Positions 1 through 64,000 of a stretch of 64,000 nt of DNA are shown piece by piece (the first letter of the stretch is position 1; each line of letters opens with the position of its first letter). Source of the stretch: Pseudomonadota bacterium (GTDB taxonomy: Bacteria > Myxococcota > JACRCW01 > JAFGSX01); the NCBI GenBank assembly GCA_043821645.1, contig JBDRCO010000003.1, forward strand, positions 32,001 through 96,000. Reading direction: 5' to 3'. The position numbers were made by a program, and so were the translations under genes. The notes under the pieces are model-generated. The model worked only from the letters and a program-made list of their open reading frames with translations, was not told where the DNA came from and ran no database searches.

Positions 1-398
1 GACTGCAGGGTCTCGCCCCGTTCCTCGACCAGCTGGTAGCCGATCGCCAGCGCAGCGGTGACGCTGAGCAGGCCGATGACCACGGCAAGGGCTGCGGCCA
101 GGGGGTGAAAGCGCGGGTGGCGGCGCGGGCTGGCTGGCGCCTCCTGGCGCCGCGGGAGCAGGCTGGCAATCACCGCGGCAAGCGGACCGCTGACCAGCCC
201 GAGCAGGGTCAGGGCCCAGCGCGAGCGACCTCGATCCCGGGCGATGAGCGAGGCCAGGGGTGCGCCCAGCAGGATGGCCACCAGGGCCACCATGCTCAGG
301 GCAATGGGTCGAAAGAAGCCGAGCTCGTCGATCATGCCAGCCGCCGATCTCCAGCACCTGCCAGGCGGGTTCTGCGCTCAACCCGCGACCCAGTGTCG

Positions 399-2117
399 CT
401 ATTCCGTTGGGGTATCGATCGTGGCCGCCTCATCGTCACCACTCTCCATGCGCCGCAGCTGCGGGAACAGGATGACCTCGCGGATGGTGGCCGCGTTACA
501 CAGCACCATGGTCAGGCGGTCGATGCCGATGCCCTCTCCTGCTGTGGGGGGCATGCCGACCTCGAGGGCGCGCACGAAGTCCTCGTCCATGTCCGGGGCC
601 TCCTCGTCTCCGCGTCGCTTGAGCCGGACCTGATCCTCGAACCGTCGACGCTGTTCCATCGGGTCGTTGAGCTCGCTGAAAGCATTGGCGAGTTCCATGC
701 CGGCGGCAAAGAATTCGAAGCGGTCGACCACCGCAGGGTCGGCGTCGTGTTGGCGAGCCAGGGGCGAGGCGGGCAGGGGGTAGTCGGTGATGAAGGTGGG
801 CTGGATCAGCGTGGCCTCGACCTCGTGATCGAAGCAGGCATAGAGCAGGTGCAGAGCCAGGGCGCGTCGCCGGTCAGGGCTGAGGGCCTCGTCGAGGCGG
901 CCGCAGAGGCGGGTCAGGGCGGTCTTGCGGTCCGGGTCCGCCAAGTAGGCGGCGCGGGCCGACTTCACCAGGGCTGCCGGGTTGTCGCCGCTGGCGCCAG
1001 GTACCAGAGTACTCAGCTCGTCGTCGTCGAGATTCTGCAAGATGGCGTCGATGGGATCGGTGTCGAGGCAGTGCTCGAACACGAGCTCGCCAGCCCGCGA
1101 GGCCGAGTCGATGCTCCGAAGCGGACCCACTCCGAGGTGCTGACCCACCGCATCGGCCATGGCGATCCGGGTGAAGGGCCGGGCAAAAGAGATGCGATGC
1201 TCGCCGAACTCGACCACCTCGTCACCCGCCACGCGCGTGGCAAGCCTGTTCAGCAGCTCCTCGGTGAGCAGGATCAGGTCCTCGGCCGTGGCATAGGCCT
1301 GGTAGAGCTCGAGCGAGGTGAACTCGGGATTGTGCTTCTTGCTCAGCCCCTCGTTGCGGAAGCAGCGCCCGATCTCGTACACGCGCTCGAGGCCGCCGAC
1401 GACCAGGCGCTTGAGGTGCAGCTCGGTGGCGATGCGCAGGTACAGGTCCTGACCCAGGGCGTTGTGGTGGGTCACGAAGGGTTGGGCGCTGGCGCCGCCT
1501 GCCACGTCCTGCAGGATGGGGGTCTCGACCTCCAGGAACTCACGCACATCCAGAAACTGGCGAATGCCCGAGATGATGGCCGCGCGGCGTCTGAAGATCT
1601 CACGCGCCGCCGGATTGGCGATCAGATCGACGTAGCGACGACGGTAGCGCTGCTCCACGTCGGTCAGGCCGTGCCACTTCTCGGGAGGTGGTTGCAGCGA
1701 CTTGGTGAGGATGCGCAATCCCTCGGCAGCCAGGGTCAGCTCCCCCGTGCGCGTTCGCATGGGTGTGCCGGCCACCCCCACGATGTCGCCGAGGTCGAAG
1801 AGCTTGAGGTGCCCGTAGGCCGCCTCGCCGATGGTGTCCTGCTTGACGAAGATCTGCAGCACGCCGGTGCGATCCTGGAGATTGAAGAAGGTGCTCTTGC
1901 CGTGGCGGCGCAGCGACACGATCCGGCCTGCCACGATGTAGATCTTGGTCGACCCTTGCAGGCTCTCGGTGCTGTCGCCCTGGTGCCGCTCGTGGACCTC
2001 GGTACAGGTCAACTCGGGCTTGAAGTCGTTGGCATAGGCGCGGTAGCCGGCCCGGGTCAGCTCGTCGAGCTTGCTCTGCCGCTGCTCGCGCAGGGTATCC
2101 TCGTGAGACGTCGTCAT
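399..2117 (-). CDS. lysS: Lysine--tRNA ligase (class II)
   Basis: OB-fold N-terminus (GRIVSLRRHGKSTFF), EQRYRRRYVDL, YLRIATELHLKRL, FRNEG..HNPEFT, GMPPTAGEGIGIDRL. Start taken at ATG 2117 (MTTSHED). Confidence 0.97.
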   Translation of the reverse strand: MTTSHEDTLREQRQSKLDELTRAGYRAYANDFKPELTCTEVHERHQGDSTESLQGSTKIYIVAGRIVSLRRHGKSTFFNLQDRTGVLQIFVKQDTIGEAAYGHLKLFDLGDIVGVAGTPMRTRTGELTLAAEGLRILTKSLQPPPEKWHGLTDVEQRYRRRYVDLIANPAAREIFRRRAAIISGIRQFLDVREFLEVETPILQDVAGGASAQPFVTHHNALGQDLYLRIATELHLKRLVVGGLERVYEIGRCFRNEGLSKKHNPEFTSLELYQAYATAEDLILLTEELLNRLATRVAGDEVVEFGEHRISFARPFTRIAMADAVGQHLGVGPLRSIDSASRAGELVFEHCLDTDPIDAILQNLDDDELSTLVPGASGDNPAALVKSARAAYLADPDRKTALTRLCGRLDEALSPDRRRALALHLLYACFDHEVEATLIQPTFITDYPLPASPLARQHDADPAVVDRFEFFAAGMELANAFSELNDPMEQRRRFEDQVRLKRRGDEEAPDMDEDFVRALEVGMPPTAGEGIGIDRLTMVLCNAATIREVILFPQLRRMESGDDEAATIDTPTE

Positions 2118-2194
2118 GGCGTGCCTCGTGCTTGGCCCGGGAAAGGGAACCAAGCGATATGTGCCCGGCCAAAGGGAGTCAAGTCACGCGGACG

Positions 2195-3332
2195 TCAGCT
2201 CTCACCCGGAGGTGTCATTCCCACGCCCTCGAGCAGGGCTTTCTCCAGGAAGTCGTGCAGGTCACCGTCGAGCACCGCTTCAACGTTGCCGCGCTCGTAG
2301 CCCGTGCGCAGATCCTTGGCCAGGCGATAGGGGTGCAGCACGTAGTTCCGGATCTGCGAGCCGAAGGAGATCTCCATCTTGGCACTCTCGGTGGCGTCGC
2401 GCACGGCCTCGCGCTTCTTCACCTCGTGCTTGTACAGCTTGGCCTTGAGCAGCTTGAGCGCCAGCGCGCGGTTCTTGTGCTGGCTGCGCTCCTGCTGACA
2501 CAGCACGACGATGCCCGTGGGCAGGTGGGTGAAGCGCACCGCGCTCTCGGTCTTGTTGACGTGCTGACCGCCCGCACCCCCTGAACGCAGGGTGTCGATC
2601 TTGAGGTCTTCGTCCTTGACCTCGATGTCGATGTCGTCGTCGACCTCGGGGTACACATAGGCGCTGGCAAATGAGGTGTGGCGCCGCTGATTGCTGTCGA
2701 AGGGCGAGATGCGCACCAGGCGGTGCACGCCGCTCTCGACCTTGAGGTAGCCATAGGCGTACTCGCCGGTGATGTGCAGGGTGCAGCTCTTGATGCCTGC
2801 CTCGTCACCGTCCTGCTGGTCCATCACCTCGACCTGCCAGCCGCGCCGCTCGACGTAGCGCAGGTACATCCGCATGAGCATCTGCGCCCAGTCCTGGCTG
2901 TCGGTGCCGCCGGCGCCGGCGTTGATATCGAGGTAGGCATTCCGAACATCGTCCGCGCTGCCCAGGATGCGCTGGAACTCCATCTCCTCGACGGCCTGGC
3001 GCACACCCTCCAGATCCTTGCTGACGTCCGCCAGGGCGGCGGCATCCTCCTCCTCGACGACCAGGTCGATGAGCTCTGGCAGGTCCTTCAGGGTGTGATC
3101 GGCGCGGTCGAAGCGCTGCACGGCGGTGTCGAGCTGCGAGCGCTCGCGCTGCACCGAGGCGGCTTTTTCTTGTTCATTCCAGAAGTTCGGCCTGCCGATT
3201 TCTTCATCGAGCCTGTCGCGCCGTGCGCGCTTGCCCTCGACGTCAAAGATAACCCCGGAGCCCCTGCAGGCGCTGGGTGAGGTCCTTGACCAGGTTGCGC
3301 ATCTCGTTGATCTGTATGTTCAGGTCCGCCAT
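2195..3332 (-). CDS. prfB: Peptide chain release factor 2, with programmed +1 frameshift after codon 29
   Basis: GGQ motif (GAGGQHVNKTESAVR) and SPF anticodon-mimic motif. Upstream frame MADLNIQ...LRGYL ends in CTT TGA C (3248-3242); the +1 frame continues DVEGKRARR...NFWNEQEKA into the main ORF. Confidence 0.97.
3242..3257 (-). other. RF2 autoregulatory frameshift site (CGG GGT TAT CTT TGA C)
   Basis: Canonical slippery CTT-TGA-C with a G-rich internal SD-like sequence just upstream. Confidence 0.95.
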
Positions 3333-3597
3333 GGCAGCTCTCTCCGCCGGCGCTCGATGTGGCCGCGCCGGGGCGCATCATGATGGCCCGGGCCCGGCAA
3401 TTCAAGGGGCCGCTGCGTGCCACCCCGCACCCTCAGAATGCAGCGGCCGCGGCATCGCTCGCACGGCCGGTGAATGGCTCGGGCCTCAGAACACTTGATG
3501 GAGCCGAGATGGCGCAGCTATCCTGAGCCAACGACCCGGGAAGCGCGTGCCGCCGGGCACGTGGACAGTGAACCGGGGTCGTGAGAAAACAGGCTCC

Positions 3598-5784
3598 ATG
3601 ATCGTCGAGTGCAAGAACTGCCAGACCAAGTTCCGGATCGCCGACGACAAAGTCACGGCGCGCGGGACCAAGGTGCGCTGCTCCAAGTGCCAGCACACGT
3701 TTGTTGTGCGCAAGGACGAGGCTGCCCCCGATGTCGCTGCCGCGTCACCCAGCACCGAGATCCAGACCCGGGTCAGCAAGCCTTTGTCCGCTCCAGCTTC
3801 CTCGAAGACCATGCAGATGTTCGCGGTCTCGCCCGCGGACATTCGCACCAGCGCCAGCGCCGCGAGCTTTGACCTTGACGGCGGGGTCTCCACCGACCCC
3901 TTTGCCGTGCCCGATACGATGGCAGCGCACAAGGCCTCCTTCGATGACGCCGGCGTGCCACCCACCAATCCTCTGGGAGCCGCCAACGCTGCCTTTGGCG
4001 GTATGGGCCAGGCTGGTCCTGCGCTGCGCGGGGCATCCCCTCGTGCGTCCTCACCGCAGGAGAACACGAGGCGTCTTGACGCACCCGCAGGGCCTCCAGA
4101 TCCCTTCGGGCCGCCTGCCTCGCAGAGCGCGCCGCAAGACCGCACGGATGTGACCGTGCAGACCGACCCCTTTGCTGCGCGAGGAGATCTGTTCGGCGGA
4201 TCGATGTCCTTTGACCAGGACGAGCCCGAACCGCCTGTCCCGGTCTCTCCTCCTCCCGCGGCAGCCATTGCCGGCACGCAGGCGGACCCCTTCGGCGAGA
4301 CAGCGGTGGCCAAGCCGCCCAGGCTTCCTCCGCAGACACCGCCCGCAGAATTTCAGGATCCCTTCGGCATGCCCGCGACGGCTGCAGCCAGGCCATCTGG
4401 AGGGGTGGCCCGGGCTGCGAACGCACAGAGCAGCCCCTTTGCTCCTCCCCCGGCCGAGGCCGCCGATCCCTTCGCCGCGATGAGCCCCCCGCCCGCGCTT
4501 GCTGCGGCGCTTCCACAAGAGGATCCCTTCGGCGCTCTCGCGCACGATCCCGTCGCAGCTCCCTTCAGTCCACCGCCCGGCCCCAGCGCCGGCGCCGATC
4601 CCCTGGCTCCCGCGAGCGGTTCCGCGGCACTGGGTGGCAGCGCAGAAGACATCTTCGGTGGCCTGGGGCTGCCGGACGCGGTGGCCAGCCAGACGGTGCC
4701 CTGGGGCAGTGGGGCGGGCGAAGCGAGCTTCGAGAATGCCCTCGATGCAGAGACCCGGGTTCGCACCGTCGATGACGACATGCTCAAGATGCTGGCTACC
4801 TACAGCGCAACCGAGCAGGCCTCGGCCGAGCCGCAGGTGGTGGCTCCAGCGACAGTGCCCGCCCCGAAGCCAATCGAGGACACCGACGACGCGGTCCCCA
4901 CACCTGGCCGAGGTGTGGTGTTGCACGTTGCTCAGGGCTTGTTTGGCCTGATGCTGGCCGCCGCCATGCTGCTGGGTGTCTTCCACTTCAGGGGTGGGCG
5001 CTTTCAGGACCTTTCGCTGGGGCACGTGTTCCGGGTCGTGCTGTTTGGTGATCTGGGCTACGTCGATGCTCGCCTCCAGACCGACACCGTCGACGTCGTG
5101 ACCTACGAGCTGTCCTCGCACCATAGGGTCGTGGTGGTGACGGGGGAGGTGCGCAACAAGGGCTCCGATGCGCTTCCGGGGGTGGTGGTCAAGGGCGTCC
5201 TGCGCGATCCCGCTGGCCAGGAGATCGGATCCGGTGAGGTCTATGCCGGTGCCGTGCTCGATCCCTTCGAACTCGAACGCCTCAAGGCTGCGCCAGCGGC
5301 CACTCGCTACCTGAACGCCAAGGTCGCCAGGCAGGCGAGTGCACTGGCGCCAGGCGCGAGCTGGGCGTTTTCCCTGGTCCTGGCCGCACCCGGCGATGCG
5401 GACCTCACCGCGAGCGCCCTGGACATCGCGCTGCATGCGGCAGACGCTCCTCGCGCGTCGGCCCTCGAGGGAGCGCTGGAACCCGCCACCGAGCCGACCG
5501 AGGGTGGATCCGCCAAACCCGATACGACGGGATCCACGACCCACAAGGGCGACCGCAATGCCGAGCCCGCCACTCCAGCCGCCGCTACCAAGGACAAGCC
5601 TGCCGCCCGTCCGACAGCCGATCCTGGCACCAAGCCCGGACTCAAGGCACCGGCCACCAAGCCCACGCCAGTGGCTCGGCCAAAGCCCACGCCCGTCGCC
5701 CCGCGCAAGCCGGCACCCGAACCCACTGCCGCGCCTCCACCGCCACCACCACCTCCTCCCCCCCCGCCACCGCCAGGCGAGTGA
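3598..5784 (+). CDS. Zinc-ribbon (MJ0042-type) membrane protein: Pro/DPF-rich linker, one TM helix, DUF3426-like Ig-fold domain, Pro-rich tail
   Basis: N-terminal CxxC..CxxC (MIVECKNCQTKFRI..VRCSKCQHTF), TM GLFGLMLAAAMLLGVF, VVVVTGEVRN beta-strand pattern. Confidence 0.8.
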   Translation: MIVECKNCQTKFRIADDKVTARGTKVRCSKCQHTFVVRKDEAAPDVAAASPSTEIQTRVSKPLSAPASSKTMQMFAVSPADIRTSASAASFDLDGGVSTDPFAVPDTMAAHKASFDDAGVPPTNPLGAANAAFGGMGQAGPALRGASPRASSPQENTRRLDAPAGPPDPFGPPASQSAPQDRTDVTVQTDPFAARGDLFGGSMSFDQDEPEPPVPVSPPPAAAIAGTQADPFGETAVAKPPRLPPQTPPAEFQDPFGMPATAAARPSGGVARAANAQSSPFAPPPAEAADPFAAMSPPPALAAALPQEDPFGALAHDPVAAPFSPPPGPSAGADPLAPASGSAALGGSAEDIFGGLGLPDAVASQTVPWGSGAGEASFENALDAETRVRTVDDDMLKMLATYSATEQASAEPQVVAPATVPAPKPIEDTDDAVPTPGRGVVLHVAQGLFGLMLAAAMLLGVFHFRGGRFQDLSLGHVFRVVLFGDLGYVDARLQTDTVDVVTYELSSHHRVVVVTGEVRNKGSDALPGVVVKGVLRDPAGQEIGSGEVYAGAVLDPFELERLKAAPAATRYLNAKVARQASALAPGASWAFSLVLAAPGDADLTASALDIALHAADAPRASALEGALEPATEPTEGGSAKPDTTGSTTHKGDRNAEPATPAAATKDKPAARPTADPGTKPGLKAPATKPTPVARPKPTPVAPRKPAPEPTAAPPPPPPPPPPPPPPGE

Positions 5785-6911
5785 TGGCCGGTGGGGCCCA
5801 CAGCATCGCGCAGCTGTGGCAGCGGATCCTCGGCGACCCGTCAGGTGAGGCGCGCCTGCACACCGTGCTCGAATGGCTGAACACCCAGGCCACCGCAGAG
5901 CAATGCGACGACCTGGTGGTGCACCTCGAGGACGCAGCCTTCTCGAGTGGTGACGGGGATTCGCTGCGCGCGCTCGTGCAAGCTGCGGCGGCCTCCGGTC
6001 GCTTGAGCTACGATGCGGTCGAGCGGCTCTACCTCGCCGCCGTGCAACTGGGTGACGACCTCCTGAGCGAGCGGCTGCTCGGTCTGCAGCACGGGCCCGC
6101 GGCGATCCGCCACCAGGTGGAGCCAGAGGATCCGCGAAGCCAGCCCGAACAGCCTCCGGACGATGAGACCAGACTCGCGCTGCAGGAGCTGCTGACCCTG
6201 CTCCGGGCCCTCTCCGAGTTCACGCAGCGCACGGCTGTGCTGTCCGAGTGGATGGACCGCCTGGGTGCAGAGCGCGTGGTGCGCGTGCTTGGCGCGGCCC
6301 TGTACGCCATCGGCGAAGGGCAGGGTGACGCCAGGATCGCCGTCGATGTGTTCCATGCGGTGATGGTGGGCGAGCAGCTCAGCTACGAGCATCGGGCTCG
6401 CCTGTACGAGGAGGCCGTGACCCAGGGACGGATCGGTGTGCAGCGGCTTGTCCTGGCCCCGCCGGCGCAGGAGATCGACACCCAGGGGCACGATCCCAAG
6501 GGCTCCCTGGCAGCCAAGGGCCAGCCCCTGGGCATGCGGACCTGGCTCGCCCGGCGCGCCGGACGCGATCTCATCGACCGCCTGCTGCTGGATCCGGATG
6601 CCAGCGTGGTGGCCAACCTGCTGCTCAACCCTATGCTGACCGAGAGCGACGTGCTCCGCATCGCGTCGCGGCGTCCCAACCGACCCGACGTCCTGCTCGA
6701 GCTGAGCCAGGCACCGCGCTGGAACCGTCGCTACGCCCTGCGCCGCGCGCTGGTGTTCAATCCCTACACTCCGGTGGATCTGGCCCTGCGCCAGGTGCCG
6801 TTTCTCACGCGGGCGGATCTGCTCTCCGTCGCAGGCGACGCCAAGCTGCACCAGGAAGTGCGGGACGGCGCCCGTGCCCTCGCGCACAAGCGCCCCCCGA
6901 CCCGGGTGTGA
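5784..6911 (+). CDS. Hypothetical helical-repeat protein (DUF2336/LRR-variant-like C-terminus)
   Basis: Start overlaps the upstream stop (TGATG). C-terminal LLLDPDASVVANLLLNP..RRALVFNPYTP repeats; host-like codon usage. Confidence 0.7.
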   Translation: MAGGAHSIAQLWQRILGDPSGEARLHTVLEWLNTQATAEQCDDLVVHLEDAAFSSGDGDSLRALVQAAAASGRLSYDAVERLYLAAVQLGDDLLSERLLGLQHGPAAIRHQVEPEDPRSQPEQPPDDETRLALQELLTLLRALSEFTQRTAVLSEWMDRLGAERVVRVLGAALYAIGEGQGDARIAVDVFHAVMVGEQLSYEHRARLYEEAVTQGRIGVQRLVLAPPAQEIDTQGHDPKGSLAAKGQPLGMRTWLARRAGRDLIDRLLLDPDASVVANLLLNPMLTESDVLRIASRRPNRPDVLLELSQAPRWNRRYALRRALVFNPYTPVDLALRQVPFLTRADLLSVAGDAKLHQEVRDGARALAHKRPPTRV

Positions 6912-6953
6912 ACTCTGTGCTGTGACGAGGGAGGCGCAGATTCTGAAGAGGCG

Positions 6954-7160
6954 CTAGCTGTCTTTACTGGCGGGATTTTTCGCGTCACCCTCTGGCAGCT
7001 CGTCCTTCTTGGGCGAGACGTCGATCTCGTCGCCACGCAGACCGCGCTTGAAGGATCGCACACCTCGCCCGACCGCCTCGGCCAGGGCCGGGATGCGGCT
7101 GGCGCCGAACAGCAGCACCACGACCACCAGGATCAGGATCAGTTCGGTGGTACCGATCAT
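6954..7160 (-). CDS. tatA: Twin-arginine translocase TatA/TatE subunit
   Basis: MIGTTELILILVVVVLLFGASRIPALAEAVGRGVRSFKRGL: TM helix, FG hinge, amphipathic helix. Confidence 0.93.
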   Translation of the reverse strand: MIGTTELILILVVVVLLFGASRIPALAEAVGRGVRSFKRGLRGDEIDVSPKKDELPEGDAKNPASKDS

Positions 7161-7201
7161 CTCTCGCCATCCGCGCGGGTCGGCGCTCGGCGCCTGCTCC
7201 G

Positions 7202-8077
7202 CTAGAAATTCAGGGACAGCTGGAAGCCAAGCTGTTGAACCGACTGCTGTCCCGCAAAGTTAATATCGCCCTCGATGGTCAGATCGAAGATGAAGCTGCC
7301 GAGTCGAAGGCCAGCCACGGCGCGGTGGTAGCCGTTGCCCAGGATGCTCACCTGGTCAAAAGTGAAGTTGCCGCCGATGTCGTCCGCCGAGCGCGGATCC
7401 GGGTCGATCACCGCCGAGGCGGCGTTGATGGCCACGTAGTTGTAGCCCGCGAAGGGCGCCAGCCGCATCATCCCGAACAGGCCAAAAGTCTTGGAGATCT
7501 GTGCTCCCGCAGAGGCCACGGTGAGGTCGATCTGGTCGTTGCCGAGCAGCCGGTTGACCGACAATGTGACTGCGAGATCTGGCAGCCAGATGAACCCCTC
7601 GTTGAGCGCCCAGCGGATGTCCGCGCCCACCGCGTACATGTGGCTCTCGAACAGGTACTGGCCTCCGCCTCCGACCTCCAGGCTGAACGGAAGGCCCTTG
7701 CGCGCGCGGACACCCAGGGTCTGCAAGACCGGCGGCATGGTACGGCCAGCCTGGCCTCGTTCCGTGGAATCCGCCCAGTAGCTGTTGCTGGGCTGGATGA
7801 AGTGCAGGGTGTAATCCAGGCCAATGTCGAAGCCCGCGTGACCGGGGGTCTCCGAGGGGGCCAGGGACCTGGGTGAGAACACCAGGCCGAGCTCCGTGGT
7901 CAGCCCCTTGAACGCGTCCTGGTCACCCATCACCAGGTCTGTGTTGGGATTCTTCATGGGCTGCCCGTTTGCATCGCGCTGCACCAGGTTGGTCAGCACG
8001 ATATCGTTGGGAGCTGCCCATGCCAGGCTAGCAAAGAGCGCACTTGCGAGGACCACCGGCCAGACATACGCGCGCAT
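7202..8077 (-). CDS. Putative outer-membrane beta-barrel protein
   Basis: Signal peptide (MRAYVWPVVLASALFASLAWA), alternating beta-strands, C-terminal Phe (LGFQLSLNF). The longer ORF-track extension runs through AT-rich intergenic DNA and is unlikely to be coding. Confidence 0.7.
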   Translation of the reverse strand: MRAYVWPVVLASALFASLAWAAPNDIVLTNLVQRDANGQPMKNPNTDLVMGDQDAFKGLTTELGLVFSPRSLAPSETPGHAGFDIGLDYTLHFIQPSNSYWADSTERGQAGRTMPPVLQTLGVRARKGLPFSLEVGGGGQYLFESHMYAVGADIRWALNEGFIWLPDLAVTLSVNRLLGNDQIDLTVASAGAQISKTFGLFGMMRLAPFAGYNYVAINAASAVIDPDPRSADDIGGNFTFDQVSILGNGYHRAVAGLRLGSFIFDLTIEGDINFAGQQSVQQLGFQLSLNF

Positions 8078-8534
8078 GAAGTTCCCCGTTAGCAGGAGCG
8101 GATGGTCTACGACACCTCCCGACGGTTCTGCCGGGCCGCCACAACATAGGGAAAGCTCCGGGTAAGTGTCAAGACCGGTGCTGGACCAGCGGGCAAAAGC
8201 AGGGTGCCGCGAGGTGACGCTAGAAGCCCCGGGCTGGTCAGCACGCTCAAAGTCTCGAATGTCGCAGAGAGCGGCAATCCCAAAAATTAATTTTACCGAA
8301 TCCACACATGCAGCGAAAAGTGCGACTTTGCTAGAGGCTACTTTAGAATCATCGACGTATGGCCAGGTAAAATAAAGTCTTTCATGAAAATTTCGGTTTG
8401 CCGATGGGATGAGCCAGAAAAGCAAAAAAGAGAAGAATCTCAAGCATCCGAATCAATGTTACATAATGTGTTATAAAATGAGCAGATAAGAGCAATAGTT
8501 AAACCTGAATCAAAGGTGTGCTTCAATCTGGATA

Positions 8535-8571
8535 CCACCACATATAGTTACTAGGCAACAATATATAGTAT
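8535..8571. promoter_or_regulatory. Tandem NrdR-box-like operators
   Basis: Cores CCACATATAG (8538-8547) and CAATATATAG (8559-8568) fit the NrdR core CwAtATaTwG and lie 21 bp apart. Confidence 0.6.
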
Positions 8572-8616
8572 CTCATCGAGTTTCTCCAAATGCCCGCCAT
8601 GTGTGCGTTTTTTCTA

Positions 8617-8646
8617 TTGACACTCGATCCCCTTCCTCACTAGATT
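8617..8646 (+). promoter_or_regulatory. Sigma-70-type promoter of the mraZ/dcw operon
   Basis: TTGACA (8617-8622), 18 bp spacer, TAGATT (8641-8646), about 75 bp upstream of the mraZ ATG. Confidence 0.7.
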
Positions 8647-8690
8647 GTGGATCGAAGTGGGGCGAAGTGGATCGTAGGCGATCGATGTGG
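8647..8690 (+). promoter_or_regulatory. MraZ-binding direct repeats
   Basis: GTGG at 8647, 8657, 8667 and 8687 (degenerate GGCG at 8677); exact 10-bp period. Confidence 0.85.
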
Positions 8691-8719
8691 ATCGCACACT
8701 CCCGAAAAGCGGATAGAAG

Positions 8720-9169
8720 ATGTTCCGAGGCTGGTTCGAGCATCTGCTGGACACCAAAGGGCGGGCGGCCATTCCCTCGACCTTCCGGGATAATCTTGCC
8801 CAGGCTGGAGACGAACGCCTGGTCATCACCACGGCCCTGTCTGGAGATCATCTCGTCGCCTATCCCCTGAGCAAGTGGCTGGCCTTCGAAGAGCGCGTCC
8901 GCTCGCAACTGCCCCAGTTTGACGCCAACGTTGAACGGTTTCGCAGGCTGTACATAGGCGGGGCCATGGAGTGCGGGTTCGACAAGCTGGGCCGCTTGGT
9001 GATCCCGGCCAACCTGCGCGAGGCCGCGGACCTGACCAAGGAGATCGTGTTTGTGGGCGACATCGAGAAGTTTGCGATCTGGTCCAAAGAGCGCTGGAGC
9101 GAGACCCAGCGGGTGGACCAGTCACAGCGCGACAGCATGCAAGATACACTTGCGAATCTTGGCCTATAG
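8720..9169 (+). CDS. mraZ: Transcriptional regulator MraZ
   Basis: Two SpoVT/AbrB repeats (LDTKGRAAIP, FDKLGRLVIP); first gene of the dcw cluster. Confidence 0.96.
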   Translation: MFRGWFEHLLDTKGRAAIPSTFRDNLAQAGDERLVITTALSGDHLVAYPLSKWLAFEERVRSQLPQFDANVERFRRLYIGGAMECGFDKLGRLVIPANLREAADLTKEIVFVGDIEKFAIWSKERWSETQRVDQSQRDSMQDTLANLGL

Positions 9170-9220
9170 CATTGTTCAGTAAGGTTAATTTTTGATCAAC
9201 GCCATGTGCACGGTGGTCCA

Positions 9221-10192
9221 GTGGATGAAGGCGCGTTCCATGTTCCTGTGCTGCTCGACGAGCTGGTGCAGGGGCTCCGGCTGCGGCCGGATTCGCGCGT
9301 CATCGATGCCACGGTGGGTGGGGCAGGGCACAGTTTGGCGATCGCCCGCGCTCTGGGACCATCGGGCAGACTGCTGTGCATCGACCAGGACCGCGAAGCC
9401 CTCGACCAAGCTGGCCAGCGGCTGCGCGATTGCGCGCCGGCCGTCACCCTGGTCCACAGTAATTTCGGGAGCATCGGCGATGTGGCCCGGGCCAATGGGC
9501 TGCCCCAGTGCGATGCCATCGTCGCCGATCTGGGGGTGTCGTCGCACCAGCTCGACAGTGTCGAGCGCGGATTCTCTTTCATGCACGATGCGCCGCTGGA
9601 CATGCGAATGGATCGCGACGGCGGAACCCCGGTGTTCGAGCTCCTGCAGCGCCTCGGCGAGGCGGAACTGTCAAAAATCATCAGGGATTACGGTGAGGAA
9701 GCGGGTGCTCGGCGTATCGCTCGCGCCATCAAGCAGGACAATCCTCAGACCACGGGCGAGCTGGCGCGACTGGTCGAGAGCGTGCTCGGAGGCCGTCGTG
9801 GCCGCCGAATCCACCCTGCCACCAAGACTTTTCAAGCGCTGCGCATGGCGGCCAATGACGAGCTCGACGCACTGCGCCGCCTGCTCCAGGACGCGCCGGA
9901 CCTGCTGGCCGTCCGCGGCCGCCTGGCCATCATCAGCTTTCACAGCCTCGAGGACAGGATGGTCAAGCGCGCCTTTGCCGAGCGCGCGCGGACCTGCACC
10001 TGCCCACCCGAGGCGCCCCTGTGCACCTGCGGCGCGGACCCAGAGTTCGAGCTGGTGTCGCGCAAGGCGCTTCGGCCAGCGGACGCCGAGGCCGCAGCCA
10101 ATCCTCGAGCGCGATCGGCCAAGCTGCGCATCCTTTCGAAACGAGTACGGAAATCATCAAGCCTTGGGGCGCATGGAGTGACGGATCTGTAA
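9221..10192 (+). CDS. rsmH: 16S rRNA m4C1402 methyltransferase
   Basis: HVPVLLDE, DATVGGAGHS, DLGVSSHQLD..RGFSF, SFHSLEDR, NPRARSAKLR. Start uncertain (9206 or 9221). Confidence 0.96.
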   Translation: MDEGAFHVPVLLDELVQGLRLRPDSRVIDATVGGAGHSLAIARALGPSGRLLCIDQDREALDQAGQRLRDCAPAVTLVHSNFGSIGDVARANGLPQCDAIVADLGVSSHQLDSVERGFSFMHDAPLDMRMDRDGGTPVFELLQRLGEAELSKIIRDYGEEAGARRIARAIKQDNPQTTGELARLVESVLGGRRGRRIHPATKTFQALRMAANDELDALRRLLQDAPDLLAVRGRLAIISFHSLEDRMVKRAFAERARTCTCPPEAPLCTCGADPEFELVSRKALRPADAEAAANPRARSAKLRILSKRVRKSSSLGAHGVTDL

Positions 10193-10193
10193 C

Positions 10194-10571
10194 ATGCCTG
10201 CTACAGATGCCATACGTCAGCCGACTGCACGGCGCAGGATGCGGGAGCAGGGCGCCCGGCGCGCTGTGACGAGCCCCGATCTCCAGGCCGCCTCGTCCGG
10301 GGCGCGAGCGGGCTTTGGCACCTACGTGCTTGCCATGATTCTGATCGCGGCGAGCCTGGTGTTCTACGTTTTCCTGCGTGTGAGCAGCCTCCAGCTGGGC
10401 TACCAGCTGTCCCAGGCGCGTACCGATCAACTCAAGCTTGTTCAAGAAAATCGGGCACTCAAGACAGAAATCGGGACCCTGTCCGCACCCGGACGGATTC
10501 GTTCGCTGTCGACCGGCACGCTGGGCATGGTTCCTGCCGAGCACATCATCGATCTCTCGGAGGTGCGATGA
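10194..10571 (+). CDS. ftsL: Cell division protein FtsL
   Basis: Single TM helix then coiled coil (QENRALKTEIGTL); lies between rsmH and ftsI. Confidence 0.85.
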   Translation: MPATDAIRQPTARRRMREQGARRAVTSPDLQAASSGARAGFGTYVLAMILIAASLVFYVFLRVSSLQLGYQLSQARTDQLKLVQENRALKTEIGTLSAPGRIRSLSTGTLGMVPAEHIIDLSEVR

Positions 10572-12559
10572 TGCGAAAGCCTGCCAGTCCCATGCGGACC
10601 CTGCGAACTGGACGGGTGTGGGTGGTTGGTCTTCTGCTGAGCAGTGGCTTTGCACTGGTGGCTGCGCGCACGGTGCAGGTTCAGCTACTGCATGGCACCC
10701 GCCTGCGAGGCCTGGCAGAAGAGCAATACCTCAAGGAAATCGAGATCACCGCGCCTCGAGGCAACATCTACGACCGGACCGGGCGGACCCTGGCCGTGTC
10801 AGTGGCCGTCGAATCCGTGTACGTGGACCCACGCCGCTTTGACCAGGCCAAACTGCCCGTGCTGGCCAGTACCCTCGGTCTGAAAGTGCGCGAGATAGAG
10901 AAGCGGCTCAAGGGGCGCAAGACCTTTGCCTGGATACAGCGTCAGGTACCCCCGCAGCGAGCCCAGGGGCTGCGTGCGCTCAAACTCGCGGGCGTTTATT
11001 TCACCACCGAATCCAAGCGCTACTATCCCAACCGCGACATGGCCGGCCACGTGCTGGGCTTCGTGGGACTGGATGGCAAGGGCCTCGCAGGGGTGGAGCT
11101 GCAGAACGACGAGGCCATGCGCGGTCGCACCATGGACGTCGGCGTGCTGCGCGATGCCCGCGGCACGCCGCTGTCTACAGGTAACGTGCTGCCCGTGCTG
11201 ACCCTGGAGGGAGACCACCTGCACCTGACCCTGGACGCGGCGGTGCAGCAGCTGACCGAGGAGGTCCTGGCGCGCACCGTGGCGGAGTATCAGGCTGCGG
11301 CGGGCATGGTCGTGGTGCTGGAGCCGGCCACTGGCGCCTTGCTGGCGATGGCTGCGGTCCCCGAGTTCAACCCCAACGATCCGGGCAAGGCCAAGGCCGC
11401 CGCACGTCGCAATCGCATCGTCACCGACGTGTTTGAGCCCGGTTCGACGCTCAAGCCGCTGGTGGTGGCGGCAGCACTGGAAAAGGGCGCAGTCAAGGCC
11501 AACGAGCGCGTGTACTGCGAGAAGGGCTCGGTCGCGGTGGGGCGGCATGTCATTCGCGACACCCATTCTTACGAATGGCTCGATGTCGGGGATGTGATAG
11601 CAAAATCTAGCAATATCGGCACCTTGAAGATCGGGACCAGCCTTGGCGCGGAGAACCTGCACGCCGCATTGACAGCCCTGGGATTCGGTCAGCGCAGCGG
11701 TATTGGCTTGCCTGGCGAGGTGTCCGGGATGCTGGCCCCCGCCAGGCAGTGGTCGCGCGCACGCCTGGCGACGGTGTCGTTTGGTCAGGGCATAGGGGTC
11801 ACCGCTCTGCAACTCGCCGCGGGCATGGCCACCATCGCCAGCGGTGGCGAGTGGAAGGCTCCCTATCTGGTCGACCACATCACGGCGCCGGACGGCACGG
11901 TGCGCTGGCAACATCCGGCACCTGAGCCGCGCCGTGTCTTCAGTAACGAGACGGCTCGCGCCATGACAGGGATGATGGAGCGCGTGGTGGCGAAGGGTGG
12001 GACCGGGGAGCGCGCCGCCATCGAGGGGATACGCGTCGCCGGCAAGACTGGCACCGCGCAGAAGGTCGATGTGGTCAGCGGCGGCTACTCCGCGGACAAG
12101 CGCATCTCCTCTTTCATCGGCTTCGCACCTGCGGAGCGCCCGCGCGTCCTCGTGCTGGTGGTCATCGACGAGCCCCAGGGTTCGACCTACGGCGGCGTGG
12201 TGGCGGCGCCCGCCTTCAGGGAGATCATGCGCGGCACGCTGGCGCACCTCGGCGTGAGCGTGGCTGCGAGCCCGCTGCTGGCCGTGGCCGAGCCCATCAT
12301 GCCCACGACGGATGAGGTGGCGGGGGCCATCGCCATCAGTGATCAGACCTCGGCCCTGCCCACGGCTGGATCCGGCCTGTCGTTGATGCCGGATCTGCGC
12401 GGCATGGATCTTCGGCGCGCGGCGACCTCGGCCCTGGCCACCGGACGTGAGCTCGAGGTGCATGGACAGGGGCGCGTGGTCGAGCAGGACCCGGCCGCGG
12501 GGGCAGCGCTGAACGAGGTCGAGGTGATCCGGCTCCATCTGCGGGAGGGGCAGGGCTGA
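10568..12559 (+). CDS. ftsI: Class B PBP (PBP3) with C-terminal PASTA domain
   Basis: RGNIYDR, EPGSTLK (SxxK), KSSN, GKTGTAQK, PASTA-like MPDLRGM. Confidence 0.95.
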   Translation: MMRKPASPMRTLRTGRVWVVGLLLSSGFALVAARTVQVQLLHGTRLRGLAEEQYLKEIEITAPRGNIYDRTGRTLAVSVAVESVYVDPRRFDQAKLPVLASTLGLKVREIEKRLKGRKTFAWIQRQVPPQRAQGLRALKLAGVYFTTESKRYYPNRDMAGHVLGFVGLDGKGLAGVELQNDEAMRGRTMDVGVLRDARGTPLSTGNVLPVLTLEGDHLHLTLDAAVQQLTEEVLARTVAEYQAAAGMVVVLEPATGALLAMAAVPEFNPNDPGKAKAAARRNRIVTDVFEPGSTLKPLVVAAALEKGAVKANERVYCEKGSVAVGRHVIRDTHSYEWLDVGDVIAKSSNIGTLKIGTSLGAENLHAALTALGFGQRSGIGLPGEVSGMLAPARQWSRARLATVSFGQGIGVTALQLAAGMATIASGGEWKAPYLVDHITAPDGTVRWQHPAPEPRRVFSNETARAMTGMMERVVAKGGTGERAAIEGIRVAGKTGTAQKVDVVSGGYSADKRISSFIGFAPAERPRVLVLVVIDEPQGSTYGGVVAAPAFREIMRGTLAHLGVSVAASPLLAVAEPIMPTTDEVAGAIAISDQTSALPTAGSGLSLMPDLRGMDLRRAATSALATGRELEVHGQGRVVEQDPAAGAALNEVEVIRLHLREGQG

Positions 12560-14046
12560 TGAGCACCTCGATGCACCAGCTCTGCCAGCGCCTCGGCGTG
12601 CAGCCCGCAGGTGTGGACGTGGAAATCTCCCGCGTCGAACTCGACTCGCGGCGGGTGGGACCAGGTGTGCTGTTCGTGGCCTGTCGCGGCGCCACGGCCA
12701 GCTCTGCTGACGGACACGACTTCATCGACGCGGCGATCGCGGCGGGTGCCTCGGCGGTGCTGGCCGAGCACCTGGTGCGGACGCCTGCGGTGGCGCACGC
12801 GGTGGTCTCAGACAGCCGCCGGGCGCTGGCCATCCTGGCCGAGGAACTGGCTGGCAATCCCTCTCACAGCCTCCGGCTGGCCGGGATCACGGGCACCAAC
12901 GGCAAGACCACGGTCGTGCACATGACCGCGGCGGCCCTGGAGTCCGCGGGCACGCCCTGCGCGAGCCTGGGCACGCTGGGGCTCGAGTTCGCCGGGGAGC
13001 ACACCGCGTGGCTGCACACCACACCCGAGGCCACGGAGCTGTCAGGTGCCCTGGCTCGTCTGCGTCAGCGTGGTGCCCGGGCCGTGGCCATGGAGGTGTC
13101 GAGCCATGCGCTGAGCCTGAAGCGGGTCGAGGGCCTGCACTTCGCGGTGGCGGCCTTTACCAACCTGTCGCAGGACCACCTGGATTTCCACGGCGACATG
13201 GCGAGCTACTTCGACGCCAAGCGTCGCCTGTTCGACGAGCTGCTTCCGGCTGACGCCCGCGCCGTGTGCTGCGTGGACGATGCCGCGGGCCGCGAGCTGG
13301 CCGAGAGCCTGCGTTCCCGTGCCCTGCGCGTGGGCACCGGTGACCAGCCGGAGCTGGACCTGGCCGTGCGCGAGGCTCGCCTGACGCCGCACGGCACAGA
13401 GGTCACGCTGCGCGTCGGTGGCACCAGCTTGCAGGCGCTGTTGCCCCAGGTCGGGCGCTTCAACCTGGCCAATGCCCTGGTCGCCCTGGGCGTCGCGCAC
13501 GCGCTCGAGCAACCCCTGGCGGCCGCGCTGGACGGCATCGCGCGCTGTCCGCAGGTCCCTGGGCGTCTCGAACAGCTCGCGGTGGCCGGATGCCCGCGGG
13601 TCTTCGTGGACTACTCGCACACGCCCCAGGCCCTGGAGCTGGCCCTGGCCACCTTGCAGGAACTGTCCGGCGGCCGGGTGGTGGTGGTGTTTGGCTGCGG
13701 CGGTGAGCGCGATGCAGGCAAGCGTCCGCTCATGGGACGCATCGCCGCCAGTGGTGCGGATGCGGTGGTCATCACCGACGACAATCCGCGACGCGAGGAC
13801 CCTCAGCAGATCACCGCCGCGATCCTCGAGGGTGCGCGCTCGGTGCAGACCCCGCGGGCCGGCCACATCGAGATCGAGCGCGACAGGCAGCGAGCCATCG
13901 CCAGGGCCATTGCCCTGGCGGCGGTCGACGACATCGTGCTGATCGCAGGCAAGGGACACGAGGACTATCAGGAAGTGGCTGGCCAGCGCCGGCATTTCAA
14001 TGACCGCGAGGTCGCGCTCGAGATCCTCGAGGGGAGGGCGGCATGA
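12559..14046 (+). CDS. murE: UDP-MurNAc-dipeptide--meso-DAP ligase
   Basis: GITGTNGKTT, MEVSSH, FTNLSQDHLDFH, DNPR (DAP-specific), AGKGHE. Confidence 0.96.
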   Translation: MSTSMHQLCQRLGVQPAGVDVEISRVELDSRRVGPGVLFVACRGATASSADGHDFIDAAIAAGASAVLAEHLVRTPAVAHAVVSDSRRALAILAEELAGNPSHSLRLAGITGTNGKTTVVHMTAAALESAGTPCASLGTLGLEFAGEHTAWLHTTPEATELSGALARLRQRGARAVAMEVSSHALSLKRVEGLHFAVAAFTNLSQDHLDFHGDMASYFDAKRRLFDELLPADARAVCCVDDAAGRELAESLRSRALRVGTGDQPELDLAVREARLTPHGTEVTLRVGGTSLQALLPQVGRFNLANALVALGVAHALEQPLAAALDGIARCPQVPGRLEQLAVAGCPRVFVDYSHTPQALELALATLQELSGGRVVVVFGCGGERDAGKRPLMGRIAASGADAVVITDDNPRREDPQQITAAILEGARSVQTPRAGHIEIERDRQRAIARAIALAAVDDIVLIAGKGHEDYQEVAGQRRHFNDREVALEILEGRAA

Positions 14047-15440
14047 CCTTCACCTCGGACTTCGTGCTGCGCGCCACCGGCGGCCGCCTCGTCGGATCCG
14101 GCTTCGTGGCCCGGCGCGTGGACAAGGACAGCCGGGTCGCGCTCGACGACACCCTGTACGTGGCGCTGGCGGGCGATCGCTTCGACGGTCACGACTTCGT
14201 GCGCCAGGCGCGCGAGGCTGGTGCGGTGGCGGCGCTGGTGGATGCCGCCCATGCCAGGTCGCTGTCGGATCCGGGGTACCCGCTGGTGGTGGTCGAGGAT
14301 ACCGGGCGCGCCCTGCTCGACCTGGCACACGCCCACCTGCAGCGCATGCCTGCTCGGCGGGTGGCGCTGACCGGATCCAACGGCAAAACCACGACGAAGG
14401 AAATGATCGCCGCCGTCTGCCGTGCCAGCGTCGGCGACGAGCGGGTGCTGGCGACCCAGGGCAACCTCAACAACCTCATCGGAATGCCCCTGACGGCACT
14501 GGCGGTCGGGCCCGATCACGCCATCGCCGTGCTGGAGATGGGCATGAACCATCCCGGTGAGATCGCGGCCATGGCTGCCGCCGCCCGGCCCCAGGTGGGA
14601 CTGATCACCAACATCGCCCCAGCTCACCTCGAGGGTCTCGGCAACCTCGAGGGTGTGGCCCGGGCCAAGGGTGAACTGTTTGCGGCCCTCGGATCCGACG
14701 CAGTGGCCGTGGTTCACGCCGATGATGCGAACTGTCTGCGCATGGCCGAGGGCTGCCGCGCCCGCCAGCTTCGCTTCGGTTCGGCCGCGGGCTGCGAGGT
14801 CCGCCTGCGCTCCAGCACCCCCGACGAACAGGGGCAGACGCTGGTGCTCGAGCTGGCGGGTGTCGAGCATGCGCTGCACCTGTCGCACGAGGGCGCCCAC
14901 AACGCCCGCAACGCGGCCGCCGCCGCCGCCGTGGGGCTGGCCCTCGAGGTCCCGGTTGCGCACATCGTCGAGGGCCTGGTCCGCGCCCCGGTGGTCGCAG
15001 GACGCCTGCGCATGCATCGGGTGCGCGACGCCCTGATCATCGACGACACCTACAACGCCAATCCCGCCTCGATGAAGGCGGCCATTGACGTTGCGGTCCA
15101 GCGCGCCCGCGGTCACCGCCTGCTGCTGGTGCTGGGCGAGATGCGCGAACTCGGTGCGTTCGCGGGGGATCTGCATGCCGAGCTCGGGGCGCACGCGGCG
15201 ACCGCTGCGCCGGCGCGCGCGTGGTTCTGTGGAGCCTTCGCCGAGGACTACCGGCGAGGCGCCCAGCAGGGGGGCCTGGATCCGGCCACGATCACCGTCG
15301 CGGGCGACGCGGGTGAGATCGCGGCGGAGGTGGTTGCCAATCTGGCGGCCGGTGACGTGGTGCTGGTCAAGGGCTCGCGCGGGGCCCGGACCGAGCGCGT
15401 CGTGCAGGCCATGACCGGACAGCTGGACGGGGTGCACTGA
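14043..15440 (+). CDS. murF: UDP-MurNAc-tripeptide--D-Ala-D-Ala ligase
   Basis: TGSNGKTTTKE, GNLNNLIG, EMGMNHPGEI, DDTYNANP, KGSRG. Confidence 0.96.
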   Translation: MTFTSDFVLRATGGRLVGSGFVARRVDKDSRVALDDTLYVALAGDRFDGHDFVRQAREAGAVAALVDAAHARSLSDPGYPLVVVEDTGRALLDLAHAHLQRMPARRVALTGSNGKTTTKEMIAAVCRASVGDERVLATQGNLNNLIGMPLTALAVGPDHAIAVLEMGMNHPGEIAAMAAAARPQVGLITNIAPAHLEGLGNLEGVARAKGELFAALGSDAVAVVHADDANCLRMAEGCRARQLRFGSAAGCEVRLRSSTPDEQGQTLVLELAGVEHALHLSHEGAHNARNAAAAAAVGLALEVPVAHIVEGLVRAPVVAGRLRMHRVRDALIIDDTYNANPASMKAAIDVAVQRARGHRLLLVLGEMRELGAFAGDLHAELGAHAATAAPARAWFCGAFAEDYRRGAQQGGLDPATITVAGDAGEIAAEVVANLAAGDVVLVKGSRGARTERVVQAMTGQLDGVH

Positions 15441-16567
15441 TGCTGTACCACCTGCTGGTGCCGCTGGCGGACTCGTTCTCGTTCCTCAATGTGTTTCGCT
15501 ACGCGACCTTTCGCATCGTGATGGCGGCGCTCACCGCGCTGGTGGCGACCCTGGTGCTGTACCCGGGTTTCATCCGGGCCCTGCAGCGCTTGCAGTGGGG
15601 CCAGTCCATTCGCGAGGACGGACCCGAGAGCCATTTGCAGAAGAAGGGCACCCCCACCATGGGCGGCGCCTTGCTGCTGGGTACCGTGTTCCTGTCGGTG
15701 GGTCTGTGGGCAGACCTGACCAACACATCGCTGTGGATGGTGAGCCTGGTGACTGCGGGCTACGGCGCCCTGGGCTTCGTCGACGACTATCGCAAGATCC
15801 GTCAGCGCAATTCCAAGGGTGTGTCGGCCAAGGGCAAGCTGCTGTGGCAGTTCCTCATCGCCGGCGTGGCCGTGGGTCTGCTGCTGTACGTGTTCAAGTT
15901 CGACAACACGCGCGTGGCAGTGCCCTTTTTGAGCACCGATCGCTACTACCCGACGCTGCCCCTGATCGTGTACCTGGGCTTCGCGGTCTTCGTGGTGGTG
16001 GTGACCTCGAACGCCGTCAACCTGACCGACGGTCTCGACGGGCTGGCCATCGGTCCCACCATCGTTTCTGCGTTCGTGTTCATGCTGCTGGCCTACGCCG
16101 CAGGCACCAAGCTCGGCATCGAGGTGAAGCCCGGCGAGTTTCAGTACTTCGACATCGCCCGCTACTTGCGCATCCCTTACCAGGAGGGCGCGCCCGAGCT
16201 CGCGGTGTTCTGCGCAGCCATCATCGGCTCCAGCATCGGCTTCCTGTGGTACAACACCTATCCGGCCAGCGTGTTCATGGGTGACGTCGGCTCGCTGGCT
16301 CTGGGTGGCGCGCTGGGCATGCTCGCCATCGTCACCAAGAACGAGTTTCTATCCGCCATCATCCACGGCGTGTTCGCCATGGAGGCGCTGTCCGTGGTCA
16401 TCCAGGTGACCTCGTTCAAGCTCACAGGCAAGCGCGTGTTCAAGATGTCGCCCATCCACCACCACTTCGAGCTGGCAGGCTGGGCCGAGCCCAAGATCAT
16501 CGTTCGCTTCTGGATCGTCTCGATCATGCTGGCCCTGTTTGCCCTGGCCACACTCAAGCTGAGGTGA
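15440..16567 (+). CDS. mraY: Phospho-MurNAc-pentapeptide transferase
   Basis: KKGTPTMGG, DDY, NAVNLTDGLDGLA, FMGDVGSL, PIHHHFE. Confidence 0.98.
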   Translation: MLYHLLVPLADSFSFLNVFRYATFRIVMAALTALVATLVLYPGFIRALQRLQWGQSIREDGPESHLQKKGTPTMGGALLLGTVFLSVGLWADLTNTSLWMVSLVTAGYGALGFVDDYRKIRQRNSKGVSAKGKLLWQFLIAGVAVGLLLYVFKFDNTRVAVPFLSTDRYYPTLPLIVYLGFAVFVVVVTSNAVNLTDGLDGLAIGPTIVSAFVFMLLAYAAGTKLGIEVKPGEFQYFDIARYLRIPYQEGAPELAVFCAAIIGSSIGFLWYNTYPASVFMGDVGSLALGGALGMLAIVTKNEFLSAIIHGVFAMEALSVVIQVTSFKLTGKRVFKMSPIHHHFELAGWAEPKIIVRFWIVSIMLALFALATLKLR

Positions 16568-17982
16568 CGACGTCGATGCCGTTCCCGGTGCCAGATTCCC
16601 GACGTGTGCGCGCCGCCCTCGACCAGGTCGACGGGAAGGCCGTGGTCGTCGTGGGAGCGGGCAAGAGCGGTGTGGCGGCTGCCCGTCTGCTGGCCACGCG
16701 CGGCGCTCGCGTCTGCATCGTCGACGACAAGCCGCAGGCGGCCCTGGCGGAGACCGCGGACAGTTTGCAGGCCCTGGGTATCGCCGTGCACGGAGGCGGC
16801 TTTGCGGCGCTGGATCTGACCGCTGCGCAGTTCGCGGTGGTGAGCCCGGGCGTCCCGCTGGTAAGGCCCGAGCTGCGCCAGGCCCTGGATGCCGGTGCGT
16901 TGCTGGTGAGCGAGATCGACGTGGCCCTGCACCGCCTCGGCCTGCCCGTGGTGGCCATCACCGGCACCAATGGCAAGTCCACCACCACGACGTTGGTGGG
17001 TTCCCTGCTCGAGGCCGGCGGACGCAAGCCCTTTGTCGGCGGTAACCTGGGCGAGCCCCTGTGCCTGGCGGCCATGGCGCCAGGAACCTGGCACAGCGCG
17101 GTGATCGAGCTGTCCAGCTACCAGCTGGAGCTGGCCAGCTTGCTCGAGCCCCAGGTTGCGGTGATCACCAACCTGGCGCCGGACCACCTGGACCGCTACC
17201 CCGACGTCGGCAGCTACTACGCCGCCAAGCACCAGGTGTTTGCGAACCTGCCTGCGGACGGGGTCGTGGTTGCCCGCGAGCGCGAACTTCACGACGGCAC
17301 CCTGCGCGTTCCTGCCTCGGCGCGCCTGCTTCGCTATGGCGCCACGATCGACGGCGACGGTGCCGCGATCAGCGCACAGCGAATCCAGGTGACCTTGCAG
17401 GGGATCAGCCACACTTTTGACATCAGCAACCCGCGCATCCGCGGCGCCCACAACCGGGAAAACCTCGCCGCTGCCGTCCTGGCCGCTCTGGCCTTCGGTC
17501 TCGAGGCTCCTGCCATTCGCGAGGGCATCCGTCTCTACGCGGGCATCCGACATCGGCTGGAGGACGTGGCATCCGTCGACGGCGTGCTCTACGTCAACGA
17601 CTCCAAGGGCACCAACGTCGACGCCACGGTGAAGGCCGTGGAGGCCTTCGAGCAGCCGCTGCTGCTCATTGCCGGTGGTCGCGACAAGGGCACCGGGTAT
17701 GCGGACCTGGCACAGGCCGCGCGCGGTCGCGTCCGCGTTCTCCTCACCATCGGCGAGGCAGGTCCTGCCATCGCCGAGGCCCTGCGTGGAATGGTCGACG
17801 AGGTGGTGGATGCAGGCACCCTGGGCCAGGCCCTGGAGCAGGCCAGGACGCGTGCACGCCAGGACGAGGTCGTGCTGCTCTCTCCGGCCTGCGCCTCCTT
17901 CGACCAGTTCAAGAACTTCGAGGAGCGCGGGAGCCGCTTCGTCGAGCTGGTGCAGGCCATGGCCCGAGGGAGTGCCTCATGA
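16564..17982 (+). CDS. murD: UDP-MurNAc-L-Ala--D-Glu ligase
   Basis: GAGKSG, SPG, TGTNGKSTT, ELSSYQLE, NDSKGTN, SPACASFDQF. Confidence 0.97.
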   Translation: MTTSMPFPVPDSRRVRAALDQVDGKAVVVVGAGKSGVAAARLLATRGARVCIVDDKPQAALAETADSLQALGIAVHGGGFAALDLTAAQFAVVSPGVPLVRPELRQALDAGALLVSEIDVALHRLGLPVVAITGTNGKSTTTTLVGSLLEAGGRKPFVGGNLGEPLCLAAMAPGTWHSAVIELSSYQLELASLLEPQVAVITNLAPDHLDRYPDVGSYYAAKHQVFANLPADGVVVARERELHDGTLRVPASARLLRYGATIDGDGAAISAQRIQVTLQGISHTFDISNPRIRGAHNRENLAAAVLAALAFGLEAPAIREGIRLYAGIRHRLEDVASVDGVLYVNDSKGTNVDATVKAVEAFEQPLLLIAGGRDKGTGYADLAQAARGRVRVLLTIGEAGPAIAEALRGMVDEVVDAGTLGQALEQARTRARQDEVVLLSPACASFDQFKNFEERGSRFVELVQAMARGSAS

Positions 17983-19124
17983 ACAGCCGTCGCATCAACC
18001 TCGCCACGCTGCTGCCGACCCTGCTGTTGATCGGCTTCGGCGTGGTCATGGTCTACAGCGCCTCGGCGGTGTTCGCGGCCACCAAGCTGCATGATGCGAC
18101 CTACTTTTTGGTGCGCCAGGCTGCCTTCGCGGTGGTGGGCGTGGCCGTGCTGTACGTCACCTGGCGCATGGACTTCCGGCTGGTGCGGCGCTTCGCTCTG
18201 CCGCTGGGTATCGCTGTGCTGGCGCTGCTGGTCGCTGTCCTGCTACCGGGCATCGGCCGTGCGGGTGGTGGGGCGATGCGCTGGATTCCGCTGGGGCCCG
18301 TGGCGCTGCAGCCTGGCGAGCTGGCCAAGCCGGTGCTGGTGGTGCTGCTGGCCGGCTTGGTGGCACGTCGACGCGAGCGCGAGCTCGAGGGCGAGGACAC
18401 GGGGCCGCTGTGGCCCATGCTGCTGGTCCCGGGCGTGATGATGGGCCTGCTGCTGCTCGAGCCCGACTTCGGCAGCGCCGTGGTCCTGGGTGTGCTCACC
18501 GTCGTCATGCTGTTCGTGGGCGGCGCCCGGGTGAGCTACCTGCTGCTGGCGGTCCTGGCCTCGCTGCCTGTGGTCTACCACCTGATCGCGTCGTCGCCAT
18601 ACCGCATGCGACGCCTGATGTCCTTTCTCGATCCGTGGAGCCACCGCCAGGACATCGGCTACCAGGTCTCGGAATCCCTGATCAGCATTGGCTCGGGTGG
18701 CGTGTCTGGCCTGGGTATTGGCGACGGTCGACAGAAGCTGTTCTTCTTGCCCGCGGCCCACACCGACTTCATCTTCAGCATCATTGGCGAGGAACTCGGC
18801 CTGATCGGCGCGATCCTGGTGATCGCCAGCTTCGCCTGCATCGTCATTGCTGGCATTCGTGTCACGCTGCGCGCGCGCACGGTGTTCGGCGCCTACCTGG
18901 CGCTCGGCCTGACCTCGCTGGTCGGGCTGCAGGCGATCACCAACATGGCCGTGACCCTGGGCCTGGCCCCCACCAAGGGCCTGACCCTGCCCCTCATCAG
19001 CTACGGCGGCTCGTCGCTGGTGGCCACCTGCTTCGCCCTGGGCTTGTTGCTCAGCGTCGATGCCACCGACCATGGTGGGGAGGTGTCGCGGACCAGGGCC
19101 ACGGCCCCGGGAGGCGCCAGGTGA
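17979..19124 (+). CDS. ftsW: SEDS peptidoglycan glycosyltransferase FtsW
   Basis: MVYSAS, QPGELAK, EPDFG, HTDFIFSIIGEELG, PTKGLTLPLISYGGSS. Confidence 0.96.
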   Translation: MNSRRINLATLLPTLLLIGFGVVMVYSASAVFAATKLHDATYFLVRQAAFAVVGVAVLYVTWRMDFRLVRRFALPLGIAVLALLVAVLLPGIGRAGGGAMRWIPLGPVALQPGELAKPVLVVLLAGLVARRRERELEGEDTGPLWPMLLVPGVMMGLLLLEPDFGSAVVLGVLTVVMLFVGGARVSYLLLAVLASLPVVYHLIASSPYRMRRLMSFLDPWSHRQDIGYQVSESLISIGSGGVSGLGIGDGRQKLFFLPAAHTDFIFSIIGEELGLIGAILVIASFACIVIAGIRVTLRARTVFGAYLALGLTSLVGLQAITNMAVTLGLAPTKGLTLPLISYGGSSLVATCFALGLLLSVDATDHGGEVSRTRATAPGGAR

Positions 19125-20227
19125 GCCTGCGTCTCCTCATCGCCGGTGGTGGCACCGGTGGCCACGTGTTCCCGGCCCTGGCCGTGGCGGAGGCGCTGCG
19201 TGCCCGCAAGGACGGATCGCAGGTGCTTTTTGTCGGCACCGAGCGCGGCTTCGAAGCCAGGGCCGTGCCCGCGGCGGGTTTCGACATCGCCTTCATTCGC
19301 ATCTCGGGTCTCAAGCGCGTCGGATTGCTGGGCACCGTGCGCACGCTGCTCCGCTTGCCCCTGTCCCTGCTGTCGTCGTGGTCCATCCTGAGCCGATTCC
19401 AGCCGCAGGCCGTGCTCGGTGTGGGCGGCTACGCCTCGGGGCCGGTGCTACTGGCCGCCTGGCTGAAGCGCCTGCCCTCGGCGGTGGCCGAGCAGAACTC
19501 GGTGCCTGGATTCACCAACCGCGTCCTCGGCAAGCTGGTGCGCGCGGTGTTCGGATCCTTCGAGCACAGCGCACGCTACTTCGACGCCAGGCGCTTTCGT
19601 GTGGTGGGCAATCCGGTGCGTGCGGCCCTGGCGGAACAGGCCCGGGAGGAACGGCCCGCCGCGGCCACCGACACGGTGCGGGTGCTGGTGCTCGGCGGGA
19701 GCCAGGGCGCCCGGCCACTCAACGAGAAGCTGCCGCAGGGCTTTGCCCTGGCGATGCAGCGGGGCTTGAAGCTGGAGATCACCCACCAGGCTGGCGAGGC
19801 CGACGCCGAGCGGGCGCGCCAGGTCTATGCCGGACAGGGCGTGCCGGCGACGGTGCACAGCTTCATCGACGACATGGCGGCGGCCTATGGCGCCGCGGAT
19901 CTGGTGGTGGGACGCGCCGGCGCCACGACCTGCGCCGAGCTCACCGCCCTGGGGATTCCCTCGATCCTGATCCCCTTTCCGCAGGCTGCTGACGACCACC
20001 AGACCCTCAACGCCCGCGCCCTGGCGGACGCGGGAGCCGCCGTGGTGATCCCCCAGCACGAACTCGACGCGGAGAGTCTGAGCACGGCCCTGCATGCGCT
20101 GTGCGGCGACGGGGCAGGCCGCCTCGGGCAGATGCGCGAGGCGGCACGATCGCTCGGTCGCCCCGAGGCAGCACACCAACTGGTCGACGCGCTGTGCGCA
20201 CTGGCCCGAGGAGACAAGCCGTGGTGA
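19121..20227 (+). CDS. murG: Lipid I GlcNAc transferase MurG
   Basis: [35 protein letters not shown] start overlaps the ftsW stop. Confidence 0.97.
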
Positions 20228-21627
20228 CGCCGGTGTTCAGAGGCCGCGTGCGGCAGATCCACTTCGTGGGCATCGGTGGCATCGGCATGTCCGGCATCGC
20301 CGAGGTCCTGCTCAACCTCGGCTTCCAGGTCAGCGGCAGCGACCTGAGCCGCGGCGAGACCTGCGAGCGCCTGGCCCAGCTCGGTGCGACCATCTTCACA
20401 GGACACGACGCCGCCAACCTGGGCGAGGTCGACGTGGTGGTGACCTCGAGCGCGGTCCGGCCCACCAATCCCGAGGTGACCAGCGCGCACCAGCGTGGCA
20501 TTCCGGTCATTCCCCGTGCCGAAATGCTGGCCGAGCTGATGCGCCTGAAGCACGGTGTGGCCATTGCGGGCACGCATGGCAAGACCACCACCACCTCGCT
20601 GGTGGCGGCGATCCTGGGCCAGGCCGGCCTCGACCCCACCATCGTCATCGGTGGCAAGGTCAACGCCCTGGGCACCAATGCGCGGCTGGGGCAGGGCGAC
20701 TATCTGGTAGCCGAGGCGGATGAGTCCGACGGGAGCTTCTTGCACCTGTCCCCCACGGTCGCCGTCGTCACCAACATCGACCCCGAGCATCTGGATCACT
20801 GGACCGGCGGCTTGCCCGAGATCCTCGACGCCTTCACGGTCTTCGCCAACAAGGTGCCCTTCTTCGGGCTCGACGTGCTGTGCCTCGATCATCCGGGTGT
20901 GCAGGCCATCCTGCCACGCGTCACCCGTCGCCACGTCACCTACGGTCTGTCCCCCCAGGCCGACTATCGCGCCGAGAACATCCAGTTCGAGGGCCTCGGC
21001 ATGCGTTACACCGTGCTGCGGCGCGGTGAGGTGCTGGGGGAGATCCGGCTCAACATGGTCGGAGCGCACAACGTGCTCAACAGCCTCGCGGCCATCGCCG
21101 TGGCCGACGAGCTGGGCGCGCCCTTCGACGCCATGGCCCAGGGACTGGCGGGTTTCGGTGGTGTGGCCCGGCGCTTCTCCATCCTCGCCGATGACCGCGA
21201 CATCACCATCGTCGACGACTACGGTCACCATCCCGCCGAGATCCGGGCTGTCCTCGACGCTGCGCGCCGCGTGTACAGCGACCGGCACCTGCGCGTGCTG
21301 TTCCAGCCTCATCGCTACACCCGCACGCGCGACCTGATCGACGAGTTCGCCACCTGCTTCCACCTGGCCGAGAGCGTGGTGGTCACCGACATCTATGCAG
21401 CCAGCGAGGATGCGATCCCGGGCATCAGCGGCGAGAGCCTCGCCCGGGCCATTCGTGAGCGCGGCCATCGCGATGCCAGGTACTGCGCCTTCGACGCGCT
21501 GCTCGACGATACCGCGGCCCAGGTGCACGCCGGCGACGTGGTGTTCACCCTGGGTGCGGGCAACATCACCTCGATAGGTCCCAAGCTCGCGCGGCGGCTC
21601 AACCTGGCGGTGGCCCACCATGGCTAG
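20224..21627 (+). CDS. murC: UDP-MurNAc--L-Ala ligase
   Basis: [48 protein letters not shown]. Start 20224 or 20233. Confidence 0.97.
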
Positions 21628-22450
21628 GACCCGAAGTTCGGCTCGAGTGGTCACGCGTGGGCGGCGGCTCGGCCGCGCCCGGGTGCGCCTGCTCGGCCTG
21701 CTCGTCCTGGCCTCGGGGGGCGTGGGCGCGGGTTATCTCGGGGTGCAGGTGCGGCATGCCTTGCAGCGTGGCGAGCTGCTCGCCATCGAGACCATCCAGG
21801 TGGAGGGTGCCAGGCTGGTCAAGCGATCCGAGTTGCTGGGCTACGCTGGCGTCGACGTTGGCACGGGTCTCTACGCCTTCGATCTGGACCGCGCCACCCG
21901 TGCGATCCAGGAACACCCCCTGGTTGCCAGCGCGCGCCTGGTGCGCCGCCCACCCCACGAACTTCGCCTGTTCGTCGTCGAGCAGAAACCCGTCGCATAC
22001 GTGGCTCTCGAGCACCTGTATGCGATGAACAGCAGCGGGCAGTTGTTTGCCCGTGCCGAGGTTCTGGGTGGCCTGGACCTGCCTGTGATCGTCGGTGTCG
22101 ACGCGGCGAGCATGGATCGTGACGAGGTTCCTGCCCCCCTTCGTACCGCACTGCAGGTGCTGGCGGCCTGGGATCGGTCGGGCCTCAAGCGCTCCGAGCT
22201 GGCGACCCTGCGGGCAGATCCCGCGCTGGGTGTGGACCTTCAGCTGATGGGGCCACTGCGCCACGTACACCTGGGCGTGCAGCGCTTCGAGACCAAGCTG
22301 GGCCAGCTGGTGCGCCTGCGAGCCGAGCTGGACCGGCGCGGAGTGCAGGCGAGCGAGGTGTTCATGACCGACGGTCCGGACCCCCGCCGCGTGGTGGTTC
22401 GCAGTGCTGCGGTGCCGGTGGCAACGGGGACCGTCGAGAAACCGACCTGA
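21620..22450 (+). CDS. ftsQ: Cell division protein FtsQ/DivIB
   Basis: TM helix plus POTRA domain ([17 protein letters not shown]); directly upstream of ftsA. Confidence 0.88.
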
Positions 22451-22504
22451 AGAATGATCGTGACCTGGTGAGGACACGGCGCTGACAAGAAAGGCTGGTG
22501 TGAG

Positions 22505-23740
22505 ATGGCAAAAAAGGGCGGAGGGCTGGTGGTCGGGCTCGATATCGGCACGACCAAGATCTGCGCGATCGTCGGCGAGGTGGGGGATGACGGTGTCGAC
22601 ATCGTCGGTATCGGCACCTTCCCCTCCAAGGGCCTCAAGAAGGGCGTGGTCATCAACATCGAGTCCACGGTCAACTCCATCAAGAAGGCCATCGATGAGG
22701 CCGAGTTGATGGCCGGCTGCGAGATCTCCTCGGTGTACTGCGGCATTGCTGGCTCGCACATCCGTGGCTTCAACTCGCACGGCATCGTGGCCATCAAGGA
22801 CAAGGAAGTGCGCGATTCTGACATCTCGCGCGTCATCGACGCTGCCTGCGCCGTGGCCATCCCGCCGGACCGCGAGGTCATCCACATCCTGCCGCAGGAA
22901 TACATCATCGACGACCAGGACGGCATCCGCGAACCCCTGGGTATGTGCGGCGTGCGCCTCGAGGCCAAGGTGCACATCGTCACCGGCGCCGTGGCCAGCG
23001 CCCAGAACATCATCAAGTGCGCCCAGCGTTGCGGGCTCAATGTGTCCGACATCGTGCTCGAACAGCTCGCCTCGGCCGAGGCCGTGCTGGCCGAGGACGA
23101 GAAGGAACTCGGCGTCGCCCTCGTCGACATCGGCGGCGGCACCACCGACATCGCCATCTTCAGCAGCGGTAGCATCGTGCACACCGGTGTGCTGGCCATC
23201 GCCGGCAACCATCTGACCCACGACATCGCGGTGGGTCTGCGCACGCCGGCCGACGAGGCCGAGCGTCTGAAGCAGCGCTATGGCTGCGCCATGAGCAGCA
23301 TGGTCGACAAGGAAGAGACCATCGAGGTGCCCAGCATCGGCGCCCGGCCCTCGCGCATCATGGGTCGCCAGATCCTGTGCGAGATCATCGAGCCGCGGGT
23401 CGAGGAGATCTTCGAGCTGGTCAAGCGCGAGATCGAGAAGACCGGCTACGAGGACCTGCTGGCCTCGGGTGTGGTCATCACCGGTGGCTCGACCCTGCTG
23501 CCAGGCATCGTGGAGCTGGCCGAGGAGGTCATCGGCATGCCCGTGCGGCGAGGCATCCCCAAGGGCGTCGGCGGGCTGGTTGACGTCGTCAAGAGCCCCA
23601 TGTTCGCCACGGGTGTGGGCCTGGTGCAGTACGGCAGCAAGCACATGGACAGACGCTTCATCAAGGTCAGGCAGGACGATGAAGGCGTGTACACCAAGGT
23701 CATGTCGCGCATGAAGGATTGGCTGGGCGGAGCCAGCTGA
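22505..23740 (+). CDS. ftsA: Cell division protein FtsA
   Basis: [29 protein letters not shown]-terminal amphipathic helix. Confidence 0.98.
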
Positions 23741-23846
23741 GCTCGTCAAGACAACCTCTGGGGTCGGCATCGCAATCCCGCCAGCCGACCTCGACGGGGA
23801 TTCCCTCGAGGACACCAATCTGGCGGGCAACGACGTGGAGGACACG

Positions 23847-25028
23847 ATGCTGGAATTCGAGACCAACGGAATGGACACGCAGGCCAAGATCAAGGTCATC
23901 GGTGTGGGTGGCGGCGGTGGCAATGCCATCGAGACCATGATCACCAACCGCATGGCAGGGGTGGAGTTCGTCGCTGCCAACACGGATATCCAGGCCCTGG
24001 CCAAGAACAAGGCCCACATCAAGTTGCAGATCGGCGCCGAGCTCACCGCCGGCCTGGGTGCGGGTGCCAACCCCGAGGTGGGCCGGCAGGCCGCCCTCGA
24101 GGACCGCGAGCAGATCGAGGAACTGCTGCACGGCAGCGACATGGTCTTCGTCACGGCGGGCATGGGTGGTGGAACGGGCACCGGCGCCGCCCCGGTCATC
24201 GCCGAGATCGCACGCCATCTGGGGGCCCTGACCGTCGGCGTGGTGACCAAGCCCTTCTTCTTCGAGGGCAACCGTCGTCGTCGCCAGGCCGAGGAGGGTA
24301 TCGCCTCGCTCAAGCAGGCCGTGGATACCCTGATCACGATCCCCAACCAGCGGCTGCTGTCGATCACCGACCCGCAGACCACCATGCTCGACGCCTTCAA
24401 GAAGGCCGACGAGGTGCTGCTCAACGCAGTCCGCGGCATCAGCGACCTGATCACGGTCGATGGCCACATCAACGTCGACTTCGCCGACGTCCGCACCATC
24501 ATGCGCGAGCAGGGCATGGCGCTCATGGGGACAGGTCGTGCGGCCGGCGAGAAGCGCGCCATCGAGGCGGCGCACCAGGCCGTGTCGAGTCCCCTGCTCG
24601 AGGACGTGACCATCGACGGTGCCACCGGCATCCTCATCAACATCACCGGTGGCAGCAACCTGACCCTGCACGAGGTCAATGCTGCGGCGACCCTGATCCA
24701 GGAGGCCGCGCACGAAGACGCCAACATCATCTTCGGCTCCGTGATCAGCGAGAACATGCGCGACGAGGTGGTCATCACCGTCATCGCCACCGGCTTTGAC
24801 CGCAGCCCCACCCGGCGTGCCCAGAAGCCCGAGAGCAGCACCATCCCGACCGCATTGCGCGTCGAGGACCCGCGCGACATCCCGACCTACCTGCGCCGCA
24901 AGTGGGAGAAGACCAATCCCCCCATGCGCGTCGAGGAGAAGGGCCCCCTGGCCGTGCTGCCCGCGGTCGAGGACGACGAGTACGACATTCCGGCCTTCCT
25001 GCGCCGCTCGGCACAGAACGAGGGCTAG
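23847..25028 (+). CDS. ftsZ: Cell division protein FtsZ
   Basis: [16 protein letters not shown] tubulin signature, INVDFADV, C-terminal [16 protein letters not shown] before ATG 23847. Confidence 0.99.
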
Positions 25029-25109
25029 TGCCCGGCGGGGTGAAGCGCTGCGGCACCTCCGGGGCCGGAGCGCGAGGGGCCAGCCCGACTGGCCCCTGGA
25101 AAGGATCGC

Positions 25110-25349
25110 ATGCCACAGGCACATGTGAGTGGACGCGGGCCCTCGCCAGAGTCCCAGGTCGAGACGGCGGAGGTCGAGAACCCGGTGGTCGCGTGGCTAC
25201 GCTCGGGCCGCCGCAAACGGCGCCTGGCTGCCGGGCTTCAGCTCGATCTGCCGCTCAGCGCGCAGCGCAGGGCGAGGGTGTCGAGTGACGGCGATGCGGA
25301 CGGTGTCGTCGAGGTCACCGCAAGCGGCGGCTGGCAGTTGCGCGGCTAG
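25110..25349 (+). CDS. Small hypothetical protein (79 aa) with a QLDLPL motif
   Basis: AAGGA RBS-like sequence just upstream of the ATG; mostly G/C third codon positions; no recognisable family. Confidence 0.4.
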   Translation: MPQAHVSGRGPSPESQVETAEVENPVVAWLRSGRRKRRLAAGLQLDLPLSAQRRARVSSDGDADGVVEVTASGGWQLRG

Positions 25350-25581
25350 CGCGCCGGGAGCCCTGCGCGGCGAACACACAGGAGCGGACACCAGCCCCGA
25401 CCGCGCTCAGCGTCGAAGTCCTTGTCTCTCCCGTTGCTGCGCACAGGTGCATCCCGGGCGAAGGCCGGGCCCAGGCGGTGCCCTGGCGCTCCTGCCAAAA
25501 CGCTTTTGTACTGCGAAGGGATGTGTAGAATCCTGGCGACCTGTGCACTCTGATATTCACCCACCACGAATGGGAGACTTC

Positions 25582-26067
25582 ATGCGCCGAATGCTCGTCT
25601 CGTTGACTGCGCTGTGTCTCGTGGTCCTTTCCTCGGCCTGTGCGACGACGACCACCATCAAGACGGATCCTCCGGGCGGCGTGGTTTTCGACGAGAACGG
25701 AAACCAGCTGGGAGCGACTCCCTACGAGTACACCTCCAAGACCTGGAAGACCGACCAGGACAAGCTGGTCATCAAGAAGTCTGGATTCAAGGATCAGGTC
25801 CTGTTGCTCGAACGCAGTGACGTGGCCGTGGGCCCGCTGGTCGGTGCCATCGCGATGATCTGCTGCGGTGTGCCGTTTCTGTCGACGGTCGTCATCGGCG
25901 GCGGTCTGATCGCCGGGGGCATCGTCGTGATCCTCGCCGGAGGCTTCAACTACCCCGCAGAAACCGTGGTCGTCATGAAGCCTGCCGCGGATGCCAGCCC
26001 CGACCCGGCACCGCTGGTGCCGCCCGCGATCAAGGAAGATGAAGTGCCGCTCAGCCTGCTCTTCTGA
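25582..26067 (+). CDS. Lipoprotein with PEGA-like domain and C-terminal hydrophobic hairpin
   Basis: Lipobox LSSAC, IKTDPPGG..LGATP PEGA-like pattern, two hydrophobic segments. Confidence 0.7.
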   Translation: MRRMLVSLTALCLVVLSSACATTTTIKTDPPGGVVFDENGNQLGATPYEYTSKTWKTDQDKLVIKKSGFKDQVLLLERSDVAVGPLVGAIAMICCGVPFLSTVVIGGGLIAGGIVVILAGGFNYPAETVVVMKPAADASPDPAPLVPPAIKEDEVPLSLLF

Positions 26068-26265
26068 TCACCAGCCGACCGAACGTCGTGGTCGCCTGTG
26101 GGTCCAGGTTCTCCAGCTGACCCGCCCCTGGAAAACCTTTCGCCCGCCCGCGGCTGCTTGCCCGGCGGACCGCGCCTTGCGCCTGATCCAGGGTGCGGGA
26201 CCTTGGCCGGATCGTATAAGACATCTCCTGGCGATTGTTCACGCACAAGACCCCAGGACGTCACC

Positions 26266-28890
26266 ATGAGACTGCTGCGGCCCGGCCCCTTGCATCGCGT
26301 GCCTGTGCTGGTCGCGCTGGCAGGCCTGGGGCGCTGCACATGTGGGGACGCCGTCGTCGTCGAGGACGCGGCCGTGACCGATGGCTCCGCCTTGCAGGAC
26401 GCCGCAGGGACGGATGCTGGCCTGCAGGCCGACACCGCCCGCTTCGACGTGGCGCGCCGACCAGATGCGACCTCGGGCGACAGTGCACTGCCAGACGCCG
26501 CTCTTCCCCCGCCCAGCCTCGTCGTGCAACTGGATTCCGAGCTGTCCGACCGCGTGCGCGCACGCCTGATCGACCTGCTGCAGCAGGCGTCGCCACGCCC
26601 TCTGCGGGTGGTCGACGACCCAGGACCGTTCACCGGACAGGGAGACTGCTGGATCATCGCCATGGGCGACGTATGGGCTGTGCGCCAGCTGCTGCCGGCC
26701 GCGGAGGTCGCAGCCCTGGGTAGCGAGGGATTCGTACTGCGGTCAGGGGACATCAACGGCTGCGCTGCCCTCGTGGGCGACGGCAATGCGCTGCAGCCCG
26801 ATCCCTTTGGCCATGCACCGCTGGGCCTTGTCTACGCGGCCTATGCAGCGCTCGAGCTGCTGGGCTACGGTTTCCTGCATCCCCTGGCTCCGGTGACGCC
26901 GGAGAGCTTTGACCTGGGTGCGGTCCTCATCGACCGTACCGAGGCACCGCACTGGCCTGTGCGTGGCTTGCAGATCCACACCATGCATCCCCTCGAGCTG
27001 ACGGATCTGCTGCAGGGCTTCGGGATCACCGGGCCCGACGACGCCCTGGGCTTCGAGGCCATGCTCCCCGAGTGGGAGAGGGTGGCCGAGTGGCTGGTGG
27101 CCAATCGCCAGAACCGGGTGCACTGGCCCCTGCTCGAGGCGACGCCCTGGCAGGACTTCTCTCGTGGGCCGATTCGCCAGCAGCGCCTGGCGACCTTGGT
27201 CGAGCTGGCCCAGGACTACGGTGTGGCGGTGGGTGCAGACGCGCCTGTGGCCCTGCAGCAGCAGCACACCTTCCGCCTGCTGCGCTCGAGCGGCAGCCTC
27301 GACGACGAGAAGGCCGAGATCCGCAGCAGCCTCGACTGGCTCATGGGCGCGGGCTTTGACTACCTGGCCACCGAGAATGGCTCGACCGAGTTCACCCACC
27401 CGGATCCGGATCGCATGCTGGCCTGGCTCGACGAGGTGGCGCGCTACCTCGATGAACAGTACGGCAAGCCCGCTGTGATCAAGGTGCACTGCTCGCAGGG
27501 TCAGGTGGCGGACGGCTATCTCGACCAGGATACCGGTGAGCCCCTCAACTTCAACTTCCTGCCGGCGTACGCGGATCCTCGCCTGGGCGTGGCACCGCAC
27601 AGCGTGCAGATCTACGGCCTCGACGACCCAGCGCCCACTTATGGCAACACCGACTTCGGTTACATGCGGACCTTCATGCAGCAGCAGGCCGGTCGCCGCA
27701 CCGTGCTGTGGCATCCGGAGACCGCCTACTGGGTCAGCTACGACGTGGACGTGCCGCTCTTCCTGCCGGTCTACGCGTATCGCCGTGTGCACGACCTGCG
27801 CCTCATTGCGGACGACGAGGCGCAGGGTCGCACCGGACGCGGCGAGCACGCGGGCGCCCACATCGACGGACAGCTCACCTTCAGCAGTGGCTGGGAGTGG
27901 GGGAACTGGCTCAACGACGTCGTCACGGCGCGGGCCGCCTGGGATCCGCACACCGCGGCTACCGACGATGCAACGGCCCTGCACGAGATCCTGGGCGAGG
28001 TGCTGGCACCCTTTGGTGAGGCGCGGGGCGATCTGGCCTCGGTGCTTGTCGACACGGCCACGACGCAGCACGCGCTCCTGGTGCTCGGGCGCGTGCAGGG
28101 CCAGGACCCGGTGGCCATCGAGCGACGCAGTGGCATGGCGTACCTGCAGGGTTTCGATGCCTGGGACGACGTCATGGACCTTGGACAAGGCCTGCCCCTG
28201 GTGGGTCACATCACGACCCAGCCCGACAAGCTGGGCCTGGTCGAGATGCGCAATCCGCTCCATGCACCGCCTTCCTACAGCAATGAGCTGAAGCCCCTGT
28301 TCGAGGAGATGCAGCGCACCCTGAGCGAACTTGCGGACCGCTATGTGCCTTTGATCCCGCTCGCCGCGGCCCCGAGCATCGAACTGATCGAGGACCTGGG
28401 CGATGCTTCGCGCATCACGGCGCTGCGGGCGACCCAGATCGAGAACTTGTACGCCTTCGTGGCCGACGACCCCAATCCCCTGCGCCAGGCCGAGGCCGCT
28501 GCCTCCCTCGAACGCGCACGCGCGGCCCTCGACGCTGCGCAGGCGCTGGTCGCGGCGCGGGAACCCCACTACAGGGTGCATGCCGACCGCGCGGCCGGCT
28601 GGTACCCCGGCCCAACCGCCTACGCCTACCGCTACCTGTGGACCGTGCGCACGCTTCTGTACTGGTGGCGTGATGAGCACAAGGCGGTGAATGCACCGAC
28701 CAACCCCTGCACCCTCAACATCGTCAACCCGGCGACCGTGGGCCTGGGCGAGGGCGTCTATGCCGATGCTGCGCGCCTGGCGCAGGATCTCGTCGACAGC
28801 GTGCCGCTGGTCGGCAGTCTGTCCGAGTGCCTCGCCGAGCCTGGCACGGAGCCTGTGATGCCTCCCGCTGGCTTGCGCGACACTCCCTGA
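26266..28890 (+). CDS. Large secreted or lipid-anchored hypothetical protein, possibly glycoside-hydrolase-like
   Basis: Signal-like N-terminus with Cys, Asp/Ala-rich linker, SEGFVLRS..AAYAALELLG..P.WPVRG pattern reminiscent of GH20/GH67 N-terminal domains; strong host codon bias. Confidence 0.6.
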   Translation: MRLLRPGPLHRVPVLVALAGLGRCTCGDAVVVEDAAVTDGSALQDAAGTDAGLQADTARFDVARRPDATSGDSALPDAALPPPSLVVQLDSELSDRVRARLIDLLQQASPRPLRVVDDPGPFTGQGDCWIIAMGDVWAVRQLLPAAEVAALGSEGFVLRSGDINGCAALVGDGNALQPDPFGHAPLGLVYAAYAALELLGYGFLHPLAPVTPESFDLGAVLIDRTEAPHWPVRGLQIHTMHPLELTDLLQGFGITGPDDALGFEAMLPEWERVAEWLVANRQNRVHWPLLEATPWQDFSRGPIRQQRLATLVELAQDYGVAVGADAPVALQQQHTFRLLRSSGSLDDEKAEIRSSLDWLMGAGFDYLATENGSTEFTHPDPDRMLAWLDEVARYLDEQYGKPAVIKVHCSQGQVADGYLDQDTGEPLNFNFLPAYADPRLGVAPHSVQIYGLDDPAPTYGNTDFGYMRTFMQQQAGRRTVLWHPETAYWVSYDVDVPLFLPVYAYRRVHDLRLIADDEAQGRTGRGEHAGAHIDGQLTFSSGWEWGNWLNDVVTARAAWDPHTAATDDATALHEILGEVLAPFGEARGDLASVLVDTATTQHALLVLGRVQGQDPVAIERRSGMAYLQGFDAWDDVMDLGQGLPLVGHITTQPDKLGLVEMRNPLHAPPSYSNELKPLFEEMQRTLSELADRYVPLIPLAAAPSIELIEDLGDASRITALRATQIENLYAFVADDPNPLRQAEAAASLERARAALDAAQALVAAREPHYRVHADRAAGWYPGPTAYAYRYLWTVRTLLYWWRDEHKAVNAPTNPCTLNIVNPATVGLGEGVYADAARLAQDLVDSVPLVGSLSECLAEPGTEPVMPPAGLRDTP

Positions 28891-28916
28891 GAAAAAATCC
28901 CGCGCGGCGCGCATTT

Positions 28917-29140
28917 GGGTGAAACGTGCTGGGTGAAACGTGCCTGGGCACATTTCCAAGGGCGCTGGAACGCGGAGACCGACCTGTCCACGCTGGACGA
29001 CGGCGGGGAGACCACAGCGGGTTCACCAGGGCAAGGTCCGGCTGGCCCCTGCCCGGGTGAAACGTGCCACCAACCTTCCCCTGCCGGGTGAAACGTGCCA
29101 CCAACCTTCCCCTGCGGTGAAACGTGCCACCAACCTTCCC
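28917..29140 (+). repeat. Left cluster of REP-like motifs
   Basis: GGGTGAAACGTGC twice (28917, 28931; the second extends into the hairpin GAAACGTGCC-TG-GGCACATTTC), then three tandem GGTGAAACGTGCCACCAACCTTCCC at 29056, 29087 and 29116. Confidence 0.9.
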
Positions 29141-29234
29141 TGACTCTTTGGCGCTTTTTGCATCAGACTGTTTCAAATTGCGGCAGGTTTGCCCGGATGC
29201 GGCGAAAAATTACCTTATTATCCCATGATGCGGC

Positions 29235-29250
29235 TGGCCCATCGCTTGCT
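29235..29250 (+). promoter_or_regulatory. Sigma-54 (-24/-12) promoter-like element
   Basis: TGGCCC-ATCGC-TTGCT has the canonical GG-N10-GC spacing and ends 12 bp before ATG 29263. Confidence 0.6.
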
Positions 29251-29262
29251 TCATGCGTGCCC

Positions 29263-30177
29263 ATGGGCCGTGCAATCCGCATCATCGAGCCCCAGCGGCT
29301 TTATTTCGTGACCAACCGAACCCAGCAGGGTCGGCTCCTTCTCGCCCCCTCGCGCGAGGTGAACGATCTCATTGGTGGTGTCCTGGGCCGCGCACTATCG
29401 CTCTTTGAAGTCGAAATCTTCGCCTTTGTTTTCATGTCCAATCACTTTCACCTGATCGTTCGCGCAAACGAAGGGCAGCTCTCACCCTTCATGTCTCACC
29501 TGCAGGGAAACATCGCACGCGAGCTTGGGCGCCTCATTCACTGGAGAGGCGCATTCTGGGAGCGCCGCTACTCGGCCGAACCCATTCTTGACGACGAGTC
29601 CTATGAATCACGGCTGGCCTACCTGCTCTCGCATGGGGTGAAAGAGGGGCTTGTCGAGAAGGCCCGACAATGGCCAGGCCTCAGTTGCCTGCCCGAGCTC
29701 ACCGGCAGCTCTCCCAGGAGTTTTCCGTGGATACATCGAGCGGAGCTATGTCGTCGTCGCGAGAAGAAACCGGAGCTGTGCGAGCGTTCTTGCACGACGC
29801 TCTACCCTGTACCGCTATCCGTCGCCCCCGCATGGGCAAGGATGAGCCAGGACCTTCGTTGCGAACGAGTGAAGTCGCTGGTTCGCGACGGCGAGAAGAA
29901 GGCAAGCGAGCAACGCGCGGGTCGTGCTGTGCTCGGAGTGAAGCATCTGCGAAGGCAGCGCCCTCATCACCGGCCCCGGCAAGTAAAACGCTCCCGGCGC
30001 CCACTCTGCCATGCGGCGACACGCAGTGCTCGTCAGGAATACAGGCAACTCTACCTGCGTACAGTCGCCGTGTATCGTGACTGCTCCCATCGCTTTCGTT
30101 CAGGTGAGTTCGGTATCGAGTTCCCAAAGTACTGTTACAGGCCACCCTTGCATTACAGCAGCGAGAGACCGACTTGA
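29263..30177 (+). mobile_element. HUH/Y1 single-strand nuclease-transposase (RAYT/TnpA-REP-like, IS200 superfamily)
   Basis: YFVTNRT, MSNHFHLI (HUH), FWERRY, LAYLLSHGVKEGLV (catalytic Tyr region), WPGLS; no tnpB nearby; flanked by inverted REP-like motifs. Confidence 0.9.
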
Positions 30178-30418
30178 CCGACACCTTTCTTCTGCCAGGG
30201 TACACCGATAGTTCAGCTTGTCTTTCCTGACAATTTATTCCTGCAATCGCCGCGCGTCTGGGTCGATTGCCAACCTCCGCATCCCATAAAATGCAGCACA
30301 TATTTGTCCGTTGCGCAAACAAGGAGGGGAAGTGGCACTTCGTTGGAAAATGCATCAGCAGGATGGGATAGGTGGCTGATGGAGTAAAGCGGCTGGGGTA
30401 GGTGGCTGGCACCTTTCC
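30175..30418 (-). repeat. REP-like motifs downstream of the nuclease, inverted relative to the left cluster
   Basis: TGACCGACACCTTTC (30175-30189, overlaps the stop), GGGGAAGTGGCACTTC (30326-30341), GGGATAGGTGGCTG (30365-30378), GGGGTAGGTGGCTGGCACCTTTCC (30395-30418). Confidence 0.8.
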
Positions 30419-30432
30419 TGGGGCTCTCGACG

Positions 30433-31284
30433 TCATCGGTCCCCGGCAACGACCGCTCCGGCGTCAGCTTGGACAGCGCCGACATGTGACATTTGACGAG
30501 TCCTGACCGCATTCTCTTCTGACACGCAATGAAAGGAAAGTTCACTAAGAGTATTTTCTAGGTTAAAGTTGCTTCCAGTTTCCTTGGACAGCTCCTGCAA
30601 TACTCTGTTGGCTTCGTGCTTCACTTTACTCATAATTTCAGGATTGGATGTATCCTTATTTGTCAAGTTCGCCAATGCAAATAGAATTGCCAATTCTTCA
30701 TGTGTAATCTCCTGCAAGTCGTGCGCGAAGTAGACTCGACCAGCCATGCGCAGGCCGACCACCCCACGACCGTAGTAAGAATTATCAAGATAAATTTCGA
30801 TTAGCTCATCCTCTGTGAATCTGTTACTAAGTTGAATTGCAAGTATTCGAGCCTTTAGATGTCGATTTATGCTCTCAGGAGGTACGAATAGCAGTGAGAC
30901 TAGGTCGACGAAATATAACTCATTAAAATGATATTCTTCAAAAAAAATACTTGGCACTACTGGCAAAGACAAAGCTGCAACTGAAACGGAACATTGTTCC
31001 TTTCGAAACATTGCTCTCTGGGCAACATGAAATTCTCCGATGATCATTTTTGGAAGAGAGTCCTTTGTAGGGTATCTTGAACTCAATACTGGGCACTGCT
31101 TTATTGCGGAGTTTGATGAGTTGAATACTCGGACGGTTTCTGGCTTGGTGGCGACAATTTCTACCAGTGGTAGACCCCTGGCCTCCCTGCTTATACGATG
31201 GGTTACTAGAGCACAAACACCGAGCATCAGTGCACATAGGAAGCCAGAAGTGTATACTGCTGTTCTCTTCGAATAGATTCCCAT
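30433..31284 (-). CDS. Membrane-anchored degenerate GT51 transglycosylase-domain protein; putative Rhs immunity protein
   Basis: N-terminal TM helix. RHLKARILAIQL..FTEDELIEIYLDNSYYGRGVVG..AGRVYF resembles GT51 motifs 3-5, but motifs 1 and 2 are lost. Low GC; ATG abuts the Rhs stop codon. Confidence 0.75.
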   Translation of the reverse strand: MGIYSKRTAVYTSGFLCALMLGVCALVTHRISREARGLPLVEIVATKPETVRVFNSSNSAIKQCPVLSSRYPTKDSLPKMIIGEFHVAQRAMFRKEQCSVSVAALSLPVVPSIFFEEYHFNELYFVDLVSLLFVPPESINRHLKARILAIQLSNRFTEDELIEIYLDNSYYGRGVVGLRMAGRVYFAHDLQEITHEELAILFALANLTNKDTSNPEIMSKVKHEANRVLQELSKETGSNFNLENTLSELSFHCVSEENAVRTRQMSHVGAVQADAGAVVAGDR

Positions 31285-33804
31285 TTACCTAACGTACCCG
31301 ATTCGCTTCGGCCAGCCCACGTCATTGATGTTTGTAGTTATTATTGTTATCGGCAACTGAGGTGTTGGAGGTGTAGTGCTGTCGTCATATGTGATCGGGG
31401 ATGATGGATCGAACATCTCGATCCAACCGCAACCTGCCGATGCTCCAACCACCCACTCCTTATAGGCAGTTCCCCAGCCGAGCATATCCCAAAAGAGTTC
31501 TTCATCCTTGTGAGAAAATCCACAGGCGCCATCGGCTGTGTGGCTATGAATTACAGAAATGTATCCTGGCTGTTGTCTTCCCGGTTCAACGTCGTCGGGA
31601 GTACCTGGAATAGGGGGCCACGTGAAAGTGTATCCTCCTCCTGAAGCGACAGTAACCCAGACTGCGTACTCGATTGTCCCATTTTCTGAATGGAGGAGCT
31701 TTGCCGCTGTGATGGCAGCGTCATTATCAGTAAGATACTTCGCAGCCCAGCGGGGTAGTTCTCTGCTTGATCTGCATCCTGAGAGCGCCGAAAGTGCGAT
31801 CGATATTGATATTGCAATTGACGCCTCTGTCAAATTCGCGAACTCGCCTGAGGGATCGGCCCTGCGAATAGGGTCGCCATCAGCGTATGTGTACTTATTT
31901 AATGTGCTAGTAGCTGAGATGTAACCGATGTGTTTGTCTCGACTATCGAACCGGCCGTTCATTGGGTTATAGTACCTCGCCCTAAAGTAGTAGTCGCCAA
32001 GTTCCTCGTCAATCTGCTCCCCCGCATATCGATATAGGTTTTCGCTCGTCCCCGAACTACTCAGCTTCGATCCAAACGCCTCATAGGTGTAAGTGTCAGT
32101 GACCGCCCCCACGTCGTCGGAGAGTGCCCTAGTCGAGAGTTGTCCGTCGACGAGATAGAAAGAGCCCGCACCAGACCGCTCAATACTCACCAAGTCATTC
32201 GCATGCACATAGCTGGCGAGAGTCGAGCCAAGCCAATCACTCTCGACGAGCACCTGGCCATACTGCCTGTTCTTGTCGACGAGAAAACCCGTCACGTCGG
32301 AGGCATTGACGACCTTCTTGGTCCTCAACCCACCATCATCGTACTCGAACAAAACTGCATTGCTTCCGTCGTCAAACGAGACGAGTCTGTTCTCCGCCGT
32401 CCACCCATACACCTTCGAAACAACCGGCCCCACCTCCCCAGTCGTGTTGCCGTTGTCGTCGTAAGAGTAAGTGTAAACCCCATCCGGCCGCGTCTCAGTA
32501 ATCAACCTGTCATTGGCATCGTAGGTGTACGAAGTGACACCTTCGACTGTGTCACTCTTGAGCAGCCTGTTGCCAAAGGCGTCATAAGTGCAAGCAATAT
32601 TGCGGTCGCCGTTGACGGGAACGACGATGGCTTCCTCGGTGAGTCGGTACAAGTCGTCGTATGCGTAGTGAACGCTTCGCCCGTTGTGAACCTCAAAAAC
32701 ATCCGTCCTGTTACCCGTCAGCCCGAGCAAATACTGGTAACTCGCAACCAGACTCCCGTCGCCACGCCGGTGCTCGATGAGCGTCAACCTGCCGAGCTGG
32801 TCATAGCTGTTCGTCGTCACGATGCCGTTGGGCAAGGCCGCCGTGCGCTGCTGCCCCGTCGCCAGATAGGTGTAACTCGTCACCTGCCCGTCAGGGTCCG
32901 TGACCGTGGCGATGCGGTTCAAAGCATCAAAGCTGTAGGCGGTAGTTCCACCAGCGTGAGCCACAGAGGCTCGGTTGCCTCTGCTGTCATATGAGTAACT
33001 CAGCCAAGACCCGTCAGGATTCGTCACCCGCGTCAGCCTGTCGCGATTATCGTAATCGTGATCAGTCGCTCCGCGGTGGTCCGTGACGACGTCCATTTGC
33101 CCCGTCGCCGTGTACGAAAAACTGACCTGCTGCCCGTTACCTATATCCTTGGCCGCGCGCCTGTTGTTGATATCGTAGCTTTTTACAATCATCTCTCCGT
33201 TGAATGTGGTCTGCTGGGTGACGTTGCCGCTGGGGTCGTAGGCAAACGACTCGTACTGACCGAGCGGCAGGCAGTGCTCGACCACACGACCGAGGTCGTC
33301 GTGCTTCCAGGTCGTGACGTGACCGTTGGGGTCCGTCTGTGAGATCTTGTTCCCCACCTTGTCATAACCATAGCGCGTCTGCCCGCCCAGCGCATCATCC
33401 ACGCCGGTCAGACGACCCAGGGCGTCATACAGGTAACCTGTCACGACCCCGGCCTGGTCCGTCTTCGCGACCAGGCGGCCGAGGGCGTCGTAGCCGTTCA
33501 GCATCACCGTGCCGTCGGCGAACAGGGTGCGGGTGTTGCGGCCCAGCTCAACGTAGTCGAGCTGCGTGGCGACACCCAGAGCGTCCGTCACGCTGGTGCG
33601 GTGGCCCCTGGCATCGAAGCCGAACTGGGTCAGGTTGCCCAGGGCATCGACCACGGCCACGCGCCGGCCCAGCTCGTCGTACTCGTATGCGGTGCGGTGG
33701 CCATTCTCGTCGACGCTGGCCACGGTGCGGCCGGCCGGGTCATACTCGGTGGAGGTGCTGCTGCCGTCGGCGTAGGTGGTCCGGACCAGGCGGTTCAAGG
33801 CGTA
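31285..33804 (-). pseudogene. 5'-truncated Rhs/YD-repeat toxin with JAB/JAMM (DUF4329-like) C-terminal domain
   Basis: Many YD repeats (YDELGR, YDALGR, YDNRDR), core RYAGEQ..YYFRARYY..GRF..D, DPSG cleavage motif, C-terminal domain with E..HSH-x8-SxxD. Begins mid-repeat at a REP-like motif with no credible native start. Confidence 0.88.
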
Positions 33805-33848
33805 GGGGGTAGGTGGTTGGCACCTGACAAGGGGCACCTGACAAGGGG
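33805..33848 (-). repeat. REP-like motif with adjacent 14-bp tandem duplication
   Basis: GGGGGTAGGTGGTTGGCAC (33805-33823); GGCACCTGACAAGG occurs at 33819 and 33833. Confidence 0.85.
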
Positions 33849-33873
33849 AATTCGAGGAAAACGCGAGAGTAGT

Positions 33874-34311
33874 TCAACCTAGGACCATACTCTTCCAAGT
33901 ATCATCCATATTCTTCACACCGAGTTTCACAGTTTGTAGCCACTCCCTTGAACCAATGGGAATGACCATATCTCTAACATAAGCTCCGGTGATGCTTCTG
34001 CTATTTTTGCCGATAGATTTCATCTTCTCAACGTGCTTCAAATTGATTTGAAGCTCCGTCACCATTGCAGGCAATGCCCCTTTCTCGACACCCCATAGCG
34101 CAAGATTCTCGTGGCCATGCTCAGCAACATCAGAAAGAAATACATCTAGAAAATGTACATTGGCTTCCAACAAGGCCAGGCGCTGTATGTCGTCTTCTGC
34201 ATTTTCTAAGACAGCTTTGCCGAGTTGATAAGAGGCGACTTTCTTCGGGAGGTGATCGCCAAGAAGCATCGTGTAGACTTCGCCAATTGCTTGGGTTGTA
34301 TCGTCACGCAT
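33874..34311 (-). CDS. Low-GC hypothetical protein (145 aa), possible orphan immunity or cargo gene
   Basis: AAGGA RBS 8 nt before the ATG; AT-rich codon usage; boxed by inverted REP-like motifs. Confidence 0.65.
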   Translation of the reverse strand: MRDDTTQAIGEVYTMLLGDHLPKKVASYQLGKAVLENAEDDIQRLALLEANVHFLDVFLSDVAEHGHENLALWGVEKGALPAMVTELQINLKHVEKMKSIGKNSRSITGAYVRDMVIPIGSREWLQTVKLGVKNMDDTWKSMVLG

Positions 34312-34489
34312 AGATAATTTCCTTCAATGGCTTCCTTGGGTTATGTAGAGACAAGCCGAGCAGAATCAAAGAACAGGCTAAACCAGAACCTGTTCGTGAA
34401 CCTCTGCCTTCTTTGACATCTCCCATGTTCTTTCGCTCTCTGACCTGGTTTCGTGTGTCAGCTCTGATTGTCAGCCGCCCACTAAAAAA

Positions 34490-34630
34490 GTGCCAGCAAC
34501 CTACCCCCAGGCACCCGGCACTAGCAGCACTAGCACTAGGTGCCAGCAACCTACCCCCAGCGCACCTGGCACTAGCAGCACTAGCACTGCACTAGCAGTG
34601 CTGCACTAGAAGTGCCAGCAACCTACCCCC
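34490..34630 (+). repeat. Three identical REP-like motifs separated by GCACTAG-iteration spacers
   Basis: GTGCCAGCAACCTACCCCC at 34490, 34540 and 34612. Confidence 0.92.
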
Positions 34631-35083
34631 GGCGGTATCCCCCTGCGCCTGTTCAAGCTGGATCGCGCCTACGGCGAGCCGGCCCCGCTGTGCGCCGCCT
34701 GCCAGCGCATCGCGCGGGTGGCGCGCGAGCAGCTGCCGCTGTTCTACGACCGCGGCCACGCGCAGGGCCTGATCGCGATGCTCGAGCAGCGCACCGAGCA
34801 GCTGGCCGGCCTGATCGCCAGCCGCGACCGGGTGTCCGTGCGTTCGGCCAGTGGCCAGGCCCGGCGCGCCGCGCTCAAGCGCCTGCTGCTGGACGCGCTG
34901 ATGTACCTGGGGCCCTGGGGCCGCGACGTCACCGCCGGCGATGCCATGCGCCGCGAGCGCTACGCCCTGGACAAGCTGTTCCCCGCCGGCAGAGCGCGCA
35001 AGGGCAATGGATCCAGCGCTGCCGTCGACGACGAGGCGCTGGACGCCGCGGCCGCCGACCGCGCCCTGGGCCTGCCGGGCTGA
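34631..35083 (+). pseudogene. 5'-truncated high-GC gene fragment
   Basis: Strongly GC3-biased frame (GGIPLRLFKLDRAYGEPAPLCAACQRI...LGLPG*) starts directly after the motif; in-frame TAG at 34607 and no start codon until GTG 34718. Confidence 0.6.
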
Positions 35084-35331
35084 GCGCGCGCCGTCGCTGG
35101 CGCCGCCGCAGCACCGATCACCACGGTCCCCGGGACGCTCTGGGCCACACCCTGGGGTCGGGACCGAGCCACCCTGCTGCCGTCGACGGCGCGCCCCGGA
35201 ACGCCCCCCGACGCCCCCCGGATGCCACCCGACCTACCCCGGACGCCACCCGGCGCGGCCAGGACCGCCCACGGCACGCGCTGCCGACGCCACCGCCACG
35301 CGATGGAACGATTTCGTCTGATCCGGTTGTC

Positions 35332-35347
35332 AACGCACTGCGTTATT
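35332..35347. promoter_or_regulatory. Palindromic operator candidate AACGCACTGCGTT(ATT)
   Basis: 13-bp palindrome about 100 bp upstream of the beta-oxidation operon; recurs at 58845-58866. Confidence 0.55.
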
Positions 35348-35444
35348 GGCATCATGTCGCCGCGAAACGGGCAGGCGAGGCCACCGGGCCCACCGGCCAG
35401 CCAAAACAACACCGCTCCCGCGGGCGGACAGCGAGGAGGACCGA

Positions 35445-37841
35445 ATGGCTGACAGAATCGACAAGGTCGCGATCCTGGGCGCGGGGGTCATGGGGCAGGG
35501 CATCGCCGCACACCTGGCCAACGCCGGTGTGCGCAGCATCCTGCTCGACATCGTGCCCCCCAAGTTCGGTGACGACGACAAGGCCGCAGGCCTGAACGAG
35601 AAGGACCGCGCCTTCCGCAACAAGTTCGCCATCAAGGGCAAGGAGGCCGCGCTCAAGGCCAAGCCGGCGCTGTTCTACACCAACGTCGACGCGGACCTGG
35701 TCGAGGTCGGCAACCTCGAGGACGACCTCGGGGTCATCGGCGAGTGCCAGTGGGTGGTCGAGGCCGTCATCGAGCGGCTGGACATCAAGCAGCAGCTGTT
35801 CGAGAAGGTCGAGAAGCACTGGAAGCCCGGCTGCATCATCACCAGCAACACCTCGGGCCTGAAGATCAAGGACATGCTCAAGGGCCGCGGCGAGGGCTTC
35901 TGCTCACACTTCCTGGTGACGCACTTCTTCAACCCCGTGCGCTACATGCCCCTGCTCGAGATCGTCGTCGGCGACAAGACCGACAAGGCCGTGCTCGAGC
36001 GCATGGTCGAGTTCGGCCGCAACGCCCTGGGCAAGGGCATCGTGTTCGGCAAGGACACCCCCAACTTCGTCGGCAACCGCATCGGCGTGTACGCCATGTT
36101 CGAGACCGTCAAGCAGGTGCTCGAGGGCGGCTACACCGTCGAGGAGGTCGACGCCATCTTCGGGCCCGCCACGCTCAAGCCCAAGAGCGGCATCTTCCGC
36201 CTGGCCGACATGGTGGGCATCGACACCCTGGTGCACGTCGCCAACAACAGCTACGACAACCTGCCCGAGGACGAGAAGCGCGACACCTTCAAGGTCCCCG
36301 ACTTCATCAAGACCATGGTCGAGCGGGGCATGATTGGCCAGAAGGCCAAGCAGGGCTTTTTTAAGAAGGTGGGCAAGGACATCCAGACCCTGGATCTGAA
36401 GACCCTGGAGTACCGCGACAAGCAAAAGGCCAAGTTCGACTGCATCGGTGCCAGCAAGAGCATCGAGGACCCGGCGAAGAAGCTGCGCACCGTGATGTTC
36501 GGCGAGGACCGCGGCGCCAAGCTGGCCTGGAACGTGACCAAGGAAGTGCTGATCTACTCGGCCAACCGCGTGGGCGAGATCGCCGACGACGTGGTCAACA
36601 TCGACGCGGCCATGCGCTGGGGCTTCAACTGGGAGGCCGGTCCCTTCGAGATGTGGGACATGCTCGGCGTCGAGGAGACCGTGGCCCGCATGAAGAAGGA
36701 AGGGCTCAAGGTCCCGGCCTGGGTCGAGGACATGCTCAAGGCCGGCCACCCGAGCTTCTACAAGCACGACAAGGGCGACGTCTTTTACTACGACGTCAAG
36801 ACCAAGAAGACCGTGCCCCTGGACGAGGGCGAGAAGGTCATGCGGCTGCAGAACCTCAAGGAGGGCGGGCGCGTCCTGGACAAGAACGGCAGCGCCAACC
36901 TGGTCGACCTGGGCGACGGCGTGTACTGCGTCGAGTTCGACTGCAAGATGAACGCGGTCGACGCCGACCTGGTGGCCATGATCCACAAGGGCCTGGACCG
37001 CGCCGAGGCCGAGGGCTGCGCCCTGGTGCTGGCCAACGACGACAAGCAGGCCTTCTCGGCCGGCGCCAACCTGATGCTGGTGTTCATGGCCGCCCAGAAC
37101 AAGCAGTGGGACGAGCTGCGCAAGGTGATCGTCGACTTCCAGGCGGTCAACAAGCGCATGCGCTACAGCCCGGTGCCCGTGGTGGCGGCGCCGCACCAGC
37201 TGGCCCTGGGCGGCGGCTGCGAGATGACCATGTGGACGGATCACGTGCGCGCGCACGCCGAGCTTTACATGGGCCTGGTCGAGGTGGGCGTGGGCCTGCT
37301 GCCGGCCGGCGGCGGTACCACCGAGATGGTGGCGCGCTCGCTCATGGGCATCCCCGACGACCCGGGCTTTGCCCCCGAGATGGCGCTCAAGCGCGGCCTC
37401 GAGGCGGTGGCCATGGCCAAGGTGTCGATGAGCGCCGAGATGGCCAAGGAGCTGATGCTGCTCAGGCCCGGCGACGGCTACACGGTCAACCGCGACCACG
37501 TGCTGTACTCGGCCAAGCAGGCGGCCCTGGGTCTGGCCCGTGCCGGCTACCGTCCGCCCCGTCCGCGCTCGTTCCGGCTGCCGGGCCCGAGCGGCTATGC
37601 CACCTTCAAAGCCGTGCTCAGCGCCATGCGCGATGGCCACTTCATGAGCGATCACGACCTGAAGGTCGGACTCAAGATCGCCGAGATCTTCACCGGCGGT
37701 GATACCAGCATGCGCGTCAAGGTCACCGAGGATAGATTGCTGGAGATGGAGCAGGAGGCCTTCTTGAGCCTGTGCGGCGAGCAGCTCACGCTGGATCGGA
37801 TCCAGTACATGCTCATGAACAACAAGCCCTTGCGAAATTGA
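35445..37841 (+). CDS. 3-hydroxyacyl-CoA dehydrogenase / enoyl-CoA hydratase (FadN-type)
   Basis: GAGVMGQGIA, EAVIE, SNTSG, HFFNPVRY, C-terminal crotonase domain (FSAGANL, ALGGGCE, GLVEVGVGLLP); GAGGAG RBS. Confidence 0.95.
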   Translation: MADRIDKVAILGAGVMGQGIAAHLANAGVRSILLDIVPPKFGDDDKAAGLNEKDRAFRNKFAIKGKEAALKAKPALFYTNVDADLVEVGNLEDDLGVIGECQWVVEAVIERLDIKQQLFEKVEKHWKPGCIITSNTSGLKIKDMLKGRGEGFCSHFLVTHFFNPVRYMPLLEIVVGDKTDKAVLERMVEFGRNALGKGIVFGKDTPNFVGNRIGVYAMFETVKQVLEGGYTVEEVDAIFGPATLKPKSGIFRLADMVGIDTLVHVANNSYDNLPEDEKRDTFKVPDFIKTMVERGMIGQKAKQGFFKKVGKDIQTLDLKTLEYRDKQKAKFDCIGASKSIEDPAKKLRTVMFGEDRGAKLAWNVTKEVLIYSANRVGEIADDVVNIDAAMRWGFNWEAGPFEMWDMLGVEETVARMKKEGLKVPAWVEDMLKAGHPSFYKHDKGDVFYYDVKTKKTVPLDEGEKVMRLQNLKEGGRVLDKNGSANLVDLGDGVYCVEFDCKMNAVDADLVAMIHKGLDRAEAEGCALVLANDDKQAFSAGANLMLVFMAAQNKQWDELRKVIVDFQAVNKRMRYSPVPVVAAPHQLALGGGCEMTMWTDHVRAHAELYMGLVEVGVGLLPAGGGTTEMVARSLMGIPDDPGFAPEMALKRGLEAVAMAKVSMSAEMAKELMLLRPGDGYTVNRDHVLYSAKQAALGLARAGYRPPRPRSFRLPGPSGYATFKAVLSAMRDGHFMSDHDLKVGLKIAEIFTGGDTSMRVKVTEDRLLEMEQEAFLSLCGEQLTLDRIQYMLMNNKPLRN

Positions 37842-37856
37842 GCAGGGCTCGAAGGC

Positions 37857-37972
37857 GTTCCCGGTTCCTGGTTCCCGGTTCCCGGTTGTCGACGGGGGAC
37901 GTGGCGATTCGCCGAGCGGGCGCTTTGAACTGGGAACGTGGAACTGGGAACTGGGAACTGTGAACGTAGAAC
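37857..37972. repeat. Inverted heptamer tandem arrays forming a long hairpin
   Basis: (GTTCCCG)x4 at 37857-37887 faces about six GAACTGG-like units at 37927-37972. Confidence 0.85.
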
Positions 37973-37996
37973 CGATGAAGACAACGGAGTGATCAC

Positions 37997-39157
37997 ATGC
38001 GCGAAGTCGCCATTCTCTCTTCAGTTCGCACCGCCGGGGCCAAGGCCAACAAGGGCGGTTTTCGTGATACCCGGCCCGACACCCTGGCCGCCGCGGTGAT
38101 CAAGGGCGCCCTGGACAAGGCCAAGGTCGAGGCCAAGGACCTGGACGACGTGATCCTGGGCTGCGCCTTCCCCGAGGCCGAGCAGGGCATGAACGTGGCG
38201 CGCGTCGCCGCCGGGATGGCCGGCGTGCCCTGGGAAGTGCCCGCCATGACCATCAACCGCTTCTGCTCGTCGGGGCTGCAGGCCATCGCCATAGGCGCGG
38301 ACCGCATCCGCGTCGGCGACTGCGAGGTGGTGGTGGCCGGTGGCGTCGAGAGCATGTCCATGGTGCCCATGGGTGGCAACAAGTACAGCCTCAACGCCGA
38401 TGCGCTGGAGAAGATGCCCAACATGTACACGCCCATGGGCATCACCTCGGAGCTGGTGGCCACGCGCTTCGAGATCACCCGCGAGCAGCAGGACGAGCTG
38501 GCCCTGCGCAGCAACCTGCGCGCGGCCGCGGCGGTCAAGGATGGCAAGTTCAAGGACGAGATCATCCCCGTGACCACCAAGGTGTACGAGGCTGGTGGCG
38601 TCAAGAGCATCACCGTCGACAACGACGAGGGCCCCCGCGGCGAGACCACCTTGGAGAGCCTGGCCAAGCTCAAGCCGGCCTTCGACAGCCAGGGGCGCTC
38701 CACCGCGGGCAACTCCTCGCAGGTCACCGACGGCGCTGCGGTCTCGGTGCTCATGGACGCCGAGCGCGCCAAGAAGGAAGGCCGCGACATCCTGGGCTAC
38801 TTCCGCGGCTTCGCGGTGGCGGGCGTGCCCCCCGAGATCATGGGCATCGGTCCGGTGCCGGCGATCCGCAAGCTGCTCAAGAAGATGAAGCTCGAGATCA
38901 AGGACATCGACCTGTTCGAGATCAACGAGGCCTTCGCCAGCCAGGCGACCTACTGCGCCCGCGAGCTCGGCATCGACAGCGAGAAGCTCAACGTCAACGG
39001 CGGCGCCATCGCGCTCGGACATCCCCTGGGTGCCACCGGAGCCAAGCTGACCGCGACCCTGCTGCACGAGATGAAGCGCCGCAAGGCGCGCTACGGCATC
39101 GTCAGCATGTGCATAGGCGGCGGCATGGGCGCGGCCGGGTTGTTCGAGCGGGCCTAG
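37997..39157 (+). CDS. fadA: Acetyl-CoA C-acyltransferase (thiolase)
   Basis: INRFCSSG, NEAFA, GGAIALGHPLGATG, SMCIGGGMG. Confidence 0.93.
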   Translation: MREVAILSSVRTAGAKANKGGFRDTRPDTLAAAVIKGALDKAKVEAKDLDDVILGCAFPEAEQGMNVARVAAGMAGVPWEVPAMTINRFCSSGLQAIAIGADRIRVGDCEVVVAGGVESMSMVPMGGNKYSLNADALEKMPNMYTPMGITSELVATRFEITREQQDELALRSNLRAAAAVKDGKFKDEIIPVTTKVYEAGGVKSITVDNDEGPRGETTLESLAKLKPAFDSQGRSTAGNSSQVTDGAAVSVLMDAERAKKEGRDILGYFRGFAVAGVPPEIMGIGPVPAIRKLLKKMKLEIKDIDLFEINEAFASQATYCARELGIDSEKLNVNGGAIALGHPLGATGAKLTATLLHEMKRRKARYGIVSMCIGGGMGAAGLFERA

Positions 39158-39460
39158 GCCCATTTCGCCACTCTTTGATTCGGTGGTGTGGGGCCCCCGC
39201 GACAGGGCAAGTCTTTTTGTTCTCGCAAGCTGCGAAAAAATCCCTGCCCCTGCGCCCCACACCATCCGATCTGTGCAGCGCGAAATCGGTCTGGCGGGCA
39301 TCGCGGCCATCGGTTCACCGCGCCTTGACCTGGCCACGGCTCGTCTGGTGACGCCGTGCGGGAAACCACCTCGCCCCCGCGAGCCGGATCTGTCCTCGAT
39401 GCGCCTGCTTGCCACATCTCGTATGCTCGCATCCTGACCACGCGCAGCGGGGCATGGGTG

Positions 39461-41062
39461 ATGGGCAGCGCGGACAACTTGCAGCACGCACCAGCTCGCC
39501 CCGGGGAAGCCGGATCCGCTGCGCGCGCCGTGGTGCGGGCGCCGCTTCTCGCCGCCTTCGCCACCCTGGCGTTTGCCCTCGTCGACCTGGGGAGCACTCC
39601 AGCGCTGCATGGGGACGAGGCGTGGGTGCTGCTGCGCATCCTCGGCTTCGAGTGGCCTCACCTACCCTTTGCCGGCATGAACGCCTACACGGGGCCCGCG
39701 TGGTTGCTCCTGCTGTGGCCCATCGTCGCGATCGCAGGCCCGAGCACCCTCGTGCTGCGCCTGACCGCGGCGCTCGTTCAGGCGTGCAGCAGCGCCCTGC
39801 TCGTCGACGTGGCGCGACGTGCCTTCGGCGTCCAGTGGACCTCCCCCTGGCGCGTGCTGCTGCTGTGCAGTGCCCCCTTTGCCGTCTGCTACGGCCGCTT
39901 TGGCGTGGAGCTCACCACCGTCGTTCCACTGCTGCTGCTCGGTGGCGTCCGTCTGCTTGTAGTCTCGCCGCGTTCTGGTCGCCGGGCGCGTTGGCTGTGG
40001 GCCCTCGGCGGGCTGCTGCTGGGGCTGGCCTGCTACACGCACATCCTCGCCGTGATGCTGGTGGGCGCCGGAGCTGCCTCCGCCGCGCTTCGTGGTGCCG
40101 GCCTCAGAGCGCTGGTCGAGCGATGGCGACTCGCGCTGCTCGGGGGCGTGATCGGCATCGCGCCGAGCTTGTGGATGCTGGGCTCTGGAGCGGGGGGAAG
40201 CGGCTTCGAGCTCGGTCTTGCAGCCATACAGCGGCGATCCTGGGTCGACGCGCTCCTGGGCGCGCCCGCCATGTTCGAGGGCGTGCTCGACGGATGGATC
40301 GTGTTCTTGCAGTTCTGTGGCGAGCTCCGCGTGCCGGTGTTGCCCTGGGTGTCCGTCGCCTTGCTCGCCCTGCTGGTCCTGTGCGCCCGCGACGGCGGCC
40401 TGCGTGTGCTGCGTGAAGACCTCGCGCTGGCGGCCTTTGCCCTGTTTGGAACGATAGGCATCGCGCTGGTCGCGCCCTCGCCGCATCCCCGTTACTTGCT
40501 GGTGCCGGCCACGGTGGCCCTGGTGCTGCTGGTCCGGCTGCAACAGCGTCTGGGCCAGTCCGGATCCGCTCGCATGCGTGGCTTCGCCCGGGCCGTGCTT
40601 CCACTCCTGGTGTGCCTGCAGGTCGCGCAGCTGGGCGTGAACTTCTTCTGGACCTACCGCGAGCACCAGGGGGTCCCTCTGGTCGTCGAGGCCAGGGGAA
40701 ATGTCCAGGTGAGCGCCAACGAGTTCATCGAGACTGCCGAGCTTCGCGCGCAGCTCGCGGACCAGGGCGTGGTCGCCGTGCTCGGGGCACCCTTGCTGGT
40801 GTGGACCCTCCTGCACGAGGATCTGGTGGCGCAACGCTTCGCCCTGGGTGAGCTGCCGCCCGGGCAGCTTCCGCCCACGGACCCTCGCCTGGCCTCGGTG
40901 AAGACGGCGATCGTGTACTACAACGGCGACAACCTGTGGGCCGGGCAGCTGTACGACTTCACGAACATCGAGCGCATCGCGGGGTCCCAGCGAAGCTTCG
41001 TCCGCGACCGCCGCTTCGACGCTCGCTTTGCGGTCTTTGTCGCCGCAGCCTCCGGTTGGTGA
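39461..41062 (+). CDS. Polytopic membrane protein, ArnT/PMT-like (GT-C) glycosyltransferase
   Basis: LHGDEAW acidic loop motif after the first TM helix, many TM helices, HPRYLL motif. Start uncertain. Confidence 0.6.
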   Translation: MGSADNLQHAPARPGEAGSAARAVVRAPLLAAFATLAFALVDLGSTPALHGDEAWVLLRILGFEWPHLPFAGMNAYTGPAWLLLLWPIVAIAGPSTLVLRLTAALVQACSSALLVDVARRAFGVQWTSPWRVLLLCSAPFAVCYGRFGVELTTVVPLLLLGGVRLLVVSPRSGRRARWLWALGGLLLGLACYTHILAVMLVGAGAASAALRGAGLRALVERWRLALLGGVIGIAPSLWMLGSGAGGSGFELGLAAIQRRSWVDALLGAPAMFEGVLDGWIVFLQFCGELRVPVLPWVSVALLALLVLCARDGGLRVLREDLALAAFALFGTIGIALVAPSPHPRYLLVPATVALVLLVRLQQRLGQSGSARMRGFARAVLPLLVCLQVAQLGVNFFWTYREHQGVPLVVEARGNVQVSANEFIETAELRAQLADQGVVAVLGAPLLVWTLLHEDLVAQRFALGELPPGQLPPTDPRLASVKTAIVYYNGDNLWAGQLYDFTNIERIAGSQRSFVRDRRFDARFAVFVAAASGW

Positions 41063-41080
41063 GCCGGGCGCGGCCAGATT

Positions 41081-41383
41081 TTACTTCTTCTTGAACAGCG
41101 CCTCGAGCTTGGCCTTGGCCTCGTCGATCTGGCCGGCGCCCTCGCGCTCGCCGTCGATGAACTTGAAGAAGCCACAGAAGTTGAACTTCTCCTTGTCCGG
41201 CACGTAGTCGCTGGTGGGCTCGTGGCAACTGTTGTGGGCGCCCGGATCATACATCTGGCAGTTCATGCAGCAGTGCAGGTCCGCGGCGCAGTGCGGGCAG
41301 TTGTCGCGCTGGCTCATCTTCACCTCGAAGATGAGCTCGTTGTGGCACTTGTGGCAGAAGAAGGTCGGGTCCGGCGTCAGCAT
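41081..41383 (-). CDS. Small Cys-rich, probably Zn-binding protein
   Basis: CHKC, CPHC..LHCCMNC, C..E..NFCGFF, C-terminal KAKLEALFKK. Confidence 0.75.
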   Translation of the reverse strand: MLTPDPTFFCHKCHNELIFEVKMSQRDNCPHCAADLHCCMNCQMYDPGAHNSCHEPTSDYVPDKEKFNFCGFFKFIDGEREGAGQIDEAKAKLEALFKKK

Positions 41384-41498
41384 GTCTGCTCCTGGGGGTC
41401 GACAGGATCCCTGTTCTCTAGCAGACCTGCTGGCGAAGGCGAAGGGCTCTTTGTCGTGCGCGCCGCGGCTCCCCGGGGCCTGCTCGCATCGCCGGGGC

Positions 41499-42893
41499 TC
41501 AGTCGCTGCGTTCGTCGCGCGCGCGGGTGCGCAGGGTCTTCGCGTCGACGCCGTGCTTGCGCATGATCCCCCACAGGTTCTTGCGATCCATGCCCGCGTG
41601 GCGGGCGGCCTGGGAGATGTTGCCGTCGTACAGACCCAGCACGCGGTTGACGTAGCGCATCTCGAAATCGTCGACCACGTGCCGCTTCTCCTCCTTGAAG
41701 GTGCGGGGCGCCGTGCCCTCGCTGACCACGCTGTCCTCCTCGAACATGAGATCGCCGAGATCGATGACGCGCCCCTGCGCCATGACCACCGCCTGCTGCA
41801 CCTTGTTCTCGAGCTCGCGCACGTTGCCTGGCCAGGGGTAGCCCACCAGCCTCTGCATGGCGGCCGGCGAGAAGCTCTCGATGGGCTTTTCGGATTCTTC
41901 CTTGTACTTGCGCAAGAAGTGGCTGGCGAGGAGGGCGATGTCGCTCTTGCGCTCGCGCAGCGGAGGCAGGGTGATGGGGACGATGTTCAGGCGGTAGTAC
42001 AGGTCCTCGCGGAACACGTTGCGCTGCACCATGGTCTTCAGGTCGCGGTTGGTCGCGGTGACGATGCGCAGGTCCGCGCGCAGCGTGCGTGGGCTGCCCA
42101 GGGGCTTGAACTCCTTGCTCTGCAAGAAGCGCAGCAGCTTGACCTGGACGCTCTGGCTGAGGTCGCCGATCTCGTCGAGGAACAGGGTCCCACCGTTGGC
42201 TTCCTCGACCAGTCCCGGGGTGTCGCGATGGGCATCGGTGAAGGCGCCGCGCTTGTAGCCGAACAGCTCGCTTTCAAGCAGGGTGTCGGGCAGGGCGCCG
42301 CAGTTGACGGTGACAAAGGGCTTGGTCGAGCGCTTGGACATGCGGTGCAGGGTCTGGGCGATGAGCTCCTTGCCGGTGCCACTTTCCCCGTAGACGATGA
42401 CCGCGGCGTCGGTCTGCGCGGTCAATGGCAGGCGCGCCATGATGCGCTGCATGGACTGCGAGGTGCCGACGATGTGGGGTGCCGCGCCGCCGGTGGCGCT
42501 CTCCATGCGCAGGCGGGTGACTTCTTCGGTCAGGCGCAGGGCCTCGAGCACGCGCCGCACGCGGTGGTTGAACACCTCCTTGGTCACCGGCTTGGTGATG
42601 TAGTCGGCGGCACCCATGCGCAGCAGGCGCACCGCGTCCTCGATCGAGGCGTGGGCGGTCATGATGAGCACGGGGGTGGTGGGGCGCAGCTCGAGCACGG
42701 CCTTGAGCACGTCCTCACCGCTGGCCACGGGCATGCGAATGTCCGTGACCACGAGTTCTGCCCCCTGTTCCCGGAACCTATCGATGGCCTCTCCGCCATC
42801 GGAGGCGAAGATCAGCTCGTAGTCCTCGCCCCGGGCGTAGATGCGCAGCAGATCGCGCGAGGTCGGATCGTCGTCAGCTATCAGGACTCGCAT
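41499..42893 (-). CDS. Sigma-54-dependent response regulator (NtrC/Fis family)
   Basis: Receiver domain (LIADDD..TDIRMP), GESGTGKE, GAFTDA, LFLDEIG, WPGNVREL, Fis-type HTH. Confidence 0.95.
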   Translation of the reverse strand: MRVLIADDDPTSRDLLRIYARGEDYELIFASDGGEAIDRFREQGAELVVTDIRMPVASGEDVLKAVLELRPTTPVLIMTAHASIEDAVRLLRMGAADYITKPVTKEVFNHRVRRVLEALRLTEEVTRLRMESATGGAAPHIVGTSQSMQRIMARLPLTAQTDAAVIVYGESGTGKELIAQTLHRMSKRSTKPFVTVNCGALPDTLLESELFGYKRGAFTDAHRDTPGLVEEANGGTLFLDEIGDLSQSVQVKLLRFLQSKEFKPLGSPRTLRADLRIVTATNRDLKTMVQRNVFREDLYYRLNIVPITLPPLRERKSDIALLASHFLRKYKEESEKPIESFSPAAMQRLVGYPWPGNVRELENKVQQAVVMAQGRVIDLGDLMFEEDSVVSEGTAPRTFKEEKRHVVDDFEMRYVNRVLGLYDGNISQAARHAGMDRKNLWGIMRKHGVDAKTLRTRARDERSD

Positions 42894-43018
42894 GCACGCT
42901 CCCCCCATTCCGAACCGCAAGTGTGGCTTCGCTGCCACGCGGACGCCGCCCATATTTTTAGGAGTTCTGTCCTGTTGTCAAGGTACGTGGTGTCATTGCC
43001 ACGCATTGCCGAGGACCC

Positions 43019-45589
43019 GTGACGAAACCACGCGGGCCTGCTTTGATAGCCCTCGTGGGGCCAGGCGGGGCATCCGGGGAGGTCGTGGTGAACTGCGAGC
43101 AGGAGCTGCGGCGGGCGCTGGGCGATTCGTCGGTGTCGGTTCTCGACGTGGACCGCTGGGCCTATGCCCGCGACCTGTCGGTGCGAGGCATCATCCGGGC
43201 GCGGGGCGGCGCGGCTTTTTCGCGACCGCTTGCGGTGGTGTGGCCTCGCAGCAGCGCACAGTTGCAGGAACTGGTGGCCCTGGCTCGGCAGCACCACCTC
43301 GAGCTGGTTCCCTACGGCGCTGGCTCCGGTGTCGTCGGCGGCCTCGAGGCGGGCTCCAGAACCGTGGTCGTCGATCTCAAGCGCTTCGACGCGCTGGAAC
43401 TGGACGCCGGGCGCGGCGAGGCGGTGGCCGGAGCCGGGGTCATCGGTGAGCAGCTCGAGCGCTGGCTCAACGAGCGCGGCTTCTCGCTGGGGCACTTTCC
43501 GTCGTCGATCTACTGCAGCACCGTGGGTGGCTGGGTGGCGACCCGCTCGGCCGGTCAGCTGTCGTCGCGCTACGGAAAGATCGAGGACATGGTGCGCTGG
43601 GTCGAGGGCGTGGACGGTTGCGGGCGGGTGTGGCGCCTGAACCGTGGCGACCGGGACCTCGACGCTCTGGGCCTCGCGGTGGGCAGCGAGGGTGGGCTGA
43701 TCATCCTCACCCGCATCGGGCTGTCGGTGCATCGCCTGCCGTCCCACCGGGCGCTGCGCGGCGCGGACTTTCCGTCGGTGGTGCAGGCCCTGGATGCGAT
43801 GCGGCAGATCATGCGCGCGGGTCTGGCGCCGGTGATCCTGCGCCTGTACGACCCGCTGGATACGCTGCTGTCCGGCCATTCCGGGGGCGAAGCCGACGAA
43901 GCAGCGAGTGCCGTGGAGCGCGGCGTGGTGGGTCGGGCCGGGCTCGAGCAGATCCGCGCCCCGGGGCTGGCCTCCGCTCCTGGCGCGGACGACCCCTCGC
44001 GCTCCTTGCTGGCACGTCTGGCGAACGCCTTGGGCATCGAGGAGAGCACGGCCGATGCGTCCCGATCCGCGCTGCGGCGGCTGGCGGTCCTTGGCAGCGG
44101 TGCGTGGCCGCGCCTGGGTGGGCTGCTGGCAGATCGCGCGCGGCGTTGCCGCATCGTCTATGGCTTCGAGGGCAGTGAAGACGAGGTGACGGCGGCGGAG
44201 CAGGCGGCCCGGTCGCTGGTCGAGGCCTGCGGCGGCACCGACCGTGGTGCAGGGCCAGGGCGCCACTGGCTCGACCGGCGCTATGCCGTGTCGTACAAGA
44301 TGAGCCGCGTGCTCGATGCCGGTCTGTGGGTCGACACCTTCGAGGTGGCTGCCCGCTGGTCGCGCTTGCTCGATGTGTACCACGCGGTCCGCCACGCCGT
44401 GCAGGGCAACGCGCTGTGCCTGGCGCACTTCTCCCACGCCTATGTGGACGGCTGCTCCATCTACTTCTCCTTCGTCGGGGGTGGCGATGGGGTCGATGAG
44501 GCCGTGGCCCAGCATGCCGAGGCCTGGCGGGCCGGGCTGTGGGCAGCGCGCGGCGCCGGAGCGGTGCTCAGCCACCACCATGGCATCGGTCGCCTCAAGG
44601 CCGAGGTCCTGGCTGGCACGGAAGGCCCTGGCTCGACGCTGCTGCGCTCCACTCTCAAGCGCTGCTTCGACCCGGATGCCGTGCTCAATCCCGGGGTGCT
44701 GACCAGTCCGAGCGCGAGCCTGGACGCGGATCAGCAGGCGCAGGCCTCTCCCACCCTCACGGGCCTGCGACCACTGCACGGCTTCGAGCTGGACATGTCC
44801 AGTGGCCTGGTTCGCGTGCCACCACAGCTGGCTCTTGGCGAGCTGGCGCGACGGCTGGCGCGCGTCGATCTCGAACTCGGCGCACGCCCGGCGGCCTTCG
44901 GGGACCTCACCGTCCAGGGCGCTCTGCGTCTGCAGGACCCGCGCATCCTGGCTCGGCTGACCTCGATCGAGGCGCGGATCCAGGGCCAGGCACTGTCCGC
45001 TCCCCTGGCGCCGAGAGCAGCCACCGGCTCGGATCTCAAGGCCTTCGTCGTCGGCGAGGAGGCGCCGCCGGTGCACCTGGACAGGTTGTGGCTGGCGGTG
45101 CGCGAGCTGGTCGCGCCCAGCGCGGTGAGCTTCGACTGCGGTCAGCCATCGAGGCTCGCCGAGACCGCGAGCTGGCTGGTCGAGGTTGGTGCCACCGCGG
45201 TGGAACTCTCCGTCGCTGCTGGCCGGGCGAGGCTGACCTTGTGGGTGCCGGGTGCCGGACCAGGATGGGCGGTCTGGCAGGCCAGGGTGGAGCTGTTGAA
45301 GCGGCGCTTCGGAGAGGTCGTGTCCCAGGATGGGGACTGGGCCGCCGCCGGCCCCGCCACAGGGTGGTGCGAACCCCTGCTGGTGTTCTTCGACGTCGAT
45401 CTGGCGGCGCTGCTGCAGCGGCTGCTGGTGCGCGGACCGGACAGCTCAGCACGCCTGCAACTCGCGCCCCGCGGTGGCCTGGTCCTCTCCGGCTGCAGCG
45501 CTGTCGAGGTCGAGGATATCGCGGCCCGGGGACGCTCGGGATGGGCCCCCCTGCTGGGTCTGGCCGCGCAGGCGGGGGGGGGCGCATGA
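43019..45589 (+). CDS. FAD-linked oxidoreductase, alkyl-DHAP-synthase-like, with a degenerate C-terminal extension
   Basis: PYGAGSGV, GHFPSS..STVGGWVATRSAGQLSSRYGKIED, GSEG, HFSHAY..G.SIYF, SHHHGIG, LNPG; extra domain with RAATGSDL. Confidence 0.85.
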   Translation: MTKPRGPALIALVGPGGASGEVVVNCEQELRRALGDSSVSVLDVDRWAYARDLSVRGIIRARGGAAFSRPLAVVWPRSSAQLQELVALARQHHLELVPYGAGSGVVGGLEAGSRTVVVDLKRFDALELDAGRGEAVAGAGVIGEQLERWLNERGFSLGHFPSSIYCSTVGGWVATRSAGQLSSRYGKIEDMVRWVEGVDGCGRVWRLNRGDRDLDALGLAVGSEGGLIILTRIGLSVHRLPSHRALRGADFPSVVQALDAMRQIMRAGLAPVILRLYDPLDTLLSGHSGGEADEAASAVERGVVGRAGLEQIRAPGLASAPGADDPSRSLLARLANALGIEESTADASRSALRRLAVLGSGAWPRLGGLLADRARRCRIVYGFEGSEDEVTAAEQAARSLVEACGGTDRGAGPGRHWLDRRYAVSYKMSRVLDAGLWVDTFEVAARWSRLLDVYHAVRHAVQGNALCLAHFSHAYVDGCSIYFSFVGGGDGVDEAVAQHAEAWRAGLWAARGAGAVLSHHHGIGRLKAEVLAGTEGPGSTLLRSTLKRCFDPDAVLNPGVLTSPSASLDADQQAQASPTLTGLRPLHGFELDMSSGLVRVPPQLALGELARRLARVDLELGARPAAFGDLTVQGALRLQDPRILARLTSIEARIQGQALSAPLAPRAATGSDLKAFVVGEEAPPVHLDRLWLAVRELVAPSAVSFDCGQPSRLAETASWLVEVGATAVELSVAAGRARLTLWVPGAGPGWAVWQARVELLKRRFGEVVSQDGDWAAAGPATGWCEPLLVFFDVDLAALLQRLLVRGPDSSARLQLAPRGGLVLSGCSAVEVEDIAARGRSGWAPLLGLAAQAGGGA

Positions 45590-46683
45590 GCACCACCCGT
45601 CGTGATACCGATGCCCACGCGCGCGAGCACGCGCTGTGCACCTACTGCCCCAAGATGTGCCGGGCGGTGTGCCCGGTCGGCACCGCAGAAGCCAGGGAGA
45701 CGACCTCCACCTGGGGCAAGATGTGGCAGGCCTTTCGCTGCGCAGAACATGGCGAGCCCATCGACGCCGAGGTCGCGCGGGTGTTCGACGCGTGCACGGG
45801 CTGCGGCGCCTGCACGGCGTTCTGCGAGCACGGGGTGGATGCGGCGAGCGCCCTGGTGGCCATGCGTGCGCGTGCCTATCAGGAGGGCTGGTCGGTGCGC
45901 GCGGACCTTCTCGCCGAGCGCTTTGACCGTCTGTCCCGCTGCACCGATCAAGATCTTGGACAACTGGATCGCGAGGAGATCACCGCGGCGCCCTCCTCGA
46001 TCGCACTGCTCCCCGGGGCCCAGACCCTGCTGCGGCGTCCTGGTCTGGCCGGGCTGACCTGCCGCGTGCTGTCGGATCTGGGCGCGGGGTGCGGTGCGCT
46101 GCCGGATCTCGCCCGCGGTCTCGACGTCGGACAGTCCCTGTACTGGAGTGGCTTGCTGGAGCGCTTCGATGCGCACGCCCAGAACGTGGCCGCGGCCCTG
46201 ACGCGCGTGGCCACGGTGGTGTGCGTGGATCCGGAAGATGCCTACTTCCTGGGCGTCATCTACCCGCGCAGGGGGGTGTCGGTGACGCCGCGCATCAGCA
46301 CGGTGGTCGAGGAACTCGGCCGGGTGGTGGACAGGCTCGTGCTGCGCCCGGGACCCGTGGTGGCCTACCACGACTCCTGTCATCTGGGTCGCCGCCTGGG
46401 TGCCTACGTGGCTCCGCGGCGCATCATCGAGCGCGTGCTCGGCGAGCCACCCCTCGAGTACGCCTGGACCCGCGAGCACGCGGAGTGCGCCGGGGGAGGG
46501 GGCCTCTATCTCGAGAGCAATCCCGAGGGAGCCCTGGCGATCGCGACGCGACGCTGGAACAGTAGACCACAGGGGGCCCAGGCCATCGTGACCACCTGCC
46601 CGACCGCCGTGGTGCTGCTGCGGCGGGCCGGTGGCGAGGCGCTGGATGTCATCGAGCTGGTGGCAGGCGAACGTCTGCCCTGA
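45586..46683 (+). CDS. Fe-S oxidoreductase (GlpC/CCG-domain family)
   Basis: CTYCPKMCRAVCP, CTGCGACTAFC, YHDSCHLGR, ECAGGGG, TTCP. Confidence 0.85.
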   Translation: MSTTRRDTDAHAREHALCTYCPKMCRAVCPVGTAEARETTSTWGKMWQAFRCAEHGEPIDAEVARVFDACTGCGACTAFCEHGVDAASALVAMRARAYQEGWSVRADLLAERFDRLSRCTDQDLGQLDREEITAAPSSIALLPGAQTLLRRPGLAGLTCRVLSDLGAGCGALPDLARGLDVGQSLYWSGLLERFDAHAQNVAAALTRVATVVCVDPEDAYFLGVIYPRRGVSVTPRISTVVEELGRVVDRLVLRPGPVVAYHDSCHLGRRLGAYVAPRRIIERVLGEPPLEYAWTREHAECAGGGGLYLESNPEGALAIATRRWNSRPQGAQAIVTTCPTAVVLLRRAGGEALDVIELVAGERLP

Positions 46684-46713
46684 CAAGCGGGTGCCCGGGC
46701 CCGGGGGTCGCAC

Positions 46714-47643
46714 ATGAAAGACCACGCCGTTCTCATCGTGAATCCGCGCTCGGGACGCAACCAGACCGGCCGCCGCTGGAAGGACATGGAGGCGCTGATC
46801 CAGCGCTCACTTCCCGACGTCGTAACGCGCATGACCGAGAGCGCAGGGCACGCCACCGAGCTGACCCGCGAGGCGCTGCGCCAGGGCGCCAGCCTGGTGG
46901 TGGCGGTGGGTGGCGACGGCACCAACAACGAGGTCGTTAACGGTTTCTTTGAACCCTCCGGACAAGCCATCGCTCCCGAGGCCAGCTTTGGATTCATCGC
47001 CGCGGGCACCGGATCCGACCTGGGGCGGAGCTTCGGTCACGGCGGAGGCCTGCGTGCCGCCGCCCAGCGCATCGCGGGTGCGGCGCCGCGCCCCCTCGAC
47101 CTGGGACGCATCACCTACACGGGCCATGACGGGCAGGAACGACAGCGCCTGTTCGTCAACATCGCCTCGTTCGGGGTGTCCGGGCTGGTGGTGCGCACGG
47201 TCAACAGCCGGACCTCAGGCGGCAAGCTGGCCTATGCCATGTCCACCGCCGGCGCCATCTTTCGCTACAAGAGCAGTCCGGTCACGCTGCAGATCGACGA
47301 TGACGAACCGCGCACGCTCGATCTCATGCTCTGCGCGGTGGCCAACGGCCAGTTCTTCGGCGGCGGCATGCAGATTGCTCCCCACGCCGTGCCGGACGAT
47401 GGAAGCTTCGACGTGGTGACCGTGGCGGGCTGGAAACCCATGGGGTTCCTCTCCAACGCACCCAAGGTTTACAGCGGAAGTCACCTCAGCCTGGCGGGGG
47501 TGGAGGAGCACCGTGGTGTTCGCCGGCTGCGCGCGAGCCCGAGTGCCGGCGCCCAGGTGCTCATCGATCTCGATGGGGAGCAGCCAGGGGTGCTCCCCGC
47601 GAGCTTCGAGATCCTTCCGGGAGCGATCCGGATCCGCGGCTGA
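46714..47643 (+). CDS. Diacylglycerol/lipid kinase (YegS/DgkB family)
   Basis: VNPRSG, GGDGTNNEVVNG, GTGSD, NGQFFGGG, DGE. Confidence 0.92.
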   Translation: MKDHAVLIVNPRSGRNQTGRRWKDMEALIQRSLPDVVTRMTESAGHATELTREALRQGASLVVAVGGDGTNNEVVNGFFEPSGQAIAPEASFGFIAAGTGSDLGRSFGHGGGLRAAAQRIAGAAPRPLDLGRITYTGHDGQERQRLFVNIASFGVSGLVVRTVNSRTSGGKLAYAMSTAGAIFRYKSSPVTLQIDDDEPRTLDLMLCAVANGQFFGGGMQIAPHAVPDDGSFDVVTVAGWKPMGFLSNAPKVYSGSHLSLAGVEEHRGVRRLRASPSAGAQVLIDLDGEQPGVLPASFEILPGAIRIRG

Positions 47644-47733
47644 ACACTGTCCACAGGACCCTGGCGCACGCTCCGCATGGCTGGCATTGTCTTTGACCCT
47701 GTGGTTGAATTCGGATTCCGAGGACACGGCACC

Positions 47734-49320
47734 ATGGCTTTCAAGTTGATCGTCGAGGATGCGTCTGGCCCGCAGGGCGAGGTGTTGTTGCGCCCTGGTG
47801 CCAACACGCTGGGCCGTGCCGCGACCTGCAACGTGATGCTCGACTCGCCCTTTCTCTCGCGCCGCCACGCCAGGTTGGTGGTGAGCGGTGACACGCTCGA
47901 GGTGTTTGACCTCGACAGTCACAACGGTCTGTTCGTCAACGGCGCCAAGGTGCGCAAGGCCGGGCTGGTCCAGGGAGATGCGCTGTTCGCTGGCAGCCGC
48001 AAGCTGGTGGTGGTGCACGCCGAGGATGCGGACGTGCAGCGGGATCCCGAGACCCAGATGGTGCGCGCCGCGTTGCCCGAGCAGCTGTTGACCTCGCTGG
48101 ATGATCTACAGGCCCTGGCGCTGCGCGAAGCCCTGAGTTCCGACGACGCCACCGTGCGCAACCTGGCCATGATGTATCGCGTGACCGAGCGCGATGCGCG
48201 CAATCTCGGCCACGACGAGTTCCTGCGCGACATGCTGGATCTGCTGCGCGAGTCGACCCTCGCCAGCCTGGCCATCCTCCTCATCCAAGACGACAAGGGC
48301 GTGTTGATGCCCCGGGCGATCCTTCGCGAGGGAGATGCCAGCTCCTCTCCGGCGCTGCCCAGCACCTGGCCCCTTGCCCGCAAAGTCTGTGATGAGCGCG
48401 AGATCCTGTTCACCCGCGATGTCCAGGCGCCACCAGGGCTTCTCGAACCCCTGTGGTCCGCCGCGGTCCCACTCGCCGTGCTGTGCGCCCCCCTGATCCA
48501 CGAGAACCTGGTGAAGGGCTGCGTGCTGGTGGCGCGCGGCTTCCAGGATTCTGGCTACGCGGACGCGGAGGTCGAGCTGGTTGCCGCCATTGCCCACCTG
48601 CTGGCCGGACGCCTCAGCGAAGAGCCGGTGGAGCGGCCCCCGGAGCGCAGCGACGAGGTCGAGCGCATGGTGCGGTCGGCGCATCCAGGGCGCATGGCGG
48701 ACCGCCTGATGGAGTACCTGCATGGCGGTCCCTTCGGGGGACCGAGCGTGACCCGCGAGCAGGGCGTCGTGGTGTATGCGGAGCTCACCGGCGTCGAGGA
48801 CAAGCTGGATCATGTACCGATCGAGGCGGCCGAGAAGCTGATGGCAGAGTTCCATGCCCGCGCTCTTGAAGCCGCGGATCGCTTTGGCGGCCACCTCGAG
48901 GCCGCCTTCGCGTGCGGGGTGGCGCTGGTCTTCACCGGATCCGAACCGCACACGGCGCTGACGGCCCTGCGTGCCGCGGTCCGCGTCGCCTCGCTGAACC
49001 TGGCGTCGCTGATCCCGGGCTTCGACACGGCGGGTGTTCGCGTCGGGGTCGATGTCGGCCCCTTGACCACCGGTCTCATCGGCCGCGAGCGCGTGATGTA
49101 CATGCTGATGGGCAAGGCCGCTCGGGTGGCAGCGCGCGTCGCTGACGTGGCCCAGAGCGGTCAGGTCGTCGCCACGGCCGAGCTGCGCACCGTCCTGGGC
49201 AATCAGAGCAACGTGCAGGTGGTGGCGCTGGGACCCCATGCCCTGCGCGGCTTTGCACGGCCGGTCGAGCTGTTCTTGCTGGACGATCCCGCGCTGCGGG
49301 GTGAGGAGGGTGCATCGTGA
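47734..49320 (+). CDS. FHA-GAF-class III cyclase-like protein (degenerate cyclase)
   Basis: FHA (LGR..SRRHA..DLDSHNGLFVNG), GAF (VLCAPL), cyclase fold (VRVGVDVG). Confidence 0.8.
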   Translation: MAFKLIVEDASGPQGEVLLRPGANTLGRAATCNVMLDSPFLSRRHARLVVSGDTLEVFDLDSHNGLFVNGAKVRKAGLVQGDALFAGSRKLVVVHAEDADVQRDPETQMVRAALPEQLLTSLDDLQALALREALSSDDATVRNLAMMYRVTERDARNLGHDEFLRDMLDLLRESTLASLAILLIQDDKGVLMPRAILREGDASSSPALPSTWPLARKVCDEREILFTRDVQAPPGLLEPLWSAAVPLAVLCAPLIHENLVKGCVLVARGFQDSGYADAEVELVAAIAHLLAGRLSEEPVERPPERSDEVERMVRSAHPGRMADRLMEYLHGGPFGGPSVTREQGVVVYAELTGVEDKLDHVPIEAAEKLMAEFHARALEAADRFGGHLEAAFACGVALVFTGSEPHTALTALRAAVRVASLNLASLIPGFDTAGVRVGVDVGPLTTGLIGRERVMYMLMGKAARVAARVADVAQSGQVVATAELRTVLGNQSNVQVVALGPHALRGFARPVELFLLDDPALRGEEGAS

Positions 49321-51605
49321 GTGCCGAGGCCCTTCCCAGGACCTTCGGTCCCTACACCTTGATCAAGCTGCTGGCGCGCGGCGGCATGGGTGAGATCTAC
49401 CTGGCCCGGACCACCGGTCTGGCGGGCTTCCAGAAGTACTGCGCGGTCAAGAAATTGCTCGAGAAGTTCACCCACGACAACGACGTCACCACGCGCTTCA
49501 TCGACGAGGCCAAGCTCGGCGCTCGCCTGTGTCACCCCAACGTGGTGCAGGTCAGCGATCTGGGACGTATCGGTGACGAGCTGTACATGGCCGCGGAGTT
49601 CGTCGACGGGTTCGACCTGCGCCGCATCCTGCGCTTTTGCCACGAGAAGAAGAAGCGCATCCCGCTGGACACTGCGCTGTTCGTGGTGCGCGAGATCCTC
49701 AGCGGCCTGGCCTATGCCCACAAGCAGGTCGACGCCGAGGGCCGGCGCATCAACCTGATCCACCGCGATATCAGCCCACAGAACGTGCTGGTGTCCTTCG
49801 AGGGCGAGGTCAAGATCATCGACTTCGGCCTGGCCAAGTCGACCCAGCGCAGCCAGGAAACCCAGGCCAACGTTCTGCTCGGCAACTTCGGCTACATGTC
49901 GCCGGAGCAGGCCCGGGGCAAGAAGCTCGACGAGCGCACCGATGTTTACTCGGTGGGCATCGTGCTGTTCGAACTGGTCACCGGGACAAAGCGTTTCATC
50001 GATGACAACCCGATGTCGCTGCTCGAGAAGGTGGCCCATCCCGCTCCCCTGATGCCCAGCGAGCGCGCCGAGGGCGTGCCCACCGAGGTGGACGCGATGT
50101 ACGCCCGGGCGGTGGATGCCGACCTCGAGCGTCGCTACCGCGATGCGGCACATTTCCGGGACGAGGTCACTCGCGTCCTGCACCGCATCAACCCGCGCGC
50201 CGCGCGCGAGCACCTGGCGGGATTTCTCGAGCACCTCTTCCTGGGTGGGCCAGCGCCGCAGACCCATGCCGCTGACGACGACCCACTCAACAAGTCGGTG
50301 TCGCTGGCGGTGGCGGATCTGGTGGCGAGCAGCCCGGCGTTCACCGCGTCCAAGGAGAACGATCTCAAGAATCGTGCGATGGGGGCCTTCGACGACAACT
50401 CACCCCAGACCCAGGAGATGCCCCTGCTTCGCGCGGCGCGTCTCGGAGACGCCCTCGACGAGGGAACGCTGCTAGGACGCGATCCCGAGCCCATGGCGCA
50501 GGTCGAGCCGGTGGTGACCGGGAGCGCGGATCCTGCGAATCGGGCACCCCAGCTTGCGCACGACGATGTCCCCGAGGTGGAGCCACCCACGGGGGACAGC
50601 GCCCGCGAGAGCACCGATCCTGCCAACCGGGCACCCGTGGTGCTGGTCGAGCCGCTGCAGCTGGACCTCCCGGACAGCTCGGCCTTTGACCAGCCAGAAG
50701 AATCGCTTGCAGCGACGGAGATTCACGACGCACCGGCCCTGGACGACGATGAACCGACCCGGGTCGGCTCCGCGCCGCCACCACGGGCAGGCGAAATACC
50801 CCCTGATGCACCGGTGACCCCGGCAGCCCTCGAGTTCGAGGAACTCACGCCCGTCATCGAGGACGACTTCCTCTCCGCGAGCGACGGTGACATCGAGATC
50901 GATGCTCCTGCTCCGACGGGATTCATCCAGGTCAAGCCGCCTCGCGTTGAAGCGCCGCCTGCGAGGGTCGCGCCACCGCAGCCTCCGCCGCTGCCCTCCT
51001 TCAAGGCGCCCCGCGCGCCGACCCCGGCACCCCAGGCCGCCATCCCCACCGGGGGAGAGACCCGTCAGCCCGCACACCGCGCCTTCCCCGTGCCGCAGCA
51101 CGCCGTGGAGGACGAGGCCATCGAGATCGACGTCGAGGAGGCTCCGCCGCCCCTGCCTCAATCGCTCACCAGCGACCTGGAACTCCCCGCGGGGGACAGC
51201 CAGCAGCCCCAGGACCCCTTCCACGAGAGTCTGATCATCGACTTTGACGATGTGGTCGAGGGGACGGGCGCCGGCGATGCTGCCGGAGCTTCTCTGCCCC
51301 GCAGCCCACAGTCCTCTCCCGGCCATGCGGGCATGGCACAGGGTGCCACGCGGCCCCCACCCCTCCCCTCGGGCAAAGGTGTATCACCACGACCCGGTGC
51401 CCCGGCGGGGAATGAGGGCTTGTTCCGCGAGGGAGCCAGGATCCGGCCCGCGGCGTCGGTCCGACCGCTGCGACCTGCCATCTCGAGCGGGACCGGCGTG
51501 GTCGGGCGCAGCCGGCCCGAGCCCCGACGCAAGCGCGACGACAGACCCGTACTCAAGCGAGATGAGACCGCCGACCGCTCGAACGACGACAAGGACAAGT
51601 CCTGA
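49317..51605 (+). CDS. Hanks-type Ser/Thr protein kinase with acidic, Pro-rich tail
   Basis: ARGGMGEIY, AVK, HRDISPQN, DFGLAK, YMSPEQ, DVYSVG. Confidence 0.95.
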   Translation: MSAEALPRTFGPYTLIKLLARGGMGEIYLARTTGLAGFQKYCAVKKLLEKFTHDNDVTTRFIDEAKLGARLCHPNVVQVSDLGRIGDELYMAAEFVDGFDLRRILRFCHEKKKRIPLDTALFVVREILSGLAYAHKQVDAEGRRINLIHRDISPQNVLVSFEGEVKIIDFGLAKSTQRSQETQANVLLGNFGYMSPEQARGKKLDERTDVYSVGIVLFELVTGTKRFIDDNPMSLLEKVAHPAPLMPSERAEGVPTEVDAMYARAVDADLERRYRDAAHFRDEVTRVLHRINPRAAREHLAGFLEHLFLGGPAPQTHAADDDPLNKSVSLAVADLVASSPAFTASKENDLKNRAMGAFDDNSPQTQEMPLLRAARLGDALDEGTLLGRDPEPMAQVEPVVTGSADPANRAPQLAHDDVPEVEPPTGDSARESTDPANRAPVVLVEPLQLDLPDSSAFDQPEESLAATEIHDAPALDDDEPTRVGSAPPPRAGEIPPDAPVTPAALEFEELTPVIEDDFLSASDGDIEIDAPAPTGFIQVKPPRVEAPPARVAPPQPPPLPSFKAPRAPTPAPQAAIPTGGETRQPAHRAFPVPQHAVEDEAIEIDVEEAPPPLPQSLTSDLELPAGDSQQPQDPFHESLIIDFDDVVEGTGAGDAAGASLPRSPQSSPGHAGMAQGATRPPPLPSGKGVSPRPGAPAGNEGLFREGARIRPAASVRPLRPAISSGTGVVGRSRPEPRRKRDDRPVLKRDETADRSNDDKDKS

Positions 51606-51625
51606 GCGGACTGCGAATTGGGCTC

Positions 51626-53104
51626 TCAGCCTGTACGTGCTGACCGCTTGTAGTTGAGGATCATCCCGAGCAGCGAGGCCAGGCCCACCATGCCAAGCAG
51701 CACCCACACGATCCACGGATTGTAGGTGTCCCACAGCACGCGGGCGGCGTCGTAGGAGCTGGTACCTGGACCCAGCTTCTCGGACAGGGTCGCCATGAGC
51801 TGGTTGGGGTCTATCTTGGCGGCCTCGTCCACGGACATGCCGAACTTCTCGACCAGATAGCGGCGCGCGAACACGGTGCGCGACGAGAAGGTGTCGTACA
51901 GCGGCCCAGACAGGCCGTTGCCCGCAGCCCAGCCTATGGCGAAGGGGATGTTCGAGTAGCCCATGTACAGCGCCTTCTTGTCCGGCGGCGCGATCATGCC
52001 GATGTACTCGCTGAACTTGGGGCTGCAGATGATCTCGCCGATGGCAAAGACGAAGATCATGAATGCGACGACGATGCCCACAGGGGTCAGGCCTGAGCCC
52101 ACGAAGCCGATGAGCCCGATGGTCATGCCTAGCACCAGGGCCACCATCATGTGGAAGCGGCCAAAGAACCAGCTCAGGGGTAGCACCAGCAGGATGATGG
52201 TGAAGGAGTCGATGTTGATGAGCATCTCGGGCTTGGCCGCGCCGTCGGCCATGACGAAGCTCTTGGCGCCGTCTCCCAGCAGCGAGGTCAGCAGAGCTCC
52301 CACGTCGCGGGCATCGACCCACTCGTCGATGAAGTTGGGCAGCAGGTCCCACAGCTGCATGAACATGAACCAGAAACCCGAGATGATGAGCAGGAAGCGC
52401 AGCATGTTCTTGTCACGCCACAGCACGAGCAGGGTGTCGGTGAACACCTCCATCCCGGCCTTCTTTTTACTCTCGGCGGAGATCTCCGGCTCCTTGAACA
52501 GGAAGATGGCGGGCAAGAAGTTCCAGGCGGTGACCAGGGCCGCACCATAGAACACGTACGACCAGGTGGGGTTGGCCTCGTCGCCACGCGCGGCCGCGGC
52601 GGCCATGGGCGCGATGAAGCCGCCGATGTTGACCACCCAGTAGAAGATGCCAAAACCCAGACCCGAGTTGCCCTCGTTGAGCGATTTGGCCACCATGCCC
52701 TGCACCGGTGGCTTGAAGATGGCGGTGCCTGTGCCAACGCAGATGCCCGCTGCCATCATGGTCCAGAAGCCCGTGGCGTTGGCCATGACCACGTAGCCGC
52801 CGATGTTGATGACGAAGGCCAGGAACATGCTCTTCTTGTAGCCGTAGGTGTCGGTATAGCCGCCGGACACCATGGGCAGCAGGCACTGGATGAGCGCCCA
52901 GACCATGTAGATGATGCCCTTTTCAGAGTAGCTCAGCCCGAGCTCGGCCGAGCCCGTGCCCACCATGTACAAGGGCAGCACGGCGCGCACGCCGAAGAAG
53001 GCCAGGCGCTCGCCGGCCTCGATCATGTTGGCGACCCAGAAGTTGGCGCTCATCGCGCGAACCTGCTCGACCAGGGGCACGGCTTTCTTGGGGGCGTCGC
53101 TCAT
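51626..53104 (-). CDS. MFS transporter (peptide/POT-like)
   Basis: EAGERLAFFG (ExxER-like), GTAIFKP, FYWVVNIG, about 12-13 TM helices. Confidence 0.88.
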   Translation of the reverse strand: MSDAPKKAVPLVEQVRAMSANFWVANMIEAGERLAFFGVRAVLPLYMVGTGSAELGLSYSEKGIIYMVWALIQCLLPMVSGGYTDTYGYKKSMFLAFVINIGGYVVMANATGFWTMMAAGICVGTGTAIFKPPVQGMVAKSLNEGNSGLGFGIFYWVVNIGGFIAPMAAAAARGDEANPTWSYVFYGAALVTAWNFLPAIFLFKEPEISAESKKKAGMEVFTDTLLVLWRDKNMLRFLLIISGFWFMFMQLWDLLPNFIDEWVDARDVGALLTSLLGDGAKSFVMADGAAKPEMLINIDSFTIILLVLPLSWFFGRFHMMVALVLGMTIGLIGFVGSGLTPVGIVVAFMIFVFAIGEIICSPKFSEYIGMIAPPDKKALYMGYSNIPFAIGWAAGNGLSGPLYDTFSSRTVFARRYLVEKFGMSVDEAAKIDPNQLMATLSEKLGPGTSSYDAARVLWDTYNPWIVWVLLGMVGLASLLGMILNYKRSARTG

Positions 53105-53265
53105 GAAGTCCTCACACGGAGCCTGGGGCGCTCGGGTTCATCGGTGTCGAGCCGGTTTTTTACGCGACGGGGCAGGGGGGGGCAAGGGCGGTTTGAGCCT
53201 CCGGCCCTGCACCTCACCCTCGACAGTCCGCGACGTCACCCCCTGCGCAGGCATGGCAGGGCCGT

Positions 53266-54324
53266 TCAATTCACCGTCACCGCTACTCCGGCGTGGTCCG
53301 AGGGCCAGAGCCCGCCCGGGCTGCGCTGATCTGGCGTGACACCCTGTACCGCCACCCCGGTGGCGTCGAGGCCACCGCGCAGGAACACGTGGTCGATGCG
53401 TGTATGCAGGGACGAGGTCGTGTTGCCCAGGTCCGCGGCCTGGCAGCAGGTGCCAGACTCGCTCTGGCCCGCAAGCAACCAGGTGTCGTCGAAGCCGGCC
53501 TCGACCACGGACTGGTACACCGGGTTGCCTGGCGCCGCGTTGAAATCCCCCACCAGCACGGTGGGCAGGTCGGTGGCGGCGAGGGCCTGTACCAGCTCGC
53601 TGACCTGGCCCTGCTGCACGGTGTTGGGGCTGCCCGGAATCTCGAGGTGGGTGTTGACGAACCAGGATCGCCTGTCCTTGAACAGGAGCTCGACGCTGAC
53701 CCAGGCCTTGGGCACGGAGATGGCGAAGGGCGTGCCAGGGATGGGGTAGCGGGTCATGTTCGTGTAGTGATGCTTCGCGGGGTTCTCGACGACAACATCG
53801 CTGCGCGCCAGCACCACATCGCGATCGGTGATGCGGATGTCGTCCTCGCCGCCGGTCGTGGTCATGGGTGCCTCGAAGTCGACGTTGTCCATGCTCACGG
53901 CCACCACGTAGTCCTGCCCTCGCGCCACCAGCGCCTGCTGCAGCAGGTCCAAAAAGTCCAGGACGACGGTTGTGGCTGGCGTGCCCGTCCAGCCATCGCT
54001 GGGTGACTGCAGTCTGTACAGCTCGACCTCCTGCAGTCCCACCAGGTGCGGCTGCGCGGCGGCGATGCGATCGGCGATGGCCTCGGCGCGATCCGCGAAG
54101 TCGGTGGCCTGCACCGCGGCCCAGGCCGCTGCCGTGGCCGCCGGTACCTGGTCGATGGAGGAGACCGAGAACAGGGACTCGAAGGCCGTGCCCAGGTACA
54201 GGTTCCAGGTCAGCACCTTGAACGAGCGGTCGACGGTGGGTTCGGGCTCGTCGGGAGGTGGTGTGGGGGTGCAGGCCAGCATGGCAGCGAGGAGCAGAGC
54301 AGGAATGCTGATACGTATCGACAT
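53266..54324 (-). CDS. Endonuclease/exonuclease/phosphatase-family lipoprotein
   Basis: Lipobox MLAC, LTWN, GLQEV, NTHL, GDFN, IDHVF, SDH. Confidence 0.9.
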   Translation of the reverse strand: MSIRISIPALLLAAMLACTPTPPPDEPEPTVDRSFKVLTWNLYLGTAFESLFSVSSIDQVPAATAAAWAAVQATDFADRAEAIADRIAAAQPHLVGLQEVELYRLQSPSDGWTGTPATTVVLDFLDLLQQALVARGQDYVVAVSMDNVDFEAPMTTTGGEDDIRITDRDVVLARSDVVVENPAKHHYTNMTRYPIPGTPFAISVPKAWVSVELLFKDRRSWFVNTHLEIPGSPNTVQQGQVSELVQALAATDLPTVLVGDFNAAPGNPVYQSVVEAGFDDTWLLAGQSESGTCCQAADLGNTTSSLHTRIDHVFLRGGLDATGVAVQGVTPDQRSPGGLWPSDHAGVAVTVN

Positions 54325-54339
54325 GGTGCGTCCTCGTCG

Positions 54340-54666
54340 TCAGAGCCAGCGCCTCAACAGCGTCAAGCCGCCGAAGGCGACGACCACCGGGACCATGATG
54401 GCGTAGGTGTGACCCGACGTGAGATCGAAACCCACCACGGATCCGGGCGGTGCCGGATGCAGCTTCGCATAGCCCAGGTAGAAGGCACCCGCCCCGCACG
54501 CCAGCAACCCACCCACGCGGTTGATCCGGTACCAGGCCCTGTCGTCGGCCATGGCCTGGCGTGATCGGAAACCGTAGATGCGGTTACGCGGTACGAGGCC
54601 CAGCAGCAGGGGCAGGCCGAGGACCACAAAGAGCATCGCGGGGATGAAGAAGGGTTGATCGGTCAA
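54340..54666 (-). CDS. SdpI-family membrane protein
   Basis: PRNRIYGFRS..DDRAWYRINRVGG signature; three TM helices; TTG start. Confidence 0.8.
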   Translation of the reverse strand: MTDQPFFIPAMLFVVLGLPLLLGLVPRNRIYGFRSRQAMADDRAWYRINRVGGLLACGAGAFYLGYAKLHPAPPGSVVGFDLTSGHTYAIMVPVVVAFGGLTLLRRWL

Positions 54667-54683
54667 AGTCGCCTCCGGCTCGG

Positions 54684-55913
54684 TTACTCGAAGATCTTTT
54701 CTCCCTCAACATCCCAGTTCTTGGCGTCGTGCTCGATGTCGCGCTTGGCAGGCTTCTCGCCCATCAGCTCGGCGTAGTACTCGTGCTGGATGAGCAGGTT
54801 CATGATCTGGTTGGTGCCGGTCCAGATCATGGTCAGGCGCGCGTCCCGCAGCAGGCGCTCGACCGGGAAGACGTCGGTGTAGCCGATGCCGCCGAGGATC
54901 TGCATGGCGTTGTTGATCACGGTCCAGCTGTTCTCGGTCGACACCTTCTTGGCCTCGCTGACCAGGCGCCGAGCGTCCAGGCCAGCGTCGACGGTGCGGG
55001 CTGCCGCGTAGCACAGCGCCCGCGCTGCATCGAGCAGGGCAATGCTGTCGGCGACCATGAAGTTGACGGCCTGGAACTTGTGAATGGGCCTGCCAAAGGC
55101 CTTGCGCTTGGTCGAGTAGCGGGTGGCCACCTCGAGCGCGGCCCGGGCCGACCCCGCGGCTCCGGCTGCCGAGGTCAGGCGCTCGGGTATCATCATGTAG
55201 TTGAAGATCTCGCCGCCCTGGCCCTCGGCACCGATGCGGTTGCCGACGGGCACGCGGCTGTCCTTGAACTGGATGCGCCCGGCGCCGCCGCCACGCGTGC
55301 CCATGAGCCCGTAGATGTGGTGCACCACCACGCTGTCGTCGCGCTCGACCACGAACACCGAGATGTTGTGGTGCGGGTCCTTGCCGTCGCCGGTGCGGGC
55401 GTAGACCAGAAAGAAGTCCGCGCCTTCTGCCCCCACCACGAAGCGCTTCTGGCCGCTGAGCACGTAGTGGTCACCGTCGCGGCGTGCAGTACACGTGGCG
55501 CCGAAGAAGTCGCTGCCACCGCGCGGCTCGGTCAGGGCCTCGGCGCAGGTCTTGTCGCCGGCCAGCATGGGGCGCAGGAAGCGCGCCTTGTGCTCGTCGG
55601 TGCCGAAGCGGTGCAGGGCCTCGCCGACGATGCTGGGCAGACTGAACAGGCAGCCCAGGGATGAGGACAGCACGCCGATCTCCTCCAGCGCCACGATCTC
55701 CGAGGTCCAGGGCAACCCACGGCCACCCCAGGCGGTGTCGAAGCGCAGGCCAATGAGGTTGGCACGGCCCAGGGCCTCGAGGTACTGCCGCGGGTACTGG
55801 ATTTTCTCGGCGTCCATGTCGCGCACCAGTGCCGCGGGGACCTGGGTGGCGACGAAACGACGCACCTCGTCTCGCAGCGATCGATCACTTTCGGTGAGCA
55901 GTGCCTCCAGCAT
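54684..55913 (-). CDS. Acyl-CoA dehydrogenase
   Basis: ALTEPRGGSD, LSGQKRF, RKAFGRPI..FQAV, QILGGIGY..VERLLRDAR. Confidence 0.95.
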   Translation of the reverse strand: MLEALLTESDRSLRDEVRRFVATQVPAALVRDMDAEKIQYPRQYLEALGRANLIGLRFDTAWGGRGLPWTSEIVALEEIGVLSSSLGCLFSLPSIVGEALHRFGTDEHKARFLRPMLAGDKTCAEALTEPRGGSDFFGATCTARRDGDHYVLSGQKRFVVGAEGADFFLVYARTGDGKDPHHNISVFVVERDDSVVVHHIYGLMGTRGGGAGRIQFKDSRVPVGNRIGAEGQGGEIFNYMMIPERLTSAAGAAGSARAALEVATRYSTKRKAFGRPIHKFQAVNFMVADSIALLDAARALCYAAARTVDAGLDARRLVSEAKKVSTENSWTVINNAMQILGGIGYTDVFPVERLLRDARLTMIWTGTNQIMNLLIQHEYYAELMGEKPAKRDIEHDAKNWDVEGEKIFE

Positions 55914-56051
55914 CGCGTCCTCCACGCATCGCGGGTTGTGCCGGCCCGACACGACCGCTAGCCTTGCCAGCCTCGCGCACCCGGGCCGGAGCGCATGCTA
56001 GCAGACGCGTCGCTGCAACGCAGGCCCAGGTCGCCCCGCTGGAGGATGGTG

Positions 56052-57656
56052 ATGTCGATACAGCATTGTTCGCGCTGCCCGCTGTTTTTCTCCGTGCTGC
56101 TGAGCACGGCCCTTTTCGCCGTTGTGGCCCGTGCGAATGACGGCCGTGATCGCTACCAGCAGGGCTACCCCAACGTGATGGTCCACCTGGATGGTCCGCT
56201 TTCCCCCGAGGCGGGCTATCGCGTGCTGGCCGACGACATGGAAGGCGGTGCCGACGGCGACCCGGCCTTTCGCTGGGGACAGAAGCACGCCCTGGCCGTG
56301 GTCGAGGTGGCTGCGCGGCACACGCGACAGGCCCTGGGCATGGGCCCCTTCGAGATGGCGCTGTTCGACATGTCGGCGGAGAACGGCGACACGCCGGTGG
56401 ATTTTGGATGGAAGCGTGCGCTCAAGCCCGGCGAGCTGTCACCACCACCGCGCGGTCGCCACCCCGGTGGATCCCACGACGGTGGTCTCAACCTCGACCT
56501 CGGCTACTACCTGACCTCACTCAAGGGCAAGGTTCTGGCCGAGGACTACGCGGCCTGCACCGAGCACCACGACGCCACCGCCAGGGACGCTGCCGGCAAA
56601 CCTGTGGACGTGAACCGGTGCACGGGCCCTGCCGACCGCCTGGACGTGGAGCGCCAGAGCTTCTTCGTGCTGGAGTTGCTTAAGCTGCACCGCGATCGCT
56701 TCGGAGCCTCGCTCATCGACGAGAGCGGCATGGATCAGAAGGTCAAGGAGGCGGTGCTGGGGCAGCTGCTGGCGTGGGAGAAGAGCAAGCGCCACGGTGT
56801 GACGAGGCAGCACATCCAGGACCTCGAAGCCCTGTTCAGCCACGACCGCTGGGGTGGCTGGCAAAAATTTCATCACCACCACATGCACCTGCGCATCCAG
56901 CCTTTTCGCACCACCGGTCCGCTGCGGGATGCGGCCACTGGCATCGAGGTCGAAGCACGCAAGGTGCGCGCGGGTTTGCTGGCCCAGGCCCACGCGGACT
57001 GGCCCGTGGCCCTCGATGCGCAGGCCCTGAGCTACAAGCTGGAGCGCAGTGTCGAGGTGCACGCGGTCAAGCTGCGCGAACGCCCGACGGTGCAGGTGCG
57101 CACGGTTCGCTTCCGGCTCGACGGCGGCGAGTGGGTCGAGCCCGACGAACCGCGGGACGATTTTCGCTACATCTTTGACCTGCCGCCGGGTTTGCGACCC
57201 CAGGGCGGTACCGTCACGGTCGAGGCCGAGGTCTCCACCGCCTCGGGCAAGACCAGCACCATCAGCACCACCCTGGCCTTGCCGCGCCTCGATCCTCGTC
57301 TGTTCGTGGCTTACCAGCCTGGCGCCATCGGTGGCGGCGCGCGCATCAAGGGGCGCGAGGTGCGCGCCCAGCTGGAGCTGCCGGTGCACCTCAAGCCTCT
57401 GGTCACGGGAGTGCGCTATCTCCTTTACCCGGCCGACGGCGGTGCGCCCGAGGTGCACGTGGTCGATGCAGGTTGGTTCGCACCCGCTCCGGACGCCCAG
57501 GCGCCCGAAGGTGGCACGCGCAGCCGTGGCAAGCTCGACGGGCTTCCACTGGTGGTCAAGCCCCGCTTCACGACTGCCGTGGCCCTGGTCGAGGCCCAGG
57601 TGATGTTCTCGAGTCGGATGACCGTGAGCGTGCCGCTGCTTGTCCAGGTGCCATGA
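56052..57656 (+). CDS. Secreted MepA-like (LAS) Zn peptidase with C-terminal beta-sandwich domains
   Basis: Signal peptide; DMS..G..HPGGSHDGGLNLDLGYY and HHHHMHLRI resemble MepA Zn ligands; GGAGG RBS. Confidence 0.6.
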   Translation: MSIQHCSRCPLFFSVLLSTALFAVVARANDGRDRYQQGYPNVMVHLDGPLSPEAGYRVLADDMEGGADGDPAFRWGQKHALAVVEVAARHTRQALGMGPFEMALFDMSAENGDTPVDFGWKRALKPGELSPPPRGRHPGGSHDGGLNLDLGYYLTSLKGKVLAEDYAACTEHHDATARDAAGKPVDVNRCTGPADRLDVERQSFFVLELLKLHRDRFGASLIDESGMDQKVKEAVLGQLLAWEKSKRHGVTRQHIQDLEALFSHDRWGGWQKFHHHHMHLRIQPFRTTGPLRDAATGIEVEARKVRAGLLAQAHADWPVALDAQALSYKLERSVEVHAVKLRERPTVQVRTVRFRLDGGEWVEPDEPRDDFRYIFDLPPGLRPQGGTVTVEAEVSTASGKTSTISTTLALPRLDPRLFVAYQPGAIGGGARIKGREVRAQLELPVHLKPLVTGVRYLLYPADGGAPEVHVVDAGWFAPAPDAQAPEGGTRSRGKLDGLPLVVKPRFTTAVALVEAQVMFSSRMTVSVPLLVQVP

Positions 57657-57690
57657 AGTCCTGAAGATCTGTCGGTGGCTTGCCCGAGTT

Positions 57691-58755
57691 TCAGAGTTCC
57701 ACCAGTTCGTAGGACCTGCTGCCGAGCCCCATGCGCTCGGCCGCGGCGAGCTGCACGCTGGCGTCATGGCGGGGATAGGACATGCTCTCCAGGCTCTTGC
57801 CAGCCTGGCGGGCGACCAGATCCAGGGCGGCCTGGTCGATGGCCACCGGATCCGTCGAGGCCAGCAGGCCGATGTCGTCGAGCAGGGGCTTCTGATCCAG
57901 ACCCAGGCAGTCGCAGTCCTTGGTCACCTGCATCACGCTGGTGACGAAGCCGATCTTGCCCTTCTTTTCGCGCACGACGGCCGCGGCGTGGTCCACCACC
58001 CGCTCCTGAAGCTCCCGACCCATGATGCCCCAGCCGAACTCCACCGCTGTGTCGCGGCAGATGGCGATGCACTCGCCGCAACCGATGCAGATCTCGCCGT
58101 CGATGTGGGCGGCGCTGTCCACCGTGATGGCGTCGGAAGGGCACCACTGGGCGCAGGTGCCGCAGGCCGTGCAGCGATCCTCCGAGATGTGCGGCTGCTG
58201 GCCGTGGTGCTGGCGCAGCTTGCCCTTGCGGGAAGCGCAGCCCATGCCGAGGTTCTTGAGGGTGGCGGCGAGACCTGTGCCCAGGTGGCCGGTGGCGTGG
58301 CTGAGCACCAGCACGCTGCGCGCCTGCAGGATGCCCGAGGCCATGGCCACGGTCTCGAAGTGTGTGCCGTCGACCCGCACCTCGATCTCGTCGGCGCCGA
58401 TGAGGCCGTCCGCAGGGATGAAGGGCGCGCCCACGGCCTCGATGGTGAAGCCGTGATCGTGTGCCACCCGGGCGTGGCTGACGCCGTTGTCGCGCGGACT
58501 GCGATACAGCACGGCGGTGTCGGTGAGAAATGGGGTGGCGCCGGCCGCGATCACACAGCGGACCAGGGGTGCCACCACCGCGGGCGAGATGAAGGTGCGG
58601 GTGCCGGGTTCGCCCACGTGCACCTTGATGGCGGTGAGGTCGTGCCGCGTGAAGAGGGCGTCGAAACGGGCGGCCACCCACAGCCTGTGCAACTTCTCGT
58701 CGAGGAGCTGGGGTGAATCGGTGGCGGCCGCGGCGATGAGATGGACCTGGCTCAT
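57691..58755 (-). CDS. DUF362 domain protein with a 2x[4Fe-4S] ferredoxin domain
   Basis: AIKVHVGE, GHLGTG..LKNLGMGC, CTACGTCAQWCP, CIGCGECIAIC, DCDC, STDPVAID. Confidence 0.9.
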   Translation of the reverse strand: MSQVHLIAAAATDSPQLLDEKLHRLWVAARFDALFTRHDLTAIKVHVGEPGTRTFISPAVVAPLVRCVIAAGATPFLTDTAVLYRSPRDNGVSHARVAHDHGFTIEAVGAPFIPADGLIGADEIEVRVDGTHFETVAMASGILQARSVLVLSHATGHLGTGLAATLKNLGMGCASRKGKLRQHHGQQPHISEDRCTACGTCAQWCPSDAITVDSAAHIDGEICIGCGECIAICRDTAVEFGWGIMGRELQERVVDHAAAVVREKKGKIGFVTSVMQVTKDCDCLGLDQKPLLDDIGLLASTDPVAIDQAALDLVARQAGKSLESMSYPRHDASVQLAAAERMGLGSRSYELVEL

Positions 58756-58844
58756 GCCTCAGCACTAGCAGAAGGTCCCGGGCCTGGGCCAGCGCCGAGA
58801 CGGTGAAGAAAGCCTCGACAAGCGCTGTCGCTTCGTGCATCGTG

Positions 58845-58866
58845 ACGCAGTGCGTAATAACGCAGT
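58845..58866. promoter_or_regulatory. Operator candidate ACGCAGTGCGT-AATAACGCAGT
   Basis: Same motif as 35332-35347; just upstream of the RBS of the acyltransferase-lipase gene. Confidence 0.55.
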
Positions 58867-58882
58867 CAGGAGGAAATAAGCC

Positions 58883-60433
58883 ATGGATCGCGAGAAGATC
58901 GTGTTCGCCGCCCTCAAGCCCATCGACCTCACCATGGGTGCCGTGGTGCAGGGCCTCAAGGCCACGGGTGCTCTCGACAAGGTCACGGACAGCTTCTATG
59001 GCCTCGCCGGAAAAGTGATGCGGGGCATGTACGAGAAGCAGAACGACCTGCGCTCCGAGGGGCTGGAGAACGTGCCGACCCAGGGTGGCTTGCTGTTCGC
59101 CTCCAACCACCAGAGCTGGAACGACGTGCAGGTCATCGGTGCCTCCTGTCCACGCCGGCTGCGCTTCCTGGCCAAGGCCGAGTTCGAGACCTGGCCGCTG
59201 TTGCGCCACCTGATCGCGCTGAGTGATTCACCCTTCATCCGTCGCGGCGGCGACAAGGCGGGCATGCAGCAGGCCGTGGCGTCGCTGCAAGAGGGCAAGG
59301 CCCTGGTGATCTTCCCCGAGGGCACCATCCCTGGAGAGGAGGATCTGGGTCGTCACCAGGTCGAGCCGGACACCGGTCTGCTGCGCGGTCATACCGGCGC
59401 GGTGCGGCTGGCCGCGGCGGCCAGGGTGCCCATCGTGCCCATAGGCGTCTCGGGCACCGGCGCGTCCTTCCCGCCCGAGGTCTACCCGCGCCTGGAGCTC
59501 CTCGAGGCGCCCAAGCCGGTGCCGGTCACCGTTCGCTACGGCGAGCCTATCACCTTCGACGAGCTCTACGACCACGAGCCCAGCCGCGACGAGCTGCACG
59601 CGGCCACCAAGAAGCTCATGCTTGCCATCTCGGCCCTGGTCGACCACCACCGAGGGTTCGTGCCCACGCAGGTCCCGGCGCAGCCTCTCGAGCAGGTCGA
59701 TCGGCTGGGTGTGCTGCTGCTGCACGGCTTCACCTCGAGCGTGCGCACGGTCGACGGCATGGTGCCGCAGCTGGAGCAGGCAGGCATCCCCTATCGCGTG
59801 CCCATCCTGCGTGGTCATGGCACGCACTACACCGCGCTCGAGGGTGTGACCGCCCAGGACTGGTACGACGACGCCGAGGCGGCGCTGCTGGATCTGCTGC
59901 GCGAGGTCGACAAGGTGGTGGTGCTGGGATTCTCGATGGGCGGCCTGGTCGCGCTCAACCTCGGTATCCGTCACCCCGACAAGATCGCCGGCGTGGTGAC
60001 CTGGGCGGCCTTCCTGCGTCCGCGCGATCCGCTGGCGCCGCTGACGCCACTGCTGGGCAAGTTTGCGCGCAGCTGGCCCATGCCCAACCCTTACAATGAC
60101 AAGACCCTGGCAGCGAACAGCGAGAACTACCCGCGCTGCATGACCGATGCCCTGGTGGCCCTGATGCGCTACGCCGAGGACACCGAGAAGCGTCTGGGGC
60201 AGTTGCACACACCGATCTGCGTGCTGCAGTCGAAGAAGGACCAGATCACGGATCCGGTGGCCGCCAATGTCATCTACCGCGATGTGTCGTCGACCTACCG
60301 CGAGATCCACTGGTTCACGCGCTCGGGTCACGAGATGGGGCAGGACCTCGAGAGTGCGGCAGTGTTCGAGACGAGCCTGGCCTTTGCCCGCCTGTTCAAG
60401 AAGGGCGCCGGCGGCAACGGATCCGCTCACTGA
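58883..60433 (+). CDS. Fusion of PlsC-type lysophospholipid acyltransferase and alpha/beta hydrolase (carboxylesterase/monoacylglycerol lipase type)
   Basis: SNHQSWND, FIRR, FPEGT, PIVP; then LLHGFT, GFSMGG, D..HE triad region; AGGAGG RBS. Confidence 0.88.
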   Translation: MDREKIVFAALKPIDLTMGAVVQGLKATGALDKVTDSFYGLAGKVMRGMYEKQNDLRSEGLENVPTQGGLLFASNHQSWNDVQVIGASCPRRLRFLAKAEFETWPLLRHLIALSDSPFIRRGGDKAGMQQAVASLQEGKALVIFPEGTIPGEEDLGRHQVEPDTGLLRGHTGAVRLAAAARVPIVPIGVSGTGASFPPEVYPRLELLEAPKPVPVTVRYGEPITFDELYDHEPSRDELHAATKKLMLAISALVDHHRGFVPTQVPAQPLEQVDRLGVLLLHGFTSSVRTVDGMVPQLEQAGIPYRVPILRGHGTHYTALEGVTAQDWYDDAEAALLDLLREVDKVVVLGFSMGGLVALNLGIRHPDKIAGVVTWAAFLRPRDPLAPLTPLLGKFARSWPMPNPYNDKTLAANSENYPRCMTDALVALMRYAEDTEKRLGQLHTPICVLQSKKDQITDPVAANVIYRDVSSTYREIHWFTRSGHEMGQDLESAAVFETSLAFARLFKKGAGGNGSAH

Positions 60434-60471
60434 TCTTCGCCCGGTGGGACTGTCCTGCCAGCTTCCGGACC

Positions 60472-61182
60472 TCAGCGACGCGTGTTCAAAAAAGAGAACT
60501 CCTCGTTGCGTCGAGACACCGCGAACAGCTCGAAGCCGTGAACCCGCAGACGCTGCACCGCCTCGCGGGTGACGGCCGCGCGCCGGGGGTGTTGCCGGTG
60601 GTGAAACTCGATCAGGAGCTGCCGCACTGACGGGCCGCTGTGCAGCAGATCCGGCAGGGCCTCGTACTCGCTGCCCTCGATGTCCAGCTTGAGCAGGTCG
60701 ATGTGATCGTGGCCCAGCGCCCTCGCCAGCGTGCTCAGGCGGCGCACCTGCAGGCACTCGACGTCAGTGGACACGCCCTGGGTCGCACGCAGCGACGAGA
60801 AGGACACATGACTCGGATCCTCGGGCGGCACCATGGCCAGCTCTCCGTCGTGGCCGGCCAGGCCCAGAGGGTGAACCTCGAACGCCTCGGGCAGGGACTG
60901 GGTCTGCAGCCAGGCCAGGCAGCGCGGAGTGGGATCAAAGCCATGCACCCGGCCTCCGAAGCGCTCGATCAGGGCCAGGTCAAAGCTGACGTCGAAACCA
61001 ATGCCAAAGCAGTAGAACACGCTGTCTGCACCCAGCCCGTCAGGGCACAGGGTCCAGCCCCCGTAGTCGCTGCCCAGGAACTCGGTGCGGCAGTGCAGGG
61101 AAGGGCGCAGCCAGGGCTCGCGGCCCAGAACCACCTTGGCGCCTAGGCGTGCCGTGCGCAGCAAGTCGTCGACACTCCACAT
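60472..61182 (-). CDS. FkbM-family methyltransferase
   Basis: FGIGFDVSFD, FDPTP, LLKLDIEGSEY, QLLIEFH. Confidence 0.88.
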   Translation of the reverse strand: MWSVDDLLRTARLGAKVVLGREPWLRPSLHCRTEFLGSDYGGWTLCPDGLGADSVFYCFGIGFDVSFDLALIERFGGRVHGFDPTPRCLAWLQTQSLPEAFEVHPLGLAGHDGELAMVPPEDPSHVSFSSLRATQGVSTDVECLQVRRLSTLARALGHDHIDLLKLDIEGSEYEALPDLLHSGPSVRQLLIEFHHRQHPRRAAVTREAVQRLRVHGFELFAVSRRNEEFSFLNTRR

Positions 61183-61266
61183 GGCCGCGCAGGCTAGCAT
61201 CCAGGGGTTTTCTTTTCACGTGAGCCAAGCATAATCGCGCCCTCGGTCGACGATGCAGGTGGCCCC

Positions 61267-62415
61267 GTGACCAGGCAGGCAGCAGATCCCGGTGCGCTCC
61301 GCGTCCATGCCTTCAGCGTGGCGCCGAGCCCACGTTACTTCCAGCCGTTGATCCATCTTCAGCGCACGGGCCGCATCGCCCACTTTGGCCTGCACTCGTT
61401 GCGGCTGCTGGCTCCCTGGCTCAAGAGCCTGGCGCAGCAGCACGGCATGATGCAGGACAGGCCCATCGAGCCGGCGACCTGGCGCGACGTGCTGCGAGGT
61501 GTGGGCGAGCTCGGCCAGCTCCTGCGCAGCGACGTGGTGGTGCTGGCCATGGAACCTTATGACGCGCGGGTGGCGGCCTTCGTGCCCGTGGTCAGGGCCT
61601 TGCAGGCGCGCGGTGTGCGCGTGCTCTACCACACCTCGTGGCCGTTCTGGGACGGTGAGTACCAGCCTCGGCGGTCACTGCCCGGAGCGCGGCGGGCCTG
61701 GTCCCTGTTCCTGGAGACCGTGAACAGTGTGTGCGTGAACCAGGGCGCTCTGAACGCCATGCAGGCCCGGACCCGAGGTGCCGTTCGCATCCCGCACCCG
61801 GTGGATCGCGCGCAGTTCTTCGCTGACGAGGGCGCAACGTCGGCGACGCTCCCCTTTGGCTGGATCACCGTGGCACGGCTCGCACCGGGCAAGGGGCTCG
61901 AGGCTCTGATCGAGGTCTTTCGCCACCGTGATCCCGCTCAGGCGAGGCTGACCATCGTCGGCGATGGGCCCCTGGAGCAGGATCTGCGCGATCGCGCCGC
62001 GGGGACGGCGGTCGAGATCCGGCCCTTCTCTGGGGAGGCGCTCCCGGGCTGGCTGAGGCAACACCAGGGCTTCGTGCTCAACTCGCATCGCCACGGTCGC
62101 TGGGAGGAGCTGTTTGGCATGACGCTCATCGAGGCCATGGCCTGCGGCCTGCCCGTCATCGCCACCGACTGCAGTGGTCCCAAGGAGCTCATCGTCGACG
62201 GTGAGACAGGCGTCCTGATCCCGCAACAGGACGAGGTGGCCCTGGCCAGAGCCCTGCGCCGCATCGAGGGAGATTCCGAGCTACGCCTCGGGCTTCGCAC
62301 GCGAGGGCTGGAGCTCATCGATCGCTGCTACGATCTCGAGCGCATCGCGCAGCAGTGGCAGGCCGCGGTGGAGGGCAGAGCCTTCGCGCCCCCTGCGGCT
62401 GAGGCCAGCGCGTGA
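61267..62415 (+). CDS. Glycosyltransferase family 4
   Basis: ARLAPGKG, EELFGMTLIEAMACGLPVI. Confidence 0.88.
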   Translation: MTRQAADPGALRVHAFSVAPSPRYFQPLIHLQRTGRIAHFGLHSLRLLAPWLKSLAQQHGMMQDRPIEPATWRDVLRGVGELGQLLRSDVVVLAMEPYDARVAAFVPVVRALQARGVRVLYHTSWPFWDGEYQPRRSLPGARRAWSLFLETVNSVCVNQGALNAMQARTRGAVRIPHPVDRAQFFADEGATSATLPFGWITVARLAPGKGLEALIEVFRHRDPAQARLTIVGDGPLEQDLRDRAAGTAVEIRPFSGEALPGWLRQHQGFVLNSHRHGRWEELFGMTLIEAMACGLPVIATDCSGPKELIVDGETGVLIPQQDEVALARALRRIEGDSELRLGLRTRGLELIDRCYDLERIAQQWQAAVEGRAFAPPAAEASA

Positions 62416-63635
62416 CCCGACCCCGGCGCATCCTCGTGGTCAGCACTCTCTATCCGCCGCATGTGATCGGCGGTGCCGAGCTGGTGGCGCAGCAGCTCGC
62501 GCGCGGTCTGTTGCGGCGCGGGCAGCAGGTCGCGGTGCTCTCCACCTGCGGACCGGATGCGGGACCAGGCCTGCATGTGGGTGAGGACCAGGGCGTGCCG
62601 GTGTGGCGATTCTTCCCTCGCAACGCCTACTGGACGTATTCCACCCGCGAGCGCCCCTTGCTGCGCAAGATCGCGTGGCACGCGCGCGACGCCTACAACG
62701 CGCATACCTCTCGGGTTGTCGACGAGCTGCTCGACCGGCTGCACCCGGACCTGGTGCACACCCACAACATCGACGGCTTCTCGCCCGCGGTCTGGCGTGT
62801 GGTGCAGGCGCGAGGCATCCCGATCGTGCACACCGCCCATGACTTTCACCTGGTGTGCCCGCGCGCCCGGCTGCTCCATGGGTCGGGCGAGCTGTGTGTC
62901 CAGGCGCCGTGGCCCTGCCATCTGTACCGGCGCTGGTACGCGCGCTTTGCCGACGCCATCGATCCGTTCTGCGCACCGTCGCGCTTCTTGATACAGGAGC
63001 ACGAGCGGCTGGGCTTGCAGCTGCGGTCCTCGCGGGTCGTTCACAACGGGCTGGAACCCGTGCCGGGCGAGGCCCCGGAGCGGACACCTGGTCCCTTGCG
63101 AGCGCTGTTCCTGGGCCAGCTCGAACCCCACAAGGGTGTCCGCGTGCTGCTCGACGCGCTGCGCATGATCCCGCGCAAGGTCGTGTTCGAGATCACCGTG
63201 GCCGGAACGGGTTCCCTGCTCAGGCACGTGCAGGCCTGTGCCGCCGATGATCCGCGGCTGCGCGCCGTCGGTTTTGTCGACGGTGAGGCCAAGCGCGCCC
63301 TGCTCGAGCAGAGCGACGTCATGCTGGTGCCCTCGCAGTGGTACGAGAATGCTCCCCTGAGCGTGATCGAAGCCCTCCACCATGGCCTGCTGGTGGTGGC
63401 GAGCGACATCGGAGGCATCCCCGAGTATGTGGAGTCCGGCAAGACCGGTCTGCTGGTGCAGCCGGGAGATCCGGGCGCCCTGGCTGCAGTGATGGCCACG
63501 CTGTCCGGATATCCCGGTCGTCTGCAGCTCATGCAGCAGGCCGCACGCCTGTCCGCCGGGCGTTTCACTGTCGAGCGCATGATCGATGCCTACACCGAGA
63601 TCTACGACGAGCGGGTCGGTATGCGACGTCAGTAG
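62412..63635 (+). CDS. Glycosyltransferase family 4
   Basis: YPPHVIGGAE, GQLEPHKG, PSQWYENAPLSVIEA..SDIGGIPE. Confidence 0.92.
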   Translation: MTRPRRILVVSTLYPPHVIGGAELVAQQLARGLLRRGQQVAVLSTCGPDAGPGLHVGEDQGVPVWRFFPRNAYWTYSTRERPLLRKIAWHARDAYNAHTSRVVDELLDRLHPDLVHTHNIDGFSPAVWRVVQARGIPIVHTAHDFHLVCPRARLLHGSGELCVQAPWPCHLYRRWYARFADAIDPFCAPSRFLIQEHERLGLQLRSSRVVHNGLEPVPGEAPERTPGPLRALFLGQLEPHKGVRVLLDALRMIPRKVVFEITVAGTGSLLRHVQACAADDPRLRAVGFVDGEAKRALLEQSDVMLVPSQWYENAPLSVIEALHHGLLVVASDIGGIPEYVESGKTGLLVQPGDPGALAAVMATLSGYPGRLQLMQQAARLSAGRFTVERMIDAYTEIYDERVGMRRQ

Positions 63636-63970
63636 CTGTCGTTGGGGACCATGCACAGGAAGACCAGGGGCTCGTCGCCACTGGCCCGGAACTGGTGCTC
63701 CTCGTCGCCAGGCACGAACACAGAAGCTCCGGGGCGCAGCGGGTTCGTGCCTGCGGGACCCACGACCTCGCCCTGGCCGGACAGGATGTAGACCTCGTGC
63801 TCCCAGGCATGGCGGTGTCTGGGTGTGTGCCCGCCGGCGGCGATCTCGAAGCGGCGCATGGCAAAGTTTGGCGCGCCCTGCTTCTTGTCGATGAGCCAGC
63901 GAAGCTGCACACCCTGCACATCACCTGCAGGGGTCTCGGCTTTGAATTCGGTGTAGTGCTTGACCAGCAT
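63629..63970 (-). CDS. Cupin domain protein
   Basis: HRHAWEHEVYILSG..PGDEEHQF; GGAGG RBS. Confidence 0.9.
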   Translation of the reverse strand: MLVKHYTEFKAETPAGDVQGVQLRWLIDKKQGAPNFAMRRFEIAAGGHTPRHRHAWEHEVYILSGQGEVVGPAGTNPLRPGASVFVPGDEEHQFRASGDEPLVFLCMVPNDSY

Positions 63971-64000
63971 GGCAACCTCCGTCACACGCGATGTAGCGAC

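Follow-up and report, generated by a model that had tools for sequence, protein, structure and literature searches.

A predicted Y1/HUH transposase gene flanked by inverted repeat arrays was found on the core chromosome, downstream of the dcw/ftsZ cluster, in the window (the whole stretch of 64,000 nucleotides analysed here). Three unrelated sequences, an Rhs gene, a 75%-GC gene and the stump of an IS110-like element, are joined there at the same motif position, 3' of the repeat C-run. We regard it as moderately probable that this is a REPtron/TIRtron-type locus, at which Y1-driven site-specific breakage has produced polar deletions into a decaying Rhs islet. A known type of repeat/transposase locus that breaks nearby DNA fits better than the new gene-capture machine proposed in a preliminary description of the same DNA. 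The features are listed below by their positions in the window.

28917..28957, +: two partial units GGGTGAAACGTGC (5' flank and first motif bases), then GTGCC-T-GGGCAC
29051..29143, +: left array, three tandem CCGGGTGAAAC-GTGCCACCAACCTTCCCC units with spacings of 31 and 29 nt
29263..30177, +: Y1/HUH tyrosine transposase-like gene, 304 aa (H61-F62-H63, Y120)
30326..30376, -: two degenerate copies read from the sequence, 30326-30338 (internal gap) and 30365-30376 (3' two-thirds)
30377..30393, +: 17-nt stump from the left end of an IS110-like element, fused to copy 30395 at the C-run
30395..30423, -: right inverted copy (30395-30412) with its 5' flank CCCCAGGAAAG to 30423
30433..31284, -: gene of a 283-aa protein, membrane-anchored and carrying half of a GT51 transglycosylase domain, GC about 40-47%
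31285..33804, -: 5'-truncated Rhs gene with YD repeats, Rhs-associated core and a tip of about 186 aa of an unnamed family
33805..33848, -: repeat copy (33805-33823), its C-run adjoining the Rhs fragment, with a 14-nt tandem stutter of the 5' flank (33821-33848)
33874..34311, -: 145-aa ORF, 46% GC, an ORFan for which no relatives were found
34490..34630, +: right array, copies 34490, 34540 and 34612
34631..35083, +: K fragment, the 3' part (a third to a half) of a gene whose unnamed family has proteins of about 300-365 aa, 75% GC
35223..35241, +: possible degenerate copy GATGCCACCCGACCTACCCC, unconfirmed, read from the sequence

The repeat has a consensus of about 30 nt, consisting of a 5' flank, GTGCC and A-SC-MACCT-WCCCC. 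Searching the window for GTGCCASCMACCTWCCCC at up to 3 mismatches returned 10 matches against 0.54 expected (shuffle maximum 3, n=100), eight of which, between 29064 and 34629, have 0-1 mismatch (29064+, 29095+, 29124+, 30395-, 33806-, 34490+, 34540+ and 34612+). The matches at 3955 and 24649, with 3 mismatches each, look like chance. The genome-wide mapping suggested in the preliminary description was carried out: the same eight are the sole 0-1 mismatch sites in the 7.07-Mb assembly, and an nhmmer model of the repeat gave 14 matches at E<0.1 (8 at the locus, 5 at C63 and 1 on C112), the first 13 being its own seeds. The repeat family is low-copy in this genome. In public collections of genomes and of metagenomes the exact motif matched 97 and 109 stretches, only once in each and at chance level.

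With eight strong copies, the overall observation of motif copies and junction truncations made in the preliminary description is confirmed. Among the sites that it listed, the partial copies at 28917-28957, 30326 and 30365 also stand, those at 30326-30376 being too short or degenerate for statistics; the ones at 30175 and 35223 were missed at up to 3 mismatches and are unconfirmed. The hairpin AGGTG-N5-CACCT is present in two copies (30395 and 33805), as had been noted, but its folding z-scores of -0.61 and -0.08 against shuffled sequence are unremarkable, and the repeats as a whole fold no better than shuffles (z -0.03 to -1.0). Hairpins are what characterised Y1 enzymes recognise; the idea that the repeats are REP hairpins had to be abandoned. 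The claim that the copies divide the region into blocks of different GC content held in part: the GC shifts at 33805 and 34490-34630 coincide with repeat copies, but the shift near 30395 sits about 90 nt to the right of the copy and the gradient from 69 to 40% falls within the Rhs gene.

The 304-aa protein matched Pfam Y1_Tnp (E 5.9e-7, 30.1 bits against a cut-off of 23) and scored 70.3 bits with NCBIfam REP_Tyr_transpos, under the cut-off of 80. Among solved structures it comes closest to E. coli TnpA-REP 4er8 (E 0.048), with HUH, FWE and Tyr aligned; all 17 family members aligned have H61, H63 and Y120, and the C-terminal half is conserved and contains Cys and His residues. By sequence criteria this is an intact RAYT/TIRYT-like Y1 HUH protein, of the RAYT kind as had been predicted, and the gene is a domesticated-looking single-strand DNA transposase gene. 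Two paralogues (53-68% identity) are present in the genome, and homologues occur in 57 of 201 genomes of the phylum, many with flanking inverted GTGCCA-type repeats. A flanking inverted repeat containing GTGCC was recorded by an automatic screen at 18 of 57 homologous loci, which is a lower bound, the screen having missed the window's own locus. Together with the flanking inverted repeats, the gene, its paralogues and its spread place the arrangement among REPtron/TIRtron-type loci, hence an already known kind.

The assignment of the motif to the enzyme is supported by the paralogue of 68% identity at C63, where the same layout is repeated: a left array, the gene, an inverted copy, and two direct copies 1.9 kb further. 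Many homologous loci show this layout too. In the window the C-runs of the left array point toward the transposase gene. The cognate 15-mer was counted in one genus: the genomes carry 31, 42 and 78 copies, and the control occurs 0-1 times. The view that the motif is the cognate repeat of the transposase gene is therefore supported. Flanking genes in the nearest genomes showed 32-60% protein identity and no synteny.

Both genes said to be cut off at a C-run were found to be so. In the ORF 31285-33837 (-) the first 11 codons are repeat; Rhs-like sequence begins at 33804, and the C-run lies at 33805. The RHS_repeat match is strong (E 1.2e-66), and the RHS_core profile is matched only from position 480 of 1261, with Rhs_assc_core at residues 585-664. 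For the tip only a sub-threshold Prok-JAB match (E 0.015) was obtained. No full-length rhs with a matching core was found upstream or elsewhere in the genome, the other Rhs genes being at most about 30% identical. The Rhs stop codon abuts the start codon of the 283-aa gene (TAA-ATG), a candidate immunity/partner gene of Rhs; its product matches Pfam Transgly (E 1.6e-15, profile 77-177 of 178), and its 30 nearest clusters in Atlas are all short Transgly-domain proteins (234-261 aa, score 0.96). Rhs orphan modules usually have this form, a fragment lacking its 5' part with a tightly coupled gene behind it, and no new capture system is needed to account for this part. The 145-aa ORF, which may or may not be a real gene, has no Pfam or NCBIfam match, its sole match among 5.8 billion proteins is itself, and its Atlas scores (<=0.90) are uninformative.

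In the right array a 34-nt sequence is shared after the first two copies, and the truncated 75%-GC gene follows the third. The K fragment corresponds to the C-terminal ~150 residues of proteins of 303-365 aa encoded by two related genomes; the alignment starts at 34634 in six of seven full-length homologues, and the fragment begins 0-3 nt past the C-run. It is probably a pseudogene, since no in-frame start precedes 34718. The N-terminal part of the family is absent from the 94.7%-complete assembly (seven of seven full-length queries), and no Pfam families were found for the fragment or for three full-length homologues.

At the third junction, 30370-30393 matches the left end plus flank of an IS110-like element at 23 of 24 nt (E 0.002), and the stump ends 1 nt from the C-run at 30395. 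The element, which encodes DEDD_Tnp_IS110/Transposase_20 domains, was found at the ends of contigs C5, C66 and C67. Past the stump lie the remainder of a repeat copy and the 3' flank of the transposase gene; this DNA is local, suggesting deletion rather than import.

Contigs of other runs were compared with the locus, as had also been proposed, and two of the junctions were found to be spanned. An X4 contig covers 33765-34166 with 0 differences, crossing 33804/33805 with 40 letters on the Rhs side, and an X1 contig covers 34384-37350 with 1 difference, crossing the right array, 34630/34631, the K fragment and the fadB-like gene. In every block the X2 and X3 pieces are identical to the window. 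The arrays are dynamic and polymorphic between samples: an X1 contig joins 28931 straight to 29116, which makes the left array 184 nt shorter, with direct repeats of GGTGAAACGTGC bounding the difference; at 30387 and 30423 contigs of X1 and X4 depart from the window, the X4 contig matching 30343-30423 and continuing with 139 letters unplaced on the stretch. The tandem copy number of the left array, spanned by none of the contigs listed, could be an assembly estimate.

The data show the gene family, the repeat layout, the three junctions and the polymorphism between samples; we infer that the Y1 enzyme is the agent, the C-run the cleavage site and the events deletions. In this reading an intact Y1 gene is flanked by inverted arrays of its cognate repeat, with more copies seeded over the next few kilobases. 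The locus would lie next to or within a small low-GC islet of horizontal origin, presumably a decaying Rhs polymorphic-toxin module (the Rhs C-terminal half with its toxin tip, the coupled downstream gene and the ORFan). DNA would be broken and rejoined at one fixed point directly 3' of the C-run, where the enzyme, as the most likely agent, would nick single-stranded DNA; the 3'-OH would be ligated to a second, poorly specified nick further along. Polar deletions from the repeat end into the adjoining DNA would result, and the Rhs gene, the 75%-GC gene and the IS110-like insertion would each have been truncated by one. Tandem arrays and stutters could stem from the same chemistry or from slippage. 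E. coli TnpA-REP offers a biochemical precedent: a CT dinucleotide suffices for it to cut single-stranded DNA, to both sides of the REP and at a distance from it, and it also carries out strand transfer (PMC3479197). Against the deletion reading, the bases across the eight C-run junctions differ (C|T in four, C|A in three, C|G in one), and the repeats lack the folding that characterised Y1 enzymes recognise.

It is unlikely that the Y1 enzyme is a bystander and that the junctions arose by insertion and faulty excision of the repeat-targeting IS110-like element, by homologous recombination between repeat copies or by replication slippage at the tandem arrays, with the Rhs fragment already an orphan. 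The IS110-like element, whose stump was left here, adjoins AGGTGCC / GGCACCT half-sites (three left ends, one right end), and REP-type repeats are reportedly targets of IS110-family elements (PMC1525189 and IS110/bridge-RNA papers). An IS110-like recombinase also acts on the repeat family of the locus and could contribute to rearrangements. The 184-nt difference, with its direct repeats, is what slippage or homologous recombination would give, and contig C82, a patchwork of truncated genes and half-sites, carries no Y1 gene within 12 kb. However, the ends of the element abut the repeat centre (after GGTGCC), away from the C-run at which all three junctions lie, and homologous recombination between copies should produce hybrids of them rather than the end of a copy running straight into the interior of a coding sequence. 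That three independent breaks fall on the same nucleotide position points to a nick at a specific site.

Gene capture is quite unlikely. In that case the repeat up to the C-run would be an attachment site, the Y1 enzyme would join the 3'-OH of the repeat to 5' ends made by cleavage of other single strands, and foreign or distant pieces (Rhs tip and partner, ORFan, K) would pile up as repeat-headed cassettes. All three truncated sequences do lie 3' of the motif, and both genes read away from it on the motif's strand; the GC contrast between blocks is strong (40-53%, 46%, 75%); the X4 contig has other sequence directly past the repeat at 30423; and TnpA-REP can in principle join any 3'-OH to its covalent intermediate (PMC3479197). 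Relative-less small low-GC ORFs lie between copies near the Y1 gene here and at two G045 loci (about 450 nt), a pattern unexplained by pure deletion, and at C63 a complete lipase-family gene lies between the inverted copy and the two direct copies. On the other hand, the Rhs gradient is the usual core-to-tip gradient of Rhs genes and marks no cassette boundary, and kilobase-scale low-GC cargo was seen at none of 16 other family loci. Extra copies at L294, L059 and L061 lie in gaps between ORFs, within DNA of uniform GC, and the scarcity of the exact motif in public collections also speaks against capture. The blocks are of mixed orientation with no evident promoter or expression logic, K having no start before 34718. 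Of the proposal that the enzyme joins motif ends to foreign DNA, the joining of unrelated sequences at one motif position survives, but at the third junction the DNA joined is local. The integron-like array of cargo pieces is unsupported, given the 16 loci without kilobase cargo, the complete, native-GC neighbour genes at C63 and the absence of the N-terminal part of K.

An assembly or binning artefact, in which low-GC blocks were wrongly joined at short repeats, is very improbable, since contigs of other runs span the A-to-transposase (X1), Rhs-to-ORFan (X4) and array-to-K-to-fadB (X1) stretches and X2/X3 match the window throughout, although the assembly has 140 contigs and 3.95% estimated contamination, many assemblers work with words as long as the 31-nt tandem units, and the junction from the 30395 copy into the Rhs partner gene (30424 onward) is spanned by none of the contigs listed and differs in X4.

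RAYT/TnpA-REP genes with flanking REP/BIME repeats (E. coli yafM type) were reportedly described by Nunvar in 2010 (PMC2817692) and by Bertels and Rainey, and are treated by Messing in 2012 (PMC3479197). The present locus resembles such REPtrons in its Y1 HUH protein (HUH and Tyr aligned to 4er8), in having few diverged gene copies per genome (53-68% identity) and in its own short inverted flanking repeats, clustered and in alternating orientation nearby. It differs in that the repeats are non-palindromic, lack the GTAG foot and number about 14-20 rather than hundreds, and in that the protein carries Y-x3-[HN]-G where REPtron proteins carry Y-x3-N-P, has double their length and a conserved C-terminal half, and falls under the NCBIfam equivalog cut-off. 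With TIRtron/TIRYT loci (Di Nocera 2013, PMC3733652) and TnpAY1 subclass 2.1 (Quentin 2018, PMC6006769), as far as the accessible sections of these papers describe them, it shares a RAYT-like gene with non-hairpin inverted repeats about 100-250 nt away, moderately abundant repeat families as dimers or clusters, and a long protein with an NH[YF]H-type HuH and a W-E motif. The published TIR consensus GGGGWSAS is unmatched (the inner end here is GGGGTAGG or GGGGAAGG), in the C-terminal half no HTH was found (Bac_DnaA_C, HTH_23 and HTH_28 were sought), the Y motif differs, and truncated genes at repeat ends are not mentioned in those sections.

IS200/IS605 elements (IS608, ISDra2) are alike in their Y1 HUH single-strand chemistry, with cleavage fixed relative to end sequences and excision that reseals the donor; their ~150-aa transposase with Y-x3-Q, near-identical copies, subterminal hairpins at ends in direct rather than inverted orientation, and frequent tnpB partner are absent here. 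As in integrons (IntI, attI, attC), short repeats lie between gene-sized blocks beside a recombinase gene and some blocks are small relative-less ORFs, but the enzyme class is another, there is no attC-like folded site, common orientation or promoter, gene fragments are among the blocks, and the pattern is absent at 16 other family loci. Rhs orphan toxin-immunity modules share the 5'-truncated rhs with partial core, the divergent low-GC tip and the coupled downstream gene; unlike them, this locus has no full-length, core-matching rhs in its genome, and its truncation point is fused to a transposase-associated repeat.

The window is core chromosome: murE/murF/mraY/murC, ftsQ, ftsA and ftsZ occupy 12.4-25.0 kb, and the stretch at 35.4-39.2 kb holds a fadB-like and a thiolase gene. 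GC content was 0.63-0.72 nearly throughout and dropped to 0.49-0.61 only at 29-35 kb, apart from a second, smaller dip at 8-9 kb (0.53 in 8001-9000 vs 0.64-0.70 in its surroundings); between 3.3 and 12.4 kb no long high-GC3 ORF was seen. To the left of the 29-35 kb islet, gene A (26098-28890, 930 aa) matched no Pfam or NCBIfam family and has homologues of 32-33% identity in two genomes of the class, and an ORF at 21599-24880 was rejected as spurious, being antisense over ftsA/ftsZ. The islet borders are free of tRNA and known RNA genes: a search of 15-50 kb found no tRNA gene, and one of 27.5-36.5 kb found no Rfam family. In the closest of the genomes compared (G001-G003), identity was only 32% for gene A and 56-60% for the fadB-like gene, and the two genes lie on different contigs; therefore, no insertion boundary can be defined from an empty site or from synteny. 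The islet contains the following features.

Features of the islet (window coordinates)
29064-29141 (+): three repeat copies in tandem, in the left array (29051-29143)
29263-30177 (+): Y1 gene, 304 aa
30395 (-): repeat copy
30433-31284 (-): Rhs partner gene, 283 aa
31285-33804 (-): Rhs fragment (850-aa ORF, 31285-33837)
33806 (-): repeat copy
33874-34311 (-): ORFan, 145 aa
34490, 34540 and 34612 (+): three repeat copies, in the right array (34490-34630)
34631-35083: K fragment, a 5'-truncated gene

The repeat GTGCCASCMACCTWCCCC, an 18-mer ending in a C-run, was matched ten times in the window at up to 3 mismatches, against 0.54 expected. Eight matches are the listed copies, with 0-1 mismatch, and the other two (3955 and 24649) have 3 mismatches each and are chance-like. 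The genome-wide mapping proposed in the preliminary description, carried out on the whole 7.07-Mb, 140-contig assembly, returned these eight as the sole matches with 0-1 mismatch; the 18-mer is thus confined to this locus, and a genome-wide REP family was rejected. An nhmmer profile built from 13 copies gave 14 matches in the genome at E<0.1, the only non-seed match lying on contig C112, and about eight looser matches on C12, C54, C60, C67 and C82. The 10-mer GAAAGGTGCC alone was enriched (34 in the genome vs 3 for the reversed control), and some of its occurrences mark the ends of other elements on C54, C82, C105 and C112. Exact-motif scans of public collections returned 109 metagenome and 97 genome stretches with one match apiece, from unrelated taxa where named; these are chance-level hits, since by a rough estimate chance alone would yield about 140 matches in the public genome collection.

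Each copy is preceded by a C-rich/G-rich/AAA flank, and this flank together with the first 4-6 motif bases is often partly duplicated in tandem, e.g. at 28917-28944 and 33821-48; the same stutters were found on C63, C67 and C82 and in another genome, G045. That similarity stops at one position in all copies is read from what follows them, namely a shared sequence after copies 34490 and 34540 and the next tandem unit after copies 29064 and 29095. The reading of these repeats as REP hairpins was not borne out. Six repeat stretches showed no folding excess (z -0.03 to -1.0), a seventh owed its z of -2.36 to an unrelated upstream stem, GGTGCC..GGCACC palindromes were not in excess (18 vs 20 and 19 in controls) and the GTAG tag is absent from the repeats.

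The Y1 protein scored 30.1 bits against Pfam Y1_Tnp PF01797 (cut-off 23) and 70.3 bits against NCBIfam REP_Tyr_transpos NF047646. Its best solved relative was E. coli TnpA-REP 4er8 (E 0.048), the alignment placing H61-F62-H63 over HMH, FWE over FWE, and Y120 in register with the Tyr. H61, H63, Y120, K127-E128 and W137-P138-G139 were invariant in 17/17 aligned family members, and several C-terminal residues, among them a Cys-His pair and an F-P pair, are invariant in the same 17 members as well; for residues 141-304, a Pfam search allowing E values as high as 1 gave no family. The tyrosine motif reads Y120-L-L-S-H-G here and Y-L-L-S-N-G or Y-V-L-A-H-G in paralogues, i.e. Y-x3-[HN]-G. The genome has three full-length genes, the paralogues on C63 and C128 being 68% and 53% identical to the window protein, and a distant Y1 gene on C32. 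Homologues at E<=1e-20 were found in 57 of the 201 genomes sampled from the phylum, often as several diverged copies.

Repeats bracket the Y1 gene at 29064-29141 (+) and 30395-30412 (-), their inner ends reading GGGGTAGG and GGGGAAGG, and the same bracketing was observed on C63 and at many homologous loci. C63 carries, in order, stutters and two copies of GGAAATGGTGCCACCAACCT, the Y1 gene, one inverted copy, a LIP-family lipoprotein gene and two direct copies; the lipoprotein gene is complete, and from its reading frame and N-terminus the gene beyond the last direct copies seems complete too. An automatic screen detected flanking inverted repeats with GTGCC at 18 of 57 loci and different cognate words at others; 19 of the 57 failed in the screen, and two more had flanks that were too short. 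Since the window itself was among those missed, 18/57 is a lower bound; the GC-rich "motifs" that the screen reported at L313 and L314 are probably chance. In one genus, individual genomes carry 31, 42 and 78 copies of the cognate 15-mer, where the control gave 0-1; variants of the 15-mer are grouped near the paralogue that they match, and two species have the gene in the same position. At locus L294, six copies lie within 6.6 kb around the gene, in gaps separating long ORFs of uniform GC. Judged from this arrangement, the repeat is the Y1 enzyme's own. A similar word, CAAATTGCGGCAGG in the window (29142-29262) and GCAATTTGCGACAGGG, repeated, on C63 (73120-73232), stands between repeat and start codon upstream of both Y1 paralogues and may be an operator or promoter element.

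The neighbouring genes break off at the C-run. The K fragment corresponds to the C-terminal ~150 residues of a family of 303-365-aa proteins, which has several members in each of two genomes of the class; with full-length homologues as queries, alignments began at 34634 in 6 of 7, and the N-terminal part of the family was not found by the seven queries anywhere in the 94.7%-complete assembly. In the Rhs ORF, the match to the RHS core profile (1261 positions) sets in at profile position 480; Rhs-like sequence starts at 33804, mid YD repeat, and abuts the C-run at 33805. At 30370-30393, 23 of 24 nt match the flank plus the first 17 nt of an IS110-like element; this stump ends after the 17 nt, one base off the C-run of copy 30395, with the 3' two-thirds of another repeat copy on its other side. 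The stump thus testifies to two successive events, insertion of the IS110-like element into the centre of a repeat copy and loss of almost the whole element, with one endpoint at the C-run. The junctions that the preliminary description had placed at the motif end are thereby confirmed, as three rather than two and all at one position. Because the DNA beyond the stump junction is local, the three are read as polar deletions.

The best reading of these junctions is breakage at a specific site with subsequent deletion. We infer that the Y1 protein does the breaking and that its nick site is marked by the C-run; the nick would fall directly 3' of the C-run, in a repeat that is ~30 nt long and not a hairpin. 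Published TnpA-REP biochemistry makes such breakage and deletion plausible: according to PMC3479197, the enzyme cleaves at a specific dinucleotide, at some distance from the repeat to which it is bound, and transfers strands as a monomer.

The IS110-like recombinase and plain recombination between repeats are live alternatives as agents. The IS110-like element shares the Y1 repeat family as its landing site. It is multi-copy, has DEDD_Tnp_IS110 and Transposase_20 domains and breaks the assembly; its ends adjoin AGGTGCC (left) and GGCACCT (right), so that it appears to be seated in the centre of the half-site family heading the Y1 repeats. It is comparable in this to known IS110 elements that target REPs.

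Copies of the IS110-family element (contigs of the source genome)
C5:54720-54976, C66:1-187 and C67:1-254: left ends
C122:1-1100 and C109:10400-11185: right ends
C67:1495-1830 and C82:5510-5790: truncated copies

A mosaic at C82:3600-8100 (L065), with no Y1 gene within 12 kb, contains several half-sites and stutters (e.g. GGTGCCAGCCACCTATTCCAC with two partial copies after it). Partial domains (SecY profile 1-226 of 306) and a fragment of an IS110 transposase that is truncated on either side lie there as well. Several sequences of the form CCCC-N-GGAAAGGTGCCACCC(G/A)A.T..TCA on C54, C77, C82 and C112 (e.g. C112:5492-5517, C54:253-270, C82:5773-5805) look like ends of yet another element family with a GGTGCCA start.

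Other Rhs genes of the genome gave best matches of 23-32% identity to the Rhs fragment; at no more than about 30%, they leave it without a recombination partner.

In the 850-aa ORF of the fragment, the Rhs-associated core (TIGR03696) covers residues 585-664, and a tip of 186 aa comes after it. GC falls along the fragment from 0.69 to about 0.50, core to tip, a gradient usual in Rhs genes, and reaches about 0.40 in the partner gene, whose ATG directly follows the Rhs TAA. By its position the partner gene may encode immunity; its 283-aa product resembles short standalone GT51-domain proteins. The ORFan had no relative among 5.8 billion proteins, and Pfam, NCBIfam, Atlas and the same protein search gave no usable name for the ORFan, the K family or the Rhs tip.

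The check across samples suggested earlier bore out two of the junctions and showed polymorphism of the arrays. The other sequencing runs (X1-X6) consist of contigs and attest presence only, missing cover being no evidence of absence. A 402-nt X4 contig without differences spans the Rhs/repeat/ORFan junction, and a 2967-nt X1 contig with one difference runs from the right array through K to the fadB-like gene; independent contig support is lacking only where, from 30424 on, the sequence passes into the Rhs partner gene. Pieces from X2/X3 are identical to the window and these runs may be its source. Another X1 contig fuses 28931 to 29116, the missing 184 nt being bounded by GGTGAAACGTGC, and the X1 left array therefore has one full copy. 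An X1 contig matching 29795-30387 and an X4 contig matching 30343-30423 each run on into letters with no placement in the window, the X4 contig diverging exactly at the outer edge of the repeat flank. X1 depth, likewise a presence-only measure, is nil over 30812-32014, and X4-X6 cover small shares.

A further alternative takes the repeat up to its C-run as an attachment site behind which the long Y1 clade splices single-stranded DNA, building beside the enzyme gene a small alternating array of captured ORFans, toxin-immunity fragments and whole genes; this HUH counterpart of the integron would be active in an uncultivated lineage and visible as structural polymorphism from one natural population to another. 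We consider it unlikely. No multi-kb low-GC block was present at the 16 other loci compared, of which 14 come from other genomes and two are those on C63 and C128, and the integron-like capture array envisaged before thus did not recur as a cassette pattern. In two of the 16, both in G045, the GC of one 500-nt window fell short of the locus mean by 0.13-0.18: at L055 (G045:C5) and L056 (G045:C4), a ~450-nt low-GC segment lies between cognate repeat copies with similar stutters, about 400-900 nt upstream of the Y1 gene, and holds a ~107-117-aa ORF without a Pfam family, which echoes the ORFan block in the window and speaks thinly for capture.

To our knowledge, a single RAYT/TIRYT enzyme, from E. 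coli, has had its cleavage sites determined, and few in-vivo footprints have been described. The locus gives a testable prediction, a nick 3' of the C-run, for a widespread, uncharacterised long clade (57/201 genomes); the consequences are seen in the truncation of three neighbours, in tandem stutters and in how environmental samples differ. Deletion, if true, would document "domesticated" transposases as local genome-eroding agents; capture, if true, would be a new route of gene acquisition.

Among known systems, IS200/IS605 elements have a transposase of ~150 aa with Y-x3-Q, near-identical copies and subterminal hairpins, whereas the Y1 protein here has 304 aa and Y-x3-H-G, its paralogues are 53-68% identical and no significant hairpins were found. 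Recurrent cassette arrays bounded by a recombination site at the recombinase locus, which define integrons, were not found at the 16 other loci. The Rhs-associated core, variable tip and coupled downstream gene are those of an Rhs orphan toxin module, but the full-length rhs with a homologous core was not found in this genome. With RAYT/TnpA-REP (TnpAY1 class 2), the protein shares the HUH motif and catalytic Tyr in a Y1_Tnp fold, and low copy number with diverged paralogues, which is not IS-like; it falls below the NF047646 equivalog cut-off (70.3 vs 80 bits), and the class 2 signature Y-x3-N-P, as worded in the relevant section of PMC6006769, is replaced by Y-x3-[HN]-G. Abundant GTAG-tagged palindromic REPs are likewise replaced by repeats that are neither tagged nor palindromic and number 14 by nhmmer. 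The TIR motif GGGGWSAS of TIRtrons, in the consensus worded in the text of PMC3733652 and PMC6006769, and the C-terminal HTH of TIRYT proteins (Bac_DnaA_C, HTH_23, HTH_28) were not found here; a gene bracketed by non-REP inverted repeats with extra clustered copies is common to both. Of the interpretation in the preliminary description, half is right: enzyme and repeats form a system, one of a known kind, and the REP hairpins and, on present evidence, the integron analogue fall away. The locus behaves like the REPtrons, and even more like the TIRtrons/TIRYT and TnpAY1 subclass 2.1, that are described in PMC3733652 and PMC6006769.
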